In this document: positions 1 to 64,000 of the stretch, in pieces
Layout: each line of letters opens with the position of its first letter
Numbering within the stretch: position 1 is the stretch's first letter
Origin: Psammoneis japonica
Taxonomy: Eukaryota
Length of the DNA stretch: 64,000 nucleotides
Assembly (NCBI GenBank): GCA_008632985.1
Contig: QPGO01000064.1
Coordinates: forward strand, 62,001-126,000
Direction: 5' to 3'
Made by a program: the position numbers and the translations under genes
The notes under the pieces: generated by a model
What the model saw: the letters and a program-made list of their open reading frames with translations, nothing else
Told to the model about the DNA's origin: nothing
Databases searched by the model: none

Positions 1-654
1 CGTAAGTTCTTCCTGAGGTTTTCGGCGAATCGCTTCAATTTGTTCTCGAAGTCTCGCGGCCCGCAATCGAGACTGCGCATTCTTTCGGTTCCTCCGATCG
101 TCCATGGTCTGCGCCTTGGTCCTGCGTCGTTTTGCCGGAGGAGGCTTGAGCGATGCTTCTGCCTCTGGGGGTAAGCCAGCTACATCAGGAGGAGGAACTC
201 CGGGAGCCCCTTCTTCGTACCTCGATGCATCTTGATAAAACGGAGGCAAATGTGACGGGTAAGGAGCATATCCACCATGAGGAGCATGTCCCTGAGGAGG
301 CGGAGGATATGGAGCATACATTGGGTACGGTGGTGGAGCTCCAGCACCATAAGGCTGAGGAGGCCACCCCGGAGGATAACGTGGCGCATGCAAGCCGGGA
401 GGAGGATACCCCGGTAAACCCGCAGCAGCGGCAGCAGCAGCCGATCCAGGAGGATACATTCCGGCGGCAAAGGCTGCAGCTTGATGATGTTGTTGAGCAG
501 CAGCGGCGGCAGCACTTGCAGCACTAGGAGCCGCAGAAGTAGTAGCAGCAGCTGCGCTTCGTTTCGGAGCTGAAGCAGTAGCAGCAGAAGTAGCAGCGAC
601 TGGAGCTTCCGCCGTCTTTTCTTCTTCCCCTTGATCCCCTTTGTTGCTACTCAT
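1..654 (-). CDS. Ala/Pro/Tyr-rich protein with basic bZIP-like region, probable transcription factor (runs off the window start)
   Basis: ATG at 654, open to the window edge and absent from the ORF track because there is no stop. Reads MSSNKGDQGEEEKTAEAP, poly-Ala, YPP-rich tract, then PPAKRRRTKAQTMDDRRNRKNAQSRLRAARLREQIEAIRRKPQENL. Confidence 0.75.
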   Translation of the reverse strand, partial: MSSNKGDQGEEEKTAEAPVAATSAATASAPKRSAAAATTSAAPSAASAAAAAAQQHHQAAAFAAGMYPPGSAAAAAAAGLPGYPPPGLHAPRYPPGWPPQPYGAGAPPPYPMYAPYPPPPQGHAPHGGYAPYPSHLPPFYQDASRYEEGAPGVPPPDVAGLPPEAEASLKPPPAKRRRTKAQTMDDRRNRKNAQSRLRAARLREQIEAIRRKPQEELT

Positions 655-1492
655 CGCTTATACGTTCTTATTGCACTCGTTCCTACACTCAGGCGGCAAT
701 TGTCATAGTCTCGCTCTTCTTCGTTGTATACATTTATTTATAGATGATTTTGATTGCTTTCCCCAAATCCGTTTTTTCTCTCTCTGTATTTTCCCCGTGC
801 AGAACGAACCAACCTTGGTAACCCCGGCAATCCAATTGCTCGAGACCCCGGTGATGATGTTACTCTGCACAACTACACTCAACAGAGAGAAAGAGAGTTG
901 TGTGTGTGTGTGCTGTTGTTGCGGTTGTTGCGGCGTGTTGGATGCACTGCACAAACGCGGGATCGCCCGTTCCGCCACGCCTCACGATTTATATAAATAT
1001 TCATAACAATATATGCGGTTACAAAAATTCGAGCGCCAAACGGCGAGCGTTATCCGTTGAATATACATACTTGATGAAGTCATAAAATTATCAAATTTAT
1101 TTTTCAAATATTCAAGTATATATTCTAAGCACACAAATGACAGTTTAAATACTTAACAAGAGAGTTCGCCAAGCATTCTCAAACATATAAGAAGTGTGAA
1201 AGGAAATATTTAAATGCTATTCAATGACAAAGGTTATTCATTTATTATGCCTTTCTCGAGCTATCACTTTGCGTTTACTCTTCACCTCCCTGGGCGAGGC
1301 TGCTCGGACCAAAATTTGACGGGCGCGCCAAAATTGTCAAACAAAAAATTTGAAGAGACACGAAGAGTTCCGAATGCTCCTTGATCGTGATCTCATTGCC
1401 TGGTTGCCTTCTACCGGTACCCAATAGGAATCATTCGGGTCCTCAGAGTCATCACGTAGAAATTGTGTAGGACAGTACCAAAAATAATTATA

Positions 1493-2020
1493 ATGAGTCT
1501 GTCCATCAGTCCGTGTGTGAATGTCAACTTCTCGGGAAATCAATTGAAATGCCATCTGATCGACGGTGTTTTGATTCACATGGTGAAGGCCAATGCCGTC
1601 AATCAGATGGCATTTCAATTCAGTTCCCGAAAAGTCATTAGCTCCAATCACTCTCTTGTGTGACATTGTGTGCATTTCTGCGCAATTTTGTGTTTTTCCC
1701 CACGCAAAATGTCAATTGTGACTCATGCGACATTTTCGAATGACTCCTGTTGGCATCTTCTCGTGACGTGTCGTCGAGTGGTGATGTCGGTCGGTGCCAA
1801 TGCTCGTTGGAGGAGCATTCTCTTGTTTCTGGTCATGTTTCATTCACGCTGTTGTGCATCCAAAATGGACTCTGCATTCTCTGGAGATGCCATTCCTGAG
1901 CTGCTGGCTGCACAGCTGGTGACACACAAGAGGGAAAGGCCGGCCCTGCCCCCGCCAAATGGGGCAGAGAGCCAAAGCCCAAAAAGTTTTTCATGGAGCA
2001 CCCTCCTGCACTCCTTTTCC
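1493..2020. other. Small TpA-depleted patch with CpG retained
   Basis: One TA (1639) in ~530 bp. About 14 CG remain in 1641-2020 by manual count. Confidence 0.75.
1532..1630. repeat. ~100 bp imperfect palindrome
   Basis: tcgggaaatcaattgaaatgccatctgatcgacgg (1532-1566) pairs with 1596-1630 with 3 mismatches. The centre ttcac-atg-gtgaa also pairs. Confidence 0.9.
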
Positions 2021-2630
2021 TAACTGCAGCAATCACAATGCTTTCATGATGGAGAGAGAGATGCTTTACTAGCTTCAGGTAGTGGGGGATTGCGAGTGTA
2101 GGACAAAACACGACCGGGTTCTCTCTACATGCAGTGCGGTGGACGGTGGCGGCTTGAACATGCTTGTGCGATTACGCGCGTTGTGGATGCGCGACACGGT
2201 TCACCCGGGAATGGGAAGCGAGCAAGCACTCTAGTCCCGAGAGTCCGTCCATCGTACGTATAACACGTCAGCAACAAATTTCAAAATAAATAAATCGCAC
2301 CCCGCCACTTCCCGCCATTTTTGTCGAGGATGTCGATTCCATAAATTCCAATCAACGGGCATTTTGGGTCTTGCATGGGGTAATCGCTTTCTTTCAGCTT
2401 TTGTCTTGCGTCCACATTGAACGGCAATACTCCATTATCATTGTATTCGTATCATTAGAAAATTTGCATGCATTCATTGGGAGTCGCCAGTCGTGTCCCA
2501 TGACCTCTGCCGATCTCTGCCACGCAATTAGACCACCTCTACTACTGTTCGCTTTTCACCTTCTGCCAGCACCAGTATGGTCTCATTCTTGTTGCAAATT
2601 CGAAAGTCACACCAACAGAGCATCAACGGC

Positions 2631-3584
2631 ATGTGGAAAGTAATCGCTCTGCTTATCGTTGTATGTTTCTCTGCCGTTGGAGGCATGTACATAGAGCCGG
2701 ATGAGTTTTACGCAAATCTCACCAACAACGTGCTCGACTTGGTTATTGACGTGCGCTCCCAAGCAGAGTGGGACCGCGGACACATTGAAGGAGCCACCCA
2801 TGTCGAGGCGCTTCAAAGCGCAGCGACTTTGCCTTCCATTATAGATGGATGTCAAGGAAACTGTCGTGAAATTGTAGTGTACTGCCGAACGGGCAGTCGA
2901 GCACAAGGTGCGATTGACAAGTTGGTGGGTGAATTCGGATTCATGGGGAACATTTACAACGGATACGGCGTGCTCAGGTGGACGGGAGCTGGATACCCAT
3001 TGGTTACTGGAACGTCAGTCGATCCACCGTGCTCCATGAGCGATAGTGAGCCCTGCGCTGCAGTGGAAATATCGAGTGAAGTTCCCTCCAGCACTCCATC
3101 CGAGTCGCATTTTCCTTCGCAAGTCCCTTCCCAAGTCCCATCCATGGCTCCAAGCAGAGAATTGACTCTTGGTCCTCCTAATGACCAACCCCTAAGTGAC
3201 CTTACCCTTGGAGGCAACAACGGATTACCAACTGGAGGATCAGGCGGAGAAGAATTGACGCTCGGTCCTCCCACACGAAGACTGTCAGTGTCAAATGGCT
3301 TGATGGCGAGTGAAGTTCCCTCCAGCACTCCATCCGAGTCGCATTTTCCTTCGCAAGTCCCGTCCATGGCTCCAAGCAAAGAATTAACTCTTGGAGGTGA
3401 TAACGGAATACCAACTGGAGGATCAGGAGGAGAAGAATTGACGCTCGGTCCTCCCACACGAAGACTGTCAGTTTCAAATGGCTTGCATGACGAGGCTGAT
3501 GTAAGTGGAGCTTCTCTTCAAATGCCATTTGGTCTTGTCCAGATGGTTCTCTGTGTTGCTGCCGGTGCCTTGATATTGGCCTAA
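2631..3584 (+). CDS. Secreted or surface-anchored rhodanese-domain protein with Ser/Pro-rich duplicated tail
   Basis: Signal peptide MWKVIALLIVVCFSAVGG, VIDVRSQAEWDRGHIEGA, active-site loop VVYCRTGSRA, PSxxPS repeats, hydrophobic C-terminus resembling a GPI signal. Confidence 0.85.
   Translation: MWKVIALLIVVCFSAVGGMYIEPDEFYANLTNNVLDLVIDVRSQAEWDRGHIEGATHVEALQSAATLPSIIDGCQGNCREIVVYCRTGSRAQGAIDKLVGEFGFMGNIYNGYGVLRWTGAGYPLVTGTSVDPPCSMSDSEPCAAVEISSEVPSSTPSESHFPSQVPSQVPSMAPSRELTLGPPNDQPLSDLTLGGNNGLPTGGSGGEELTLGPPTRRLSVSNGLMASEVPSSTPSESHFPSQVPSMAPSKELTLGGDNGIPTGGSGGEELTLGPPTRRLSVSNGLHDEADVSGASLQMPFGLVQMVLCVAAGALILA
3074..3485 (+). repeat. Near-identical intragenic tandem duplication (3074-3302 vs 3308-3485)
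   Basis: SEVPSSTPSESHFPSQVPS...GGSGGEELTLGPPTRRLSVSNGL is encoded twice with near-identical DNA. Confidence 0.9.
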
Positions 3585-3749
3585 AGCGCAGGGTACACTA
3601 TTAGAATGCATGATTTCGAGAGAGAGTTTGGCTCTAGCACTGCCGTATGGTATTTCATAAGAGGCTCTCGCGTTTCGAAAATTTATAGTTTTTTTAAACT
3701 CTGTTAGATTCATATATGATACACTTTGTTTCAATTCGTGTTCTTTCTA

Positions 3750-6700
3750 GAGTTGCTGTTTGCGACTTTGGTTTCTTTTGGAGGTTAGGAGACAAGAAGC
3801 TGAGCCACCAGCAGGAGGAGCAGCGGGGGTGATGCCGGCCCTCAAAGTCTTAGCATGTGTCACGGACACCTTCAGCTGGTGCCCGATTGTCGGAGACACA
3901 CGCTGGAAAGAGTGCACTTCCAAGGACAAGAGGACAAGCACAGCGTGCGCCGAGGTGTTTGCCCACATGCTCCTCAAGAACAACTGCGATGTGTGGCATG
4001 CTGACTGCAAGAGCCGAAACAAGGACGGGACTTTGATGTCAGATTACAACGTGGAGTTGGCTGATGATGGAGGCCCGATGGACAAGAGGGAAGCAAGGAT
4101 TTGTGCAAGACCATCGTGCCAGACCTTGCGACAGCTGAGGAGAAGGACGACCAGGACAAGATCATGTTTGTGCTGCTCCAGAAAGATCCATGAGAGCCGT
4201 CAGAGGAAGGTGTGTCCGTGCAAGAACCAAAACAGAAGTTCAAGGACACAAGGGAAGAGTCTGTCATGGCACGCAATAGTCAAGAAGATCAGAGACAAGC
4301 CAAAGAGACTGCAGCGTGAGTCACAGCTCTGACCAAGGCAACAAATGTGCTTGTTGACATCCAAACGATGCGGGTGCATCCAGCAAGAAGAGAAAGGTTG
4401 TCAGGACACTCAAACACTTCATGGCAGCAAAGCCAAAAGACACAGACAGAGGCACAGGAAACACAAGAAGGCTCAGATGATGAAGATGAACACCAGGTCA
4501 ACTGTGCCAAAATCTGCGATTTGGAGTTGGTGGCGGTTTGGTCACGATCAACTCAGTGGCGACAACTTGCATTCACACTCATTGACGATCGATTGCAGCA
4601 GCAACATGCAATGAATGGATGGGAAAATGGGGACAATTGTTTGAGCAAGCAAGTCAACCAATTGACTTTGACTGCAAGGATTGAAAACGCACCCCAACAC
4701 TGCATTCGGTCATCACCTGGTTGGCAACAACAAGCCAAGTGAAATCCTGCAAAGCAACTTGTTCGGCATCGTGAACTGATCGAGTTGCAGCTCACTTGTT
4801 GGGATCAATGGCTGCTGTTTGTTGACATCTCTGGACATTTGTTGGTTTGTGTGGACATCAACTTGTTTTGATCACACTTGTTTGTGGCAAACAGGTGTGG
4901 TTCGTGTTGAATGGCAAAATGATTGTCACAAACAAATTTGTGTGCCGATGCTCACACACACCATCTGCAACATTGTCCACTGCTCCAACCACAAGACAAT
5001 TCATGGAAAAGGGCCTCTGATGTTGATGGTGGCATGGCTCAGCTCCCCACACACTGATGCTTGCCAAAAATGACTCCTTGTTGACCTCTGACTGTCCCTG
5101 CATTTGTCACAGTCTGTGCCAACCAGCTCATCATGCATCATGCAGCCCCTGAGCTCTGGAGAAAAAAGTTCATTCCATGGTGTGTCAACATCAGACTGAA
5201 ATTTCCAGCCAGGAATGCCCCATGCAAGCAAGCACCGTTCAAGAGCACAAGAGCCAACAACATTCAACAAGAGTTTTGCAAGCTTTTTGGCCTTGTCAGG
5301 CAATGTTGATCCTTGCCACTTAAAAAGCTGCTGTGCTTTTTCAGCAAGAGCAGAGGACAACCAACCAGCACCCCAATTGAGATGACACGTGTTTGTTGAG
5401 TGCCTCTCCTGCCTCCCCACAACATTTGAATGAACTCTCGCCAAGTCTGAGCACTCATCATCTGGATCAATCTTGAAGCTTGTTCTGTTTGGTGAAAGAG
5501 GGTCTTGGTGGAAACCTCTTTGCAAGCACACTGAAGCATGATGTTCTTGGCTCTGCAGTCATCCAATGGTGGTGCTTTCCTTTTGCTTGCCAGCTTCAAA
5601 GTGTGCATCAAGCACCCACATCCTTTGGACATTTCTTCAGGAGCTCCAAGCTTTTCTGCTGCCTTTTTGGCACCATTGTGGCACCCTTGCCATTGTGTCT
5701 TGGTGTCAAATGTGGTTGAAGGTCATGCCCTTCTTTGTGATTCTGCTTTTTTCAGCATGGCCGGCACTCCCAACTCTCTCAAGCACAAAACCCACCTCCT
5801 TGGGTTCTTTTTTTAAGATCTCAAAGGTCTGTTGGCTCTGGTGGTTGCTGCAGGCTGCATCAAAAACTTGAGACACTCAATGCAAACACTGCATCAAATC
5901 TCCTGCTGAGCTCACAATGACCTGGTCCACAGGTTGACTTGTGTGCTTTCTTTTGTCCACACATGTTGTCTTTCAAAGGCACCTCTTTTGTGCACTGCAC
6001 TGCCAACACTGCACAAACCAACAGGCTTTGCAGCCCCTGATGAAACTGCTGCAGTGTGTGCCCAAGTGGGTGTGCAAGCTCCACTCTGTCCATGTTGGTC
6101 TGCCCAAGCCACTCACAACATTTGGGCCCAAAAGAGAAAACAGCTGAGCTTCTGGCACAACACATCTTTGCTCTCCATTTTTGCAATTGCCTGGCTCATT
6201 GCATCATGTCCACCACATGCTCCAAAAGAGTTGCCAAGAAGGTGATGCTGATGTCTTCCTCTGAGTCAGAGCTGCTCACTTTTTTTCACACTTGCCTGGG
6301 AGTGAACTGAACAAAAACCTGCCTGCTCCAGATGGAGAAACACACCAAGTTCAAAGCACTGGTCAAATGTTGCCCTCCTCAGCTTCCATTTGTCTGGTGT
6401 TGCAAAGATTTTGTGGTGCTGATCTGACTGTTTGGAAATCAGGCCATTGTTGTGCCTTGCCCACATTTTCCTCCCCAAAGAATCTGTGCATGACTTGATG
6501 GCTTTTTCTTTGTTGGGCTCAAATGCCTTTTGAAAAGTGTTTGGTGGCTCTTTTTGTTTCACATTTGGGCTGGGCACCATTCTTCAATGTCTGCAGAGTG
6601 CACCCACCAGCAGCACAGAAAATCAACCACAACAACAAATTGGCCACTTTGTGAAGGAAAAAGTGACAACTTGGGTGGAGTGCTTGAGAGAGCTTTTGTG

Positions 6701-7600
6701 CTGCTCAGCACTTCCACTGCAGCCCACCCAGCACTGGAAAAAATGTTGAAACAAACACATGAGCTGCATGGCTGACTGTGTTCTTGCAACACACAACTCA
6801 AGTCTCCACTGTGGCTTTCTTCAAGTGAAACTTTGCTGGGGACAGCTTGGAGCTCCTGCCATGCTGAACTTTTTTGCTCAGTTGTCCTCCATGTCAAGCC
6901 AGTGGCATGGAAAATTAACCACAATGAAAAATTGGCCACTTTTTTGTTTTTGTGCATGGCAAGTGCAAACAAAAGTTTTCCTGCTTTGGGAAGTCACATT
7001 GGACAGATTGGATCTGCCTGCCAAGAATTTTCTTAACATGTTTGCAATGATTGCCAGCAGAGGCTGGTGCCCAGACAGGAGTGGCACCTGCTTTTTTGCA
7101 AAGCTGTGCAAGTGCTTGGTGCTGAGGACTTTGTCAGAGCTTCCACAAATGAGGGTGTCGTGGTCATCCAAACTGATCATTGGTTTGCCCTTGGCTGCTT
7201 TCTTGTGTGGTGCTTGGGGCAGTGCATGTCACATGCTGTCTCCATGTCCTCTTGCTGGTGTTTGTTACAACAAATGTGTTTGTGTTGCAACAAAGGCCAA
7301 AAGTGGGTTTCTTGGCTTGGCCACTGCCATCTCCAATTCAGCAAACTCCACCTGTTTCTTTGATCCACCAAACAGCTTCATGATTGTGGGTTTGTTTTGC
7401 CAACACAAACCAGCAAGAAGGAGTCCATTGCTTGAATGTTTGTGTTTGACAACTTTGGTTGTGCTCATTGTGGTGATGCATTGGGGTGTGTCCGTTTCAG
7501 TGTCGCTTGTCCATTTCGAGGCTCAGTGTCCTCAAGCCAACGGGTCAACCGTGCACCTGTCACGAGTCAACATCCCATGAGATTTGGGCAATCGACCACT
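3750..7600. mobile_element. TpA/CpG-depleted block 1: degenerate transposon relics (Plavaka-like transposase on minus strand, accessory ORF on plus strand)
   Basis: TA nearly absent and CG rare in the core. Remnant motifs AEVFAHMLLKNNCDVW (like EAFALLLLxNNYDxW) and ISKQSDQ. 6805-6880 is the reverse complement homologue of 10540-10620. Confidence 0.6.
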
Positions 7601-7852
7601 AGAATCAGAGTGATCTGCCCCATCTTGACCAAGGAGCAGCATGACACGAGCATCGAATCAACGTACCCATAAAGGCAAGTTGAGCATGTGTCCACGAATC
7701 AAAATCATAGCTACGGTTGTAGACGAAACTGTGGTTCGCGCACCTGCGACATCAAATAACTGAGTCTAAGGAAGGCGGGAATTGCTCATACTGTACGGAG
7801 TACTCTCTACATGAATGACTTTTTGCATATTTTTCCTTATGTTAATTATGTG

Positions 7853-8842
7853 CTAGCTAGCGTACGGTAGCAAATGTTTGGCCCACAAGTATTCGTGACA
7901 AGAGATGAGTTGCTTAGGTGGATTCGTTTCGCAAGGGCCGGGATAATTCATGTCCTGGAGCTCTTGCATGCATCCTACTTCGTGTTCCCCAGCACATCCT
8001 CCTATTTGAGACGCCTGAAGGCGAAAACCGGCTTCTTTGAGGAGCTTTAACAGCATTCCAAAATAGTACAGAGCCTCCTTTGTATTCAGCCAAAATTTGG
8101 ACACGTGAAATTCCATGGTAACTTGATCAATTTTGTAAAGCATGTTCGGATCTTCCAACAAAATATCTCTAGACAGTGCGTACTCACAGCCCTCACAATC
8201 CATTTTTAACACCGTAAGATGGTCCAACAGCAAAAGATTCATTACACCCGGGACACTGGACACCCACCACGTCTCGTTCTCCGGTGGGCCCGTCAGCGTG
8301 GTGGCACCAATCTTGTGAAAGGTCACTCCAGGGTCACCTTTATGGAGTTGACTCGAGTGGGTCACAGATGGATCGGCGGCAAAGCCGTGGCAATTCCACC
8401 CGTCCGACAACTCTTCGTCGAATTTATAACTGTCTTCAATCCCAAACGATATAAAGGTACAGTCGTCGTCCGCCGTGAAATTACAGAGACTCTTGCCACC
8501 ATACCGCTCTCCGCCCACCCATACGTTGTCGCATCTACCGTAATAGTGCCACACGTGTCGAGGTGTTTTGCGGAGCTCATCCGCATGGGCCTGGATGTAG
8601 GGGAGAATTTCTTGCATCGCTGTATCTTGCTGCTCATCAGACATGACGTGCCATATTCTGTCATCGACTTCGTTCTTTTTGTTTTCATTCGAGCGCTGTA
8701 CGGGAGCCCGTTCACTTAATTCGGAAAGCATGGCGAAAACAGAAACAGAAGCCTTGCTGTACTCGAGGAGGTAGAACATTTGCCCCGCACTCAAAATCGT
8801 CACAATGAGAACAAACACGGCGAGCTTCGTTCTGGCAGCCAT
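7853..8842 (-). CDS. Type II membrane SAM-dependent methyltransferase-like protein (Methyltransf_22/METTL24-like)
   Basis: N-terminal TM, YGGKSLC, ISFGIEDSYKFDEEL, VLKMDCEGCEY, QVTMEFH. Normal dinucleotide content. ATG at 8842 preferred over the upstream non-ATG start. Confidence 0.8.
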   Translation of the reverse strand: MAARTKLAVFVLIVTILSAGQMFYLLEYSKASVSVFAMLSELSERAPVQRSNENKKNEVDDRIWHVMSDEQQDTAMQEILPYIQAHADELRKTPRHVWHYYGRCDNVWVGGERYGGKSLCNFTADDDCTFISFGIEDSYKFDEELSDGWNCHGFAADPSVTHSSQLHKGDPGVTFHKIGATTLTGPPENETWWVSSVPGVMNLLLLDHLTVLKMDCEGCEYALSRDILLEDPNMLYKIDQVTMEFHVSKFWLNTKEALYYFGMLLKLLKEAGFRLQASQIGGCAGEHEVGCMQELQDMNYPGPCETNPPKQLISCHEYLWAKHLLPYAS

Positions 8843-9094
8843 GGTTACAGAGCACCTGGGTGTTTCCAGCACTTCTTCTCTTTCTCCGAAAAGGATCTCG
8901 CAATGTTGTGTGCTATTCCTATCATACGGTACAGTGCCGGCCGGTATTATGCTGTCGCTTTCGTTGTGTGGTGAGTGCAACCATCACCGTTTGAATTTTG
9001 AAGCGTGTTTGATAGAAAATCCAACTTTGTATGTTTTATATCAGAAATCTACTTATTCAGCAACTAATCTTTACATTGCAAATTCAAAAATTTA

Positions 9095-12000
9095 GCTGCT
9101 GTGCTGCCATCTGCCATGACATGCAACGATCATTTTTGATCATTTTTTGTCATGTAAAGAATGCATGTTGCATTGACAACATTCAAGAATTGAGCTGATG
9201 CTGCCTGCAGGGGGGGGGGGGGCTCTGGCTGAGCATGCCAAGGACTGCTTGCACACGCACAAACAACATTCTCAGGCCGGTTCTTTAAACTCAAATTTGA
9301 AACGGCATGATGGCCAAGCCAGTCAAAGGATGTGCACAAATCGTCTGTTGTCACCCCATGCGCCATGCACGCAGCCAACACGCTGAGTGTGCACGAGTGC
9401 ACATGTGCAGATGACAACAAAAGAAATTGTGCACCTGAGAGTTCAGTGCATCATCACCATGTGAAAGGCGGGACATTGTGTGGCGGCAGGCCCGGCACTG
9501 GCGCCTTTTTTGTTCTTCAGCAAGCTGCAAAAAATCCTGCAATGCACTGCTTTGTGGGCCAATCTCATGACCTTTTCAACTTTTCAAGCCTTGTGCTGCA
9601 TTTCTGCAAATCTGGCATGTGGCTCCACACCTCTGGCAGCATTTCTGTGTGCAAAAGGCAGAGCAAACCAGAGCCATCAGCCTGGCATCAACAGAGCAGC
9701 GGCGGTGCTGGAGAGTGCCATCACACAGGAAGCAATGCATGAGCCAGGTTGTGCTGGTTGCTCCAGAAAAGTGTGCATCATCTCCTGACATGAGGCATGC
9801 TCTCTTCATCATCCAGTCACACAGCTGCTGTGTTTCTCCAGATGAGTGTGTCCTGAAGTTGGCGCTCTTTGCACTGTGGCACCGCACACTGGCTCTGCCT
9901 GCCCCCCCCCCCCCCTGGCTGCACTGACCAGAGTGCTGCCTCTCTGGAGCAACACCACTCTTCCAGATGTCCATTGCTTTTGTCAATCATGTTCAATGAA
10001 TGCGCAGACAATGTGGGGAAACCTTCTGATGGTGAGGTCTTTGGCTCCTTTTTGCACTCCATTGAACATGGCATTGTGGACAAAAGTCAAAAGTTGTTTG
10101 AGTGGACACAGTCCAATGATTGCACACTGTAAAACCACACAAAATCATGCCAAAGTCATGCAGAAATGTGTGTGCATGACATGTGGTGGATGGAAAAACT
10201 TCAATGTCACAGCCCCACACTGTGAGGTCCCACCCTGAGCTGGAGCACATCTTTGGGAAGTGGGGCCACCTTGCAAGAACCTGTCTCATGGGTGCAAGGA
10301 AAAGACAGCCATGCCCCAGCGGCTCTGGTTCCCCCACATCATGCCACCAAAATCAATTGACTTGGCATGCTGGGGCAGAGTGGTGTTTTGACACATGATG
10401 ACAAAGAGCGCCAATCAGAGTGTTTGAGTCAAAGCATTCAAGCCATCATGGGGCCCTTCCATGTGGTGCTTTTCACACTGTGTCTTGATGCTGGCCAGCA
10501 TGCAAACCCCGCTGGACAAGGCAGCCTTGACAAAGAATGTCTCCGGGCAAAAGAGCCTGGCACAGCAGCTCCAAGCTGTCCCCCAGCAAAGCCTCACATG
10601 AAAAAAGCCAAAATGGGGACTTGAGTGGTTTTGCATGAAGAATCAACCACACAGCTCCTCTTGTGCTTGTTTCAACAAGTGCAAGAACAAGGCATGAGGG
10701 CTTCTCCAACTCACAGCTGAAGCAACAGGAAGTCAGATGCAAGAAGCCATGTGTTGAAACTTCCAACCTCCCTGGACAAGCCAGTCTGCTGCAGTTGAAA
10801 ATTTGTCAACAATTCATTGCTGACAATGCCCCCACAATGTCAACGACAAAAAAAAAACAAGGCTCCTGCCACTGGCTGAAGCCATCAAAAAGCAAAATGC
10901 TGCACCCACAGGTGGTCAAGCAAAGGATGCTTGCAAAAAGAGAGTGGCAGTGAGGAGCTTGGTGTGCTGCCTCACACAAGGAGAAGAAAGCAGCCACCAG
11001 AGGGTCAGGAAGACCTTAGGGCAGCAGTTGTCATTCCATGACAGGACACAGCTCCAACATTGCAATTTCAACTTTGGTCATGTCATTTGCAAGGCAACCT
11101 TGATGACAGCTCTCATCTGGATGCAGAGTGTCTTGCGACCAAACTTGGCAAGAGAGCACTGGTGCCAGCCAGTGCCCTGCCTCAATCACAACCACAAAAC
11201 ATTCCAAATGGGTCTGCAGGAAAATGTTTCATTGCAACATTGGCAGAGTTGCTTTGTGGGGGTCAAGATGTGCAAGTGGAGCTCAGAGAGGTTTGCAACG
11301 TGTTCCAAAGAATGGCCACTTTGCAGTGCAGCCACAGCGCAAAAGAAGCCAAGGAAATCATCAGGATCTCTCACTCAGAAGGAAGAGATGCCAAATCATT
11401 GTCCCGAGACATTCAACAAAGTGGCGCTGGGAGGAAACCTGAAGGTGCGCAAAAAAGGTGACCAGCATTGCCGTTGGTGAGGTCTTTTGGTCAAAACACC
11501 CAGACTCAAGAGCTCCAGAAGCAGCCGGTTCCTGTTGGGATTTCAAAGCATTCCAACTGATCTGTGCCAGTCTGGCCGATCCCAAAACTCACTGTGTGGA
11601 TTGCAAACACTGTTCTGCACCAATTGCCATGTCACCCTGCTTGTGCAGAAGCCAAAAGGTGAGCATGAACAGACCTGCCTTCATGGTGAGTTGCAAACAT
11701 GATTTCACCACCAGCACATTGCCAACAGTTGTCATTGTTGCTTTCACATCAACATTGTCTGCATGAGCTGTCAGTTGATTGGCCTCACATGTGCTGACCA
11801 CAAGGGATGAGGACAGCAGTTGGAAACCACACCACCTGATGCCACGTCAACTGCTTCATCAAAACCCTTGGCCTGCTTCATCCAACTCCACTGATGAATG
11901 GCTGTCATCATTGTTGGGTGAAGGACACAAACCTTCTTTGCATGACCAACCTTGTTGTGTTTCCAGCACTTGAGCTGCTTCTTCTCCTGTTGCACAAAGC

Positions 12001-13983
12001 TTGCTCCCTCATTTTTCTTGTTGACCCTGTGTGTGTCCAGCCATTGGCACCTGCAGTGCCTCCTTGGCCAAATTGGGATGATTGTCACCCCCCAGTGCAC
12101 AAACAACTGGCGCAGGTTCTTCAAGATGAGCCAACATTCCTTGATGCCTTCAATGAGTGGCACTGCTGACACAACTTGTTTTTCTCTTTCTTCTGGGTGT
12201 CATCTGCTTCCTTGCTGAACCCATCTTCTTTCTTGGTGATTTCTTCTGAGATGACTCTGCCACAGGACCCTTCCACCATCTCAACAATGCTCATGAACCA
12301 ACTGCAATGATCTTGAAGTGCCTCTCATTCATCCTGCCAAATGAGCGCCAACTGCTTCCAAGCCTTGACAGCCTGAACATGCACGCAGATTCTCTCATTT
12401 TAGTGTCCACCAACAACAAGATGATTGACTTGAGAACTTCCAACAGTGCCAGCACCATGCCCCACTCTCATGCAACCATTGCAAACTCCTTCCTTTCTTC
12501 AACTCAGTGACAGACAGCCTTCATGCACTGTCCCACAATTGTGTTGAATGCCTTCACCTTCTGTGTCTTGCAGATCACATCATCTTGCTTCATGTTTTGG
12601 TGACTGCATTGCTCCCCCCAGATTGCCTTGTCCATCTTGGGCATGGTTGTGCCTGATGGACATTCTGGCTCCTCCAGTTTGCTCTCCTGCCTCAAAGATG
12701 GCAGTGCCTGCATCTCCAGCCCAAACACTCTTCCAACATGCTTGCTCATTTTTCTCATGGTCTCTCCACATGTCCAGCTGCCTGTCCACCTGACTCAGCA
12801 ATGGCGCCAAAGAACACCATCTCCTTTGAATCTTTTGTGCTTCCACACTCAGTTGCATCCTTGCCCATGCCAAGGTTTCTTCTGGTCTCTGGCACAACTT
12901 TGCTTCACCCTCTTTCAGCAGACCCATGCAGCTTCCTCACAGCAAGGTTCTCCAGTGATTGTCTGTCCACTTGCTTCATCCATCCAGCTTGTTTGCTGCA
13001 ATCCACTGACACAAATTGTGCCTTTTGATTCTTGAAGACTTTCCAGCCAGCCAGCCTTTTTGGCTTCTGCACTGGGATTTTGCAGCTTGCCAACTGATCT
13101 GCATCAGTCTTGCCAATCCCTCAACTTGCTGCATGGATTGAAAATGCTGCCCTGTGCCAATTGCCATGTTGTCCTGGTGCAGAAGCTGAAAAGTGAGCAT
13201 GAGACCCGCCCTCATGGTGAGTTGCAAATGTGCAGATTTTGCCATGTCACCAACAGTTGTCAGTGTTCTTTTCACTTCAACATTGTCTGAACATGCTGCA
13301 CAAGCTGTGTTGCACCCTGATGTTCCAACAGCTCCAGCTCCTGGCAAAATTCTTTTGGACATTCATGCACTCCTGTGCAGCTTTCAGTGCTGGTCAAGAA
13401 ATTTGTTGCAGATGCCAGAGCTTGCAATTCTTTTTGCATGCTTTTGATGACAAAATGACCTTGGCATTGTGACAACAAGCAAAACAACAAATGCAGAGCA
13501 AAACAAAAACCACAACAGTGACAGAGTTGCAATCCACTGAGAAGAGCATCAATGGCTTTCAACAACAATCCTGCCACAACTTCAACAAAGCAAAAAATGA
13601 CAAGCTGGACAACAAGCGCAAAGAGAAAAGCAACAACACCATCATCAACATTTGCATCTGACACTGCCCCTTGTGCTTGAACTTCACCATGATGTGAACA
13701 AAATGCAACAATGAATGAGACAACAAACAATGTGGGAAGGAAAATGAAGGCAATGGCAGTGTGAGCTGCTGCCACTTTTGCTGACACTGTTTGAGCCAGC
13801 AGCTTTCAACATTGCTGCAACAACACAAAACATGCCAAACATCCCTCACTTTTTGTCATGACACCAACAAAACATGATGATGAGCGAGACAACAACAAGT
13901 GTGGCAGAAAGTGAGGACAATGATGTGTGGCAGCAAGCACTGACATTTGCTCTTGCCACCTGCCACTGTGCCAGCCAGTGTTT
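9095..13983. mobile_element. TpA/CpG-depleted block 2: Plavaka-like transposase relic (plus strand) interrupted by an LTR-like element
   Basis: TA/CG depletion, Tyr-free spurious ORFs, homology to block 1, fragments such as FHVVLFTLCLDA and GGNLKVRK. Confidence 0.55.
11536..13295 (-). mobile_element. Degenerate gag-only LTR-like element A
   Basis: Direct repeats 11536-11765 and 13074-13295 flank a minus-strand gag-like remnant with a decayed zinc knuckle (LKCWKHNKVGHAKKVC). The internal region is homologous to ~39000-39850. Confidence 0.6.
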
Positions 13984-14894
13984 GACTTGTTCCAGACTTA
14001 GGTGGCGCGCACATGCCCCTTTTCGCAGAAAAAAATTTTTTTATGCTTTATACAACATCGTACATATTTCATCATATTGATCATATTAATTGCTTATAAG
14101 TAAAATAAACAGAATAAACTCGAACAAACAAACAGCCAAACCGGCCATGGCTTTCAGTGACCATGACGGCCCACTTTTTTCAGCCTTATGGAAAATTTAA
14201 TGTCATGACGAGGACCTCCGTATTTGATATAGTCTATGGCATCAACAACAATAGTGAAAATGCTTGTTACAGGTTGCAGCGCGGCACAATAATACTAAAT
14301 CTGTCAGCAACAACAATTGAGCCTCAATTCACTCACAATTTGCCTCTAAGGACCATTTCTTTGCCATTACCATGTATACTTCCTCAATATATTCGACGGA
14401 TTCAAGTGTCTCAATTGTTTATGCCTCTTAAACAGTGAAAAATGGTCCGAAGTCGACGCCATTGCGTGGGCTGAGCTACCCTTCTTCTCACGTCGTCCGA
14501 AACTTATAAATCAACGTATGTTTTATTCGATCCGTTGAATCAAATTTGTATTCGCGCATTGTAACCAAAGATTAATTATGTTATGTTAGAGGGTTAATTT
14601 ATATATAAGAATAATATTTTATACGTTTCTACACACATTTAGACATCTATAAATCGCTCCTCGGAAAACAGAGCTCTCAACTTGCGGTACAATTTAGGGA
14701 CTAATAACTGAGTCCATCGACAGTTTCGAATACATGGGTACACGCACAAGACCTTTCTGTATGTACCCATAACAACACATTTGAAAATTGTTATGTTTTT
14801 ACTATCGAAAATGGTACCGCAAGTGTGGACCGCGCGTTTCATGCGAAAAGGGTCATTTTTTCGCGCGTGAGGGCACCTAAGTCTGGAACAAGTC
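13984..14894. mobile_element. 911 bp AT-rich non-autonomous TIR element (MITE-like)
   Basis: Perfect 21 bp TIR gacttgttccagacttaggtg (13984-14004) / cacctaagtctggaacaagtc (14874-14894). Subterminal 14/15 match atg(c/a)cccttttcgca. gttt flanks both sides (possible 4 bp TSD). TA and CG content is normal inside. Confidence 0.85.
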
Positions 14895-17170
14895 GTTTGA
14901 CAAGCTTTCAATGTGGGTGGCACCCCCACAAACAACAAGGCATTGAAGAAGTGTCAGCCATGGTGTGTTTGATCCAGTCAGCGCACCATGTGGATGTTAA
15001 CATTGAAACTCAAAGGACAGCAAAGCCGTGCATGTGCAACCACGAACACACGCACAGCTCCCCTGCCACAGGGGTGCAGCCAATGAAGACACCAAACACA
15101 GCTGGGTGGCTTGTCAAAAGAAATTGGTGGCAACTTTGTGTTGAAATTGGCCCAGTGCTTTGAAACAGGAACCTCTTTTTCTTCTTGCAGCACAGTCTTC
15201 TTTGTCAGTCAATCTGCCGCACACATTGCTGTTGACTTGGCAATGACGAGTGAACAGTGCAACCCTTTTTAAATTGGACCAGGCCTCCTGCTGGGTGCTG
15301 GCATTGACCACAGCAAGTGTCAGGACAGCCAGTGCATGTGTGCAAGTGTGTGCACATGGGGTGGTGGCTGGTGGGGCCATTGGCAACACACTGATCATGG
15401 CCAATGTGTTGACAGCTTGCTCTGATTTTGGGGCTGCACCAGCATGCAACATGAGCACTTTTTTTTTAGTTTGCCACCACAACATGTCACATTGCACAAA
15501 CTTGCTTGATGTTGTTTGATGCAGCTTTGCTGGCATGGCTGTTTCACATGCAGTTTGTGATGCACCACAAAGCCAAATGTTTTTTTTTACTTTCCATGCC
15601 AGAAGCCCCAATTTTTTCTGAGTTTGAAGCTCTCTTTGGAAAAAGAACAGCTCTCCATGTGCCTGCCATGGGGATCTCATCAGTTTTTTAGGAAGCCAAC
15701 ATGAACTCCAGCACACCAAATGTTCCTTCAACAAATGTCCCTGCATCCTGGTCGTGTGAAGCTGCAGTGTGGTTTTGCACTGTTCCCAACAACTGGCAGA
15801 GATGGTCATTTGACACCTGATGACACCCCGCCAAATCAAAAATGCTTTGATGATTGTGTCTGACAGCCTCAGAGTGTTGAACAATGTCAGGTGGCTTTCA
15901 AAAGACTGTCCACAAGTGGTGCACATTTCTCATTGTGAAAATCACCTGGCTGTGGCAATCTGCAAGAACCAGGTTTGCACAGGAGTTACACAGAATTCCA
16001 CAGGGACAACACGTGCAGCTGCCATTTTTCAAATGATGACACTCACACTGAATGACATGCTGAACATGCTGGTGCCATTTTTGTGCAGCATGCAATGACA
16101 CAGATGCAAGCACAATCCTGGCTGCACTTTTTTTAACAGTTTTTTTTTTAATGTGCAAAGTGTCCAAAATTGCAGAGCTGCCAAAAAAACAGGGCTGTTG
16201 TCAGCCAGCTGAGCGCAGCGCAGTTTGAACTTTTTGTTGCCATTGCTGCTGGCTCCTGCTGTGATTGACAGCCAGACTGGGGCACACTTTCAAAATGAAG
16301 GGTTTTGTGCTTTTTTGCTGCCCACCAACACACCACCAAACTGCTGTCAGATCCAAGCACAAAGGGTCTTGGGAGGAATGATGTGAGAGCAAAAGCAGAG
16401 CCAACTGCGCTTGCGCTGAATCTGTGCAGGGCTTGGTGCTCAGTTTCTGTGGCCAAAGCCCATCAACAATTGATGACCAATGAGACCTCTGTTTTTAGCT
16501 TGTGTCACATCAAAAGTGCTGCTCATCATCATCAATGTGATGGTGGGTGGCTGGACCATTTTGCTGCTGCATTTGCAGCATCGCCAGCAGCTTGCACTGT
16601 GACAGAGTTGGTCCTCTCCACGGGCCTTTCCCACAACAATGTGGAGAACAACAACCTCTTTTGGAGAATGACCACAAAATGACTGTGACCCAAATTTCTT
16701 GCACTGGCATTGCAGAAAAGTGCAGCCTTTCCCCCCACAAGTTCCACGCAGATGAGAGAGGGGCCGGCACTTGTGCGGCAGCGTCAAAGCAGCCAACTTC
16801 TTGCTGCTTTCTTAGATCATCTCTTGCATTGGTCTGTGGAGAGTGCTGCAGAATTGTCTTTGTTCCAATTCTCTCTGTCAACACTGCTTTGGCTCCACTC
16901 TGGCCAGAGAGTCTGCTCCTGCCAGTGGCTTGCACCCGCCGGGGCTCGCTTGGTTTGCTCCCATGTCGCTCCGACTCTGGTGGCCCACACAACCTCCCAG
17001 CCAACTTCTTGCTTTCTCAGATCATCTTGCACCTTGCACCAGACTCTAAAGATTGCTGCAGATTGACTTTGTTTGAATTCTGTCTGTTCACACTGCTTTT
17101 GCCCTGTTCCAGTGGCTGGAGTCTACTCCCAGCTTGCATCAGGGCTCTCGTGGTCACTCGAACTGGCCCA
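14895..17170. other. TpA/CpG-depleted block 3 (continuation of block 2), unidentified repeat relic
   Basis: Same compositional signature. The 270 aa ORF 15114-15926 has no Tyr. Confidence 0.7.
16791..17160. repeat. Diverged ~200 bp tandem duplication
   Basis: agccaacttcttgc..tttct(t/c)agatcat..ttgca..tgctgcaga..acactgcttt starts at ~16791 and again at ~16999. Confidence 0.75.
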
Positions 17171-17358
17171 TAAGTTTTGCGCGATGACGTGTCATAGGTA
17201 GGCTCGAGCCTCGAGCGAGCTCACTCTTTTTTATTTTTTTGCTGTTGCTGTTTGCTGTGGTTGCGCTGGTGTTGTTGCGTTGGTTGGTGCCGCTTTCGCT
17301 GCACCTCGTTACTGCGTTGCCCGTCGCTTTTTATAAATACATAACCTTCACGAGTGCC

Positions 17359-18066
17359 ATGTCGAGAATCTTAATTTTGTTTCTGGCCTACCTCTCGGTT
17401 GTCGCGGCCGTGGATATTCAACCGGACGCATTTTATCAGAAACTCGTCAACAACGAGCTTGACTTGGTAATTGACGTTCGTACCCAGGGTGAATGGGACT
17501 TGGGTCACATTGAAGGTGCCACCCATGTTGAATCACTTCAGAACGCAGCAACGCTACCAACGAAAATTGACGGGTGTCAAGGAGAATGCCGGGAGATTGT
17601 TGTGTATTGTCGGTCAGGCAATCGTGCGGTTGGGGCCATTCGGAAACTTGTGGATGAATTTGGATTCCAAGGAAACATTTCGAATGGATTGGGCATCAAT
17701 CAGTGGAAGGCTGCTGGATACGAACTGATCAATGGGACGTCAGTGGATCCTCCTTGCGCCGCAAGTGACAGTGCGCCGTGCAATGTGGCTGCTCCTGCAG
17801 GACCGTCTCTTGGTGGAGAAGGCGGTCAACCGTGTCCCAGGAGCAACATTGATCCGTGTGAGGAGGAACAAACACAAACGCCGGGTGGAGGTAGCGAGAC
17901 TGAACAAACACAAACTCCAGGTGGAGGTAGCGAGACAGAACCAACACAACCACCAGTCGGAGGAAGCGAGACGCTAGATGATGGATCTAGTGCAATTTCT
18001 CTAGCTTCAAACTCTGCTCTAGTTCAAGGGCTTGGAGCCGTCGTGATTGCATTGATTTGGCCTTAG
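17359..18066 (+). CDS. Secreted or surface-anchored rhodanese-domain protein (paralogue of 2631-3584)
   Basis: Signal peptide, VIDVRTQGEWDLGHIEGA, VVYCRSGNRA, 3x EQTQTPGGGSET-like repeats, hydrophobic C-terminus. Confidence 0.85.
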   Translation: MSRILILFLAYLSVVAAVDIQPDAFYQKLVNNELDLVIDVRTQGEWDLGHIEGATHVESLQNAATLPTKIDGCQGECREIVVYCRSGNRAVGAIRKLVDEFGFQGNISNGLGINQWKAAGYELINGTSVDPPCAASDSAPCNVAAPAGPSLGGEGGQPCPRSNIDPCEEEQTQTPGGGSETEQTQTPGGGSETEPTQPPVGGSETLDDGSSAISLASNSALVQGLGAVVIALIWP

Positions 18067-18352
18067 AGACTTCAAAATGCCGATAAGATTGTAGAAAGAG
18101 TACATTATAACCTACACTACTTATGACACGTGTTGCATCCCAAGTTCATCCCGCGTTCTGCCTCTCTACTCTAGCTAGAGTCTTTTTTGAATGCTTCTCT
18201 ACTCTAGCCGGCAACGGTAGCCTTTCTCGTCGGTTCGGCGTTCCTGTGGCACTGCGTCTCTGGGCCGTAGGATTCTACGTCAAAATCCTACCAGGGCAAA
18301 CCGTTGAGATAGTTGAGAGATTGAGTTCGACGGGTCACAAGCATCAAGCACC

Positions 18353-19579
18353 ATGATGCTTCTCTCGATATGTCGCAGAGCTGCAATATGCGTGTTGCTT
18401 CTCGACCTTATGATCACATGCCATACAGTGTTTGCCATTGAGGAGGTACAAGAAGTAGTTAAGATCGAAGATGAGGAGAACGCCGTGGCTGAAAAGGATG
18501 ACTTTGAAAAAGCGACTGAATTTCGTTCCTTTCTCATGTACATGTTTGATGCGGTGGACGAGAGTTTGGATGCCACCAAGGAGTGGAGGGGACAGGAACG
18601 TTTCATTGTCGCAGCTCTGTTGGAATATCTCGAGATGGATACTTTTTTGTTTGGAAAGACCTTGACGAAGAAGGACGGAAACTGGATGTACGAAATATTC
18701 AAAAAGGTGACAAGCTTGGCTCCACCTCAATTCTTTCACGTATGGGACGAACACGCGCCATCTATGGAAGAAATCAATATTGTTGTGACAATTGACGACG
18801 AAGCTGTGCATCTGGCTTCGTATGTGGATGAAACAGACGGCAAAATGGTGGTGGATCAAGACAAGCTATTGGGTAGAGCCTTTTTGCCCTTTCGCCACCG
18901 TGGATTCACCCCAACCTTGTTGGATACATTTTGCCGCGTTGTTTTGGGGCCATTGAAATCTGTAACATACGCTATTCCCAGCAATGAAATTCTGGAAGAG
19001 ATTGCCAAGTATCAACCTCTTATTGAAGTGGGCGCAGGATCTGGATATTGGAGCGCAGCTTTGAAGGTATTGTATGACGTTGATATCGAACCGCACGATG
19101 CCAAGCCGCCTCACTCTGAAGAAGAAGACAAAAATGTGTACTTTTATGATTCCTACACGGATATTTTGCCCGGTGACTGTGTCTCGGTGTATACCGATCC
19201 GGAACAGAATACCACCAACAAGACCATGCTGATTGTGTGGCCAAACAATCCTGATAATATCGATAATCACGAAGAATTCCATACCGAAGGCATGCCCTAC
19301 GTATGGGATGTTGATTGCTTGGAGGCATTCTTAGCCGCAGGCGGCACACAGCTTATTTACGTTGGTGAACGAGAAGAAAATATCCACATTTTACCAGATG
19401 GTCATCCTGAAAGTGGACTTTGCGCCTCACGCAAATTTCAAACCATGCTCAAGGAAAGGTTTGACCTTGTCAAACAAATGGATCTGCCAGTGTGGTATTA
19501 CTCGGACGACGTGACGTTTTGGAGACTCAAGGAAGAACCGACCGAGGAAGCGGATAAGGAGCAAAAGTCTGAGCTTTAA
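18353..19579 (+). CDS. Secretory-pathway class I SAM-dependent methyltransferase-like protein
   Basis: Signal peptide, YAIPSNEIL, IEVGAGSGYW motif I, C-terminal KSEL (KDEL-like). Confidence 0.75.
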   Translation: MMLLSICRRAAICVLLLDLMITCHTVFAIEEVQEVVKIEDEENAVAEKDDFEKATEFRSFLMYMFDAVDESLDATKEWRGQERFIVAALLEYLEMDTFLFGKTLTKKDGNWMYEIFKKVTSLAPPQFFHVWDEHAPSMEEINIVVTIDDEAVHLASYVDETDGKMVVDQDKLLGRAFLPFRHRGFTPTLLDTFCRVVLGPLKSVTYAIPSNEILEEIAKYQPLIEVGAGSGYWSAALKVLYDVDIEPHDAKPPHSEEEDKNVYFYDSYTDILPGDCVSVYTDPEQNTTNKTMLIVWPNNPDNIDNHEEFHTEGMPYVWDVDCLEAFLAAGGTQLIYVGEREENIHILPDGHPESGLCASRKFQTMLKERFDLVKQMDLPVWYYSDDVTFWRLKEEPTEEADKEQKSEL

Positions 19580-20411
19580 AAGTGACGGATTATATTATGT
19601 CATGTACGGCTTTTCGTGAAATTGTATTGTTGGCTTCTTCAGATATTCTGTCTCTAGGATCATTTCCCTACTTTCGACGAGTAGGTGTTGCATGGCGATA
19701 TCCGGCGGCAATTCTCTCAAATAATATTGCTCTCCGCTGGACGTCAAACCGATTATTCTGGCATAGTAGTAGCCATCGCATCCTCGTCCAATTTCGACGC
19801 GATGACTGGATTCCAACTCCGTGTCTGTAAGTCCTGTAGCTAGTGATATGTATGCACAGAGGGTTCTGGCAGATGGAACATGATATGTGTCCATTGTTGT
19901 TGCTGCTCTCCTGCATGCGGATTGTGAAAACAATAGACATATCACTCTCAACGTGACCGTGTCAATCGAGAACAAACTTGTACTACTCACCGCAGCCCGC
20001 AACTCCTGACAATACAAACAGACAATCTGACGATCCCACTCTATCTTCAGCGTGCGCGTCTAGATTAGAAGTAGAACTTCTAGAGTAGCTATATACTAGA
20101 GCTACTCTAGAGAGATCCCACTACCGTATGATGATGATGTATGGTGCAAATTGCCGATCATTTTTTTGAAATTTTGCTGTTCGCGTCAACCGAACTCCCC
20201 CGGATCGCTGCTCTCTTTCACGTAAAAGAGTACTGAAATCTACGCGTTTCGGTAACAGTAAACACCACTGCTTACAGCACGAGAACAAAATCATTCTGGA
20301 ATCTCAGAACTCTTTTGTTGACACCATCACCATCACCTCATTCTTATTGCTATCGCATCGCTTCCCTTTGGCGGCCTCCACATTCTCGCTGGCTCTTATC
20401 CTTGTAATACC

Positions 20412-21023
20412 ATGTCTTCCGAGAGTGATACCACTTTGATTATCTTTGATCTCGGTTTCATCGACGACATTGATGCAGCTATTCAAGGAATTGCTGACAA
20501 CTGGGCGTGGATCCTGGCGGAAGGCATCATCAATGTGGTGTTCGGTGTAATAGCCATCATGGCTCCCATCCTGGCAACTGCCTCTGTTGCACTGTACGTT
20601 CATTCAGCAATCATGATTTCAGGACTCGTCCATATTTCTGGCTTGATTTTTGCCGAGCGAGGCTTCAGGATCCGTTCCTTTCTCGTTGGGGTGTTGCAGC
20701 TTTCTCTCGGAGCTGTGCTTGAATACTATCCCTTGGAGAGCTTGGTTACAGTCACGACCTTGATCGCTTCCGTCATGATGGTTGATGGAACTTATAGGAC
20801 TGTCATGGCTAACCAGAACCGTGACTTGCCAGGTTGGTTCTGGACGTCAATGGGCGGGGTCTTGTCGGTGACGACTGGATTTGTGGTGCTTGCAACGCTC
20901 CCGACCTCGTCGCTTGACACTATTGGCACTCTTGTTGGGATCCACTTACTCTCTGTGGGACCGACAAGGATCAAAATTGCAAAGCTGGGTCGCGAGATTG
21001 CTTTGCTGGAGAAGGAAGACTAA
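20412..21023 (+). CDS. HdeD/DUF308 family membrane protein
   Basis: About six hydrophobic segments. NWAWILAEGIINVVFGVIAIMAP and LPGWFWTSMGGVLS match the HdeD pattern. Confidence 0.75.
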   Translation: MSSESDTTLIIFDLGFIDDIDAAIQGIADNWAWILAEGIINVVFGVIAIMAPILATASVALYVHSAIMISGLVHISGLIFAERGFRIRSFLVGVLQLSLGAVLEYYPLESLVTVTTLIASVMMVDGTYRTVMANQNRDLPGWFWTSMGGVLSVTTGFVVLATLPTSSLDTIGTLVGIHLLSVGPTRIKIAKLGREIALLEKED

Positions 21024-21423
21024 CACGCTTTTTATCTGTTCAGTCAAATCTTCGTGCTGAAACGAGACTTTGTGTATGTATGTGTGTGTGGAAACGTATA
21101 TGTATGAGATTGGGAGGGGTTGGAGCAGCTGGAGAGGGGATACACTTTACTCCTAGTTATTGGGTCAGACCACCATAGCTAACAGTAAGCAGAATCAGTT
21201 GCAATGTAGAAGCATCAGACGAAAGCCTAGAACCATCATCTCTACCTGCTACTTCCCATGAAACAGCCTCCGGAAAACAAAATGATGTATTGGTTTCTAT
21301 TAGGCTGCACATACCTACTGGCTTAGAGAATCAGAGGCCACCTTGGGCCCTCAGCGACTGCGTTCAAGACCGTCCATACTTCATGGAACAGACGCCAGGA
21401 GAAGTAAGATATGTACAACATTC

Positions 21424-21966
21424 TCACCACAGGATTTCTAGTTCAGGCTTGATCACAACTTGTATTTTTTGTTCCTTGTTGTAGGTTTCGTCTTCGAGCA
21501 CACTTTTATCAACATAATACAACAGTTCACTCTCTTCTCCATGCGGATTGCCCGGTCCTTTGCCTCCGCCTACTTGTCGAGACCCATATGATACAACGTC
21601 TGTCGGCAAGAGGTGCACTATATCGATATCATCGCTTTGATAACCAGGAAATCGATCCTCCTCGTCCACAAGAAATTCAATCGAATCTCCAAAGGCAGCT
21701 TCATTTGACCACGCCGAAAGAGGTGCCAAAGTCCCATCTTCTTGCATGGCTCCCAATTCCAAATAATCATCGTCTTTGTTGTTTCGCTTTTTAAACAGAA
21801 CGACATCCATGTCCATGAGTGAGTCGAATTCAACATTGGAAGATGATTTGTGTACGACGTATTGTCTCCGTGGCAGTGACCAACGTCGTGACGAATACAA
21901 CATGGGAGGTGGTACCCACGCCGTCACTAACCCAATCGACATGAGCAAGGCGAAAATTCTTTCCAT
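21424..21966 (-). CDS. Hypothetical protein, likely plastid-targeted
   Basis: Signal peptide ending VTA|W (ASAFAP-type +1 aromatic), basic transit-like segment, YGSRQVGGGKGPGNPHGEESE. Confidence 0.75.
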   Translation of the reverse strand: MERIFALLMSIGLVTAWVPPPMLYSSRRWSLPRRQYVVHKSSSNVEFDSLMDMDVVLFKKRNNKDDDYLELGAMQEDGTLAPLSAWSNEAAFGDSIEFLVDEEDRFPGYQSDDIDIVHLLPTDVVSYGSRQVGGGKGPGNPHGEESELLYYVDKSVLEDETYNKEQKIQVVIKPELEILW

Positions 21967-22410
21967 GGTTCTAAATAGGTGCAACGTAGCTCAACCCAAG
22001 CTTTCAAGGGGACTAGTTCGAAGAGGACGAGAGAGTCAGAGAGAAAACAATTGTGTCCACCATGGTAGCGATTTTCAACATTTCCCGCCATTTTGTCTGT
22101 CCGTCGATGTCGGAAAAGCTACGGAAATCGTGATAAAACAACAAAACCACATAATTTTGCTCATTGCTTCCGAAAACAAATGAAAATCTCCATTATATCT
22201 CTGAAAAAACGAAATATTTAGCCGATCGCCGATCTAGATCGTCCATGAGCAAAAGGATGCAGCGTCAACAATGAATGAGGCTGTGACATAAACAACGCTC
22301 TCGTCGTAGCAAGAAGAGGGGCGAGACAGTAGGGAGCGGATGACTCGGTTCATGCCATTGTAGTCCAATTTTCGTTGTGTGTTGAGAGAAAAAGCAATAA
22401 GAAAGCAAGC

Positions 22411-24843
22411 ATGAACAACAGCGAAGAATCGAACAATGATGTGCAGCATCCTCTTGCGTTTGAACCAAAGTCCACCTGGCTCTTTATGGTATCGGTGATT
22501 GATCATCCAAAGTGGGAAAAACCTCGAAGTATCATTGGTGAAATTCGTATGCTTCAAATGTTTGAGGCCTTGTTGGATCCGGACAAAATCGTTTGCGTCA
22601 AGGATGAAAAAGCCACGAGGAAAAACGCGCAAGCGTCATTAGAACAAATGCTAAAGCGGCAACATCAACAAAGTAAACCAGATTCGTCGTCTTCTGATAC
22701 TCTTTTATTTTATTATGGGGGGCATGGGTTAAAGGGATACTTTTGTACAAATGAGGATCCGTGGTATCATGCTGAGATTGTACAAACAATTGAAGAGCAC
22801 TTTTCAGGGGACCAGGTGTGGTTGTTTGCAGACTGCTGCTTCTCCGGTTCTCTGGCGCACCAATTTACCAATTCAAAGTACACATTCAACAAGACCTATC
22901 TATGCTTCATGTCATCACAACCGCACGTGGAAGCGCGTGATGAGTGGGTCATGACTCGTTGTATCATTGACGTGATGGATGGCAACAACAATGTCGAGAA
23001 GGACGGAAGAACGAGATGCTGGACTCTGGAAAACGTTGTGAGTTTTGTTGCAGACGAAGAGGCCAGAACGACAAAAGACTGTGTTACAATCTACGTTCAT
23101 GGCAATGGAATTCGTCCTTATTCGAGGTTCCCTCAGGTGTCTCCTGAGCGAGTGCCGCCCATACCACAATGCCCTGTGGAGAAGCTCTTGTGTTTTTGCT
23201 GTTCCTCTCTCTGCTGTGCGGATATCCATAGGATGGATCCGTCAACGTCAGGATGGAAAGGAATCGATACGTGCAAAGTTGGTGATGTGGTTCATGCAAA
23301 GTGGCGAGGTGGAAAGACAGGAAGTGATGGTGGGTACGCATTTCCTGTATGGTTTCGTGGACAGATCTTGTCGTACAATGAAGGCTCGAAAGGCGCACTA
23401 GTCGAGTTGTCGGATCCCTTTATAGAGACACACAAATGGGAAACAGTGGTGACGTTGAGCAATATGCTGGCAGAGACTCACTTTGATTGGGAGGACAGTG
23501 ACAGTGAATCCTCCTCGGTGGCTGAATCAAATCGAATCAAGGCATCCATTCAAGCACACGTCGAACTTGCAAAGCAGCTCAAGTACTTGACGTTTTCTGA
23601 CATTGCGCCAGGCACAACCGTGAAAGGCCTGTGGAAAGACGACGTGTTGTATAATGCAACTATAATGGACAAAGACGAGGTCAACTGGGAACGGCTAAAG
23701 AGCAACGAACCGCGACAAGAGTTTAAGGATGTGGCGGGGGCCTTTGTCCCAGTCAAGTGGCATGGCGAGGACACCTGGAGTGTCGTTCCTCTAAGCTATT
23801 GCGTAGCCAAACAAAGTATGATCAGTGGGCCTCAAGTGCGACAAGAAGCGCTGGAGCAGGGAGCTAGAGACGCTGTTCGTATCAAGACACCCAAACACGC
23901 AATAATTATGGGCATGGAAGCCATGGGGAAAAGCGTTAGTTCGTCAACAGAATCTCTTGTGGGCACTAGAGTGCTTTCGTGTTTGTGTATTGCCAAGGAA
24001 GAGTGGGTTCCGGCCGTTGCAGCAACCATACAGGACATTCCCTTTGAGAGTTTAGCCGATCATCTCCATTTCGACGAAACAGGCGAGTACTGCACCGTCC
24101 AGTGGGATGACAACCAATTATCTAGCTACGCCACATTGCCACGAAAACTTGTTCAACCACGAAGCGACGCAGTCTCCAAGGCATGTCTTGATGCGCATGT
24201 TGCATTTGCAAGGCAGCTCAAGTACATTTCGTTTCATTCCATTCCACCTGGAACTCGAGTTCAAGTCATGTGGTGGGATAACGCATTTTATGGGGCCACC
24301 GTCATGGATAAGAATCAAGTGCATTGGGAACGATTGATACGGAACGAGCCCCTAACAGAATTTCAAAGCATGGTGGGTGCGTTTATTCCTGTTCGATGGG
24401 ATGACCCGGATCCAGACGAGAAGAAATGGGTCATCGTGCCCGACACGTACTGTATTGTTGAGAGTAGTCTTGCCGTGGAAAAGCCCATTGTATCCGGACG
24501 TGAGTTTCGAGAACAAGCTCGGGTACAAAATGAAAGAGATGCTTTGGAAATCAAAACACCACGAGATGCAGTGATGAAGGGTTTCCTGTCTGCCAGCAAG
24601 AAATTGTGCCTTTCGACAGAGTCGCTCATTGGATGTAACGAGCTGTCCTGTTTCACCAGTGAAAGAAACGAGTGGCTTCCAGCAAAAGCTGCGGATGTTA
24701 AAGATTTACAGCTTGAAGAGCTAGTGCATCACCTTGTCTATGACGACCAAGGAGAGTATTCTGCAATCGAATGGGTTCAATCAGATACTAGTGCACCTGG
24801 GCGTTTTTCCTTGCTCCCAAAGAGATTCGTGAGGATGCGCTGA
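22411..24843 (+). CDS. Caspase/metacaspase-like (clan CD) protease fused to Tudor-like repeats
   Basis: LLFYYGGHG and LFADCCFSG His-Cys dyad, KVGDVVHAKW...WFRGQI, and two ~213 aa tandem repeats starting ~23542 and ~24181. Confidence 0.8.
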   Translation: MNNSEESNNDVQHPLAFEPKSTWLFMVSVIDHPKWEKPRSIIGEIRMLQMFEALLDPDKIVCVKDEKATRKNAQASLEQMLKRQHQQSKPDSSSSDTLLFYYGGHGLKGYFCTNEDPWYHAEIVQTIEEHFSGDQVWLFADCCFSGSLAHQFTNSKYTFNKTYLCFMSSQPHVEARDEWVMTRCIIDVMDGNNNVEKDGRTRCWTLENVVSFVADEEARTTKDCVTIYVHGNGIRPYSRFPQVSPERVPPIPQCPVEKLLCFCCSSLCCADIHRMDPSTSGWKGIDTCKVGDVVHAKWRGGKTGSDGGYAFPVWFRGQILSYNEGSKGALVELSDPFIETHKWETVVTLSNMLAETHFDWEDSDSESSSVAESNRIKASIQAHVELAKQLKYLTFSDIAPGTTVKGLWKDDVLYNATIMDKDEVNWERLKSNEPRQEFKDVAGAFVPVKWHGEDTWSVVPLSYCVAKQSMISGPQVRQEALEQGARDAVRIKTPKHAIIMGMEAMGKSVSSSTESLVGTRVLSCLCIAKEEWVPAVAATIQDIPFESLADHLHFDETGEYCTVQWDDNQLSSYATLPRKLVQPRSDAVSKACLDAHVAFARQLKYISFHSIPPGTRVQVMWWDNAFYGATVMDKNQVHWERLIRNEPLTEFQSMVGAFIPVRWDDPDPDEKKWVIVPDTYCIVESSLAVEKPIVSGREFREQARVQNERDALEIKTPRDAVMKGFLSASKKLCLSTESLIGCNELSCFTSERNEWLPAKAADVKDLQLEELVHHLVYDDQGEYSAIEWVQSDTSAPGRFSLLPKRFVRMR

Positions 24844-25591
24844 CTGCTGTTGCAAGAACTCTTCACTGCCACGGTTATGAAAACATGCATTTGGGTCCAT
24901 TTCTCAGCCCACTAGTGCTAGGTACCTAGAAGAGAGAAGTAGTTTCGCACGCATTGTTGCTGAAGCTAGTTGAGAAATACTTCTCCATTCAACAAGAGTG
25001 GCTAGTTCAAGGTTGTTGAAAAAGTGGGAATGTGTAGTCGTACAAGTACGCTGTGTACTTAGTCGTACCGGTACGCTCTCTAGCAGGGCCTCTAGGCCCT
25101 ACTCTCTCTAAGCCCTAGAGTAGATTCTCAGAGTAGGGCCCTCTGCTCTCTACTAGAGTAGAGAGACGGGTACGGTATTCTCTTGGACCACGAGATGAGA
25201 CGCCCATTTTGAATTTACAAATTTTTTTTACAGCACTGTACTGTAGCACGTGGAGACCGAGACACGAACACTTCACGCACACAGAATAGTTCGGACAAAC
25301 GTAGAAGTACTTACATACGTGACTGCCAGACGTGCTGACGTGGTTCCGCAAGACTAAATCCTTCAAGTATGAAGATTTAGTATATCGCCTGACTTACGCA
25401 TGTGACCGAGCACACACATCATCAAACCATGATGGGCGGCGTGGGAACAGAACAATTCGATCTGCTTGTAAAACCGCTGAAAACTTGTGCTGACGACGTT
25501 CAACCACACAGATATCGCTTACAAGTTGTTGTTGTTGTATCCTATAAGAGTCCTTGCTGGTGATAGATAGGTGGTTTTTCTTATCGTGAAC

Positions 25592-28500
25592 ATGAACGTC
25601 GTGATGACCAAGAGCTTTCTTGACAAAATCACCGACGATGGTGTTTCTTGGAACAAGGAGGAGGACGAGATGGATTATGCTTCCGATTCGTCTGACGATT
25701 CTTCGGACGAAGAAGATGATGACGAGGCCATGGAAGTCGAACAAGAACCTGCTGTTGCTGCCGTAGCTGATGTCAACGAAGCTGAGCCGAACGCTGAAGA
25801 GCAGGCAGTTGAGGCAGAAGAAGAAGAAGAAGAAGAAGCTGATTCTCCCTCCAGCTCGGGTCAACCTACCAAACGAGCTACAATCATGAAGAACTTGCGC
25901 AATCACCCCCGCAGCAAAGAATTGTTGTTTCAGGTGGCTCGGAGCGAAGAGACGCCTCTGACAGATGATGTTGATTGGAAGGAGATTGCATCAAACGTCA
26001 AGACCTACCCGGCTGCGGAGTTGGGCGACAACTGGGGTGCTGTTCTGCTTCAGGGTATTCTTCGAATGAATCCGCCAGTGTTTGTTGTTCAGAAGACAGT
26101 TGCATTGTACCCTAAAGCTTGCCTTGATATGCGGGCATTTTACTCTGCTTGCCAGTTTGGGTACTCAATGAACGACGACGTTGTGGAGCTTGTCATGCAC
26201 CATGCCATGGAGGCAAGGCGAAAAGAGGGCATTCAGTGGGGTATGTTGGCATTCCTAGGAGATGCCAGAGTGCGGACTAGGCATGCAAGAATCTTGCTTA
26301 GAGCTTCACCGACAGCTGTGATTGATCCAGACTATGGCATACATGGGGTGAGCCCGTTGGATCGGATGTTGTCCGGGGCATTGATTCATGGCGATGACAT
26401 TGAATGGGCCGAAAAGCTAAAGCTTGCTCTTTTGACGGCGAAGTTTGGATCTGTTGATTCGGCAGATGCACGAAATGAGGCCGGGGGTAGGGGTTGGTTT
26501 CCCTTCCATACGTTGATTCGACGCTTGATTTCGAAGGACTTTATGGGCGTGAGGTTTGGAAAATATTCCTTCTTGAGAACTCTCTCTGCGTGCCTGCGAG
26601 CAGGTTTCTCCTGTCAAAAAGCGTGCAGTAGAGGCGACCTCCCACTTCATACTGCGCTCAGAAGAGAATGTAAAACAAACCTGGATGTCGTGGGAGAACG
26701 AAAACTCATCAAATTCTTGCTGAGCGCGCACCCTAGCTCTGCTACGATTCCCGATGGCGATGGAGAGCTCCCGATAAGGTTGGCGTTAAAGAATGGCTGG
26801 CTCTGCCATGATCTTCTTGTAGACGCATCTCCACAAACTCTTCATACCAAAGATCATAACGGCAATCTTGCGATTCATGTCGCTTTGAGTGGGAAGTGTC
26901 ACAGCCGCTTCGGTGTCAGCGGGTCGAGGGACGTCATCAAGTATATCCTGCACCAGTACCCACGTGCCGCTTCTATCCCGGATGGTAAGGGCAGGCTTCC
27001 ACTTCACTTGGCGGTCGAGAATGGTTGGCCGTGCCATGACCTCATTGCATCTGCTGCGCCAAAATCACTTGTGACTCGAGACATCACGAACGGGCTCTAC
27101 CCCTTTCAGATTGCAGCCCTTTCTCTCCAAAATAGTGAACCGATTGGTTCTACCATTCTATTTGAGCTGATCAAGTATTGTCCTGCGCTTCTGGGTGTTA
27201 ACAGCTCCGGTTCATTTTCTAAAAATGGGAATCTCAAGCAGGCGCCCATATCAAGCGTTCTCGCAAGTTACTCCGACGAGGGTCTTGTTTTGGATAAAGT
27301 AGCAGTTCATGACGAAGATTCGGATTCTTCATCATCGGATGACGACTCTTCAGACGAGGAAGATGATGAGGGTCAGAAGCAACCGCCACCTACACGTGCA
27401 GCTGCCACAGGACAGGAAGAGTCTGACGAAGAAACGGATCAGATGCCGCACCTTCCAATTAATTCAATCCTCATTATGGAAAACTCCCGTAATCATCCAA
27501 GGAGCGATGAGCTTCTCTTCCGAGTCCTACGAAGTGGAGAGACACCAATGGTTCGCGGAGACATTGACTGGAGTCTGCTCACCTCGCAAATTAAAACCTA
27601 TCCAGCAACAGAACTAGGTGACGCAAGAGGAAGTTTACTATTGCAAAGCATACTTCGTATGGACCCACCGATTTTTGTCGTTCGAAAGGCTGTCGCGGCC
27701 CTTCCAAATGCTTGTTTGGATATGGAAGCATTCTATGCGGCGTGTCAATTTGGATCTCATCGCAACGACGATGTCGTGGAGCTCGTCATGCACCACACAA
27801 TGGAGGAGCGTCGCAAGCAAGGCATTCAATGGGGCATGCTTGCGTTTTTGGGAGACGCAAGAGTGCGCACCCGGCATGCCAAGATACTACTAAAGGCTTC
27901 GCCTACGGCTGTTACTGATCCTAGCCATGGGCTGTATGGTGTAAGTCCGTTGGATCGAATGCTATCAGGAGCACTCATCCACGGCGACGATATTGAATGG
28001 GTGGAAAAGTTGAAAGTTGCGCTGCTCACGGCTAAGTATGGATCAGTCGACGCAGCCGTTGCTCGCGATGACAAGGGTGGTGCTAGCTGGTTTCCTTTCC
28101 ACACATTAGTTCGTCGATTAATTCGTAAAGACTTCCTGGGCGTTCGATTTGGGAAGTTTACATTCCTGAGGACCCTGAATGCGTGTGTTCGGGGTGGCTT
28201 CTCTTGTAAGGATACAGACAGGAAGGGCGACCTTCCTATTCACATTGCTCTTAAAAGAGAATGCAACACGAACCTAGACACAGAGGGGGAAAGAAAACTT
28301 ATCAAGTTCTTGTTGAAAGAGCATCCAAGTTCTGCAACTATTCCGGACGGGGATGGAGAGCTTCCCCTACGCTTGGCGGTTCTAAATGGATGGCCGTGCT
28401 ACGATCTTCTGCTTGACGCAACGCCGCAAACTCTCGACACCAGAGACTCCAATGGGAATCTGGCGATCCACGTCGCGCTAGATGGGAAGTTTCATCCGCG

Positions 28501-28894
28501 ATTTGGTAATTCAGGATCTAGGGACATTGTCAAGTATCTGCTGGACAAAAATCCCGGCTCGGCTGCTATGCCAGACGGCAAAGGCAGGCTTCCGCTTCAT
28601 CTGGCTATGGAGAACGGATGGCCCTGTCATGACCTCATAATGGCGGCAGCACCGCGAGCACTTGAGACTCGAGACGTCACAACCAAGTTGTATCCATTTC
28701 AGATTGCTGCGATTGCGCTTCAGACTCCGAAAGAAGAAGACAAGGAGAAATACTTGCGAGAGCTGAGCATACTGTTTGAATTGATCGGGTATGGCCCTCT
28801 TGCGTTGACGCGTGGTTTAGGCCTGCATATTGATGAGCCAACTCGAAAGAGGAAGCGCACCGCTGATTCTGTCGAGACCGGGAACAAGAAATGA
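25592..28894 (+). CDS. Ankyrin-repeat protein made of two duplicated halves
   Basis: GDLPLHTAL, GNLAIHVAL and GRLPLHLA repeats. Halves begin MKNLRNHPRS (25886) and MENSRNHPRS (27476), each after an acidic tract. C-terminal RKRKR. Start position uncertain. Confidence 0.85.
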   Translation: MNVVMTKSFLDKITDDGVSWNKEEDEMDYASDSSDDSSDEEDDDEAMEVEQEPAVAAVADVNEAEPNAEEQAVEAEEEEEEEADSPSSSGQPTKRATIMKNLRNHPRSKELLFQVARSEETPLTDDVDWKEIASNVKTYPAAELGDNWGAVLLQGILRMNPPVFVVQKTVALYPKACLDMRAFYSACQFGYSMNDDVVELVMHHAMEARRKEGIQWGMLAFLGDARVRTRHARILLRASPTAVIDPDYGIHGVSPLDRMLSGALIHGDDIEWAEKLKLALLTAKFGSVDSADARNEAGGRGWFPFHTLIRRLISKDFMGVRFGKYSFLRTLSACLRAGFSCQKACSRGDLPLHTALRRECKTNLDVVGERKLIKFLLSAHPSSATIPDGDGELPIRLALKNGWLCHDLLVDASPQTLHTKDHNGNLAIHVALSGKCHSRFGVSGSRDVIKYILHQYPRAASIPDGKGRLPLHLAVENGWPCHDLIASAAPKSLVTRDITNGLYPFQIAALSLQNSEPIGSTILFELIKYCPALLGVNSSGSFSKNGNLKQAPISSVLASYSDEGLVLDKVAVHDEDSDSSSSDDDSSDEEDDEGQKQPPPTRAAATGQEESDEETDQMPHLPINSILIMENSRNHPRSDELLFRVLRSGETPMVRGDIDWSLLTSQIKTYPATELGDARGSLLLQSILRMDPPIFVVRKAVAALPNACLDMEAFYAACQFGSHRNDDVVELVMHHTMEERRKQGIQWGMLAFLGDARVRTRHAKILLKASPTAVTDPSHGLYGVSPLDRMLSGALIHGDDIEWVEKLKVALLTAKYGSVDAAVARDDKGGASWFPFHTLVRRLIRKDFLGVRFGKFTFLRTLNACVRGGFSCKDTDRKGDLPIHIALKRECNTNLDTEGERKLIKFLLKEHPSSATIPDGDGELPLRLAVLNGWPCYDLLLDATPQTLDTRDSNGNLAIHVALDGKFHPRFGNSGSRDIVKYLLDKNPGSAAMPDGKGRLPLHLAMENGWPCHDLIMAAAPRALETRDVTTKLYPFQIAAIALQTPKEEDKEKYLRELSILFELIGYGPLALTRGLGLHIDEPTRKRKRTADSVETGNKK

Positions 28895-29137
28895 AACATC
28901 GAGAATGATTGTACCCCATGACTTGGGTTGACTTGGGGACACAGGGAAGCTTTTTATTGTGCGGGATTTGTTTATTTCGTGGACTTGTTCACGGATGTAT
29001 TTGTTTGTGATTGCGTTGAACTAAAAGTTTAGGAATAAAAGTTTTGCAATAAGAAAGGTAGGGCTGGTCTCTGCAGGTGCTGTATCCATTTATATTAGCA
29101 TTAGGGCCCTATTGAGAAAGACATATCAAACACGGCG

Positions 29138-30363
29138 TCATCTCAGCTCATGCCGAACCTCTTGCTGTAATGATATCCCAAATACGTCTTCCATTTTAGC
29201 TAGAACGACGTTTGCTACGTCTTGGACGGAGGGCACGTCATTCTCGGTGGAGGATAAGATTGTGGCTATGCTCGTGACACCGCCATCCTCAACTCCGCAT
29301 GGCAAGATGACGGAAGTATCAAAAAAGCCCAAGTCCACATTGACATTAATGGCGAATCCGTGTGTCGTGATCCACCGGGAGCTCGAAACACCAACAGCTG
29401 CGATCTTATCATTTCCTACCCACACACCTACGAAATAATGGAAATGAAGAATGTTTCAAGGACGTTATTGTGCAAGTAAGCATCCAACACGCGAAGAGAA
29501 ATCGAATCAATCAATGACCCTAGCGATTGAAAAGTCCCCCGTTTTCGGTAGCACGTACCTGTATTCTTTTCATTTCTTGTTGCTGCGATGCCATAATGCC
29601 ACAACGTATCTATCACAACCTGCTCAATTTTTCGTAAGTACATGTGCAGGTCTTGCTCCTGGAGTTTGGCTAAATCCAACATAGGATAACAAACAAGTTG
29701 CCCAGGACCGTGATAAGTCACTTCGCCACCTCTTTCGACGCGGTAGATTGGCACCGAATTCGGTGCCAAGACAGGAAATGATAGGTCTATAAGTGTATAA
29801 AGGGAAAATGTGAATGAAGGCACTCACAATCAACATTATGTTCAGATCTCCCCAAGCTCACCTACGAGGTCATTTACAGCTTTCTCTAAAGATTCGCTCG
29901 GTGGTTGCAAAGCATCCCTTACAACCTGAAGACGATGTTTGTTCATAATAAGTCTTGAAGACTGCAAATCATGGTTGGAACGACAAAGCAAACGTCGAAC
30001 ATCATCATCGTCCTTGTCTTCGAGGAAGGTCAGGTAGTTCTCGTCTGCACCTCGACCCAACGTGTAGACAGGATCATGTTCTAAGAGCATCAACACGTCA
30101 TGATCGTTGAATTTCAAATGTTCTTCTTTTCGTCGTCGACGATCTAATCGATTTTGAAGTAAGACTTGCTGCCATGCCCAGCCTCGAACGTAATCTATTT
30201 TCTTCCCAGAAGAATCAAGAGAGGAATATATTCTTGTCTCATATTCATCATTTTGTACCCGTGCAAAACTGCTTGAGCATCTTCGGATAACATCGTTTAG
30301 CGTAGCGCCATTTCTCCTCTTTGCTTCACTGAAAACATTTGCCAACAATCGTTTCTTCGCCAT
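29138..30363 (-). CDS. lipB: Lipoyl(octanoyl) transferase; exons 30363-29862, 29786-29559, 29427-29138
   Basis: LLEHDPVYTLGRG, RGGEVTYHGPGQLVCYP, GVWVGNDKIAAVG, TTHGFAINV, PCG. Both GT-AG introns are phase-consistent. Confidence 0.92.
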
Positions 30364-30822
30364 GGTCGATGCCGTTGCCGCAGTCCTCTGTGTTGCGTCG
30401 TGTTGCGTGTTGCGGTTTTATCACCATCGCAGAGAAGACGAATAGGTGCAGTCGAATGAGTCATGTGGCATGGAATCGAAGATGGCGGGCGTTTCCTACG
30501 GTATACCGGCTCTGGTTCCATCCACCGAAGCTTATGTATGGTCACTGGTTTACTCTCCCGCGTGAGACTATCTTTTCATTTCAATACATTCTCAAATTGG
30601 GAATTAATTGCTTTAGGGATTGAGATGAGACGACTCGACATCATAATATCAAAGGTGGAATGGAATCCTGCGGTGCTTGCTACCGTACAAACTGTGTTGT
30701 GGGGAACTTTTCACTGCTAGCTGAGGACCAAACCTTAAGCTCTATGGGGACCAAATTCTGAACGGACATTTTTAATAACATAGGTTAAAATGGCTACCTC
30801 GCCGAGCTCGCTTTCAGCACAA

Positions 30823-33177
30823 TTACGCCCAGGGATTAGGACCACTCGCATCGCGTAGATGATTAACTTCAATCTTGTGTGATTTCAAACGATCGCGGAT
30901 AGTGGAGGCTAAAGCGATCTGCCGGGACGTTCGATCCGCGGGAGGGTCCTCTTTGTTGGATGCCTGCTCTTCCTCTTCCTCTTTGCCATCATCGGCACCG
31001 AGCGATTCCAGGATATCATCGACGGCCTTGTGTAACCTAGAAACGTCCGACGATTCTTCGTCATCGTCCGCAGAGAGAGCGAGAAATGCCCGAAGAAAGC
31101 CAATTAATGCCTGCGTCACGGCCATTTCGTCCAGCAGCGGCTTAAGTTCTTCTTCCACATTGTACACTGGTAGCCGCTTGAAACGAGCAGCATCGGTCCA
31201 GAAGAAGACTGCTGCCTTGCGGAGCTTTGTCGCGGGGAGAAGGAATGTCGCCTTGTAGTCCTCTTGATCAATCTTATTAAATCCATCCTCATCCATGGAA
31301 GTTTTCAACAAAGACTCATAAGCCTCTTCTAGAGCGCTCAAATACTTTCTCGCATGTTTCGGATCACCACCTCTCACAAAAGGTGGGATTAACGCCACGA
31401 TCATTGCGGTTAGCACCCCAGTCAGAGTTGCAACAACACGATTCGCGGTGAGATCATTTTTAGTTCCTTTGCCTGTGTACGTTTCCATTGCAATCAATGC
31501 ATTCGTCACTGCAAAAAAGCCCCAGGCATGCGTGCAATTGTAGCCAGCTGCCCCGAGGCGAGAAGGGATGCCCGGCAAGAGATCAAAATTAGCAGCCAAA
31601 AGATTCGTCACGGTCAACCAAGCTACGAGACCATATGGATTGATGGACGCATCATCGTCATAACTCCAACTGCAGACAATGATCCCCAGCCACGCAATAA
31701 AACCACCAAACGCCGTTCCAAGCATGCGCTGAACACCCTTTTTACACGTCCCCTCCAGTGTAACAGACCATGAAAAAGCAAATGTGAGCAGCTCCCACCC
31801 GGAAAAGACATTTCCAACAAATCCGTCATCCGGACGAATAGCGTAATTTGCGTAGGCCTTCCAGTAGACTCGCATAATGAACAAAACGGTAAATCCAACT
31901 ACCAACTTGAGGCCCCAAAGGAAACTCCACCAGTCCCAACTCTTGGGCTTCAAGACAAGTGTCGAAGCGGATGCCACGCGCTCAAGGGGAAGCAACGTAA
32001 GCAAAAAGATCTTGGTCCAGGCCGTGCCAATGTGCTTCATTCCCTGTAGGCAGGACTCTGGAGGCTTGGGGAGGTGCAGATCTTTCAACCACACAATCGT
32101 AGCGTCTCTCACCTGGACGGCTTGCTTGTGCACAAACCAAGTTTCATCGAGACGAGCACTCTCATGGTGTTGATGCTCATCGCCGTTTTGTCCTTCCACC
32201 GACTCTGATGGTGTGGTATCCTCCAATGTCTTGATACTATCTGGGTCATTGGAAGATAATGCAGAGGCACAACCGTTGACGATATCCAGTGTCTCTTTCA
32301 GGGCGGCCTTCTCCGGTTCCGACAACTCAACGTCCTTCTTCCAAGTGGAAGCCAAGAGAGAGTATAGCATCAATGCATCCGTCTGTACCATGAGTTCTTT
32401 GAAGGACGGCACGAGGCTCTCGGCGGGAGCGCGAAAAGGACGCGGTTCAAATAAAATCATGTTGGCAATGGTCCCTTCTGCAATGATGGTCCATATATGG
32501 ATAAACTTTCCCTGCACCTGTTGTAGCTTGCCCCCAATAAGGGCAGCTACCAGATGAAGCGCACCGGGCAACACCCCGGCGGAGAGCGTGTTTCGGGCCG
32601 TCCGAATAGGAGGTAAAAGAACGACAAAAGCGAGCAAGGCGACGCCCCAGCAAACCGCAATCAAAAAGTTGCGATAAAAGGCGTTGGGGTTGGTGGTGCC
32701 TCGTTCCGTCCAGAGGTCTCCAATAGCAGACAAACCGTCATCACCTTGTCTTTCCTCTTCTTCGACTGCTTCAAAGTGCGACAAGGCCAACATGGCAGCG
32801 ATTCCAATCTGAACGTTGGCCAGCGCTACAGTCTTGTCGTAATGCGGACCAAAGAAGAGACTCACCATGAGCAAACAAAAGATGGCAAAGATTGCCACAA
32901 AGAGTCCGTCCGAGACTGTCGCCGCTGCGAGAAGCATAGTTGAATACACCGAAGCCAATACAAAGGCAACAATAACTGAGGGCAGGAGGCCGGGGATCCG
33001 AAAGAACAGACTCGGCAGGCTAAATGACAGGGCCGTTCCGACCAACGTCACAAAGAAGGAAAACGCAGGTGGGACGACCTTGGGGATCTCAGCAACGCCG
33101 AGACAGTAGCTTCCCAGCAGACAGAGGCCCAAGCGGGCAAGAGATTCCGCTTTGATGCGATCCGGTAGCCATTTCAT
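30823..33177 (-). CDS. Aromatic acid exporter/FUSC/ALMT-like membrane transporter
   Basis: 784 aa with two multi-TM blocks. EGTCKKGVQRMLGTAFGG and NRVVATLTGV motifs. Confidence 0.75.
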   Translation of the reverse strand: MKWLPDRIKAESLARLGLCLLGSYCLGVAEIPKVVPPAFSFFVTLVGTALSFSLPSLFFRIPGLLPSVIVAFVLASVYSTMLLAAATVSDGLFVAIFAIFCLLMVSLFFGPHYDKTVALANVQIGIAAMLALSHFEAVEEEERQGDDGLSAIGDLWTERGTTNPNAFYRNFLIAVCWGVALLAFVVLLPPIRTARNTLSAGVLPGALHLVAALIGGKLQQVQGKFIHIWTIIAEGTIANMILFEPRPFRAPAESLVPSFKELMVQTDALMLYSLLASTWKKDVELSEPEKAALKETLDIVNGCASALSSNDPDSIKTLEDTTPSESVEGQNGDEHQHHESARLDETWFVHKQAVQVRDATIVWLKDLHLPKPPESCLQGMKHIGTAWTKIFLLTLLPLERVASASTLVLKPKSWDWWSFLWGLKLVVGFTVLFIMRVYWKAYANYAIRPDDGFVGNVFSGWELLTFAFSWSVTLEGTCKKGVQRMLGTAFGGFIAWLGIIVCSWSYDDDASINPYGLVAWLTVTNLLAANFDLLPGIPSRLGAAGYNCTHAWGFFAVTNALIAMETYTGKGTKNDLTANRVVATLTGVLTAMIVALIPPFVRGGDPKHARKYLSALEEAYESLLKTSMDEDGFNKIDQEDYKATFLLPATKLRKAAVFFWTDAARFKRLPVYNVEEELKPLLDEMAVTQALIGFLRAFLALSADDDEESSDVSRLHKAVDDILESLGADDGKEEEEEQASNKEDPPADRTSRQIALASTIRDRLKSHKIEVNHLRDASGPNPWA

Positions 33178-34899
33178 TTTTTGTTTTTGTTGTCTTGTGA
33201 CAAAGTATGGCGGATTGGGATATTAATAGATTGATTCTCCCTCCTGTTCTCTCCCAAAAGATTTCGGGAGTGTTCTCTGAGTTCTTGATGTTTTTTTGAT
33301 TTTTGATGTCCCCGCGCGCCAGCCTGATGAACGAGCGCGGTCTTTGATGCCGACATGACGTCACAAGCATTCTTCATCAGCTGCATCTATCAGGCACCAA
33401 GTCGAAGTGAGCCAAAGCAACCAGTCTCTGCCACAAGATGTCGGCATGCACTGTCCCTTGCACGATGAGCGATCCTACAACATGTCATGCACAACAACAG
33501 ACTGCTTTTCCAAGAGCTGTGGTGCTTCATGGAAGCAAAGGGGTTGCCTTGAGAGAAAAAATTGTCTTGTTGTGTGCCACCTTTTTGTGATGGCGGCTCC
33601 AAGAAGAGCTTTCTCACACAGCTCGGAAAATGAGGTTCTGCTGCTGTTTGGAAATTTTTGAGGGGATTTGCAGCACAGTCAGAGCTGCCTCCTCTCCCTT
33701 CCTTTTGGTTTTCCCAAACACCACAGTTTGCACCTGTGCCAAAAGCACAGCTGCTGCCAAAGATGACCTGGCGCTGACGCCATGGCTCTGGTTTTGTGAA
33801 AAGTTTGTTGTGTGCCATGACCTTGCAAAAAATGAGAAGTGCTTCTTGAGCATCTCTGGATGAACCAGGTGCAGGCCACATTTCAGCACTCTGCAATGCC
33901 CCCCACCCAGGGAGGCTGGGAACTCCTTGCGCATCACATGGCCTTGGCATTTTTGTTTTGTCTGCTGCCGCGCACCTCTTTCGCAGCTGCCCAAACTCTC
34001 CATCAACCCCGTGCAATGCAATGTCATGCAACACATCTCTTTTGAAGCATGGCTCCATGGGACAATGCCACCTGCACATCTTGCAAAACAGATTCTCCAT
34101 TGTTGCTGCTGCAACCCAAAACTTGCATTGACAGCAGAGCTCTTTCAAGAGGCTTTGTCGCCTGTCACTGGTGCCACACCCCCCACTTTGGCAAGCTGCC
34201 AAGAGACATGCAGAAAATTTTTCTGTCATCTTGGTGTGAGTCACATGTCACTTGAAACCCTCTGAGGCCAGGCCACTCATTGCAGTGATTGGGAAAAATC
34301 TTGTGCTGTCACAGCTCCAAGATTTTGGCAGCAACACTCAAGTGTTGTCAGTGCTGCTGCTGCATTGTCATTCCTGGGAGCCAATTTCAGCACCATGTCA
34401 ACCAATGGCAAGGACTTGCTCAATTTTTCCACTTCCTTTTTGACATCAGCACAAGCAAGCTTTTCCTCATCAGCTTCTTTCACACCAGGCCATGTTGTTG
34501 CAAGTGGCTGTGGCCCAGGACACCACCACCAGCACGAGCAACACAACCCCCCCAAGCCAACTTTTGCTTTTCTGGCATCATCACAGCGAAGTTGTTGGAG
34601 CAGCTCCTGTTGCACCAGGGTTGTGTTCTGCTGATGCAGCAGGCCTTCTCTCTCCCACATCTGTGGCACAACGCTGGTGAGAAAGTTGACTTTCTCTCCC
34701 AGTGCCAAGGCTGACTCAGCCTTTTCCTTGTCAAGATTGAGCTCTCAAAGTTCAGTGTCTGTGGACATGAGCTGCTCAGCTTGCTGTTGGACAGTGTTTC
34801 TGCAACAACCACCTGTTTTTGTCCATGCATGGAACACATGCCTTCCTCATGTGGCACATGCAGCAGGCTCTTGCAGCTGAGCCAAATGCCTTGCAACTT

Positions 34900-37100
34900 G
34901 GTTTGCTCAACATGCCAGCGCAGCTCACATCTTCCTTTGTGCAGCTTTGAGCACAAAAAATGGTTTGCTGTGCTCTTTTGTTGATGTCCAGTGCTGACCC
35001 AGTCAGAGATGTCACCTCCAACCTTGTGCTAATTTGGCATGTTCACCAGCTTTGTGCTGAGCACATTTGGCAACTTGGTGTCCATCCAGCAGAATGACTT
35101 GTTGTTGATGCCAAACCTGTCACAAAGCTGGGGTGGATGGCCATGGCAACCCACCTGGCGTCCAGTGATGTTGTCTTTGGCAGCTCAGCTGGCACTGAAG
35201 ATTTGCTGTGTTGGCAGCTTTGGCAACTCAATCCACAGCTGAGAACTTTGTTGCCTCTGTCCATGATGCCAGCTGATGAATTGAGTTTGTTGCAAATTGT
35301 TTTCATGTTGAGATGAGTTGACATCTTGTCATCCAAAATGGCAAAGAATTCCTCCACCCCCACACACAACGATGAAAAAGGGAGGCTGTGTCAGCACGTG
35401 GATTCAGAGGCAAATCAATGACAATGCAGCCACTTGCAAGTGTGCAACGCAGCCATGAATTTGCCGAGGTGGTTTTTTTGTGCAAAACAGAGGCAACTTC
35501 ATGCTTGTGTTGTTTGCAAGTGCCTTGCAAAGCATGTCGTCTGGTCAGTCTTTGTGAACCTGCATCACAATGAGGAGTCCTTTTCAATTTTTGGCACAGA
35601 TGCAAAGTCAACTTGGAGAGGGCAATGATGTGCACTTTCTTTGCTCCCTCTAATGTGTTTTTGTGGAGTTGACTGCATCCCTTGACAAAGTTTGTGGCAA
35701 CATGAAAATTGTCCTCCATTTCCTCAAGAGGACAAGATGACCATTGCAGTTGGTCAAAAGAGTGGTGTTGATGGGAACAGTCTTGCATTGTTGGCTGGTT
35801 GTTGCAGCTCCCTTCTCAATGCTGTTGGCTGTTGTCTGACTCATCACCAATGCAAGCAGCAGGTTCATCCAGCAGGTCCTCCATCAGCAAAGCACTGGGG
35901 GTGCCTTGAGAATCATGTCATTTGCATGTCATCTGTCATTGCAGGTTGGTGGGTCTGACCAAGAGCTGCTGTGGTGGTTTGAGGACTCCTGAGGCTGTTT
36001 CACATTGGAGCACACACTGAGAAATGCCAGTTGCTCCTGCTGCTTTGGCCATCTGCCCAGCTGTCTCCTCACTTCAACATGTCTTGCAAATGAAGAATGA
36101 AGGAACCAGGCAACAAATTTGATGTGCTGATGTTCCTGAATCAGCGCTGTCCTCACAAACAAATGAGTGATCTTGAGGCACAACTGCTCCAAATCTTTGA
36201 CAACCTTGGTCCTGCACTTTTTGTCCTTCAAGGCTTCCCAAAAGACATGGTCAGCAACAGCCCCTCCAAGCCTCCCCTGCAATGTGGCAAGGAATCTCTG
36301 ATGGCTGTGCCATCTTTTTCAAAATGTTCCACATCAACCTTGTTGCAAAAGCATGGCAGCAGATTTTTCACAAAAGAGTGAAAGGGGCTGACAGTGGAGT
36401 GAAGATGCTTTCTCTTGGAGCCAACTCTTGCTGTTGATGCTGAACAAGAGTGAACATCACAGTGAGATTCAAACCACAGTGGCAACTGCGTGCATTAAAA
36501 ACACACACAAAATGACAAAACAAAAATGCTCACATCATTGCATTGTTGTGTGAACAACTTTTCAGCGCATGCAAGGAAAACAATCATGTGCAGAGGCTCA
36601 GCAACACAAGCTTCAGCTGAGCGGACCATTTGTCAATGCAGCTGGTTGACACACCCATCAGTGCTTCAGCAGCTGGGATGCCCATTGAAGCGTCAGTTGT
36701 CCATTGAGCTGATGCTCTTCCTTTGTCCATGGTTGGCATGTCTTTCAAACACAGGCTGTTGAGATGTTGACTGCCGCCAAAGCCAGCTGTTTCAAACAAC
36801 AGCACAAAGATGACAATGAAAATGGGGCTTCCCCAGCACAGCCAGAGCACAGATGTCACAACCAGTGTGTTCAGCAAAGCAATGACAGCAGTGCAAAGTT
36901 GGAGCCAAAGCTGTTTGTTGCAGCTGCAAATGGGCATGACATGTGACAACTGGCATTTGTTGTTGAACACATGGAAATGAGCACATTTGTCGATGAAGAA
37001 GTTGAGAGGAGTGAAAACTTGCCCATTTGGAGCTGCTGCATGCATTTCATTGCACAAGAAGAAAAAAATGGCTCAGTTGGTTTGTGCTGTTTGCACTGGA
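34900..37100 (-). mobile_element. Degenerate Plavaka-like transposase relic
   Basis: QVFTPLNFFIDK (like PIIxFIDKT), RDSLPHCRGG and FHVATNFVKGCSQLHKNT (like FGxxxNFDxGxxExxHK) occur in the expected order. Confidence 0.45.
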
Positions 37101-37479
37101 TTGCACGCACTTGCACGTCAGAAAATTCAGATGGTTGCAGGGGACTGCACATGGCTCATGGCTCTGCATGAATTTTGAAATTTCAAACAAAGCGTGCAGT
37201 GCAGCAGGATGATGAAAATGGCAAAGATGCCACACATGAATGGGCATCAAACAAAGACACAAACCACAGCCAAATCAATGAGTGATGCAGCATGGCTCAG
37301 AAGCCAACAGAACAAAGTCTGTCATTGTTGCTGCTCCTCCTTTAATTGCACAAATTCAGGTTCACCAGTTGTGCACAATGCTGGCAAAGCTGTTGCCAGC
37401 GAACTGATTCAAGAAGATGCAAGCTTTGCTGAAAAGTTGGAGACACGCAGCAACTCCTCCACTGCAAGAGGGAAAGACA

Positions 37480-37850
37480 AGAAGCTGAAGATGCACCCAG
37501 CAAGACTCTGCCCCTCTTTGTGGGAGCTCCATGGCAGCTGCAAGTGCCTGCATGGGAAGACACCAGCTCAGTGTCTTGCTCCACAGAAGATGGCAGTGAT
37601 CATGGACATGGGCTGGAGCCCATCATTGTCCCAGATCATGCAATGGATCTGGGTGCATTGTGTGCAGCAGGTGCTGCCAAGGCAAGTGTCACACAGCAGA
37701 CAGGAGCCAAGGAAAAGGGCAGCCATGGAGGATGGTCACCAGAGGGGCTTGCAAGGTGCCATGATTTGGTGGACCAGGAGATCAAGGAAAAACCAAGTGT
37801 CAAAAGAAGCACAAAGACAAAACAGAGCACTCAGGATGCTTGAATTGTGA
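37480..37850 (+). mobile_element. Relic of TE-associated accessory ORF
   Basis: HGGWSPEGLARCHDLVDQ resembles the YxGWSxEGxxRYNxL motif, with Tyr replaced by His/Cys. Confidence 0.4.
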
Positions 37851-38586
37851 GGAAGCTGTCAAGGCGCAAGTGGATGACAACAGGAAGCTTGAGAGGAGGA
37901 AAGCTGTTGGCAAACTGTTGGATGCCATCAACTTGACAATCGACACCCCTGTCAGCAATCTTGAGATGGAGGAAGTCCAGCTGAGTCATTTCATCACTGT
38001 TTGAATGGTGCACAAAGCTTGTGTGTTGCAGCCAAAAAAAGTTGCCAAGCAAAAATGGATGGATGTTTTGGAAGAAAACATCCAGATTTCACCCGCTGAC
38101 ATTGCAGTCAAAATTGCCAAACATTTTAAAACAAGTTTTGAAGCATGTGGGCAGTTTCACCAACTGACAAGCTTCAATTTTTTTTGCAGCTGCAGTTGGT
38201 GCAGTGGTGTTTTGCAGCAAAATGGATGATCAGAGTTGCATGATGCCGTGACTCTGGGGGCGGCTGGAAAGTGCTTGTGTGAGGCCAGTTTTCTCTTGAG
38301 CCGGTGGCTGCCAACAACCACTCTGAGAGCACCCAGCAGCTTTGAACTCAGCAGCACATGTTGTGACATCACAAACAAAGTCAAAGAAAAGAAAAGAAAA
38401 GAGAGGAGGGAGAGAGAGTTTGCCATTGGGGCCACTTTTGCAGCAGCAAAGTCCAAAGAAGTTGTCAAAAAGAGCCACACATTGCTGTGGTGACTTGCAC
38501 AAAAAACACACGGGGGCAGTCTGCACAGATTCCATGCATGGCCAAGTGTGTGAAGTTGTTTCCAAATGCCTTGTGTGGTTGTTGTT

Positions 38587-40380
38587 GGAGCATTGCCATT
38601 TTGTTGACCAAGCCCACATTGGCTCAAGCACTCACAGACTTGCCACATGGGTTGCAATCACATGTCTCATGCTGTCACCGGTGCTGCCACTTTGCCTCTG
38701 TGTTGGCCTGGCATGCGGAAGCCAAATGGTGAGAACACAAACCAGTCTTCCTCAGAATTTGAGGAGGCAAGTGCTCAGCATCATGCACACTTGTCAGCAA
38801 TCTTTTTGCTGCAAAAGTTGTCTGGTGTTTGTCCTTCCAAAAACATCCTTGAACCTCAATGTTCCAACACACTCCTTCACATGAGCCATTGACAGGTTGG
38901 CCTTGTGTGCTCCAGTCAAAGGAGGACAACAGCTGGAAACCCTGCCACCCAGTGCCATGCCACTCAGTGTGACTCTGGACCCTTGGCTGACCTTGTCCAA
39001 CTCCACTTTTAAATGGCCATCATTGCTGTTGAGCAAAGGACAGTCATTCGTTGCATGCCAAACTTTGTCACATTTCCAGCACTCAAGCTGACTCTTCTGT
39101 TGCTGTGGCTGCAAAGCTTGCACCCTCAGGTTTCTTGTTGGTCGTGTGCATGTCCAACACCTGTGGCACCTCCTTGGCCAACTTGGGACAATTGTCAACC
39201 CCCAATGCAAGCTGCCAATGCAGGTCTTTCAAGATGTGCCAACATTTCTTTTGGCAAGTGCCCTCCACTGGCATCACAGCCAACAAGTTGTCTCTCATTC
39301 TTCTGGGTGTCATTGGCATCCGCGCTGAACCCAGCAGCTTCTTTCTTGGCAATTTCTTCCAGGATGGTCCTGCCACAGGACCTTCTTGCCATCTCAACAA
39401 ACTGCAACAGTGTCAAAATGCCTCTCTCTTGTCTTGACAAATGAGCGCCAGCTGCTTCCATGCCTTCATGGCCTGAGTGTGCTGGCTGGTGGAGTCTGGT
39501 GGCACTTGCATTCAAAAATGAGATCAGCCCCAGAATCTCCAACAGCGCTGCCATGTCAAACTCCTTTGCAACCCATGCAAACTCTGTTGCTCCTTCAACT
39601 TTGTGATGGGCTGCCTTCACACACTGCCCTGCAGCTGTTTTGAGCACTGTTGCCTTCTGTGCCTTGTAGATTCTGCCCTCTTCCACACAGCGACTGCATT
39701 GTTTCCCCGAGACTGCTTTGTGCTTCTCCAGCACAGATGCACCAGACAGATGTTCCAGCTCCTCTGGCTTGCTTTCCTGCCTCAAAGATGCTGGCTCCTG
39801 CATCTCTGGCCCAGACATTCTTCCAAGGTGCTCACTTGTCTTTTTTGTGATTTTTGTGCTTCCACCCCAACTCAGTGATGGCATCATGGTGCAACCACTC
39901 TCCTTGCAGTCTTTCACGCTTCTTCAAGGCTCTCCAGAGATTGTTTCTTTGCTTGCGGCTCCCTGAGCCAGGGTGACAAAATCTCATGAAGCCACCCCTT
40001 TGACTGGAGAACAGCAAATCAACAAACCACTCTTGTCAGCCCAGCAAGCTCACATGCCACAATCACTTGCACCAACCAGGTCTTAGACTCCTCTCAACTT
40101 CCCAGCCTTCCCTTGGGATTTCTCTCAACTTCCCAGACCTTGTGCCTTTTGGCTTCTCTGTGCTGGAGCTTTGCCATTTTGCTGACCAAGCCTGCACTGG
40201 TTTGAGGAGCCATCCCAGACTCATCACATGGACTGCACAAACACACATCCTGTGCTGTCACAGGTGCTGTCACTGTGCCTCTGTGGCTCCATGCCAACCT
40301 GGTGCAGAAACTGAAAAGTGAGGACAAACCAATCTTCCTTGGAATTTGAGGGTGCAAGTGGTGCTCAACATCATCCACCC
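38587..40380 (-). mobile_element. Degenerate gag-only LTR-like element B
   Basis: Direct repeats 38587-38790 and 40165-40380. Zinc knuckle CWKCDKVWHATNDC and GVDNCPK (like GxDxYPK). Collinear with element A. Confidence 0.65.
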
Positions 40381-40779
40381 TCACAAAATGAATGATGTTC
40401 TTCTGCCATTTTGAAGAGCCTTTTCAAGTTCTGGCAGCACCGCAGCCAGATGGCAAAGATTGTGACCCCGATTCCACACCTGCCACACACCGCCGCTGAA
40501 ACAATGTGCGCAACCAAGAACAACAAAATGCTCACACACAGTGTGTCTGTTGTGTTGTTGCTCCTGTGTCCATTGTCGTAAAACTGAGAGAAGCTGCACT
40601 GTTCCATTCACACGGGCCTGCCACAAGGCTGTGCAGGCACCCCTGCCAGGTTTCAGAACGCAGTGCATCCTCTGACTGTCTCAGAAATCTGAGGTTGAGT
40701 CTTGCCTTGCAATGGTTGGGTTCCCTGAGACAGCACCATTGTCTCCTCTTCAGGGCAGGGTCAGTGGTTGCTCCACAGC

Positions 40780-42890
40780 TGGCAACTGTGTCAATCGTCC
40801 AATTGCTCAAATGATGGCTGATGGCACAGTTGTGGGAAGAGGTTTGGGTGCAAAAAATCTGCATTGAAACCTGCACTGCCATCAACATTTTGTCAATCAA
40901 AGAAAGGCTCAATGCTGTGCAGAATCAACTTCAAATGTTGTGCAATGACCAAAAGCAAGAAATCGCAAATCAGATCATTGATCAGGTTAATCAACGAAGG
41001 GGAAGATTTCTTCTCACAAAGGCAATTTCAAGCTAAAGTGACAAGTGTCCATGTCACATGAGGAGGTGGACAAGCGCACAGCTCTGAAGAAGTGCTTGCA
41101 CTGACTTTGAGAAAAAAAGAAAGCCACAAAGGCAACTGCATCTCTTGTTGAACAGGTGCATCATCTTTGTCAACAGCAGAATCTTTTCAGACAAACAGCA
41201 GAATCTTTTCAGACAACATGATGTCTTGTTTGGCCCCATGTCCCCAGCGCATGACCACATCAGAAATTGTTGCTTTTGTGTGCCAGTCAAGAGGAGAGGG
41301 GAAGAATGTGTGCAGGCTCAAACAACAAAGGCAAAGAAGGAAATTGCAGCGCAAGTGCTTGACAAGGTTGTGTTGAGGGGTGGGTGATTTCTTGGCAAGA
41401 ACCCATCCAAGAGTGGCAGTGGTTGCTTTGCTTGGGAGGAACTGGGTGTGAGCAAAGCTCTTCAGAAGTGCTTCAATGCTCTCTGAGAAAAGAGAAAATC
41501 AACTCCAAACCACGACATTGCATGTGCTCAGGTGTGTTGGATTTCAATCATCATCTCTCTCCCACAAAAGCATCTGTGAATGAGGTTCAATTGATTCAAG
41601 ACACAGAAGGAATTTTGCTTTGTCCTGTGTGGCAGCAAGCCCAAGTGCACAAGCCAACTGTTTCTCCCTTTGGTGCGTCAATCAGTGCGCTTCAGTCAGC
41701 CCAGCAACCAACTGATTTTTGCATTGTGTCAGAAGACCTGCAAAAGGCCTGCATTCTCCATCAGGAAAACATGCTGATGGAAGAAGGTGCGGCTGGATTT
41801 TGCTCAATTCCATGCAAAGTGTCCCGGAACACCCTGCGACACCTCTGGAGGAACAAGAAAGGGAAAGACAAATGCTTTTGGAAGACAAGAAACTGCCAGT
41901 CCTGTCTGACCCAGTTGGCAAGAAGTTGCATGGCAAGGAGCAAATGAAACAGAACATGGGAGCACTGTCAGGTTGATGAAACATGAGATCAACCTGATGC
42001 CCATGCCCAGAAACATGCTCTTCTTGAAGCACAATTGAAGTGTCACCCTGAAGAGTTCAGTGATTCAAGGTTGAAGGCTTTCCTTTGCCACTCTGATCAG
42101 AATCCAAAGGTCAACAAAACAGAAATGACAGATGTTGCAAATTTTTTCCACCTTTGTCCTCCATCTAAAGAGCGCGCCATGTCTGTTCCCTTTCATGATC
42201 GCAGCCTGCCACAGAAAGGTTGGCATGTGTTGTTGGGAGTGCCGCAAATGAGCACTTGGGTCCAACAAGTGCTGCCTGCCCATGGCCATTGATGGCACCT
42301 TGTGTGATGATGTGGTTGCTCTCCGTGCTGGCTTTGCCACCATGTGCTTCCACACACCATGATGGCTCTGGAAGGCAGATGACATGGGTCAACATGTTGT
42401 GGCACACAGGGATTCGACACGTGAATGAAAGCCTGGCAAGGTTGCTTTTCACGTGTGGCTTGTGCGTCCAAAGAAAAGCACTGTTCTGACATTTTGTGTG
42501 GCTTCCTTTCAATTGAGATTCAAGCAATGTGGCATCTTTGCGAGATTCTAATTCCGCAAGATGCAGATGGCAGGGGAGTGATCAGAATCCCGCACAGTGC
42601 AAAAATGCAACAATGTTGCACATGTGTCCCAAGCAACTCTGTCCTTTTCTGGAGTTCACCAGAGATTGTTGGCCAATCAAAGTGAGCGTGGATCATGTCT
42701 TGAGCATGTCTCAAGAGGTGACGAGCTCACAGCAGAGCTTGCCAAGTGTGGAATGCTTCGGGACATGCTGCCAACTGAAGTGGGAGGAACAGTGGAAGTG
42801 AGGCACAATGAGTGGATTGCTGCCAGGCAAAAGATGGAAAGTGAAGAGCTGCACACACGCCATGTCCGTGGAGGACAGCCATGAGTCAAT
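40780..42890 (+). pseudogene. Hypermutated paralogous copy of the DUF6824/CRAL-TRIO gene at 43693-46038
   Basis: Collinear homology, e.g. 42262 ccaacaagtgctgcctgcccatg vs 45351 ccaacaagtactacctgcccatg. Contains stops, frameshifts and a mutated splice donor. 3' flank homology extends to ~43160. Confidence 0.92.
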
Positions 42891-43692
42891 GGGGCCCTTT
42901 TTTAGAGAGCTTGTCACACTGGCTGGACACTGTGTGCCAGGTGCCGGATGTCACTCTTAGAGTCATGCTTGACCCAAAATGGACAGTGTCCTGGGACATT
43001 GACAAAGTCCTCAGGGCAGCTCAAGGTTGTGGCATGGATGCAGTGCCGCTTGCTCCTCCAGCACTCAGAGCAGTTTCCTGCTCTCCACACGGCAGTCCCA
43101 GCCAGCTGGACAGGCTGGGCCCCACAGTGTGTTTTAAGAGGGTGCCAGAGCATTGCCGCATCCCTTGAGGGCTGCTCTCTAGTAGAGTGCCCTCTGACTC
43201 TACTCTACATGCTCTAGCTAGAGTAGAGAGTGTAGAGGGCACCTTTAGAGCGGGGACCAATTACAGTGTTAACATTCGCAACGTGCTGTGACAGGGCCCT
43301 GAGTGATGACGTGTAGCATGACGCCATGTGCAATCATTGACTCGCGCGCGCTGCGCAAGCAAGAACACAACACATGCATCGAGTTCTTCAACATCACAGC
43401 ACACACCACACACGGAACGCGAACGCCACGGTCTGTATGGTATGTATGGTGTTGCAGCACCTGCTGATAGATCGCATTAGCCAGTTTCTTTGTCGCTTGG
43501 CTAACTTTCGGTACTCAACATACACATACAGTGAAGGTGAAAGGTGGGGAACTGTGCATTGGTTTCCATTTAGTACGAGGCGCGAAACTTGCTGTTAGAA
43601 TCGCAACACTCTTTTGCTTGTTGCAATACTCATTATCAAAGAACATCCTCAGTGCTATCCTACTGTAACTCTCTGAATGTTTGCCGAAGAAA

Positions 43693-46038
43693 ATGACATC
43701 GGCTCTGCAACGCGGAATTGAAGATTGTTCAACCACTCTCCCTACCTGTGCAAATCGCTCCATCGTCGAAGTTTCGTCTAATGACGTAGTTATGGGAAGA
43801 GGTTCGGGGGCAAATAATCGACGTGGAAACCGGTACTTTCGTCAGCTTGTCGATCAAAGAAAAGCTGAATACTCGGTCGCAACAACAAAGGAGAGGAAGA
43901 GAGAAATCGCGAGAGAAATTATACGCCAGGTTCATAGGCGAGGAGGAAGGTTCCTTCTAGTAAAGGAAACTCCGGACGGAAGTGGCGAGGGCGCACATTA
44001 CGAGGATGTGGACGAGCTAACAGCTATGAAGAAGTGCCTTCATGCACTCAGAGAAAAAAAGAAAGCCAAGGCTGCACCTTTCGTAGAACCGGTATGTTCG
44101 TTGACTATGTTTGTTTATTTGTTGAGTTTCGTCGTTTTAAGGTGATGAACATATGCTCTCTCAACTTTCGTTTCAGGCATCTGACGTTTGTCAATCGGTC
44201 ACCGAAGGCTTTGCGATTTCTCTAATGAATCATTGTGGCCGTGAAGAGCAGAATCTATTCCGACCGGATGATGTCTTGTTTGGCAGCGTGTCCCTGACTC
44301 ACGACTATATCGGAAATCGTCGTTTTCGTTGGCTTGTCGAAATGCGACAAGACGAATACTTGCAGGCACAAACAAAGAAAGAGAAGAAAGACATTGCAAC
44401 GCAACTGCTAAACGAAGTCTTGTCGAAGGGCGGACGATTTCTTTGCGAGAACCCATCCAAGTTAGCCCTTGGTTGCTTTGCTTATGATGAATTGGGTGCC
44501 CGTAGAGCTCTTCAAAAGTGTCATCAGGCTCTCCGAGAAAAGAAAAGGTCATTTTCTAACCACCACGATATACCTTGTGTTATTGAGAAGGTATGTTGAT
44601 TTTCAGTGGGAATACCTTTTCACCTCGCATACTGTTTTTCAACAATCACCTTGTTTGTTCGAGTAGCCCACAAGCGCGCATGGCGATGATGTTCAATTGA
44701 GTAATGACACGGGAGGGACGCCACCTTATCCTTTGGGGCAAAGCTATGCTCCAGGCGTTTCGCCCTTCGTGTTGTCGGATAAGTCTCAGTCAGGCGAGCC
44801 ACCGGCTGATCTGGGCCTGGCGACTAACTGGCGAAACACCGATGTTCTCAATCAGAAGGACATATTGACAGAGAATGAGGCAGCATGGTTTGTACTGAGT
44901 TCCTTGCAAAGTGTTTCGAAACGCCCGGTGATACCTCCGGAGGAACAAGAAAGGGAAAGACAAATGTTGACAGAAGACGAGAAATTGCTAGTCTTGTCTG
45001 ATCTAGTTGGTAAGAAGCTCACATTGAGTCCCAACGTACATATCAGACAGAAACATGACCGCGCGTTCCTCTTGATGAAGCGTGAGATCGATCATATACC
45101 CGTTGCTCAGAAGAGTGCTCTTCTCGATGCACAATCGAAGTGCAGCCCCGAAGAGTTCAGCGATTCGAGGTTAAAGGCGTTTCTTCGCTTTTCCGATTGG
45201 GATCCAAAGGTGAAAGAACTTCTGCAACCTATGTCTATGGGTGCGTCTTGGCTCACTGTACTAGTGCTAACTATTATGTCTTTCATGCTTTACAGGCCGC
45301 CGCGGAAAGGTTGGCATATTATTGGGAGTGCCGCCGACGAGTTTTCGGATCCAACAAGTACTACCTGCCCATGACCATTGATGGCGCGTTGCGAGATGAT
45401 ATGGTTGCTCTTGATACTGGCTTCGCCACTATCCTTCCTCACCGTGATGGTTCTGGGCGGCAAATATTATGGGCGAACACGTTACGTCATACTGGTATTG
45501 GATATACAAACGAAAGCCTGGTACGTGTGTTGTTTGGCATGCCGCTTGATAATGTCGATTTGACTCAAAAATGATGTGACCGTCCTTCCCAACTCAGATT
45601 CGAGCTGTGTGGTATCTTCATGAGGTTTTGATGCGGCATGACACACATGGTAGGGGTGTCATCCGGATCCCGCAGTTTAGAAATGCGACCATGTTGCATG
45701 TGTATCCCGAATATATCTGTCCTTTTCTAGAGTTTACGAGGGATTGCTGGCCAATCAAAGTGAATGCCGATCATATATTGAACATGTCCCAAGAGATACG
45801 AGACTGGTTGGAGCCGTTCCTTCTTGCAGCTTCGGGCAAGCATGTGCGATTACGTTCCTTAAATCATAACGTCCCAGAGGACGAGCTCATATCAGAGCTT
45901 GCCAAGTATGGAATACTGCGAGACATGCTACCAACTGATGTTGGCGGAACGGTGAAGGTGAATCATACTGAGTGGATTGCTGCCAGACTAAAAATTGAAA
46001 GGGAAGAGCCATATGTCTACCACTTCTATGAAGAATGA
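43693..46038 (+). CDS. Two DUF6824 domains plus CRAL-TRIO-like domain; exons 43693-44091, 44177-44590, 44667-45209, 45296-45520, 45598-46038
   Basis: DVVMGRG...GNRYFR...GGRFL...KKCLHALRE pattern twice, AFLRFSDWDPKAAAERLAYYW...VFG, LPTDVGGT. Four in-phase GT-AG introns. Confidence 0.88.
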
Positions 46039-46269
46039 CTCCGTGGCTTTCGGGGACGAAGTCAGAAAAGGTCAGAAGAAGCAAAGTCATTCTAGGATGC
46101 CTTCCGTGTTTTGGTGTCAGCTGGCGGAATAGATTGCTCTCGCTTGACATCGTAGGATGACACACATGTTAGGTAATCATGGGTACATCCACTCCGGCCT
46201 CCAGACCTGGTTGAATAAAGATCGCACAGCATGGACTTCATGCCTGCTTGGAGCTGTAGCTTCGCTTCG

Positions 46270-46540
46270 AGATAGACTCTCTCTCTAGTAGAGAGAGAGA
46301 GTAGTAGGAATAGATTGAGGCTTTTTGGCCGCGTCATCACGTCATCACTACTACGGTAGAAAAGAGAGAATAGCTACTCTAGCTCTAGGAGTATATTTTT
46401 TGAATATTTGTCTACTCTACTAGCTACTCTCTAGCTAGCCTCTCTAGCTAGCCTCTCTAGCTCTACTCTACTCTCTCTACTCTCTAGCTACTACTACTAG
46501 TAGAGTAGAGAGTACCGGTAGGGCCCTCTCTAGAGAGAGA
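46270..46540. repeat. CTAG/CTAC/GTAG-rich palindromic low-complexity tract
   Basis: ctctctctctagtagagagagag and ctagctactctctagctagcctctctagctag. Similar tracts at 18160-18210, 20059-20115, 25070-25170 and 43175-43250. Confidence 0.8.
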
Positions 46541-46803
46541 AAGTAAAGAGTTGCACTCTTCACTCATCTGACAAACGCGCGAAACAAAACGCGCATGCCT
46601 AACTTGAAGTTGAACCGCTCACAAATCCGTGCGTTCGTTGCGTCCAAGGCAAACAGACCACACAAGCAATTAGCTCCAACGCGACGCAACCTGACCAGCA
46701 CCATCGCAACGTGGAACCCGCATTTCTATCGATCACTCGACGCAGCATAAAGCAAAATCGTTTTGACATTGATCTCTTAGTCTACTTTTTAAAATAAACA
46801 ATC

Positions 46804-47269
46804 ATGTCGTTCAATATTCCTCCCGCTCAGCTGGCGCAATTAATGCGGGACATGCAGGTCAGTACGAGAAAGAACAGAGGGTCTTCTGTTGTTTGTGCCG
46901 AAGAAAAATATGAACATTCTACCACAAAGGAGATGTCGTCTGCTACCAGAATGCTCACTACAGAAACTTTTTGTCCCCCGTTAGGACCCTGAAATGATGA
47001 GAGAGGCCCAGAAAATGATGCAAGATCCTGCTTTCCAGGCGCAAATGAAAAGAGTGACAGAATCACAACAGTTTCAGAGCCACATGAGCAAGACTAAGGA
47101 AATGATGAAGGACAAAAAGAAAATGAAGGAAATGGAAAGCAAGGTACAAGCGGCTCTCAAGGAAGGGAATGAGCAGCTAGACGCCATGGAAGAATCTGAG
47201 AAGCCGGCCGTGGAAGACGACGAGAAGAAACCGGCAGCGGAAGAGGAAGAAACTTCCGAAGAGAAGTAA
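46804..47269 (+). CDS. Small STI1-like (DP-repeat) protein; exons 46804-46857, 46985-47269
   Basis: Splicing gives MRDMQ|DPEMMREAQKMMQDPAFQAQM, followed by an acidic tail. Confidence 0.8.
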
Positions 47270-47356
47270 ATAGTGCTTCTACGCGTGGTATCAATAGACC
47301 AAATCGGTTACAAGTTACAAGCTCTGTTTTTGTTTTTGAGCGTGCCCGGATACGAA

Positions 47357-48625
47357 TCATTCCGCACTATGGTTTAGCCATTCCAAAATCTGTTCATCCG
47401 ATAAATCGCGCACCCTAACACCTTTGCCGGCGGTTGAGTACCCCAGCTTTGGCGAATCGAATGTTTCTACATCGTCGTATCGATTCGCAACAGTGGAAAT
47501 CCAAGGAAACAATTTTGAATTCAGAATGTATCCCTTCCCAACGGAAGAAATCGTGGCAAGCACACAGAATGTCGAAGGACCACATATCGTTTGCTTGGCT
47601 GTAATCATACGTGCATAGGTTTGTGCAATCGATTCGGTAGAAGGATCGTTGTAGACACTGACCCTTGCGTGAGGAAACTCCTTTTGGAGGTAGGAGACTA
47701 AGTCGTCCACAATGACACGACAACGCGCACCAAAGGGTCGGTCTAGTTTTCGCAAATGGGCCGAATCAAAGGGTTGCGTCAAGATTGATATGGACCGCAT
47801 CGAATCCCCGTTGAATTGTTTTGCAATCAGTCTCGCAAAGACATTATGTGGCAGCAAACCGTAATCTCTGTTTTTGGTGTCTAGCACATCCCCACAACGG
47901 TAGTGTATAGCCACATCTGAGGTACCGACATTGGTTGTCAACTTTTCTGCAATGGACCGATAGTCACGTCGAATGACTTCAGCAGCCAAATCGATACTAG
48001 GTGAAATACATTCGTGCGGAAACTTGGAGTCGCAATTCTCGCAGATATCTGCTAATGAATGTGGCACGTTCGCGGCAATGTCAGATTCAACACCATCTCC
48101 AACAGTGGTATGCGCTTGCTGAAAAAGCGAAATAAACGTATTTGAGGCATCTTGCGAGATATCTGTTCCTTTGTTCTTGCACTGAAACGTGAAGGATGCT
48201 CCAGCAGCTTTTGCCATTGCCCACGCCATGTATATTCGTGGCATTCTGTTTCCAAGCAGATTGTCTGTACAATCTGGCTGTTCGTAGACCACTCGTCTTT
48301 CCTCGCCTGGCATATGATTTTCCGAAAATGCTGCCTGTAAGATTTCGCAAACAGACTGATTGCGATTGTACCCGCCAACCGTAACGACATTCAGGTGCGT
48401 CGCTTCAAACGATCGATTCTCGTTGTCGTGTCGTGTAGACGCATGTGACTGATTAGATGTTTGTAACGTTTCAAGCGATTTCCTAGATCGTAGTCTGATA
48501 GGGCTATTTTGATCCGAAATCTCAGAAAGCACCGGAGAAGATACCTTGAGATAAAGCAGAGCGAACGTCAACAGACTACCGATTTGCGTCATGCATCGTG
48601 CAGACTTGATTCCAAAAAGTTTCAT
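47357..48625 (-). CDS. Type II membrane glycosyltransferase-like protein (fucosyltransferase-type motif)
   Basis: N-terminal TM, LGNR, DVAIHYRCGD (HxRxGD), ICGPSTF. Confidence 0.7.
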   Translation of the reverse strand: MKLFGIKSARCMTQIGSLLTFALLYLKVSSPVLSEISDQNSPIRLRSRKSLETLQTSNQSHASTRHDNENRSFEATHLNVVTVGGYNRNQSVCEILQAAFSENHMPGEERRVVYEQPDCTDNLLGNRMPRIYMAWAMAKAAGASFTFQCKNKGTDISQDASNTFISLFQQAHTTVGDGVESDIAANVPHSLADICENCDSKFPHECISPSIDLAAEVIRRDYRSIAEKLTTNVGTSDVAIHYRCGDVLDTKNRDYGLLPHNVFARLIAKQFNGDSMRSISILTQPFDSAHLRKLDRPFGARCRVIVDDLVSYLQKEFPHARVSVYNDPSTESIAQTYARMITAKQTICGPSTFCVLATISSVGKGYILNSKLFPWISTVANRYDDVETFDSPKLGYSTAGKGVRVRDLSDEQILEWLNHSAE

Positions 48626-49150
48626 TTCTTCTGATATATTGTTTACTATGAAGACAACTCCCTTTTGTTTTCTTGTAACTGTCTTGTGGTTGTTAACGAG
48701 ATGCTACGAGTTGGTCGCCTTCCTTGGTTTTTAAGTTGTGCTTTTTGTGGTGTTCCTTTTCTGCTTCAGCTTTTGCCGCCACGACTCAATCAATTCGCGA
48801 CTATTCAGTCTTGCTTTTGATTCAATTACCATATCTTCAATGCCGGTTATATAAATGTACAATAAAACAGAAACATTGGTTGCGCATACTGTATCGTGCC
48901 CAGCAGTTCGTGACTCCTCGACTTGCTCAAAACGATGATGCGTTCCTTGCACTGCACACACAAACCAATTCCATAAATGTTTGAGAGCAAATCATGATGA
49001 TGGTCTTAGCAAGCATGACTCACGCCCTACTTCTCTGCACTCTTCTATATATTCATAATACTTTCAGAGATTGTTCTCGGCCTGGGTTCGCAATTGGACA
49101 ATTGGACCATAAATTCAAAGATAGGCGTCAAATAACTCACGCGAGACACG

Positions 49151-50614
49151 ATGAAGATCATTTACAGTAACATCGCAGTCCTCTCCACTGTGCTTTGGAT
49201 CGGGGCTCAGAGCGCTGTTGTGACCAATGAAAAGCCATCATGTGGTTTTCCCCGCTTCAATAAAAGAAAGGACAAGGGAGTTTTCTTGTGGAACAAATGC
49301 AACTCAACGCAGTGGTTTCTTCAAGCCGTAGGCGGTAAACAGCCTATCACGGTTGAGGGGACGTTGGTGTCGGATGAAGACATTGAGCTGAACAAGAATT
49401 TTACCATCAATGTTGCCAAACGTGCTGTGGGTGGTATCAATTTCAAGGTAAAGAAGGGGAGTACTTGCTTGACCATCAAACATCCAGAAGATGTGTTTCT
49501 TTACGGTGGGAAGGACCGGATGATACTGCCCAAGTCATTCAGTCTCCCCAACTTCAAGCAGTGTAATGGGCCGCTACTCGAATATCGATTTGACACAGAA
49601 GGCAGCATATATCAAGATACGGGAGAAAAGGGATGGGATGGCTCAAAAGGAAGAAATAGAGGCCGCATCAGCATCTCTAACGAGGGTTTTGCGAGATCTG
49701 CTGTCGCTCTCGATGGTATGGGTAATCATGTACTCATCCCCGAATCTAAAAAGCTGACCATGAAAGCGTACACCTTGATGGCATGGGTGCGATATTCTGA
49801 CAATTCAAGGCCTAATGACGTGGCTTACGCGATTATTCAGAAGTCCTCTGCGGTTTGGCTCAACATCAACAAGAAATCCATAGAGTCAAGGCGGGTGGCT
49901 TCTTCGGTGGTTGCGATAAGAAAACCTGTTTCAGGTTGAGAGCATCAAAGAAGTCCCAACAGTGTCATGGACCCACATTGCTGCAGTCAACGATGGGGAT
50001 ACACTGAAGATTTACATCAACGGAGAACTGGATGCAGAAGGAAATCTATCGACGAGTGGAGAATATTGTTCCAATCAGGCACCGTTTAACATAGGCTCCG
50101 GCTATGGAGAGACGCCGGAGCAAGACAAGAACTTCTTCAAGGGGCATATGGACTCGGTTCGTGTCTACGATAAGGATCTGAGTCAAGATGACATCCGTTC
50201 CGAAATGTTTCGCAATGAAGAACAAGGACAATGTCTTCAGCCATACACGGAGCTTTCAAATGCGAATCGAAACGTTAACTTTAACGACGGCAAACGCGGA
50301 TTACAATTTGTGATCAACGCAGTTCGTCCGACTGGATGGGAGGCTGGCATAGGTTTGTGGGTGATGCTGGTACCCAGATGCCTGAAACGGCACCGCCAAG
50401 GTATTCATGTGGCACCCATGCTCCAGGGTGGCTAAATGGCACCCATCCCATACCTGAGGATGGAGTTGTGAATCGCAATGTATGCTTTCACTGGACTGAA
50501 GGAAAGTGCGAGTGGAGAAGAAGCATCCAAGTTTTGAATTGTGGAGGATTTTATCTTTACAATATCGACAGAGCTCCTACTTGCTCCCTCCGTTACTGCG
50601 GCGAAACAGTGTAG
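49151..50614 (+). pseudogene. Secreted LamG/ConA-like plus D8C (uromodulin/GP2/OIT3-type) protein with three 1-nt frameshifts (pseudogene or sequence error)
   Basis: Signal peptide, YTLMAWV, WTHIAAVNDGDTLKIYINGEL, FKGHMDSVRVY, GWHRF...CGTHAPGWL...VCFHW...C...RYC. Frame breaks at ~49880, ~49928 and ~50300. Confidence 0.75.
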
Positions 50615-50797
50615 GTATGGAGACAGCATGCAAGCAATGGCTTTAACTCCAACTTGTATAGATACAGCGCATCTGTGCCACTTCTATTCGAATTCTTTCA
50701 TTGTTTTTTGGTAGTCGTACCGTACCACGAGAATAATTAGTGAGGCCGTGCGACGTGTTTAAGTTTTGAGAATGGAGACACGGTCTGAGGTCTGATT

Positions 50798-51120
50798 TAC
50801 CAAGGCTATCGCGAATATGATCACGACAACATTTTTCTATTAATTTGCTCCGGCCCGGTCAACATGCTGCGACAGCCTCCGAAACTACCTCGTTCCGGTT
50901 GGCAGACGTTCGCCTGGAATCCGGCTGTGTCTATTTCGATTTACTCACTGCTCCTCTTGACATCCTCCGCCCCGCCACCCTCAGCTCTCTGACCTTCACA
51001 ACCATTCAGAACAATGGCGTGCACAGAGCACAGAGAAGTCATCGCCCATGGCCTACTACCCGGCCATCTCTACCTTTGCCCCACCACAGCGCACTGGTAG
51101 ACCGAGTGAATCACTTTCCC
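50798..51120 (+). mobile_element. Frameshifted tyrosine-recombinase fragment of a DIRS-like retroelement
   Basis: KAIANMITTTFFY/LLRPGQH...SETTSFRLADVRL...LTFTTIQNNGV/EVIAHG...LCPTTA/LVDRVNH. Confidence 0.55.
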
Positions 51121-51591
51121 GGCCGCTGTTGCAATGCAAGTTCAGGCAAACTTGAAGAAGCCATTTCTTCATCCCTCAGCTCCACATTGTTCTTGGGGCA
51201 CACTCTCTCTTGGCAGAGAGTAGACTCTCGAGAGTGGAGGAGCGCCCCGCACTTCGCGATCTCCAAACCCGGCCTCCACGACTCAAATCTAATTCACGAC
51301 TGTTCAGTCTTGCTTCTGCTGGAAATTCGCGACCAGTTTGACCATCAAGTTCGTGACTCTGCGTGACTCAGACTTTTCAATGTCTGTGCTGTGTGCTTGT
51401 CAGAGAGACCATCACCGCCAAAACGCAGGCAACAGGCGCAACAGCCAGGCGGCACAGACCATGGCGCAGGCAGGCAGACATCACTCTAACACACAACTTA
51501 CATACACAGGGCCCTACCAGTAGCATCGTCGCTTTGAGCGCGGTTGTGCTCTTGTTAGCTTCTCTTTTGCAAAGTGCTTCATAAGAGCACC

Positions 51592-54161
51592 ATGTCGTCG
51601 AACAAGAAGCTCAAGATTTTGCTCATGGGTCCCGTTCAGGGTCAAGTAGATGTGCTGATAAACAAACTAAAGTCTCTTCAGCAATCCAAAGCAGGTCCGT
51701 TTGATGTTTGCTTTTGCATCGGACCTTTCGGTTCCTCTGCTGCCGAAATGCCTCTACCCGTTTATGTGCAGCAGTACAGTGGAAGTCAAACAATAAAACA
51801 GCCAGAGACAGAGACTGACAGTGAAACGAATGCCCCTACGCAACTGGCGGAGAACTTGTTTTTTCTGGGATGTCCTGCAAAACTAGAAGCAGACATTTAC
51901 TCGATTTCCATCGGAGAAGGAAGAAATCAAAAGACTCTCGTGGTGGCATCGTGTCCCTTTGCGAATGTCGGCAGTGCGTCAAAGGACGAAATGAAGCCTC
52001 TCTTGGACAAGGTCAATCACGTGTCATATGTTGGGTGTGATTTTTTCTTTACGAACGAGTGGCCACAAGGAATTCATTCTGTACTGTCTGTTGAAGCCAA
52101 CAGTACCTCCTTTGATGTTGCGGACTTGGCGCTCAAGACGAGACCGCGATATCATGTAGCTGTGGGGAATGCGACATCAGAATCGATCTTCTGTCAGTCT
52201 GTACCCTTTGAACATTTGACCTCCAGTACCTCGACGACGAGCAAAATACAACACTGCGGTCGATTCCTGGCCTTGGCAACCCTCAAATCTCCACAAGAGT
52301 TTCAAAAGTTGGATAAAAAGAAACACAAGTTTGTCCATGCTCTTGGTTTGATACCACTCTTCGACATGACGTCTGAAGAAATCGAGCAGGATTCCTCAAA
52401 GCAACGATTACAACCCTGTCCTTATACGGATGCCTCTTATGAAAAAGATGGAGCAACCACAGAGACATTGGTCAAGGACGACACCAATATTGGATTTTCA
52501 GAAGCACAGGCGAGGCGTATCATGGCGGAAGAATCCTCGAATGGTGCAGATTATCGATGGAAGTCAAGCAAGAACGCTCGAAGCAAGAACGAAAACGACG
52601 GAAACGAGGACAATAGCACAAGCTCTACCTTGTTTCTTCATGGACTACACAAGGATGTCAGTGGCCATTTGCAGACTGGATCCGTTGCCTTGTTACAGGC
52701 CTTTCACAAGTTCGGCATCGCCAAGGTACGGCGACCACCCGCACACGCTTCCTACGCCTTTCTAGAATTTAATAGCCACGACGAGGCACGAAATTGTTTA
52801 GAAACGTTGGGAGGAGAAATTACAGTAAAGGGGATCCACCTGACTTTGAAATGGGCCACAACAGCACCAGCCGGTGGGGGTCAGGGCAACGTCAACAAGA
52901 AAAGACGCATGACGGAGGCTGAAGCACCCGATTCGTGTACACTGTACTTTCGAATGCCAACCAAGGTCTTAACCCACGAGCTGGAATCCGCAACAGAAGA
53001 TTTGAGGATGTTGATGCAAGAAACCCTCGAGATGGCGTTGGCGGGAGATGATGGGGATGAAAAGGTTACGGCGGAGACAGAACCAGCCCTGCAGGTCAAG
53101 GCGAGAAGGTCCGAAGAAAAGAATTTTGGATTTTTGGAATTTGCTTCTCACGTGGCTGCAAGCATGGCATTGGCGACACTAACCGGTAGTACCGATGGTG
53201 GTGTCTTGATCCAGACAGAAGCTGTACAAGAACTAGTGAAAGCAAGGAACAACTTGCTGGGAGTCATGTTGCACTGGGCCTTGGATGCTCCCAGTGATAA
53301 CAAACGACAAAAGACTGGAGGTCTTGCCTTTGAACGACGGCATTTCCCTCCCGACTCTCGTACCGACTGTTGGTTCTGCTTAGCATCGCCCACGTGCGAA
53401 CGACACTTGATTGTTTCGGTTCACGACGAATGCTATATTGCCATGCCAAAGGGACCTGTCCATGAGGGTCACGTTTTGATTGTTCCTGTTGCGCACACGA
53501 GTCGCGGTGTCTTTTGCGGCAGCGTAGGGGTCGCCCAAGAAGTTGAATCTCTTCAAACCGAACTTGCTCATCACGCCGAACAAGCTTACGATTCAGACTT
53601 GTTTATATTTGAGCGTGCAATTCAAACGAGAGGAGGGTATCATACCCACGGTAAGCTTCGAGTGTGAAATGGCATTGCGTGCTGTCATCCAGTCAACGAA
53701 GCTCATGCTTGTCCTTCACTTTGTCTTGCATCTCAGTTCAATGCGTACCCATTTCGCACGGAATCGGTCCTAAGATCATTTCGACAATGGTTAAAATGGC
53801 TCAGTCCATACCAGGATTTGAGTTGAAGGAAATCAATACAGAGTTGCCCCTCTCGGCCATTTTGACTCAAGATGACGACGACGAAAGTAGTAGCGGGTAC
53901 TTTTACGCAGAAGTACAATCCGTGAAGGATGGCACGCGGAAACGTTTTATCTACAAGACTCCAGCAAATAATGAGGACGGCGACGAAGCCAGTCCACGAA
54001 AGACACATTCAAATGTACCGCTGCAGTTTGCTAGAGAGGTCATAGCTACCGTGTTGGAAAACCCGGACTTGGCTCACTGGAAATCTTGCGTAAAGAGCGA
54101 AGAGGAAGAGACTGAAATGACCTCGGTATTTCGCAAATCGTTTACAAAGGACAACGAATAG
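51592..54161 (+). CDS. CWF19L1: CWF19-like protein 1 (metallophosphoesterase-like, RRM, CwfJ); exons 51592-53650, 53737-54161
   Basis: KAGPFDVCFCIG, RPRYH, YAFLEF, CWFCLASP, PKGP...HVLIVP, HTH|VQCVP, LQFAREV, WKSC. Confidence 0.88.
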
Positions 54162-54357
54162 GCATGCTTCTTTTTGGGGTAGAAACAATATACAGCCACG
54201 GGACTGACGACTGAGCTAAGAAATGCTAACTGTAATTAATTGGCTTTTTAAGTCTACGATTCTGACAAGGGTTTTCGCGTTATCTGAGGCTTCCCTTAGG
54301 AGTCACACAACTGCAAAGCTGCAAGATTGGGAGTGTAAGCTCTTTGATAATCGTGGG

Positions 54358-55833
54358 CTATAGCGTTCCGGCACCTTTAAGGGGACTGGCCGAGACAACC
54401 CGAGCAATCGTTTTGCTTTCATTATCGCAACAATTTGTGTTGCTACACGAGGTGGGATTGTCGCTGAGAAAATGGTGAGACCTCGCTTGCGATGAATCCA
54501 TACGATCATCGGGGTCCATACAAAGCAGGCCAGCCATCAGTTCACCGAATGATTTATCCGAGAAGTAGTCTTCCTCAAGCATGGCTTCCAATGACTCCGC
54601 AAGACCCTGCTTGAAGCCACGACTGTCGTTCTTGTACAGCCGGTAACTTTCGATCCATTTCCGACCTGGAAAGCCTTCAGGTGACATTTCTACCATGGTG
54701 CAACCGAAGGACCACATGTCAGCGCGACGGCCTTCGCAAGGTGAGCCCTTGCGCCTCAAAACCATTTCCGGTGCGAAGAACCCAGGTGTTCCGCCCCAAA
54801 ACCCGTGGACGTAGACGTTTTTGCTCGTTTCGTCCAAACTCTGGGCACACAGACCAAAGTCACACAGCTTGATATCATTGCGAGTGAGGTCGCTGGCATG
54901 ATACAGCTTCTTTGAAAGGACGATATTTTCGGGTTTCAGATCCATATGGGCGATTCCGTTCGAATGAAGATAGACAAGAGGCTCAAGGACACCCAAAGCA
55001 ATTTCCTTGAGAGGCATGTCACCATAATCATGCATGTGATGCTCACAAAACTGTTGTAGATCTTGTACACCCAGCTCCATTACTAGACAGACGGATTTGG
55101 GTGCGTGAACGACTTCGTGAAGAGTCACAATGTTGGGATGAATTGCGTTTCTCAGTACGCTGATTTCGCTCTTGACGCGCTCAAGCTGAAGTTTGTGAGT
55201 CATGTTCTTCTTTGGCAGTTTCTTGATCGCAAATTTCTCTCGGGTATTGAAATGGATACCGACATGAACTTGGGAGTAGAACCCGGCACCCATCACTTTG
55301 CCAATCTTGTAGTGTCCGAGGCGGCCGCGGGTTTCCTTGATACCATAGTTGACGGGCCCAACGATTGTACTGTTCGTTTTGTCAGTAGCAAAGAGGCATT
55401 CAAACTTGTAGAGCTGCATTTGCTCTTTCTGTTGTTTTCCCTTTTGCTTCTCCTCTAAAGCAAGAATTGCGCGCTTCTCCCGTTCCTGTTCTTTCTGCCT
55501 CTGTTTGCACACTTCAAGTTCCTCGACAGCTTTGATAAGCTTCTGTTTAATCCTCCACTTGGTCACCATGGCGTCGACTCTGTCTCGATGAGCTTGTTCA
55601 ACAGCATCGATGAGTTCTTGGTCCAACTCTTCCTGCAGTACTTTCCTCTCGTTGTCCTCCTGCGGCGAGGATGGAGTTGCAATCGACTTGTTTGGAAGGT
55701 CGGACCTGAACTCCTTTCTATTCTGAAGGTCGCCTTTCGTTAAAGGTACATTCTCTGCACCAAGATATTCCTTGCGAGGACACGGTTTGCTCAATGCACG
55801 TCCATGGTGGTGAGCGGGCGAGTACGTGTTCAT
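54358..55833 (-). CDS. Ser/Thr protein kinase (CAMK-like) with N-terminal coiled coil
   Basis: GAGFYS, AIK, HMDLKPEN, DFG, GTPGFFAPE, DMWSFG. Confidence 0.92.
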   Translation of the reverse strand: MNTYSPAHHHGRALSKPCPRKEYLGAENVPLTKGDLQNRKEFRSDLPNKSIATPSSPQEDNERKVLQEELDQELIDAVEQAHRDRVDAMVTKWRIKQKLIKAVEELEVCKQRQKEQEREKRAILALEEKQKGKQQKEQMQLYKFECLFATDKTNSTIVGPVNYGIKETRGRLGHYKIGKVMGAGFYSQVHVGIHFNTREKFAIKKLPKKNMTHKLQLERVKSEISVLRNAIHPNIVTLHEVVHAPKSVCLVMELGVQDLQQFCEHHMHDYGDMPLKEIALGVLEPLVYLHSNGIAHMDLKPENIVLSKKLYHASDLTRNDIKLCDFGLCAQSLDETSKNVYVHGFWGGTPGFFAPEMVLRRKGSPCEGRRADMWSFGCTMVEMSPEGFPGRKWIESYRLYKNDSRGFKQGLAESLEAMLEEDYFSDKSFGELMAGLLCMDPDDRMDSSQARSHHFLSDNPTSCSNTNCCDNESKTIARVVSASPLKGAGTL

Positions 55834-56283
55834 GGTGACAATCGCTTTTATCGAAAATGCAAAAAGGAAATGATGTTTGTTTCCTTGATTGTGAGCCTCG
55901 CAAGCCCCTCAGAATGTGGTTACATAGTGTGGCTGGTATGAGGGAATATCTTTTCGGCAGTATTTCTCCTAGCGTTTCGGCGGTGAGCCTTTGGAGTTTG
56001 GATTTTGTTTGAGTGAGTTTTCGAAATGCTTTGTGAGCAGCGGTTGGATTTTTTGAAATTTTTGCTCGTGGTACAAATTCACCGTAGAACTTACCTACAG
56101 GTCAACAATACCATATTTGCCGTGGAGTCATCAAATATTTTAATATTCATGCTTGGAGACCTATATGATGCGACTCCAACGGAAGATGACAGAACACGGT
56201 GCAGTCGCTCACATTTTGGATTTTGCTCGCTGCTCGTCGCAACACGGTACCTTACTCTAAGTCGAGATCGACCACTGTCTGGG

Positions 56284-57239
56284 CTACTCATTGACATGGA
56301 ACCCTGTGGCGACCAGGTATCGCTCTGGACTTCCTTTGCGACTTGCTGGTGGCTTTTTCGTAGTGACTTTCTGAAAGTGTAAGGACGCAAAATCCTTTAG
56401 CTCTTGTTGATCCTGTTGGCTTCCTCCATCAAAGAGCTTCCCAACAAAAATACCTCCATTCTTTAGCAATTTAGTCGCCAGATTCAAGGCTCCTTCGCAA
56501 AGACCAATGCTTCTTAGAGCATCCGTACTGGCGTCACCCGTTGTATTGGATGCCATGTCGCTTAGCACGACATCAAACCTTGTATCCATTGCAGCATGTT
56601 GGCGCATCAATACTCTCATATCACACTGAAGAAACTGAAAATTTCCGTGCCTTTCCAACTCCCCCTTTGCGACATCATCTAGATCCAACAAATCCACCGC
56701 AACCAATCGACCATTCGAACCGATTCTGCGGCATGCGTAGACACTCCAGCCACCGGGCGATGCTCCGAGATCTAAAACATTGTTACCTTTTCGAAAAAGA
56801 CCCATTGATTTATCCAGTTGTTCCAATTTGTAGGCAGAGCGACTGACCAATCTGCAGACATTGCGAAAAGCAAACACAAATTCACAAGCAGACCCAGGAC
56901 CCAGAAGCCATGAGTGATGAGTGCTGGACTTGTGAACAAATAACCAGGACGAAAACGTACTATGTCACATGAAAGCCAGAGCTATGTCGCTTACCCTTCT
57001 TTCTGAGCTTTCTGGACATACTCATCTTGGACATGCCGTTGAAGCCATCGAGATGACGACGACTTTCTTCGTTTCCTTCGCTGTCCTCGACTCGTACTCT
57101 GCATCCGAATATTCGCACTTATCCCATGGCATGTATTATTGAGATAAGGAAATGGGCGCCTCCCAGGCATGACCTTTGAAGAGATTTTAATGAAAGCGGA
57201 CCCACTCCATCTTGCAAGGGTAGCGGCGGTTGTCGCCAT
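56284..57239 (-). CDS. RlmE/FtsJ-family rRNA 2'-O-methyltransferase (probably organellar); exons 57239-56995, 56851-56284
   Basis: WLQRHVQDEYVQKAQKEG|LVSRSAYKL, VLDLGASPGGW, VLSDMA, GKLF, KPPASRKGSPERY. Confidence 0.9.
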
Positions 57240-57564
57240 TGTCGACTGCGCTTACATACAGTACTATATTCACCCCGACCCCTGCGATGTGATGATGATT
57301 CCTGCTTCCTGCTTCCTGCGATGCGTGTGCTGCCGTGTGCTGTGCTTCACACGAAAACGGAGGACGGACAGATAGAATCCGATCCACAGACAGACGGAAC
57401 TCATTCGTGCTGGCGCGCGGCGCGCTGTGCACGACTGGGTCCCATGCATGACTCGACTCTTCGACACGCGTCCTCGACGACTCTACTGTATTTCGTCACG
57501 CCTCACCAAAAAACAGGTTGATTATCCCCACAATTTCCCAAAACACCAACTACTCAATAAAATC

Positions 57565-58869
57565 ATGACAATTTTATCGAAAAGGACGATAGTAACATTA
57601 TTGGTGTCGGCGAGCAGCATCTCTTCTGGAGAGGGTTTCTTGACGGACATTCGAGACTGGTTCCTGAACTTGTTCGAAAAGAGTCCAAAAATCGTTGTAG
57701 ACTGCGTTCTCAATGATATCGAACAATTTCTTGACGTTGCCGAGTCATTGACACTCGGTAAATGCGGTTTCCAAGCCTTTGCAAACTCATTCACGGATCC
57801 GCCCCCTGGATCAAGCCTGCCTTTTGAGCTCGTGGGAAGCGACAGTGACAAGGAGGTTTTTGTGTTTGACACTCCCGTCGAGAGTTTCATTCGATCATCC
57901 ATCAAGTGCATCGACACAAACATTAAGGACATTACTTTTTCTGCAAAGGTCCTTAGAACTGCTTCTAGGGGAATTCGACTCTCAAATGTGGCATCCTACG
58001 TGGCGGTGTGCCTGCTGGAAGAAGTGTCTGGAGGCGCGTGTTTCTCCGCCGACACTACCGCCTGTCGTATTGATGACAAATTGGTGTCACCCGAGGAAGC
58101 CTACAAGGAGTGTTTTAACAATGAACACGCTGAAGAACTCGCCAAGGAGGGAGCTGCTCATCGTGTCCTCATGTCTCACCTTTTGCCGGGAGACATGGTC
58201 CTCAGCAAGACTGCCAATGGAGAACTCTTTTTCGACAAGGTCTTTGTCAACTTTCATCGCAAACAAGACGACAAGAAGGCTCCGCTCCTCAAGATTCACC
58301 ATTCAGGTATGGGAACGATCTCCGTGACACCCGACCACATGTTGTTTGTGGATGGTATGTTTCAGCCAGCAAGCAACGCAATTGCTGGATCGAAGCTTTC
58401 GGATGGTTTAGTTGTCACCAAAGTAGATGAAAAGAAAAGCCTAGGGTCCATCATAAACCCAATTACCTTTGGTGGCACCATTCTGGCGGCTGGCAACGAC
58501 GCGCCTATTCTTTCGACCACGGTGTCGGACTCTTGGATTGGAAGGTTGTTCCTGACGTCGGCATACAAGACGTACTCACCTTGTCAGTGGCTCGCTCGGT
58601 TGTTTCCTTTTTACGTGCAATCTTACTACGAAACGGTGTTGGGTCCCTTTCTCGACCAGCGGTCCACCTTTTTGTACGAGTCTCCACTGAACTATTCGGT
58701 GCTCAGCACCGCTCTTGTCATTTTGTGCGATTTGCTTGTCGCCACGGGGTACATTATGTACGTTTGTTGCGTCGACCGCATCGTTTTTGGTCTCCTCTTC
58801 CTCCTCTTCTTCTTGGTTGTGGCGAGTCCCTTCTACCAAGAGCGCAAGAACAAAAAGAAGGATGCATAA
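57565..58869 (+). CDS. Secreted Hint (Hedgehog/intein-like) domain protein with C-terminal TM segments
   Basis: Signal peptide, GGA|CFSAD, LLPGDMVL, VTPDHMLFV, INPITFGGTILA, two TMs, terminal KKKDA. Confidence 0.85.
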   Translation: MTILSKRTIVTLLVSASSISSGEGFLTDIRDWFLNLFEKSPKIVVDCVLNDIEQFLDVAESLTLGKCGFQAFANSFTDPPPGSSLPFELVGSDSDKEVFVFDTPVESFIRSSIKCIDTNIKDITFSAKVLRTASRGIRLSNVASYVAVCLLEEVSGGACFSADTTACRIDDKLVSPEEAYKECFNNEHAEELAKEGAAHRVLMSHLLPGDMVLSKTANGELFFDKVFVNFHRKQDDKKAPLLKIHHSGMGTISVTPDHMLFVDGMFQPASNAIAGSKLSDGLVVTKVDEKKSLGSIINPITFGGTILAAGNDAPILSTTVSDSWIGRLFLTSAYKTYSPCQWLARLFPFYVQSYYETVLGPFLDQRSTFLYESPLNYSVLSTALVILCDLLVATGYIMYVCCVDRIVFGLLFLLFFLVVASPFYQERKNKKKDA

Positions 58870-60038
58870 GAGGCGTATCCGCAACTTTCGCCCGGCACCA
58901 CATGTTTGCAACGAACAGAAAGAATATCAAATAGCAGGGAAAATCTGTATCACTTCGTGTATTCAGAGCCAGCTCGTATGTCGCATAGAGATAAAGTAGC
59001 GGCACTCATTGTTCTCAATTCTGTCCTCTTTTCTTCTATATGCTTGTCCAAAAATGTAAGGGAGGAGTAAGCAACAGAGACTCTGTCATGTGCAAAAAAT
59101 GAAATGCTCAGACTCCTTCTCAATGAGAGGCTGAACATCAATGGTAACGGTGTGGGCGACAAGCATTTGTACCAGGGTGCGACCAATTTGTTGGACAGCG
59201 TAGCGCTGTGCCTCTCGAGAGCTGACTTGTGAGATGCTCGCTACCGCGTTTGCCAGTATGGCTCCACCAAAATCATTATTCTACCACTGCCAGACATGTT
59301 GTCCTTAGCATATTCGCAATCATACTGTTCCAAGCATTGTTCTGCTGAACCAACCACACACTCTAATCGTCGCAAAGCTCGGCACTGACCTTGAGCAGCA
59401 AATAGCTTTCTCGTACGGCACAGACGACTCCACCCGAACCGGCTCCATTTACTCGTAATTGAGATTGTTCAAGTGACGCAGGTTCTCCTGCATCTGCTTC
59501 CAATGCAATGGGCTCGTCATTTGGAAAGGTCGCATCACCGTTCATAAGGTGCCATTCTAGAGCGCGAAGCAGGATGCATTTGGGTTCGCCAGGAAAAAGC
59601 GGGAGCAGCAAACGATCCGAGAAAGGCCCTCTGTCTCCTTTGAACAAACGAGCCGTGGAACCAAGCCTTTGTTTAGTAGGGCCCCAACTACCAAGGAAGA
59701 GGAGGGTGATAATAGAATGTTGGCCCCGGAGAACTTCCATGTCTTCTTCGAAAAAGACGCATTCGTTGGTCGGTTAGAGGAGCCTTCAACAATCCTGCGA
59801 GCTCAAGCAGCTCGTAGTCCGATTTCTAATGCATGATCGAAGCTCGAACACTTGTTTCATCTCCCCTCGTCCTTATCAAAGTGCATATTGATTCATTTCT
59901 ATCTTTCAACTAGATGCTTATATGATCATTAGGCGCATCTCGTGTAAATCGTATATAGTTCAAAATACAGCTTTGGTATCGAATGTCACTGAATCACTGA
60001 TGAATTCACGGTGTGCTCAACCAGTTACGCCTCTGCCA

Positions 60039-60994
60039 TCACCCGTAGTGAATGTTTATGATTTGAATATTTCCACGCACGGTGAAAAAAGGAACCGGTT
60101 GATCATAGCTGACAGCGGTTTCCGTGGTTTGGACTGCTTCACCCACTTCCCATCGAAAGTTCGAGTTGGACTCGCGAACGCATTTGACAGTTGTTCCTTG
60201 TGCAATCTCGGCGCTCTGCATTTCAGACGAAAGTTCTTCGCTGGAGCCACCATTCATCATTGTTTTTACAAAGAAGTCAAGACTGACAGATTTTTTGCCG
60301 TTGCTTTCGAAACTGTATTGCTTATCTCTCCATCCAACCTGAAGCGCTGTGACCTGACCAATTAATACAATCTCGAACGACTGCACTCAAAGACCATGTC
60401 CATCGCCTACAAGATCAAGAGGATCAGAGCTTGATGAAGAAATAGAGAGTTGAGGATAGTCCTTGGCTACCTCAATGTTGTCCATAGTGCCGTCGGCAGG
60501 AGTCACATGAATCGGATAAACAGCCAATGTGAGGCCGTAATACGCCACCAATCTAAGGAAAGAGTTCGTGGCTGAGGGAACCTCAAGCTTGGGGGCTTCA
60601 TCTGTGTCAATAGCCTTGTCCCTGAGAAAGTTGACGAGCGTAAGGAAAACGTCAGGATCGTGGTCAATGAAGATCCTGCCGTTCTTATCACGCTCCAGCG
60701 AATCGTCCCACCGGCCACTGAACTTGGCCTCCATCATCGAGTTCTTGACAGATGTTAGGGTCCGTCGCAGCACCGCAATGTCTTGGCGTCCACCTACATT
60801 AAGATCAAGACATCGCTCGGTTCTGCCCCTCCTAGTGCCGACTTTAGGAGTTCCTCTCGGTGCTCGACGTGCTTCTCTCGTTCTTCCAGGTCTTTTTGTT
60901 TCTTAGCCAGTAGCTTAGGCAGGCTTGAAAAGGCATCCTCAAGCTTCAGGTTGTCGTCCATCTCGTATCTGTTACTTGTGGAACGATTGGCCAT
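60039..60994 (-). pseudogene. BTB/POZ (KCTD-type) domain gene with one frameshift and one internal stop
   Basis: SDVL/DLNVGGRQDIAVLRRTLT...FSGRW...IFIDHDP. 1-nt deletion at ~60805. TGA at 60387-60389 is followed by an in-frame continuation. Confidence 0.75.
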
Positions 60995-61242
60995 TGTTCA
61001 CTCGTTGTCTATCGCTCAAGATTTTTGATTTGATCTGATGCAAGATCTCTCGGTCTCTCGTTTGATCCTGTGAGTCGGAGAAATACGGTGACGGACGGAG
61101 GGACGGACGTCACATAACGGTAATCGGAAAGCACAGGATTCCACGTCTGATTGCATTTAACGCACGTCGACCAACGACCAACGCACGACCAACGACGCAC
61201 AACGAGCACGAGAATTTCCTTGACGAACAAGCGGTGCTGACC

Positions 61243-62133
61243 ATGGCGAAACGAGAAGGACAGCCAGTGCCCAAACCCCTCATGGAAGCAACTACGGCGA
61301 TTTCGGTTGCACCCGTGATGGGAGCGGTAACTGGAGGCAGACCGACCTCTTGGAGAGTCCACACGACACAGCCAGAGACAGAGCAGCAGCCCTCCAACAA
61401 CACCATTGCAGCAGCAACGCCGACGACTACAGTGGTCGAGAACAGCGTCCCTGATTTCTTTTCTGACAATGTAGAGACGGGCGATGGAGCGCTCATACCC
61501 ATTGATAGTGTTTCAATGTCATCCCCACCACCTACTAGTGCTTCCCAAGGAGCTACGACACCCCAATCGGAAGGAAACGAGCCGACCCCAGAAATCGCAC
61601 CAACTCCGGAAATCCCGGGCATTGGAAGAATCCAGCGCAACAACAAGAAGGATAGTTCCGCCCCTCACCACCATCAAGCAGCTCCACAAAAGAAAAAAGA
61701 ACGAATCATTATCCCCGATCGAACCATCAATGGTGGACTTGATACCAAATTTGAAACGGATCCGCACGGTTTGGATCTCTGTGGGCTCATGACACCCGAA
61801 GAGTACACCGATGAAATAACGAGATTAAACGACATTTTGAGGCCATCTCGCTCGGACGCGGTCGATGCCGGTCTCCTTGCCACGGGACCACTGATTGTGC
61901 CTCTGGCGATTTGGGGAGTCCGTCACAATAACAATGTGAAGAAACGCAAACAGTTGCTCATGGAGGGCATTGAGGATTTCAACGAAAGGTATCCTACCCT
62001 CTATATGCGCTACAACAAGAGTCCCGCGAGTTATTTGAGCATTGAACGGAGACATAATCAGCAGATGACGACGGGTATGGAAGAATCGTGGATGCAGAAT
62101 GGAATGAATGAAGGAGAGCACATTCTTAGTTAA
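61243..62133 (+). CDS. Erf4/Golgin A7-like domain protein
   Basis: Low-complexity N-terminus, then TKFETDP...GLMTPEEYTDEITRLNDIL, a hydrophobic hairpin, IEDFNERY. Confidence 0.6.
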   Translation: MAKREGQPVPKPLMEATTAISVAPVMGAVTGGRPTSWRVHTTQPETEQQPSNNTIAAATPTTTVVENSVPDFFSDNVETGDGALIPIDSVSMSSPPPTSASQGATTPQSEGNEPTPEIAPTPEIPGIGRIQRNNKKDSSAPHHHQAAPQKKKERIIIPDRTINGGLDTKFETDPHGLDLCGLMTPEEYTDEITRLNDILRPSRSDAVDAGLLATGPLIVPLAIWGVRHNNNVKKRKQLLMEGIEDFNERYPTLYMRYNKSPASYLSIERRHNQQMTTGMEESWMQNGMNEGEHILS

Positions 62134-62245
62134 AGAGGGAGCAACAGTACCGGTCTTTCGCGTTTGAAGACGATTTGCCGGCTCGAGCTCAGTTGTGTAT
62201 AGGCTGTATTGTTAAAGCTAACGAGGATCCCACATTGAGATCCAA

Positions 62246-63568
62246 TCACAGGAGTGGCTGTTCCAGTTCGTTCTTTTCGTTAACCCTTTCATCGTCCTGC
62301 GGTGGTTCACTCTCCTCTTCAGAATTATCCAGAGTTGACGTGCGATCATTGTGGCGAGGGACAAATGGATTTGCAAGACCGGTTTCAAACTCCCTCGTCA
62401 CTTCATACTTTGCATCCTGATATCGCTTCTTTTCTGGTAATACGTACAACATCAAGTTGTCTACGATGAACGTAACCACCGCCAGCAATCCCAGTCCCGT
62501 TGTCAACGTCACCAAAAAAGCAAGCGTATCAAATTGATGAAACTCTCCTCCCAACAAAACAGCAAGCTTTACTCCATGCGCCTTGAGAAGAGTACGGGAT
62601 TCTCGGTAATGATCATAATACGGAATGCTTTGTTTGAACGAGGAACCAACGACAAGCTGAGGAGCATAATAGTAATAGGGATCCACTCGCCCTTCGTATG
62701 GCTTGAAATCAGACCAATAGATATTGACAAGGACGGTTGCACCCGAGTCACGATAGGTTTGGCATGGACCATCACTTTCAACAGAAGGCGAGTTGCAACC
62801 ATCCAGATCCATGCCTGCTGCTTTGAGCAAGACATTCAAAGAAAAGAAATCTTGTTTTGTTGATGTTCGATTGGGAGGAATGTAGCATGGAGCAGAATCT
62901 GTCTCTTTGGATCCGTGGTAACTTGCAAACGCATTGCCAGATGCATGCTCGAGTTTGCATTGCTCTTCATGGTTGCACAATAGTCTTCCCTGATAACTGG
63001 ATGCTTGTGCTGAGCATGCGTACTTTGATGTTGCATTTTGATTATACGAAGTGCAGATTTTGGTTGCTGAAACCGCGTGGTCCAAAAGCACCGTAAAGGC
63101 ATCACTTTGCGCCGTGTAAAACTTGACTTCTTTCGAATCATCTTGATAGGTACGCGGACACGTCATTTCATCGTGACACACAAGCGATTGATTTACAGTA
63201 CTGGCTCGAGTTATGACTGCAAGAGACTTTTCACTGACAATCTGAGCATTTATTGCCTCGTAGATTTCACACTTATATTTTGTTCCCGCATAAGAAGCGT
63301 TTGACTGTGAACAGTACGGCAAGCTATCGAGTGGAGCCATGGCGTTATGACATTTTCTTGTGGATGGATCACAGTTATCAACCGTAGGCTGCTGGAGGGA
63401 GAATCGAACTACACCAACAACAGAAGAAGAGGACAAGTATCCACCCATAGCCCACATCTCGAATACGATAACGTAGACGCAGACCAAAATCAGCAGAAAG
63501 TACCGCAACAATCCATGCCTGGCATCCTGAATTTGAACATACTTGACAGTTTCGTATGAGCAAGCCAT
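62246..63568 (-). CDS. P2X receptor-like ion channel (an upstream exon is possible)
   Basis: YETVK (YxTxK), TM1, Cys-rich ectodomain, RTLLKAHGV, TM2 GLGLLAV...VD, YQDAK (YxxxK). Confidence 0.88.
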   Translation of the reverse strand: MACSYETVKYVQIQDARHGLLRYFLLILVCVYVIVFEMWAMGGYLSSSSVVGVVRFSLQQPTVDNCDPSTRKCHNAMAPLDSLPYCSQSNASYAGTKYKCEIYEAINAQIVSEKSLAVITRASTVNQSLVCHDEMTCPRTYQDDSKEVKFYTAQSDAFTVLLDHAVSATKICTSYNQNATSKYACSAQASSYQGRLLCNHEEQCKLEHASGNAFASYHGSKETDSAPCYIPPNRTSTKQDFFSLNVLLKAAGMDLDGCNSPSVESDGPCQTYRDSGATVLVNIYWSDFKPYEGRVDPYYYYAPQLVVGSSFKQSIPYYDHYRESRTLLKAHGVKLAVLLGGEFHQFDTLAFLVTLTTGLGLLAVVTFIVDNLMLYVLPEKKRYQDAKYEVTREFETGLANPFVPRHNDRTSTLDNSEEESEPPQDDERVNEKNELEQPLL

Positions 63569-64000
63569 CTTGACCTTGACACATAGGAGTTAGAAGTAAA
63601 GGTCTTCTATAGGATAGCAGCTATTGCGAGACCACCTATAGCCTTAAGGGTGAAAAGGTTGCCGTTTGTCATCGTCGCGGCTATGCTATCTATCTACCGG
63701 TATCGCACAGCATTTTTCGAAATCCAATAGTACGGACAAACCACGCACGCCTTCTGTGGGAATCTGATGTGTTTCTACGTGTCGTACTTTGCCGTGTTGT
63801 AACTTCCCATCTGCAGTATGCCTCGCTACTGGACAACACGGCGAGACCGTGCATAAGCCTCTTGTACGTGGCAACGTAGTATTGTTAACACGTACCTGGG
63901 AAGCACGACCACAGGAGGGCGTGGCTCTAGGTCTTAGGCAATTCCAGAAGGATGCTAAGAGAGCATCCGGCCGTGTGAAGCACACTAGCCCGTCGTCTGG

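Follow-up and report, generated by a model that had tools for sequence, protein, structure and literature searches.

Transition hypermutation of TA and CG steps within sharply bordered blocks of a diatom-like genome

The window, by which we mean the whole 64,000-nt stretch of DNA under analysis, is interrupted by blocks in which the dinucleotide TA has almost disappeared. A two-state HMM on P(A|T), run across its full length, called five blocks that add up to 21,309 bp, or 33.3% of the window (Table 1). The largest of them is bordered by two genes: on the left it begins some 60 bp upstream of the ATG in a gene with a FUSC_2 domain, and on the right it ends at most 285 bp upstream of the start of the X2 contigs of an intact DUF6824 gene. 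An X2 contig skips positions 44589–44664 of the latter gene, a segment bounded by GT..AG once shifted by 2 nt. A diatom-like origin is suggested by DUF6824 clusters, which are most frequent in Bacillariophyta. Inside the blocks lie two copies of a gag-bearing retroelement, a decayed paralog of the DUF6824 gene and a palindrome, and one block is split by an insertion that resembles a MITE.

Table 1. Blocks, genes and repeats in the window, with observed/expected (o/e) dinucleotide ratios where given
Feature	Position	Strand	Remarks
Small TA-free segment	1494..2018	.	525 bp, 1 TA; CG o/e 0.64, a mild CG loss
Palindrome in small segment	1527-1635		53-nt arms
Hypermutated block	3856..7592	.	7 TA (o/e 0.028), 45 CG (o/e 0.21)
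Hypermutated block (HMM)	9097-13998		Left part of older block 9097-17122; true end 13983, at the MITE
Second copy of gag-bearing element	11533..13299	-	Terminal repeats 11533-11771 and 13070-13299; mutated independently
Degenerate knuckle of second copy	11927-11968	-	
MITE-like insertion, unmutated	13984..14894	.	911 bp; perfect 21-nt terminal inverted repeats, 100% complementary
Hypermutated block (HMM)	14882-17122		14895..17122 outside the MITE; 11 TA (o/e 0.075), 25 CG (o/e 0.19); right part of split block
FUSC_2-domain gene	30823-33222	-	
Main hypermutated block	33231..43134	.	9.9 kb; 17 TA (o/e 0.026), 104 CG (o/e 0.176); TG/CA o/e about 1.8
LTR-like gag-bearing retroelement relic	38583..40384	-	Found by self-BLAST; terminal direct repeats 38583-38794 and 40161-40384
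CCHC knuckle motif of relic	39040-39081	-	
Gag-like ORF of relic	39198-39923	-	14 homologs, best E 2.9e-23
Decayed, intron-bearing paralog of DUF6824 gene	40740..42950	+	Inside main block; 67% identity to 43700-46100
Intact DUF6824 gene	43669..46038	+	Two DUF6824 domains, Pfam E 5.8e-22 and 9.5e-17; just outside the block; unmutated reference

At the density found outside the blocks, 870 TA and 1136 CG would be expected within them; 41 and 234 are present. Per block, the o/e ratio is 0.016–0.075 for TA and, except in the 525-bp block, 0.138–0.21 for CG, against 0.595 and 0.941 outside, and TG and CA reach 1.58–2.04 in all blocks (1.16–1.18 outside). GC content is nearly equal (0.48–0.49 inside, 0.476 outside), and AA/TT is not depleted (1.27 inside versus 1.10 outside). 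The longest run without TA measures 1598 bp, with a chance probability of e^-66.6 at the outside TA density. The description in an earlier note on this DNA, of about a third of the window with nearly no TA, few CG and an excess of TG and CA, is therefore accurate; its block coordinates are right to within about 50–160 bp, and two of them, 13983 and 14895, are the exact ends of the MITE. The borders are as sharp as had been claimed: pooled over the six true borders, TA o/e is 0.71 over the last 150 bp before a block and 0.04 over the first 150 bp within it. CG o/e falls more gradually inward (0.43 at 0–300 bp, 0.25 at 300–1000 bp and 0.09–0.15 deeper), and TA is slightly commoner near the edges, with 8 in the 1800 bp that lie at most 300 bp from a border versus 20 in the 13.6 kb deeper. 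The 41 surviving TA are strongly biased in context (TTAA 14, CTAA/TTAG 16, GTAA/TTAC 7, RTAY 0), which could reflect an enzyme preference or a biased re-creation of TA.

A trivial consequence of the lack of TA is the scarcity of Tyr in the ORFs of the blocks. ORFs of 270–284 aa had been described as free of Tyr, which holds for ORFs of 285 aa and 271 aa, but one of 276 aa has a single Tyr. The six read-through frames of 3856–7592 and of 9097–13998 contain no Pfam domain, and in 18.5 kb of such six-frame scans there was no viral domain and no TE enzyme or protein domain; the domain scan of 14895–17122 covered ORFs of at least 70 aa. About 15 kb of the blocks is without a recognisable domain, and the segments 33231–38580, 3856–7592 and 9097–11500, which make up most of the blocks, are without a recognisable homolog. 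A foreign origin is therefore evident for the gag element only. The proposal that the blocks coincide with TE relics is partly confirmed: an LTR-like, gag-bearing element is present twice, but the 18.5 kb scanned yielded no TE protein domain, and part of the main block is a host-gene paralog.

The MITE-like insertion has GTTT on both flanks, a probable target-site duplication, and its inverted repeat is unique in the window, with no chance match in 100 shuffles. Its interior is of normal composition (TA o/e 0.74–0.82 and CG o/e 1.03–1.20 in 500-bp intervals at 14001 and 14501). The MITE was inserted later, splitting the older block, and was left untouched by the mutation.

The main block can be checked against X1, a read-based assembly of k-mer contigs with a word depth of about 61, which covers 30001–50000 and bridges both borders of the block. 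X1 and the window differ inside the block at only eight fully supported positions; all eight are transitions, six of them CG<->TG/CA, and TA is involved in none. CpG turnover in the block is thus ongoing. X1 possibly derives from the same sample as the window and is not independent at the sample level. Word depth over 33.3–38.7 kb equals that of the flanking genes, which hints, depth being a weak measure, that this part is single-copy. That the pattern is an artefact of sequencing, base-calling or assembly at modified bases is hardly credible, even though the stretch is known from one sample only, and the window may itself derive from X1: contigs at a depth of about 61 have the same sequence, each site has one fixed outcome, and diverged paralogs and repeats carry the pattern alongside 7–14% transversions and indels. 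Tyr-poor, Cys/His-rich gag relatives are also carried by ENA and JGI metagenome contigs.

The retroelement relic in the main block is multi-copy in the genome, with X1 word depths of 164–342 compared with about 61 elsewhere; two of the 14 homologs of its gag-like ORF contain Pfam zf-CCHC. On the presumption that terminal repeats were identical at insertion, the two copies in the window record how the mutation proceeded. The terminal repeats within each element disagree as CA versus TG at 14/54 and 8/49 shared YR steps and the internal parts of the two copies at 57/188, that is, at 16–30% overall, and double changes at RY steps in the same comparisons amount to 3/53, 3/43 and 15/190. Protein alignment tells the same story. 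At 19 columns that hold Tyr in at least three of six Tyr-rich gag homologs, the window ORF has Cys at four, His at three, Tyr at one, Ser at two, Phe at three and a gap at six, so that Cys or His is read at 7 of the 13 aligned positions. Intact gag homologs contain 4.3–7.0% Tyr. Relatives of the same TE family are not equally TA-poor: none of 42 metagenome loci that encode gag relatives is (TA o/e 0.47–0.86), and intact relatives retain Tyr. Six of the 42 are CG-poor (at most 0.24) with normal TA; the gag family is thus not TA-poor by nature, nor does CG loss automatically bring TA loss with it.

The most direct view of the mutation is afforded by the DUF6824 pair, one member of which has decayed inside the main block, where the domain is still found at E 4e-11 in a read-through frame (about 41220–41486). 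Polarising the alignment presumes that the intact copy resembles the ancestor. None of the 66 TA of the intact copy is kept, 24 being CA and 23 TG in the block copy, so the excess of TA->TG/CA changes expected by the earlier note is present (47/66); only 7 of 92 CG are kept, with 29 now CA and 28 TG. All other dinucleotides are 42–71% conserved, and A->G changes at AA do not exceed background (AA->AG 14 and AA->GA 17, of 136). A test of site autonomy on the same alignment gave TA->TG 30 and TA->CA 30, and CG->TG 32 and CG->CA 36, with 63 runs observed against 65.1 +/- 5.7 expected; TG versus CA counted per 300 bp has a chi2/dof of 1.00 inside blocks and 1.63 outside. Resolution at one site did not depend on the others, and the two strands were equally likely to be hit.

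The block pattern is region-restricted transition hypermutation of TA and CG into TG and CA, and not a native composition. We favour, with a probability of roughly 70% for the account as a whole, an explanation in which the blocks are nuclear DNA that holds aged relics of retroelements, the defunct paralog of a gene and sequence beyond recognition, mutated in a presumably silent and methylated domain at the two self-complementary pyrimidine–purine steps after arrival at their present place. The CG arm would be ordinary 5-methylcytosine deamination, as had been suggested and as fits the polymorphism against X1; in the diatom P. tricornutum, DNMT5a is tied to DNA methylation and TE repression (PMC9998398). 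The TA arm would be a second, TpA-specific A:T->G:C activity like that measured in mutation-accumulation lines of Bigelowiella natans, where 231 of 302 nuclear point mutations fell within two viral insertions (Mettrop et al., bioRxiv 10.64898/2026.01.13.699255). Nearly all of these were A->G or T->C, all at TpA, and they arose in vegetative growth, in a subset of lines, at a local rate about 1000-fold above baseline; the NCLDV insertion, present as a single copy, is transcriptionally silent, and the genome has 124 TpA-poor, CpA+TpG-rich clusters (bioRxiv 10.64898/2026.01.13.699255). The second A->G activity proposed earlier is in keeping with this precedent and with the paralog pair, but A->G at TpA is indistinguishable from T->C on the opposite strand. 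If the blocks are at equilibrium, their counts put TA loss at about 59 times and CG loss at about 10 times the reverse rate. As to the enzyme, we guess at an ADAT2/TadA-type adenine deaminase that acts on DNA; it would be recruited to silent or foreign chromatin, and its inosine would be read as G at replication. Such a deaminase is also proposed by the B. natans authors (bioRxiv 10.64898/2026.01.13.699255). Thymine oxidation or misdirected T:G repair may be the route instead. The outcome would be permanent inactivation of the contents of the domain.

Both arms might belong to one chromatin-targeted DNA-editing system that erases the two self-complementary YpR steps, whether an ADAT2-type dual A and C deaminase acting on DNA or a 5-methylpyrimidine oxidase of T and 5mC, and that would be an old arm of genome defence shared across SAR algae. 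This is conceivable but unlikely; dual A and C activity on DNA is cited for amphioxus BjADAT2 (bioRxiv 10.64898/2026.01.13.699255). If true, the CpG loss in the blocks would not be merely passive 5mC decay, and the bias among surviving TA, with RTAY fully lost and TTAA most often kept, would be an enzyme fingerprint. Somewhat less probable still is that repair in a methylated domain causes the TA loss as a side effect, either through a T:G-mismatch glycosylase that resolves replication T:G mispairs at TpA toward C:G, a route analogous to very-short-patch repair in E. coli, or through error-prone patch synthesis by pol eta (WA->WG), set off when 5mC is deaminated. TA and CG are lost in the same blocks, both losses weaken slightly toward the edges, the site-autonomous and strand-symmetric outcomes are those of a slow chronic process, and for human cells, aberrant repair initiated by TDG has been documented (PMC4041421). 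However, CG is lost without TA loss at the six related loci, TA is lost with little CG loss in the 525-bp block, and TpA hypermutation in B. natans proceeds without any G:C->A:T excess (bioRxiv 10.64898/2026.01.13.699255). The pol eta or somatic-hypermutation candidate, also named in the earlier note, would target AA as well as TA and is disfavoured by the AA ratios and the 14/136 AA->AG changes. Hyperediting of retroelement RNA by an ADAR-type enzyme, which would cluster A->G on one strand and be confined to retro-copied sequence, does not fit either, as the outcomes are balanced (30:30 and 32:36) and unclustered and an intron-bearing paralog is affected.

A homology-triggered, RIP-like process of the sexual cycle acting on duplicated DNA, perhaps with the CG arm run by the RID-related DNMT4 of diatoms, would agree with the sharp borders and the multi-copy element within the blocks, and DNMT4, related to fungal RID, occurs in 8 pennate and 23 centric species of 60 diatoms (PMC9998398). 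We consider it improbable: the tandem paralog at 43.7–46.0 kb is untouched and its partner saturated, the X1 depth hints at single-copy DNA in the block, and the B. natans process runs in vegetative growth on a single-copy insertion (bioRxiv 10.64898/2026.01.13.699255). Fungal RIP proper, with C->T mainly at CpA and rising TpA, is rejected, since TpA o/e is 0.03 and CA o/e 1.8 in the blocks; TpA was destroyed, not created, and the earlier note was right that RIP cannot explain its loss. Very improbable, finally, is a native and selected composition, under which foreign or TE DNA would have evolved to lack both dinucleotides, perhaps as an escape from a nuclease or from methylation. Most of the blocks have no recognisable homolog as an ancestral reference, which leaves it some room, but for the alignable parts it is already largely refuted by the TG versus CA differences between copies and by the normal TA and Tyr of the intact paralog and gag relatives, and the blocks retain no coding capacity for selection to act on.

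The interpretation of the earlier note is partly supported. It knew of no description of such a genome-defence system, but one is given by the B. natans preprint (bioRxiv 10.64898/2026.01.13.699255). The first report of TpA-directed hypermutation in silent DNA dates from 2026 and concerns a single chlorarachniophyte; for diatoms, we found none in the literature searched. Its saturated footprint in a diatom-like genome would imply a process that is not confined to one species and that shapes genomes in one of the ocean's main primary-producer groups. To the measured process the window adds its end state, with TA o/e of about 0.03 and relics unseen by domain searches, together with evidence that the mutations occurred in situ, one site at a time and on either strand, a contextual signature among surviving TA, and the finding that TA loss can accompany CpG decay. 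Relics of this kind will escape the annotation of TEs and viruses in such genomes; dinucleotide scans could chart the process across algal genomes, and the enzyme might be traced by comparing species that have blocks with species that lack them.

Among known systems, fungal RIP shares with the blocks an irreversible, transition-only hypermutation of selfish DNA with sharp borders, whose relics are lost to similarity searches; unlike the process here, RIP turns CpA to TpA and so enriches TpA, mutates both duplicates where one tandem paralog is spared here, and leaves strand-coordinated runs, which are absent here. The CpG decay of methylated transposons is matched by CG->TG/CA in TE-bearing DNA (CG o/e about 0.17 here) and by the dominance of CpG transitions in present polymorphism, but it leaves TpA alone, as at the six CG-poor gag loci. 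In E. coli, CTAG is depleted through very-short-patch repair, a methylation-linked process that likewise removes a word containing TA by T->C changes; this bacterial process acts across the whole genome, is tied to the Dcm context and has a far smaller effect than the loss in the blocks.

The closest comparison is B. natans, a rhizarian, whereas the host here is a diatom-like stramenopile, the two being separate SAR lineages. The NCLDV region there has TA o/e 0.45, against a saturated 0.02–0.08 here. The targets there are viruses; those recognisable here are a gag element of LTR-like structure and the defunct paralog of a host gene. CG is lost here too, whereas the hypermutable regions of B. 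natans show no G:C->A:T excess and the available text of the preprint does not mention CpG; nor did we find in that text the context bias of surviving TA or the per-site independence seen here. The rate was measured there and is only an equilibrium estimate here. In both, TpA becomes TpG or CpA, on either strand and strictly regionally, and leaves TpA-poor, CpA+TpG-rich clusters; every block here lies within the thresholds of the preprint (Rho_TpA <=0.43, Rho_CpA+TpG >=1.52). The affected sequence is mostly unannotatable in both, and the enrichment of TpA-poor CDS of B. natans for reverse-transcriptase and DDE endonuclease domains may be counted as a further likeness (bioRxiv 10.64898/2026.01.13.699255). 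The blocks are thus best read as the lasting trace of a TA-targeted hypermutation for which direct measurements so far exist in just one other, unrelated alga.

Five blocks, in total 33.3% of the window (21,309 bp), emerge from segmentation by a two-state HMM on P(A|T), and 500-bp sliding windows contain stretches where the observed/expected ratio (o/e) of TA drops to 0.00-0.10 and that of TG/CA lies near 2. The coordinates proposed in the earlier note lie close to these blocks, two of them (13983 and 14895) being the exact ends of a MITE-like element, and its description of near-absent TA, few CG and excess TG/CA is borne out by a TA o/e of 0.016-0.075, as against 0.595 outside. Judged by outside densities, 41 TA are seen for 870 expected and 234 CG for 1136, and the longest TA-free run extends over 1598 bp (chance probability e^-66.6). 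The o/e of TG and CA is 1.58-2.04 in the blocks and 1.16-1.18 outside; GC content hardly differs. By arithmetic from the block counts, the o/e values of the four pyrimidine-purine (YR) steps add up to nearly equal sums in the blocks and elsewhere, as expected if TA and CG changed by transitions alone. Simulated TA and CG conversion of outside sequence reproduces the TG/CA excess of the blocks and does not reproduce their low AT (o/e 0.77 vs 0.95 outside) and GA/TC (0.93 vs 1.16) steps or their high GC (1.30 vs 1.03) and AA/TT (1.27 vs 1.10) steps, residual biases that could reflect a non-coding origin, C->T change at TpC or a weaker side activity.

Coordinates and counts of the blocks and of the features compared (YR, pyrimidine-purine steps; RY, control dinucleotides)
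Feature	Position	Strand	TA (o/e)	CG (o/e)	CA/TG disagreement, shared YR	RY double changes	Remarks
Block	1494-2018		1 (0.03)	20 (0.64)			525 bp
Block	3856-7592		7 (0.028)	45 (0.21)
Block	9097-13998		5 (0.016)	40 (0.138)
Block	14882-17122		11 (0.075)	25 (0.189)
Main block	33231-43134		17 (0.026)	104 (0.176)
Outside blocks			1743 (0.595)	2276 (0.941)
MITE-like element	13984-14894						911 bp; perfect 21-nt inverted ends, GTTT on both flanks
Element of ~1.8 kb	11533-13299 and 38583-40384						~230-bp terminal direct repeats; self-comparison
Its terminal repeats	11533-13299 copy				14/54	3/53
Its terminal repeats	38583-40384 copy				8/49	3/43
Its internal parts	two copies				57/188	15/190
Decayed paralog	40740-42950	+					introns retained; in main block; self-comparison with 43669-46038
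Intact gene	43669-46038	+					two DUF6824 domains; outside main block

The blocks occupy intergenic space almost up to the start codons: the main block begins ~60 bp upstream of a FUSC_2-domain gene's ATG and ends no more than 285 bp upstream of the DUF6824 gene's first contig in the sequencing run X2, and the remaining edges lie 66-272 bp from the ends of neighbouring ORFs. Just beyond the main block's right edge, short inverted repeats with much CTAGAG/AGAGGGCACC cluster at 43137-43260; this cluster has a 10-nt word in common with the MITE end and could mark the terminus of an element. Long ORFs of eukaryotic type flank the blocks (kinase, ankyrin, CwfJ/RRM, P2X, Hint, FtsJ, rhodanese, BTB), and the source is called diatom-like because DUF6824 of the window falls into Atlas clusters in which Bacillariophyta is the commonest phylum. 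Two same-orientation rhodanese-domain paralogs, 2532-3584 (+) and 17188-18066 (+), with ~71% identity over 360 bp, bracket the entire 3.9-17.1 kb mutated region. The ankyrin-repeat ORF 25571-28894 (+) of 1107 aa contains an internal duplication of ~1.2 kb (27473-28707 vs 25883-27114), 67% identical and 85% at the purine/pyrimidine level.

The composition of the blocks is the result of mutation in place. The two DUF6824 copies are old tandem paralogs whose homology extends over the coding part, introns included, and no further. Where the columns align well, the intact copy has 66 TA, of which the block copy keeps none, reading CA at 24 and TG at 23; of 92 CG it keeps 7, with 29 now CA and 28 TG. 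The excess of TA->TG/CA change for which the earlier note proposed to look is thus present in the alignment (0/66 TA kept, 47 TG/CA), other dinucleotides of the pair being 42-71% conserved. If TA and CG are resolved independently in each copy of a repeat, the copies should disagree between TG and CA, at ~20% of shared YR steps given that ~40% of YR steps in normal sequence are TA or CG. They do disagree: the counts for the repeats and for the copies of the ~1.8-kb element are listed in the table beside the RY control. If the terminal repeats are LTRs, identical at insertion, these changes are younger than the insertion.

The protein relatives of the element add an outgroup. Seven gag homologs contain 4.3-7.0% Tyr, and TAY codons turn into Cys or His codons by a single transition. 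At 19 columns with Tyr in at least three of six aligned Tyr-rich homologs, the gag ORF of the window carries Cys 4, His 3, Tyr 1, Ser 2 and Phe 3 times, with a gap in 6. Five further database relatives, encoded on small metagenome contigs of ENA and JGI (P0004, P0010, P0012, P0014, P0016), have at most 0.9% Tyr and 5-9.4% Cys+His (8.6-9.4% in three), and where conserved Tyr columns are aligned, Cys or His occupies 11/15 of them in P0004 and 9/11 in P0014, so that hypermutated copies are probably present in other data sets, to judge from these protein sequences. An intrinsic TA-poverty of such elements, which the earlier note had wished to see checked in related copies, is contradicted by the metagenome loci encoding relatives, 0/42 of which are TA-poor (TA o/e 0.47-0.86). 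Six of them (L002, L020, L037, L038, L039, L041) are CG-depleted (o/e 0.03-0.24) with normal TA (0.66-0.81), an instance, in other organisms, of CpG decay with TpA kept. A metagenome scan based on DUF6824 and a search among longer proteins returned no relatives. For the parts that can be aligned, a native composition is rejected on the paralog fates, the copy disagreement, the Tyr columns and the related loci taken together.

Contigs of the sequencing run X1 in Logan (up to 315 kb, word depth ~61) cover 30001-50000, one spanning 30001-38888 and another 39113-43869. They bridge both borders of the main block, and protein relatives with the same signature occur on ENA and JGI metagenome contigs; the artefact reading is rejected on both grounds. 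X1 excludes an assembly or polishing artefact, an exclusion that does not extend to a sample-level artefact as X1 may be the window's own sample. Within the main block X1 and the window have eight fully supported differences, all eight transitions and six of them CG<->TG/CA. X1 also carries a 6-nt insertion (GATTTC) at 33266, just within the left border, and clustered differences at 49519-49846, outside the blocks; both are allelic or strain variation. X2, labelled 'DNA?', is probably an RNA run since one of its contigs skips an intron at 44589-44664 (GT..AG ends after a 2-nt shift); it leaves 33336-43340 uncovered except for depth 2.45 at 38672-39338, a gap that is no evidence of silence.

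What the blocks once encoded is legible in part. Among their 177 stop-to-stop ORFs of at least 70 aa, Pfam gave sub-threshold chance matches only, and six-frame read-through with stops as X, over 18.5 kb (38231-43134, 33231-38230, 9097-13998 and 3856-7592), found DUF6824 as the sole domain (E 4e-11, near 41220-41486); self-BLAST of the window in a purine/pyrimidine alphabet disclosed no additional hidden homology. A search of 1.84 billion representatives with the element ORF 39198-39923 (-) brought up 14 homologs (best E 2.9e-23), of which two have Pfam zf-CCHC. Downstream of this gag-like ORF, 39040-39081 (-) reads as a CCHC knuckle, assigned by the motif C-X2-C-X4-H-X4-C, by its being the only stop-free match in the window and by the homologs with zf-CCHC; with E allowed up to 10, Pfam zf-CCHC itself still matches neither knuckle segment. 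Together with the terminal repeats and an X1 depth that is 3-5 times higher over 38583-40384, these features identify the element as a gag-bearing, LTR-like retroelement relic. The earlier claim that the blocks coincide with TE relics is confirmed in part, for this element, present twice; the blocks also hold the DUF6824 paralog, and the remaining parts are unrecognisable.

Over the paralog alignment, TA went to TG 30 and to CA 30 times and CG to TG 32 and to CA 36 times, in 63 outcome runs against 65.1 +/- 5.7 expected, and TG vs CA per 300 bp is exactly binomial in the blocks (chi2/dof 1.00) as compared with 1.63 outside. Outcomes are strand-symmetric and unclustered, which argues against processive one-strand editing of the APOBEC, ADAR or RIP style; many independent single-site events are favoured. 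ADAR hyperediting is rejected on the same lack of strand bias and clustering. RIP had already been dismissed in the earlier note because it creates TpA, and three observations now exclude it: the change runs the opposite way, the tandem paralog is spared and runs are absent. The second candidate of that note, pol eta (WA->WG), is disfavoured because AA/TT is enriched in the blocks rather than depleted. Adenine deamination would be the most likely chemistry of TA loss, A->G being inseparable from T->C on the opposite strand, and CG loss would be the expected product of 5mC deamination.

With TG+CA at 4867 in the blocks, an equilibrium would need TA loss to outpace TA gain ~59-fold and CG loss to outpace CG gain ~10-fold. 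TA but little CG is missing from the 525-bp block, and CG loss declines toward block edges, which points to TA loss as the faster arm, though a single shared intensity gradient could still explain both profiles. A near-palindrome at 1527-1635 (53-nt arms, 81% complementary, 3-nt loop) lies in this TA-free segment that retains most CG. Surviving TA are found in TTAA (14, 8-fold enriched), CTAA/TTAG (16), GTAA/TTAC (7), ATAG (2) and CTAC (2), and never in ATAT, ATAC, GTAC, ATAA or CTAG; TTAT is absent (0) even though its precursor words are plentiful (TCAT 271, TTGT 446). Surviving CG are enriched 3.45-fold in GCGC. The MITE-like element, which divides a formerly single block (9097-17122), has normal TA/CG content, a GC of ~0.40, no long ORF, weaker pairing of its inverted ends to ~50 nt and no second copy in the window; its unmutated state within a block means that it inserted recently, or is not targeted, or that the process has stopped.

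The earlier note knew of no such system, and one has since been found described. Of the 302 nuclear point mutations recorded in Bigelowiella natans mutation-accumulation lines, 231 lay within two regions of integrated viral DNA; nearly all of these were A->G or T->C, and every one was at TpA. The local rate was ~6e-7 per site per generation, ~1000x baseline, and 11/15 lines showed the hypermutation (Mettrop et al., bioRxiv 10.64898/2026.01.13.699255). The larger region is a transcriptionally silent integrated NCLDV present as a single copy; genome-wide there are 124 TpA-poor, CpA+TpG-rich clusters and 324 TpA-poor CDS enriched in RT and DDE domains, and an ADAT2-like DNA adenine deaminase was proposed (same preprint). 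Its main text makes no mention of CpG, diatoms, stramenopiles or flanking context; it is the only report of a TA-loss signature found in the literature searched, and none was found for diatoms. By analogy, the TA loss described here matches the B. natans TpA signature, and the window would be its saturated, long-term form in another lineage, plus CpG decay. Compared with the B. natans system, saturation, CpG loss alongside, non-viral targets and the context fingerprint are the features of the window, and on the basis of one 64-kb window these are the differences worth following.

Follow-up and report, generated by a model that had tools for sequence, protein, structure and literature searches.

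Hypermutation at TpA has so far been described once, in the chlorarachniophyte Bigelowiella natans, where mutation-accumulation lines showed transitions at TpA alone, giving TpG or CpA at ~6e-7 per site per generation with the effect limited to two silent integrated viral regions (Mettrop et al. 2026; 10.64898/2026.01.13.699255). According to the preprint the hypermutated DNA is of integrated giant-virus and virophage origin, the giant-virus insert being the larger and transcriptionally silent, and the genome holds 124 TpA-poor clusters rich in CpA and TpG, many of them unannotatable (10.64898/2026.01.13.699255). DNA adenine deamination was proposed by its authors with ADAT2 as a candidate, ADAT2 of amphioxus and trypanosomes being cited there as said to act on DNA, on both A and C (10.64898/2026.01.13.699255). 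The window analysed here, a 64,000-nucleotide stretch of Psammoneis japonica, holds a saturated, CpG-coupled variant of the B. natans signature in a stramenopile, in which a host gene has been engulfed. Four intergenic domains carry saturating transitions at both self-complementary pyrimidine-purine steps, TA being changed to TG or CA (A:T to G:C) and CG likewise to TG or CA (C:G to T:A), with both strands equally affected (Table 1).

Other mutational systems leave footprints of related form. In RIP of Neurospora and other fungi C changes to T mainly at CpA, which creates TpA and lowers G+C, the process requiring a duplication and hitting both copies. Polymerase-eta WA mutagenesis, as in phase 2 of somatic hypermutation, produces A to G changes where T or A lies 5′ of an A:T pair. 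ADAT2/ADAT3, TadA and ADAR, which normally act on RNA, edit an A that follows U or T. TpCpG hypermutation has been reported in basidiomycetes (PMC3318451), diatom transposons are CG-methylated (PMC9998398) and in mutation accumulation of Phaeodactylum the mutagenic contexts named in the available text of the report are CG, CC and TG, TpA not being listed (PMC6604790). A search of the literature found no report of the TA/CG-loss signature in diatoms or other stramenopiles.

Table 1. Features of the window; obs/exp, ratio of observed to expected dinucleotide count.
Feature	Position	Strand	Remarks
Small extra patch	1640..2020		381-bp TA-free run; CG obs/exp 0.57, TG and CA 1.61
Block A	3750..7599		margin 3750-4800: TA obs/exp 0.07, CG 0.53; core 4801-7500: TA 0.03, CG 0.05
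Block B	9287..13983		margin 9290-9750: TA obs/exp 0.0, CG 0.39; core: TA 0.01, CG 0.10
Second copy of ~1.8-kb element, in block B	11533..13299	+	terminal repeats 11533-11771, 13070-13299
Young non-autonomous DNA transposon within block	13984..14894		perfect 21-bp terminal inverted repeats, GTTT flanking each side
Block C	14895..17100		one run with block B until the young insertion arrived
Block D	33477..43170		9.7 kb, TA and CG nearly erased; right-hand end is the dead gene
~1.8-kb element, multi-copy in genome	38583..40384	+	~220-bp terminal direct repeats 38583-38794, 40161-40384; directly upstream of dead gene
Dead copy of DUF6824/CRAL-TRIO-like gene	40711..42971	+	pseudogene, intron remnants; TA obs/exp 0.04, CG 0.24
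Boundary and live-gene promoter region	43171..43692		composition normal from ~43180, first a CTAG-rich cluster
Intact paralogue	43693..46038	+	673 aa, 5 exons, two DUF6824 domains; open frame, GT..AG introns
Exons of intact paralogue	43693-44091, 44177-44590, 44667-45209, 45296-45520, 45598-46038	+	

Across the four blocks, 18.8 kb in total, 28 TA remain of an expected 731 (3.8%) and 166 CG of an expected 1003 (16.5%), while TG and CA are raised to 1.7-2.1 and G+C is unchanged (0.485 in the blocks, 0.479 elsewhere). TA-free runs reach 1597 bp, and the left part of block D (33477-40710) has only nine TA (obs/exp 0.02), with CG at 0.14, TG at 1.89 and CA at 1.82. Block edges are sharp to ~150 bp, block D leaving ~300 bp between itself and the start of the upstream gene, and ~520 bp before the ATG of the live gene. 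The block margins and the dead gene copy are TA-free yet retain CG at 0.24-0.57, with the dead copy, the outermost 2.2 kb of block D, keeping more CG than the DNA further left. TA loss being complete everywhere and CG loss graded, two processes ran at different rates. Compared with B. natans (Rhizaria), where the viral region is half depleted (Rho TpA 0.45) and viral or transposon DNA is the target, TpA here is saturated (0.01-0.07) and the affected DNA consists of old repeats and a host gene copy; the word CpG is absent from the preprint text, whereas CG is co-depleted here, and mutation rates were measured in B. natans whereas this case is known from its footprint alone (10.64898/2026.01.13.699255).

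As in B. natans, discrete regions were hit, and introns, spacers, flanking genes, one inter-block gene and the young transposon were all spared. The introns of the live gene retain TA at 0.72 and CG at 0.85, spacers that separate active ORFs (8.6 kb) retain them at 0.73 and 0.91, and the ORF at 7853-8983, between blocks A and B, is of normal composition. The young transposon likewise is unmutated, with 71 TA (obs/exp 0.83) and CG at 1.22, a point against the reading favoured below, and the process may accordingly be extinct, episodic or selective.

The right-hand end of block D was aligned (40711-42971) with the neighbouring live gene (43676-46095), counting only alignment blocks of at least 12, over 1947 columns of which 1407 (72.3%) are identical, with 315 transitions and 225 transversions. 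Introns 1 and 2 of the live gene are joined in spliced contig record 11 and intron 4 is spanned in the spliced contig evidence by a GT..AG joint (45519/45597), while its two DUF6824 domains (PF20710; gathering score 27 bits) reach 79.0 and 62.0 bits. The domain is barely detectable in the dead copy, where it falls below that threshold at 20.4 bits, and this copy has seven in-frame stops, three of them from CGA to TGA, and 19 frame-shifting gaps within its exons. Since intron remnants are present it is a DNA-level paralogue, an old one that was rewritten together with its domain. The initial annotation had described the two genes as a before/after pair, which overstates the case, although a TA/CG-converted copy does lie beside an intact gene. 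Descent of the dead copy from its live neighbour was rejected on the 225 transversions and on the stretch at 40983-41103, where over 121 sites the dead copy shows 19 differences from a third paralogue and ~45 from the live gene; the dead and live genes are old paralogues, not a gene and the mutated product of its recent duplication.

The conversion of most TA and CG to TG or CA on both strands, as noted at the outset, was borne out by counts. None of the 79 TA of the live gene is kept in the dead copy, 25 having become TG, 25 CA and 29 other dinucleotides, an outcome by strand like that in B. natans, and 10 of 112 CG are kept (33 to CA, 29 to TG), compared with 984 of 1724 (57%) for the remaining 14 dinucleotides (Fisher, p = 1e-28 for TA and 2e-25 for CG). 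None of 19 aligned Tyr codons survives, nine reading Cys and six His as had been pointed out, and the reported damage to a splice donor is found at intron 4 (GTACGT in the live gene, GCAAGG in the dead). Among 30 distant homologues of exon 5 the residue of the live gene is matched where its codon contains TA or CG, with votes for the live against the dead residue of 14:0 at R(CGA), 18:0 and 21:1 at two Y(TAT), 26:3 at I(ATA) and 8:0 at R(CGG), a polarisation that shows TA and CG to be ancestral and the changes to be derived in the dead copy. In per-site rates symmetrised across both strands, A to G reached 0.38 after T (59/154) compared with 0.09-0.14 after the other three bases (p = 7e-14), and C to T reached 0.31 before G (70/223) against 0.07-0.16 in other contexts (p = 3e-10), such that transitions at TA clearly exceed those in other A/T contexts. 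Polymerase eta would raise AA to AG as well; the rate after A was 0.14 (42/296), compared with 58/549 after C or G (0.09-0.12; p = 0.15), so that this mechanism was rejected and the proposed comparison of AA with TA gave the deaminase-like outcome.

Only the one copy was hit, the live gene having TA at 0.61 and CG at 1.04, and the initial contrast with RIP is upheld. With RIP the locus shares irreversible in-situ transitions on both strands, a gene riddled with stops and a dinucleotide footprint, and a homology-triggered process, in which duplication itself exposed the dead gene and the repeats to mutation, could draw on the fact that both a duplicated gene and the multi-copy element lie in mutated DNA and on the grouping of diatom DNMT4 enzymes with fungal RID (PMC9998398). 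Such a process is nevertheless improbable, as the signature is the opposite one, with TA destroyed rather than created, CA and TG enriched and G+C unmoved, the adjacent paralogue is not mutated, the third keeps its TA and CG over the 121 nt seen, and the blocks take up entire intergenic domains, their sharp edges not following the limits of repeats. Furthermore, block DNA of single-copy word depth (~61 over 33000-38888) is mutated throughout.

The ~1.8-kb element directly upstream of the dead gene reaches word depths of up to 710, as opposed to ~61 in its flanks. The core of its second copy is 67.5% identical to 38876-39923, rising to 86% in a purine/pyrimidine alphabet. Repeat copies in the blocks show 55 CA-versus-TG double differences in 1328 aligned dinucleotide pairs, the next class having seven, and 12 and seven such differences separate the members of the two terminal-repeat pairs, which, if LTRs, would have started out identical on insertion. 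Since the copies differ chiefly in this way, each was rewritten where it lay, once it had been inserted or duplicated, and separately from the others. The terminal repeats also differ by 5-9% transversions, so the blocks are old. The initial description of a TE block is borne out only as far as this multi-copy element with terminal direct repeats, the search for protein domains having yielded none of transposon or viral type. None of 147 block ORFs reached a curated Pfam cut-off, nor did read-through of block D in all three + frames (33477-40711) or all three − frames (33477-38584), and five sub-threshold matches in block ORFs or frames (E 4e-4 to 9e-3) were to unrelated families; these searches are of poor sensitivity in the blocks, judging from the dead DUF6824 as control (20 bits, against 79 and 62 live).

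The lack of any protein domain match is compatible with TA- and CG-poor foreign DNA, and miscalls at modified bases, if resolved at random, would also give equal TG and CA and CA-versus-TG differences between copies. These readings, together with a genome-wide bias masked by selection, are very improbable. Contigs built from exact 31-letter words of run X1 (depth ~61) reproduce block D with seven substitutions and a few indels, and there are eight substitutions over 14 kb, all transitions, although X1 may be the window's own source sample and so does not count as an independent one. A genome-wide bias is contradicted by introns and spacers that are not depleted, and that the change happened in place, from TA and CG, is evident from the dead gene, which is of host origin, and from the terminal-repeat pairs.

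The interpretation we favour, to which we give about an even chance of being right, is domain-restricted TpA hypermutation combined with CpG decay in silent chromatin, in which TpA is edited by an enzyme, preferably by adenine deamination. The blocks would be silenced chromatin around old repeats. Their CG part would reflect ordinary 5-methylcytosine deamination in CG-methylated silent DNA, as the diatom literature suggests and as in vertebrate and plant transposons, where CG becomes TG or CA on both strands of silent repeats, but this explains the CG half only, TA being untouched in those systems. The TA part may be chromatin-targeted, enzyme-driven editing of the kind measured in B. natans, the targeting probably tracking the domain and not sequence homology, since the live and third paralogues are intact and single-copy-depth block DNA is mutated. 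Deamination of A to inosine, read as G, would suit an ADAT2/TadA-type polynucleotide deaminase as candidate; this type, whose natural substrates have U before the edited A, is linked to the signature here by analogy. No strand-coordinated runs were found among the outcomes at neighbouring sites (z = -0.4 to -0.6, saturation being able to mask runs), so a processive single-strand deaminase gains no support.

Because the footprint is strand-symmetric, A to G is not separable from T to C, and a thymine modification fits it equally well. TpA-directed modification of thymine as a silencing mark (e.g. 5-hydroxymethyluracil, 5hmU, made by a TET/JBP enzyme), leading to T to C through mispairing or bad repair, is possible, if considerably less probable than adenine editing. 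Dinoflagellates, also members of SAR, use TET/JBP homologues to write 5hmU, which takes the place of thymine by preference in TA and TC and has been tied to the silencing of transposons, though it is a modification and not a mutation and the available text of that study reports no mutational footprint (PMC11572971). TC is not depleted in the blocks (obs/exp 0.7-1.2, similar elsewhere), which argues against such a mark. We know of no 5hmU-like thymine modification in stramenopiles.

A slow and passive build-up of lesions at TA and methylated CG, in silent chromatin cut off from a repair pathway and with no editing enzyme, would agree with the age of the blocks, the unmutated young transposon and the commonplace decay of CG in methylated DNA. 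It is unlikely, given that TA loss is more complete than CG loss and that no spontaneous lesion known to us renders TpA more mutable than methylated CpG. The signature in B. natans, moreover, came in bursts 1000-fold over background in some lines only (10.64898/2026.01.13.699255).

Returning to enzymatic TpA editing, the CG-retaining outermost 2.2 kb and block margins fit outward spread of the domains or later incorporation, which accords with the suggestion that silencing spread into a host gene; spreading may have killed the gene, or the gene may have died first and then been silenced, either order being compatible with one window. To our knowledge no in-place DNA-mutating genome-defence is established outside fungi. 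It is a tentative idea, held with some doubt, that TpA-directed rewriting is an old homology-independent genome-defence of SAR, in which TpA modification (adenine deamination or a 5hmU-related thymine mark) turns silencing into sequence decay. With similar reserve, it might act alongside CpG methylation and swallow host genes, the window being the saturated end state and the B. natans viral regions the early one. The locus adds a second major algal lineage with the TpA signature, here run to completion on ordinary repeats and a host gene. If general, the process would account for the 'dark' intergenic DNA that resists annotation in genomes of this sort, would make absent TA and CG with doubled TG and CA a sequence mark for mapping long-term silent chromatin without epigenomic data, would mean that silencing can cost the host its neighbouring genes, and would suggest that a natural activity edits A to G (or T to C) in DNA within a two-base context.

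Two minor observations concern TA itself. The residual 28 TA of the blocks lie nearly all in TTAA (10), TTAG (8) or CTAA (5), a context effect that was not foreseen by the domain-editing model and counts against it. Outside the blocks, the longest TA-free run after the small extra patch is 197 bp.

The live gene model at 43693-46038 is supported by exact splice joints at introns 1, 2 and 4 in contigs of sequencing run X2, indicating both that the model is right and that the gene is transcribed. This run, labelled "DNA?", was taken as transcript-derived on account of those spliced contigs, and its missing coverage of block D, one of four TA- and CG-poor domains, was not counted as a sign of silence. 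The adjacent pseudogene (the dead copy) aligned to the live gene over 1947 columns with 72.3% identity, 315 transitions and 225 transversions. None of the 79 aligned TA dinucleotides was retained in the dead copy (25 had become TG, 25 CA and 29 other dinucleotides) and 10 of 112 CG survived (33 now CA and 29 TG), compared with 984 of 1724 (57%) for other dinucleotides (Fisher p = 1e-28 and 2e-25 for the TA and CG losses, respectively). This bears out the initial annotation, in which the dead copy was described as TA/CG-converted. With both strands pooled, A to G changes occurred at 0.38 per site after T as against 0.09-0.14 after A, C or G, such that TA transitions exceed those in other A/T contexts as proposed, while C to T ran at 0.31 per site before G and 0.07-0.16 elsewhere. 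AA to AG was not raised in the dead copy (p = 0.15), a test that the suggested polymerase-eta alternative therefore fails. No aligned Tyr codon survived out of 19, with nine now reading Cys and six His in keeping with the claimed Tyr conversion, three of the seven in-frame stops came from CGA to TGA, and the intron 4 splice donor GTACGT has become GCAAGG, in line with the donor change noted initially.

The direction of change was polarised at the protein level with distant homologues. HMMER searches with the C-terminal part of the intact protein returned 262 relatives at E up to 1e-3 with a top identity of 45%, making these exon 5 relatives fit to polarise residues and too remote to act as a DNA outgroup; among longer proteins, 0 of 118 candidates scored as exon 5 homologues. 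At informative columns with TA or CG in the live codon, 30 distant homologues backed the live residue (live to dead votes R 14:0, Y 18:0, Y 21:1, I 26:3 and R 8:0), in agreement with the live to dead direction originally assumed. At several other differences the homologues sided with the dead copy (D 11:3, K 15:3, E 17:6 and E 12:6), indicating that the live gene has changed too.

The suggestion that the two genes form a simple before and after pair did not hold, as their divergence includes 11.6% transversions together with 19 frame-shifting gaps within exons, and a third paralogue is closer to the dead copy over 121 nt. This third paralogue, which is expressed, was deduced from the table of differences between contigs and window, from which 121 nt and 50 nt could be rebuilt for comparison. 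At 40983-41103, 19 of 121 sites in the dead copy differ from the third paralogue and approximately 45 from the live neighbour, with the dead copy lacking all three TA and six of the eight CG of the third paralogue. Over the 50-nt stretch the dead copy is no closer to the third paralogue (live-dead 10, dead-paralogue 16 and live-paralogue 11 differences), and as the two stretches disagree the relationships among the paralogues may be mosaic. The dead copy still has introns 3 and 4, which identifies it as a DNA-level duplicate and rules out a retrocopy origin.

The dead copy makes up the right-hand 2.2 kb of block D, and further blocks lie elsewhere in the window (see table). Across the 18.8 kb of block DNA scored, 28 TA were observed against 731 expected and 166 CG against 1003, with TG and CA at about twice expectation and G+C unchanged. 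Block edges are sharp within approximately 150 bp and lie some 100-520 bp off the flanking genes. Depletion is absent both from the live gene's introns (TA 0.72, CG 0.85) and from 8.6 kb of spacer sequence separating active ORFs (TA 0.73, CG 0.91), excluding a genome-wide bias masked by selection. The leftover TA in blocks are nearly all in TTAA, TTAG or CTAA and the leftover CG are richest in GCGC, while a runs test for strand-coordinated outcomes found none, neighbouring sites being independent. The isolated TA-free patch possibly represents a minor remnant of the process that formed the blocks.

Features of the window, with CG observed/expected ratios where scored
Feature	Position	Strand	Details
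TA-free patch	1640-2020		381 bp, isolated; CG obs/exp 0.57, TG and CA 1.61; upstream of first rhodanese gene
Rhodanese-domain paralogues	2532-3584; 17188-18066		flank blocks A-C
Block A	3750-7599
376-aa ORF	7853-8983	-	normal-composition island between blocks A and B
Block B	9287-13983
Non-autonomous DNA transposon	13984-14894		911 bp; perfect 21-bp terminal inverted repeats, GTTT either side
Block C	14895-17100
CTAG-rich clusters	17974-18204; 20060-20107; 24912-25153; 43179-43218; 46379-46530
Duplication in ankyrin-repeat ORF	25883-27114; 27473-28707
Block D	33477-43170		9.7 kb
Dead copy	40711-42971		CG obs/exp 0.24
Intact gene	43693-46038		5 exons, every one phase 0; 673-aa product
Block cores			CG obs/exp 0.05-0.14
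Block margins and small patch			CG obs/exp 0.39-0.57

Repeats within the blocks were rewritten in place. An element of approximately 1.8 kb with terminal direct repeats of some 220-240 bp has one copy each in blocks B and D; genome-wide it is a multi-copy sequence, its word depth reaching 710 compared with about 61. Between element copies there were 55 CA-versus-TG double differences in 1328 aligned dinucleotide pairs, the next class numbering seven, and the two terminal repeats within each element differed by such pairs as well, 12 in one element and seven in the other. This excess indicates that every copy was rewritten independently after insertion from ancestral TA or CG. Pfam scans of the blocks turned up no transposon or viral domain: 12 long block ORFs gave no match of any kind, nor did the read-through frames of block D with stops masked as X (+ strand 33477-40711; - strand 33477-38584), and 147 block ORFs of at least 70 aa gave five sub-threshold matches to unrelated families and none at cut-off. 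As a control, DUF6824 in the dead copy reached no more than 20 bits, showing that such scans are close to blind at this level of mutation. Self-comparison in a purine/pyrimidine alphabet disclosed no more hidden paralogues within the blocks.

Miscalls at modified bases would imitate several of these block features. Against this, the contigs of run X1 were built on exact 31-letter words at a depth of about 61, which needs accurate reads, and they match block D bar seven substitutions, with eight over the 14 kb compared, all transitions, and a few indels; X1 is possibly from the same sample as the assembly and is not an independent culture. Two of the seven block D differences fall at CG and none at TA, the eight in total being too few to show continuing activity. 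At 41558-41561, within the dead copy, the X1 contig has 47 letters where the window has two, an indel between reconstructions or haplotypes.

RIP fails on both features tested, its signature being reversed and paralogues being spared, as the initial annotation had argued from the untouched neighbouring live paralogue. CpG decay covers the CG half only. A literature search found one matching report, a preprint which describes TpA to TpG/CpA change within two viral integrations of Bigelowiella natans, running at approximately 6e-7 per site per generation, together with 124 TpA-poor clusters and ADAT2 as a candidate, and which makes no mention of CpG (Mettrop et al., 2026; 10.64898/2026.01.13.699255). 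The TpA signature and regional restriction are common to both, whereas the window comes from another lineage, is saturated and CpG co-depleted and has taken in a host gene. The window is best filed as a distinct form of this very recently described targeted hypermutation. Thymine modification may be an alternative route to TpA loss, given that dinoflagellate 5hmU prefers TA and TC and is tied to transposon silencing (PMC11572971).

TA is lost throughout the blocks while CG retention varies by region, indicating that the TA process is quicker or wider-reaching than the CG process. The margins and the dead gene resemble late additions to the blocks. The initial interpretation as a whole, in which silencing spread from a transposable element block into a host gene, is supported in part; the CG-retaining margins and dead copy fit spreading, short of proof. 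The transposon at 13984-14894 is TA-rich (71 TA), has a G+C of about 0.40 and is unmutated although within a TA-free block, which implies that the process is past, episodic, selective, or slow relative to its insertion, and makes this transposon a natural clock or reporter of whether the process continues.

The window is nuclear DNA, dense in genes with sparse short GT..AG introns and a G+C near 0.48. The intact protein carries two DUF6824 domains (79 and 62 bits), a domain associated with diatoms, and the named relatives of a kinase in the window are all stramenopiles, the nearest named being the diatom Cylindrotheca closterium at 37%, with another match at 54%. On these two proteins the source was taken for a stramenopile, probably a diatom that lacks close sequenced relatives. 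A 1107-aa ankyrin-repeat ORF contains an internal duplication of about 1.2 kb at approximately 70% identity. The 376-aa ORF has a weak sub-threshold match to FkbM methyltransferase (E = 0.0014, 19 bits, cut-off 22.7). CTAG-rich low-complexity clusters with TCTAG or TAGAG-type units occur in intergenic spacers, one coinciding with the right-hand edge of block D and one just past the live gene, and could serve as promoters, terminators or boundaries. The rhodanese-domain paralogues are about 71% identical over 360 nt, and the entire region holding them and blocks A-C could have originated in an old tandem duplication.
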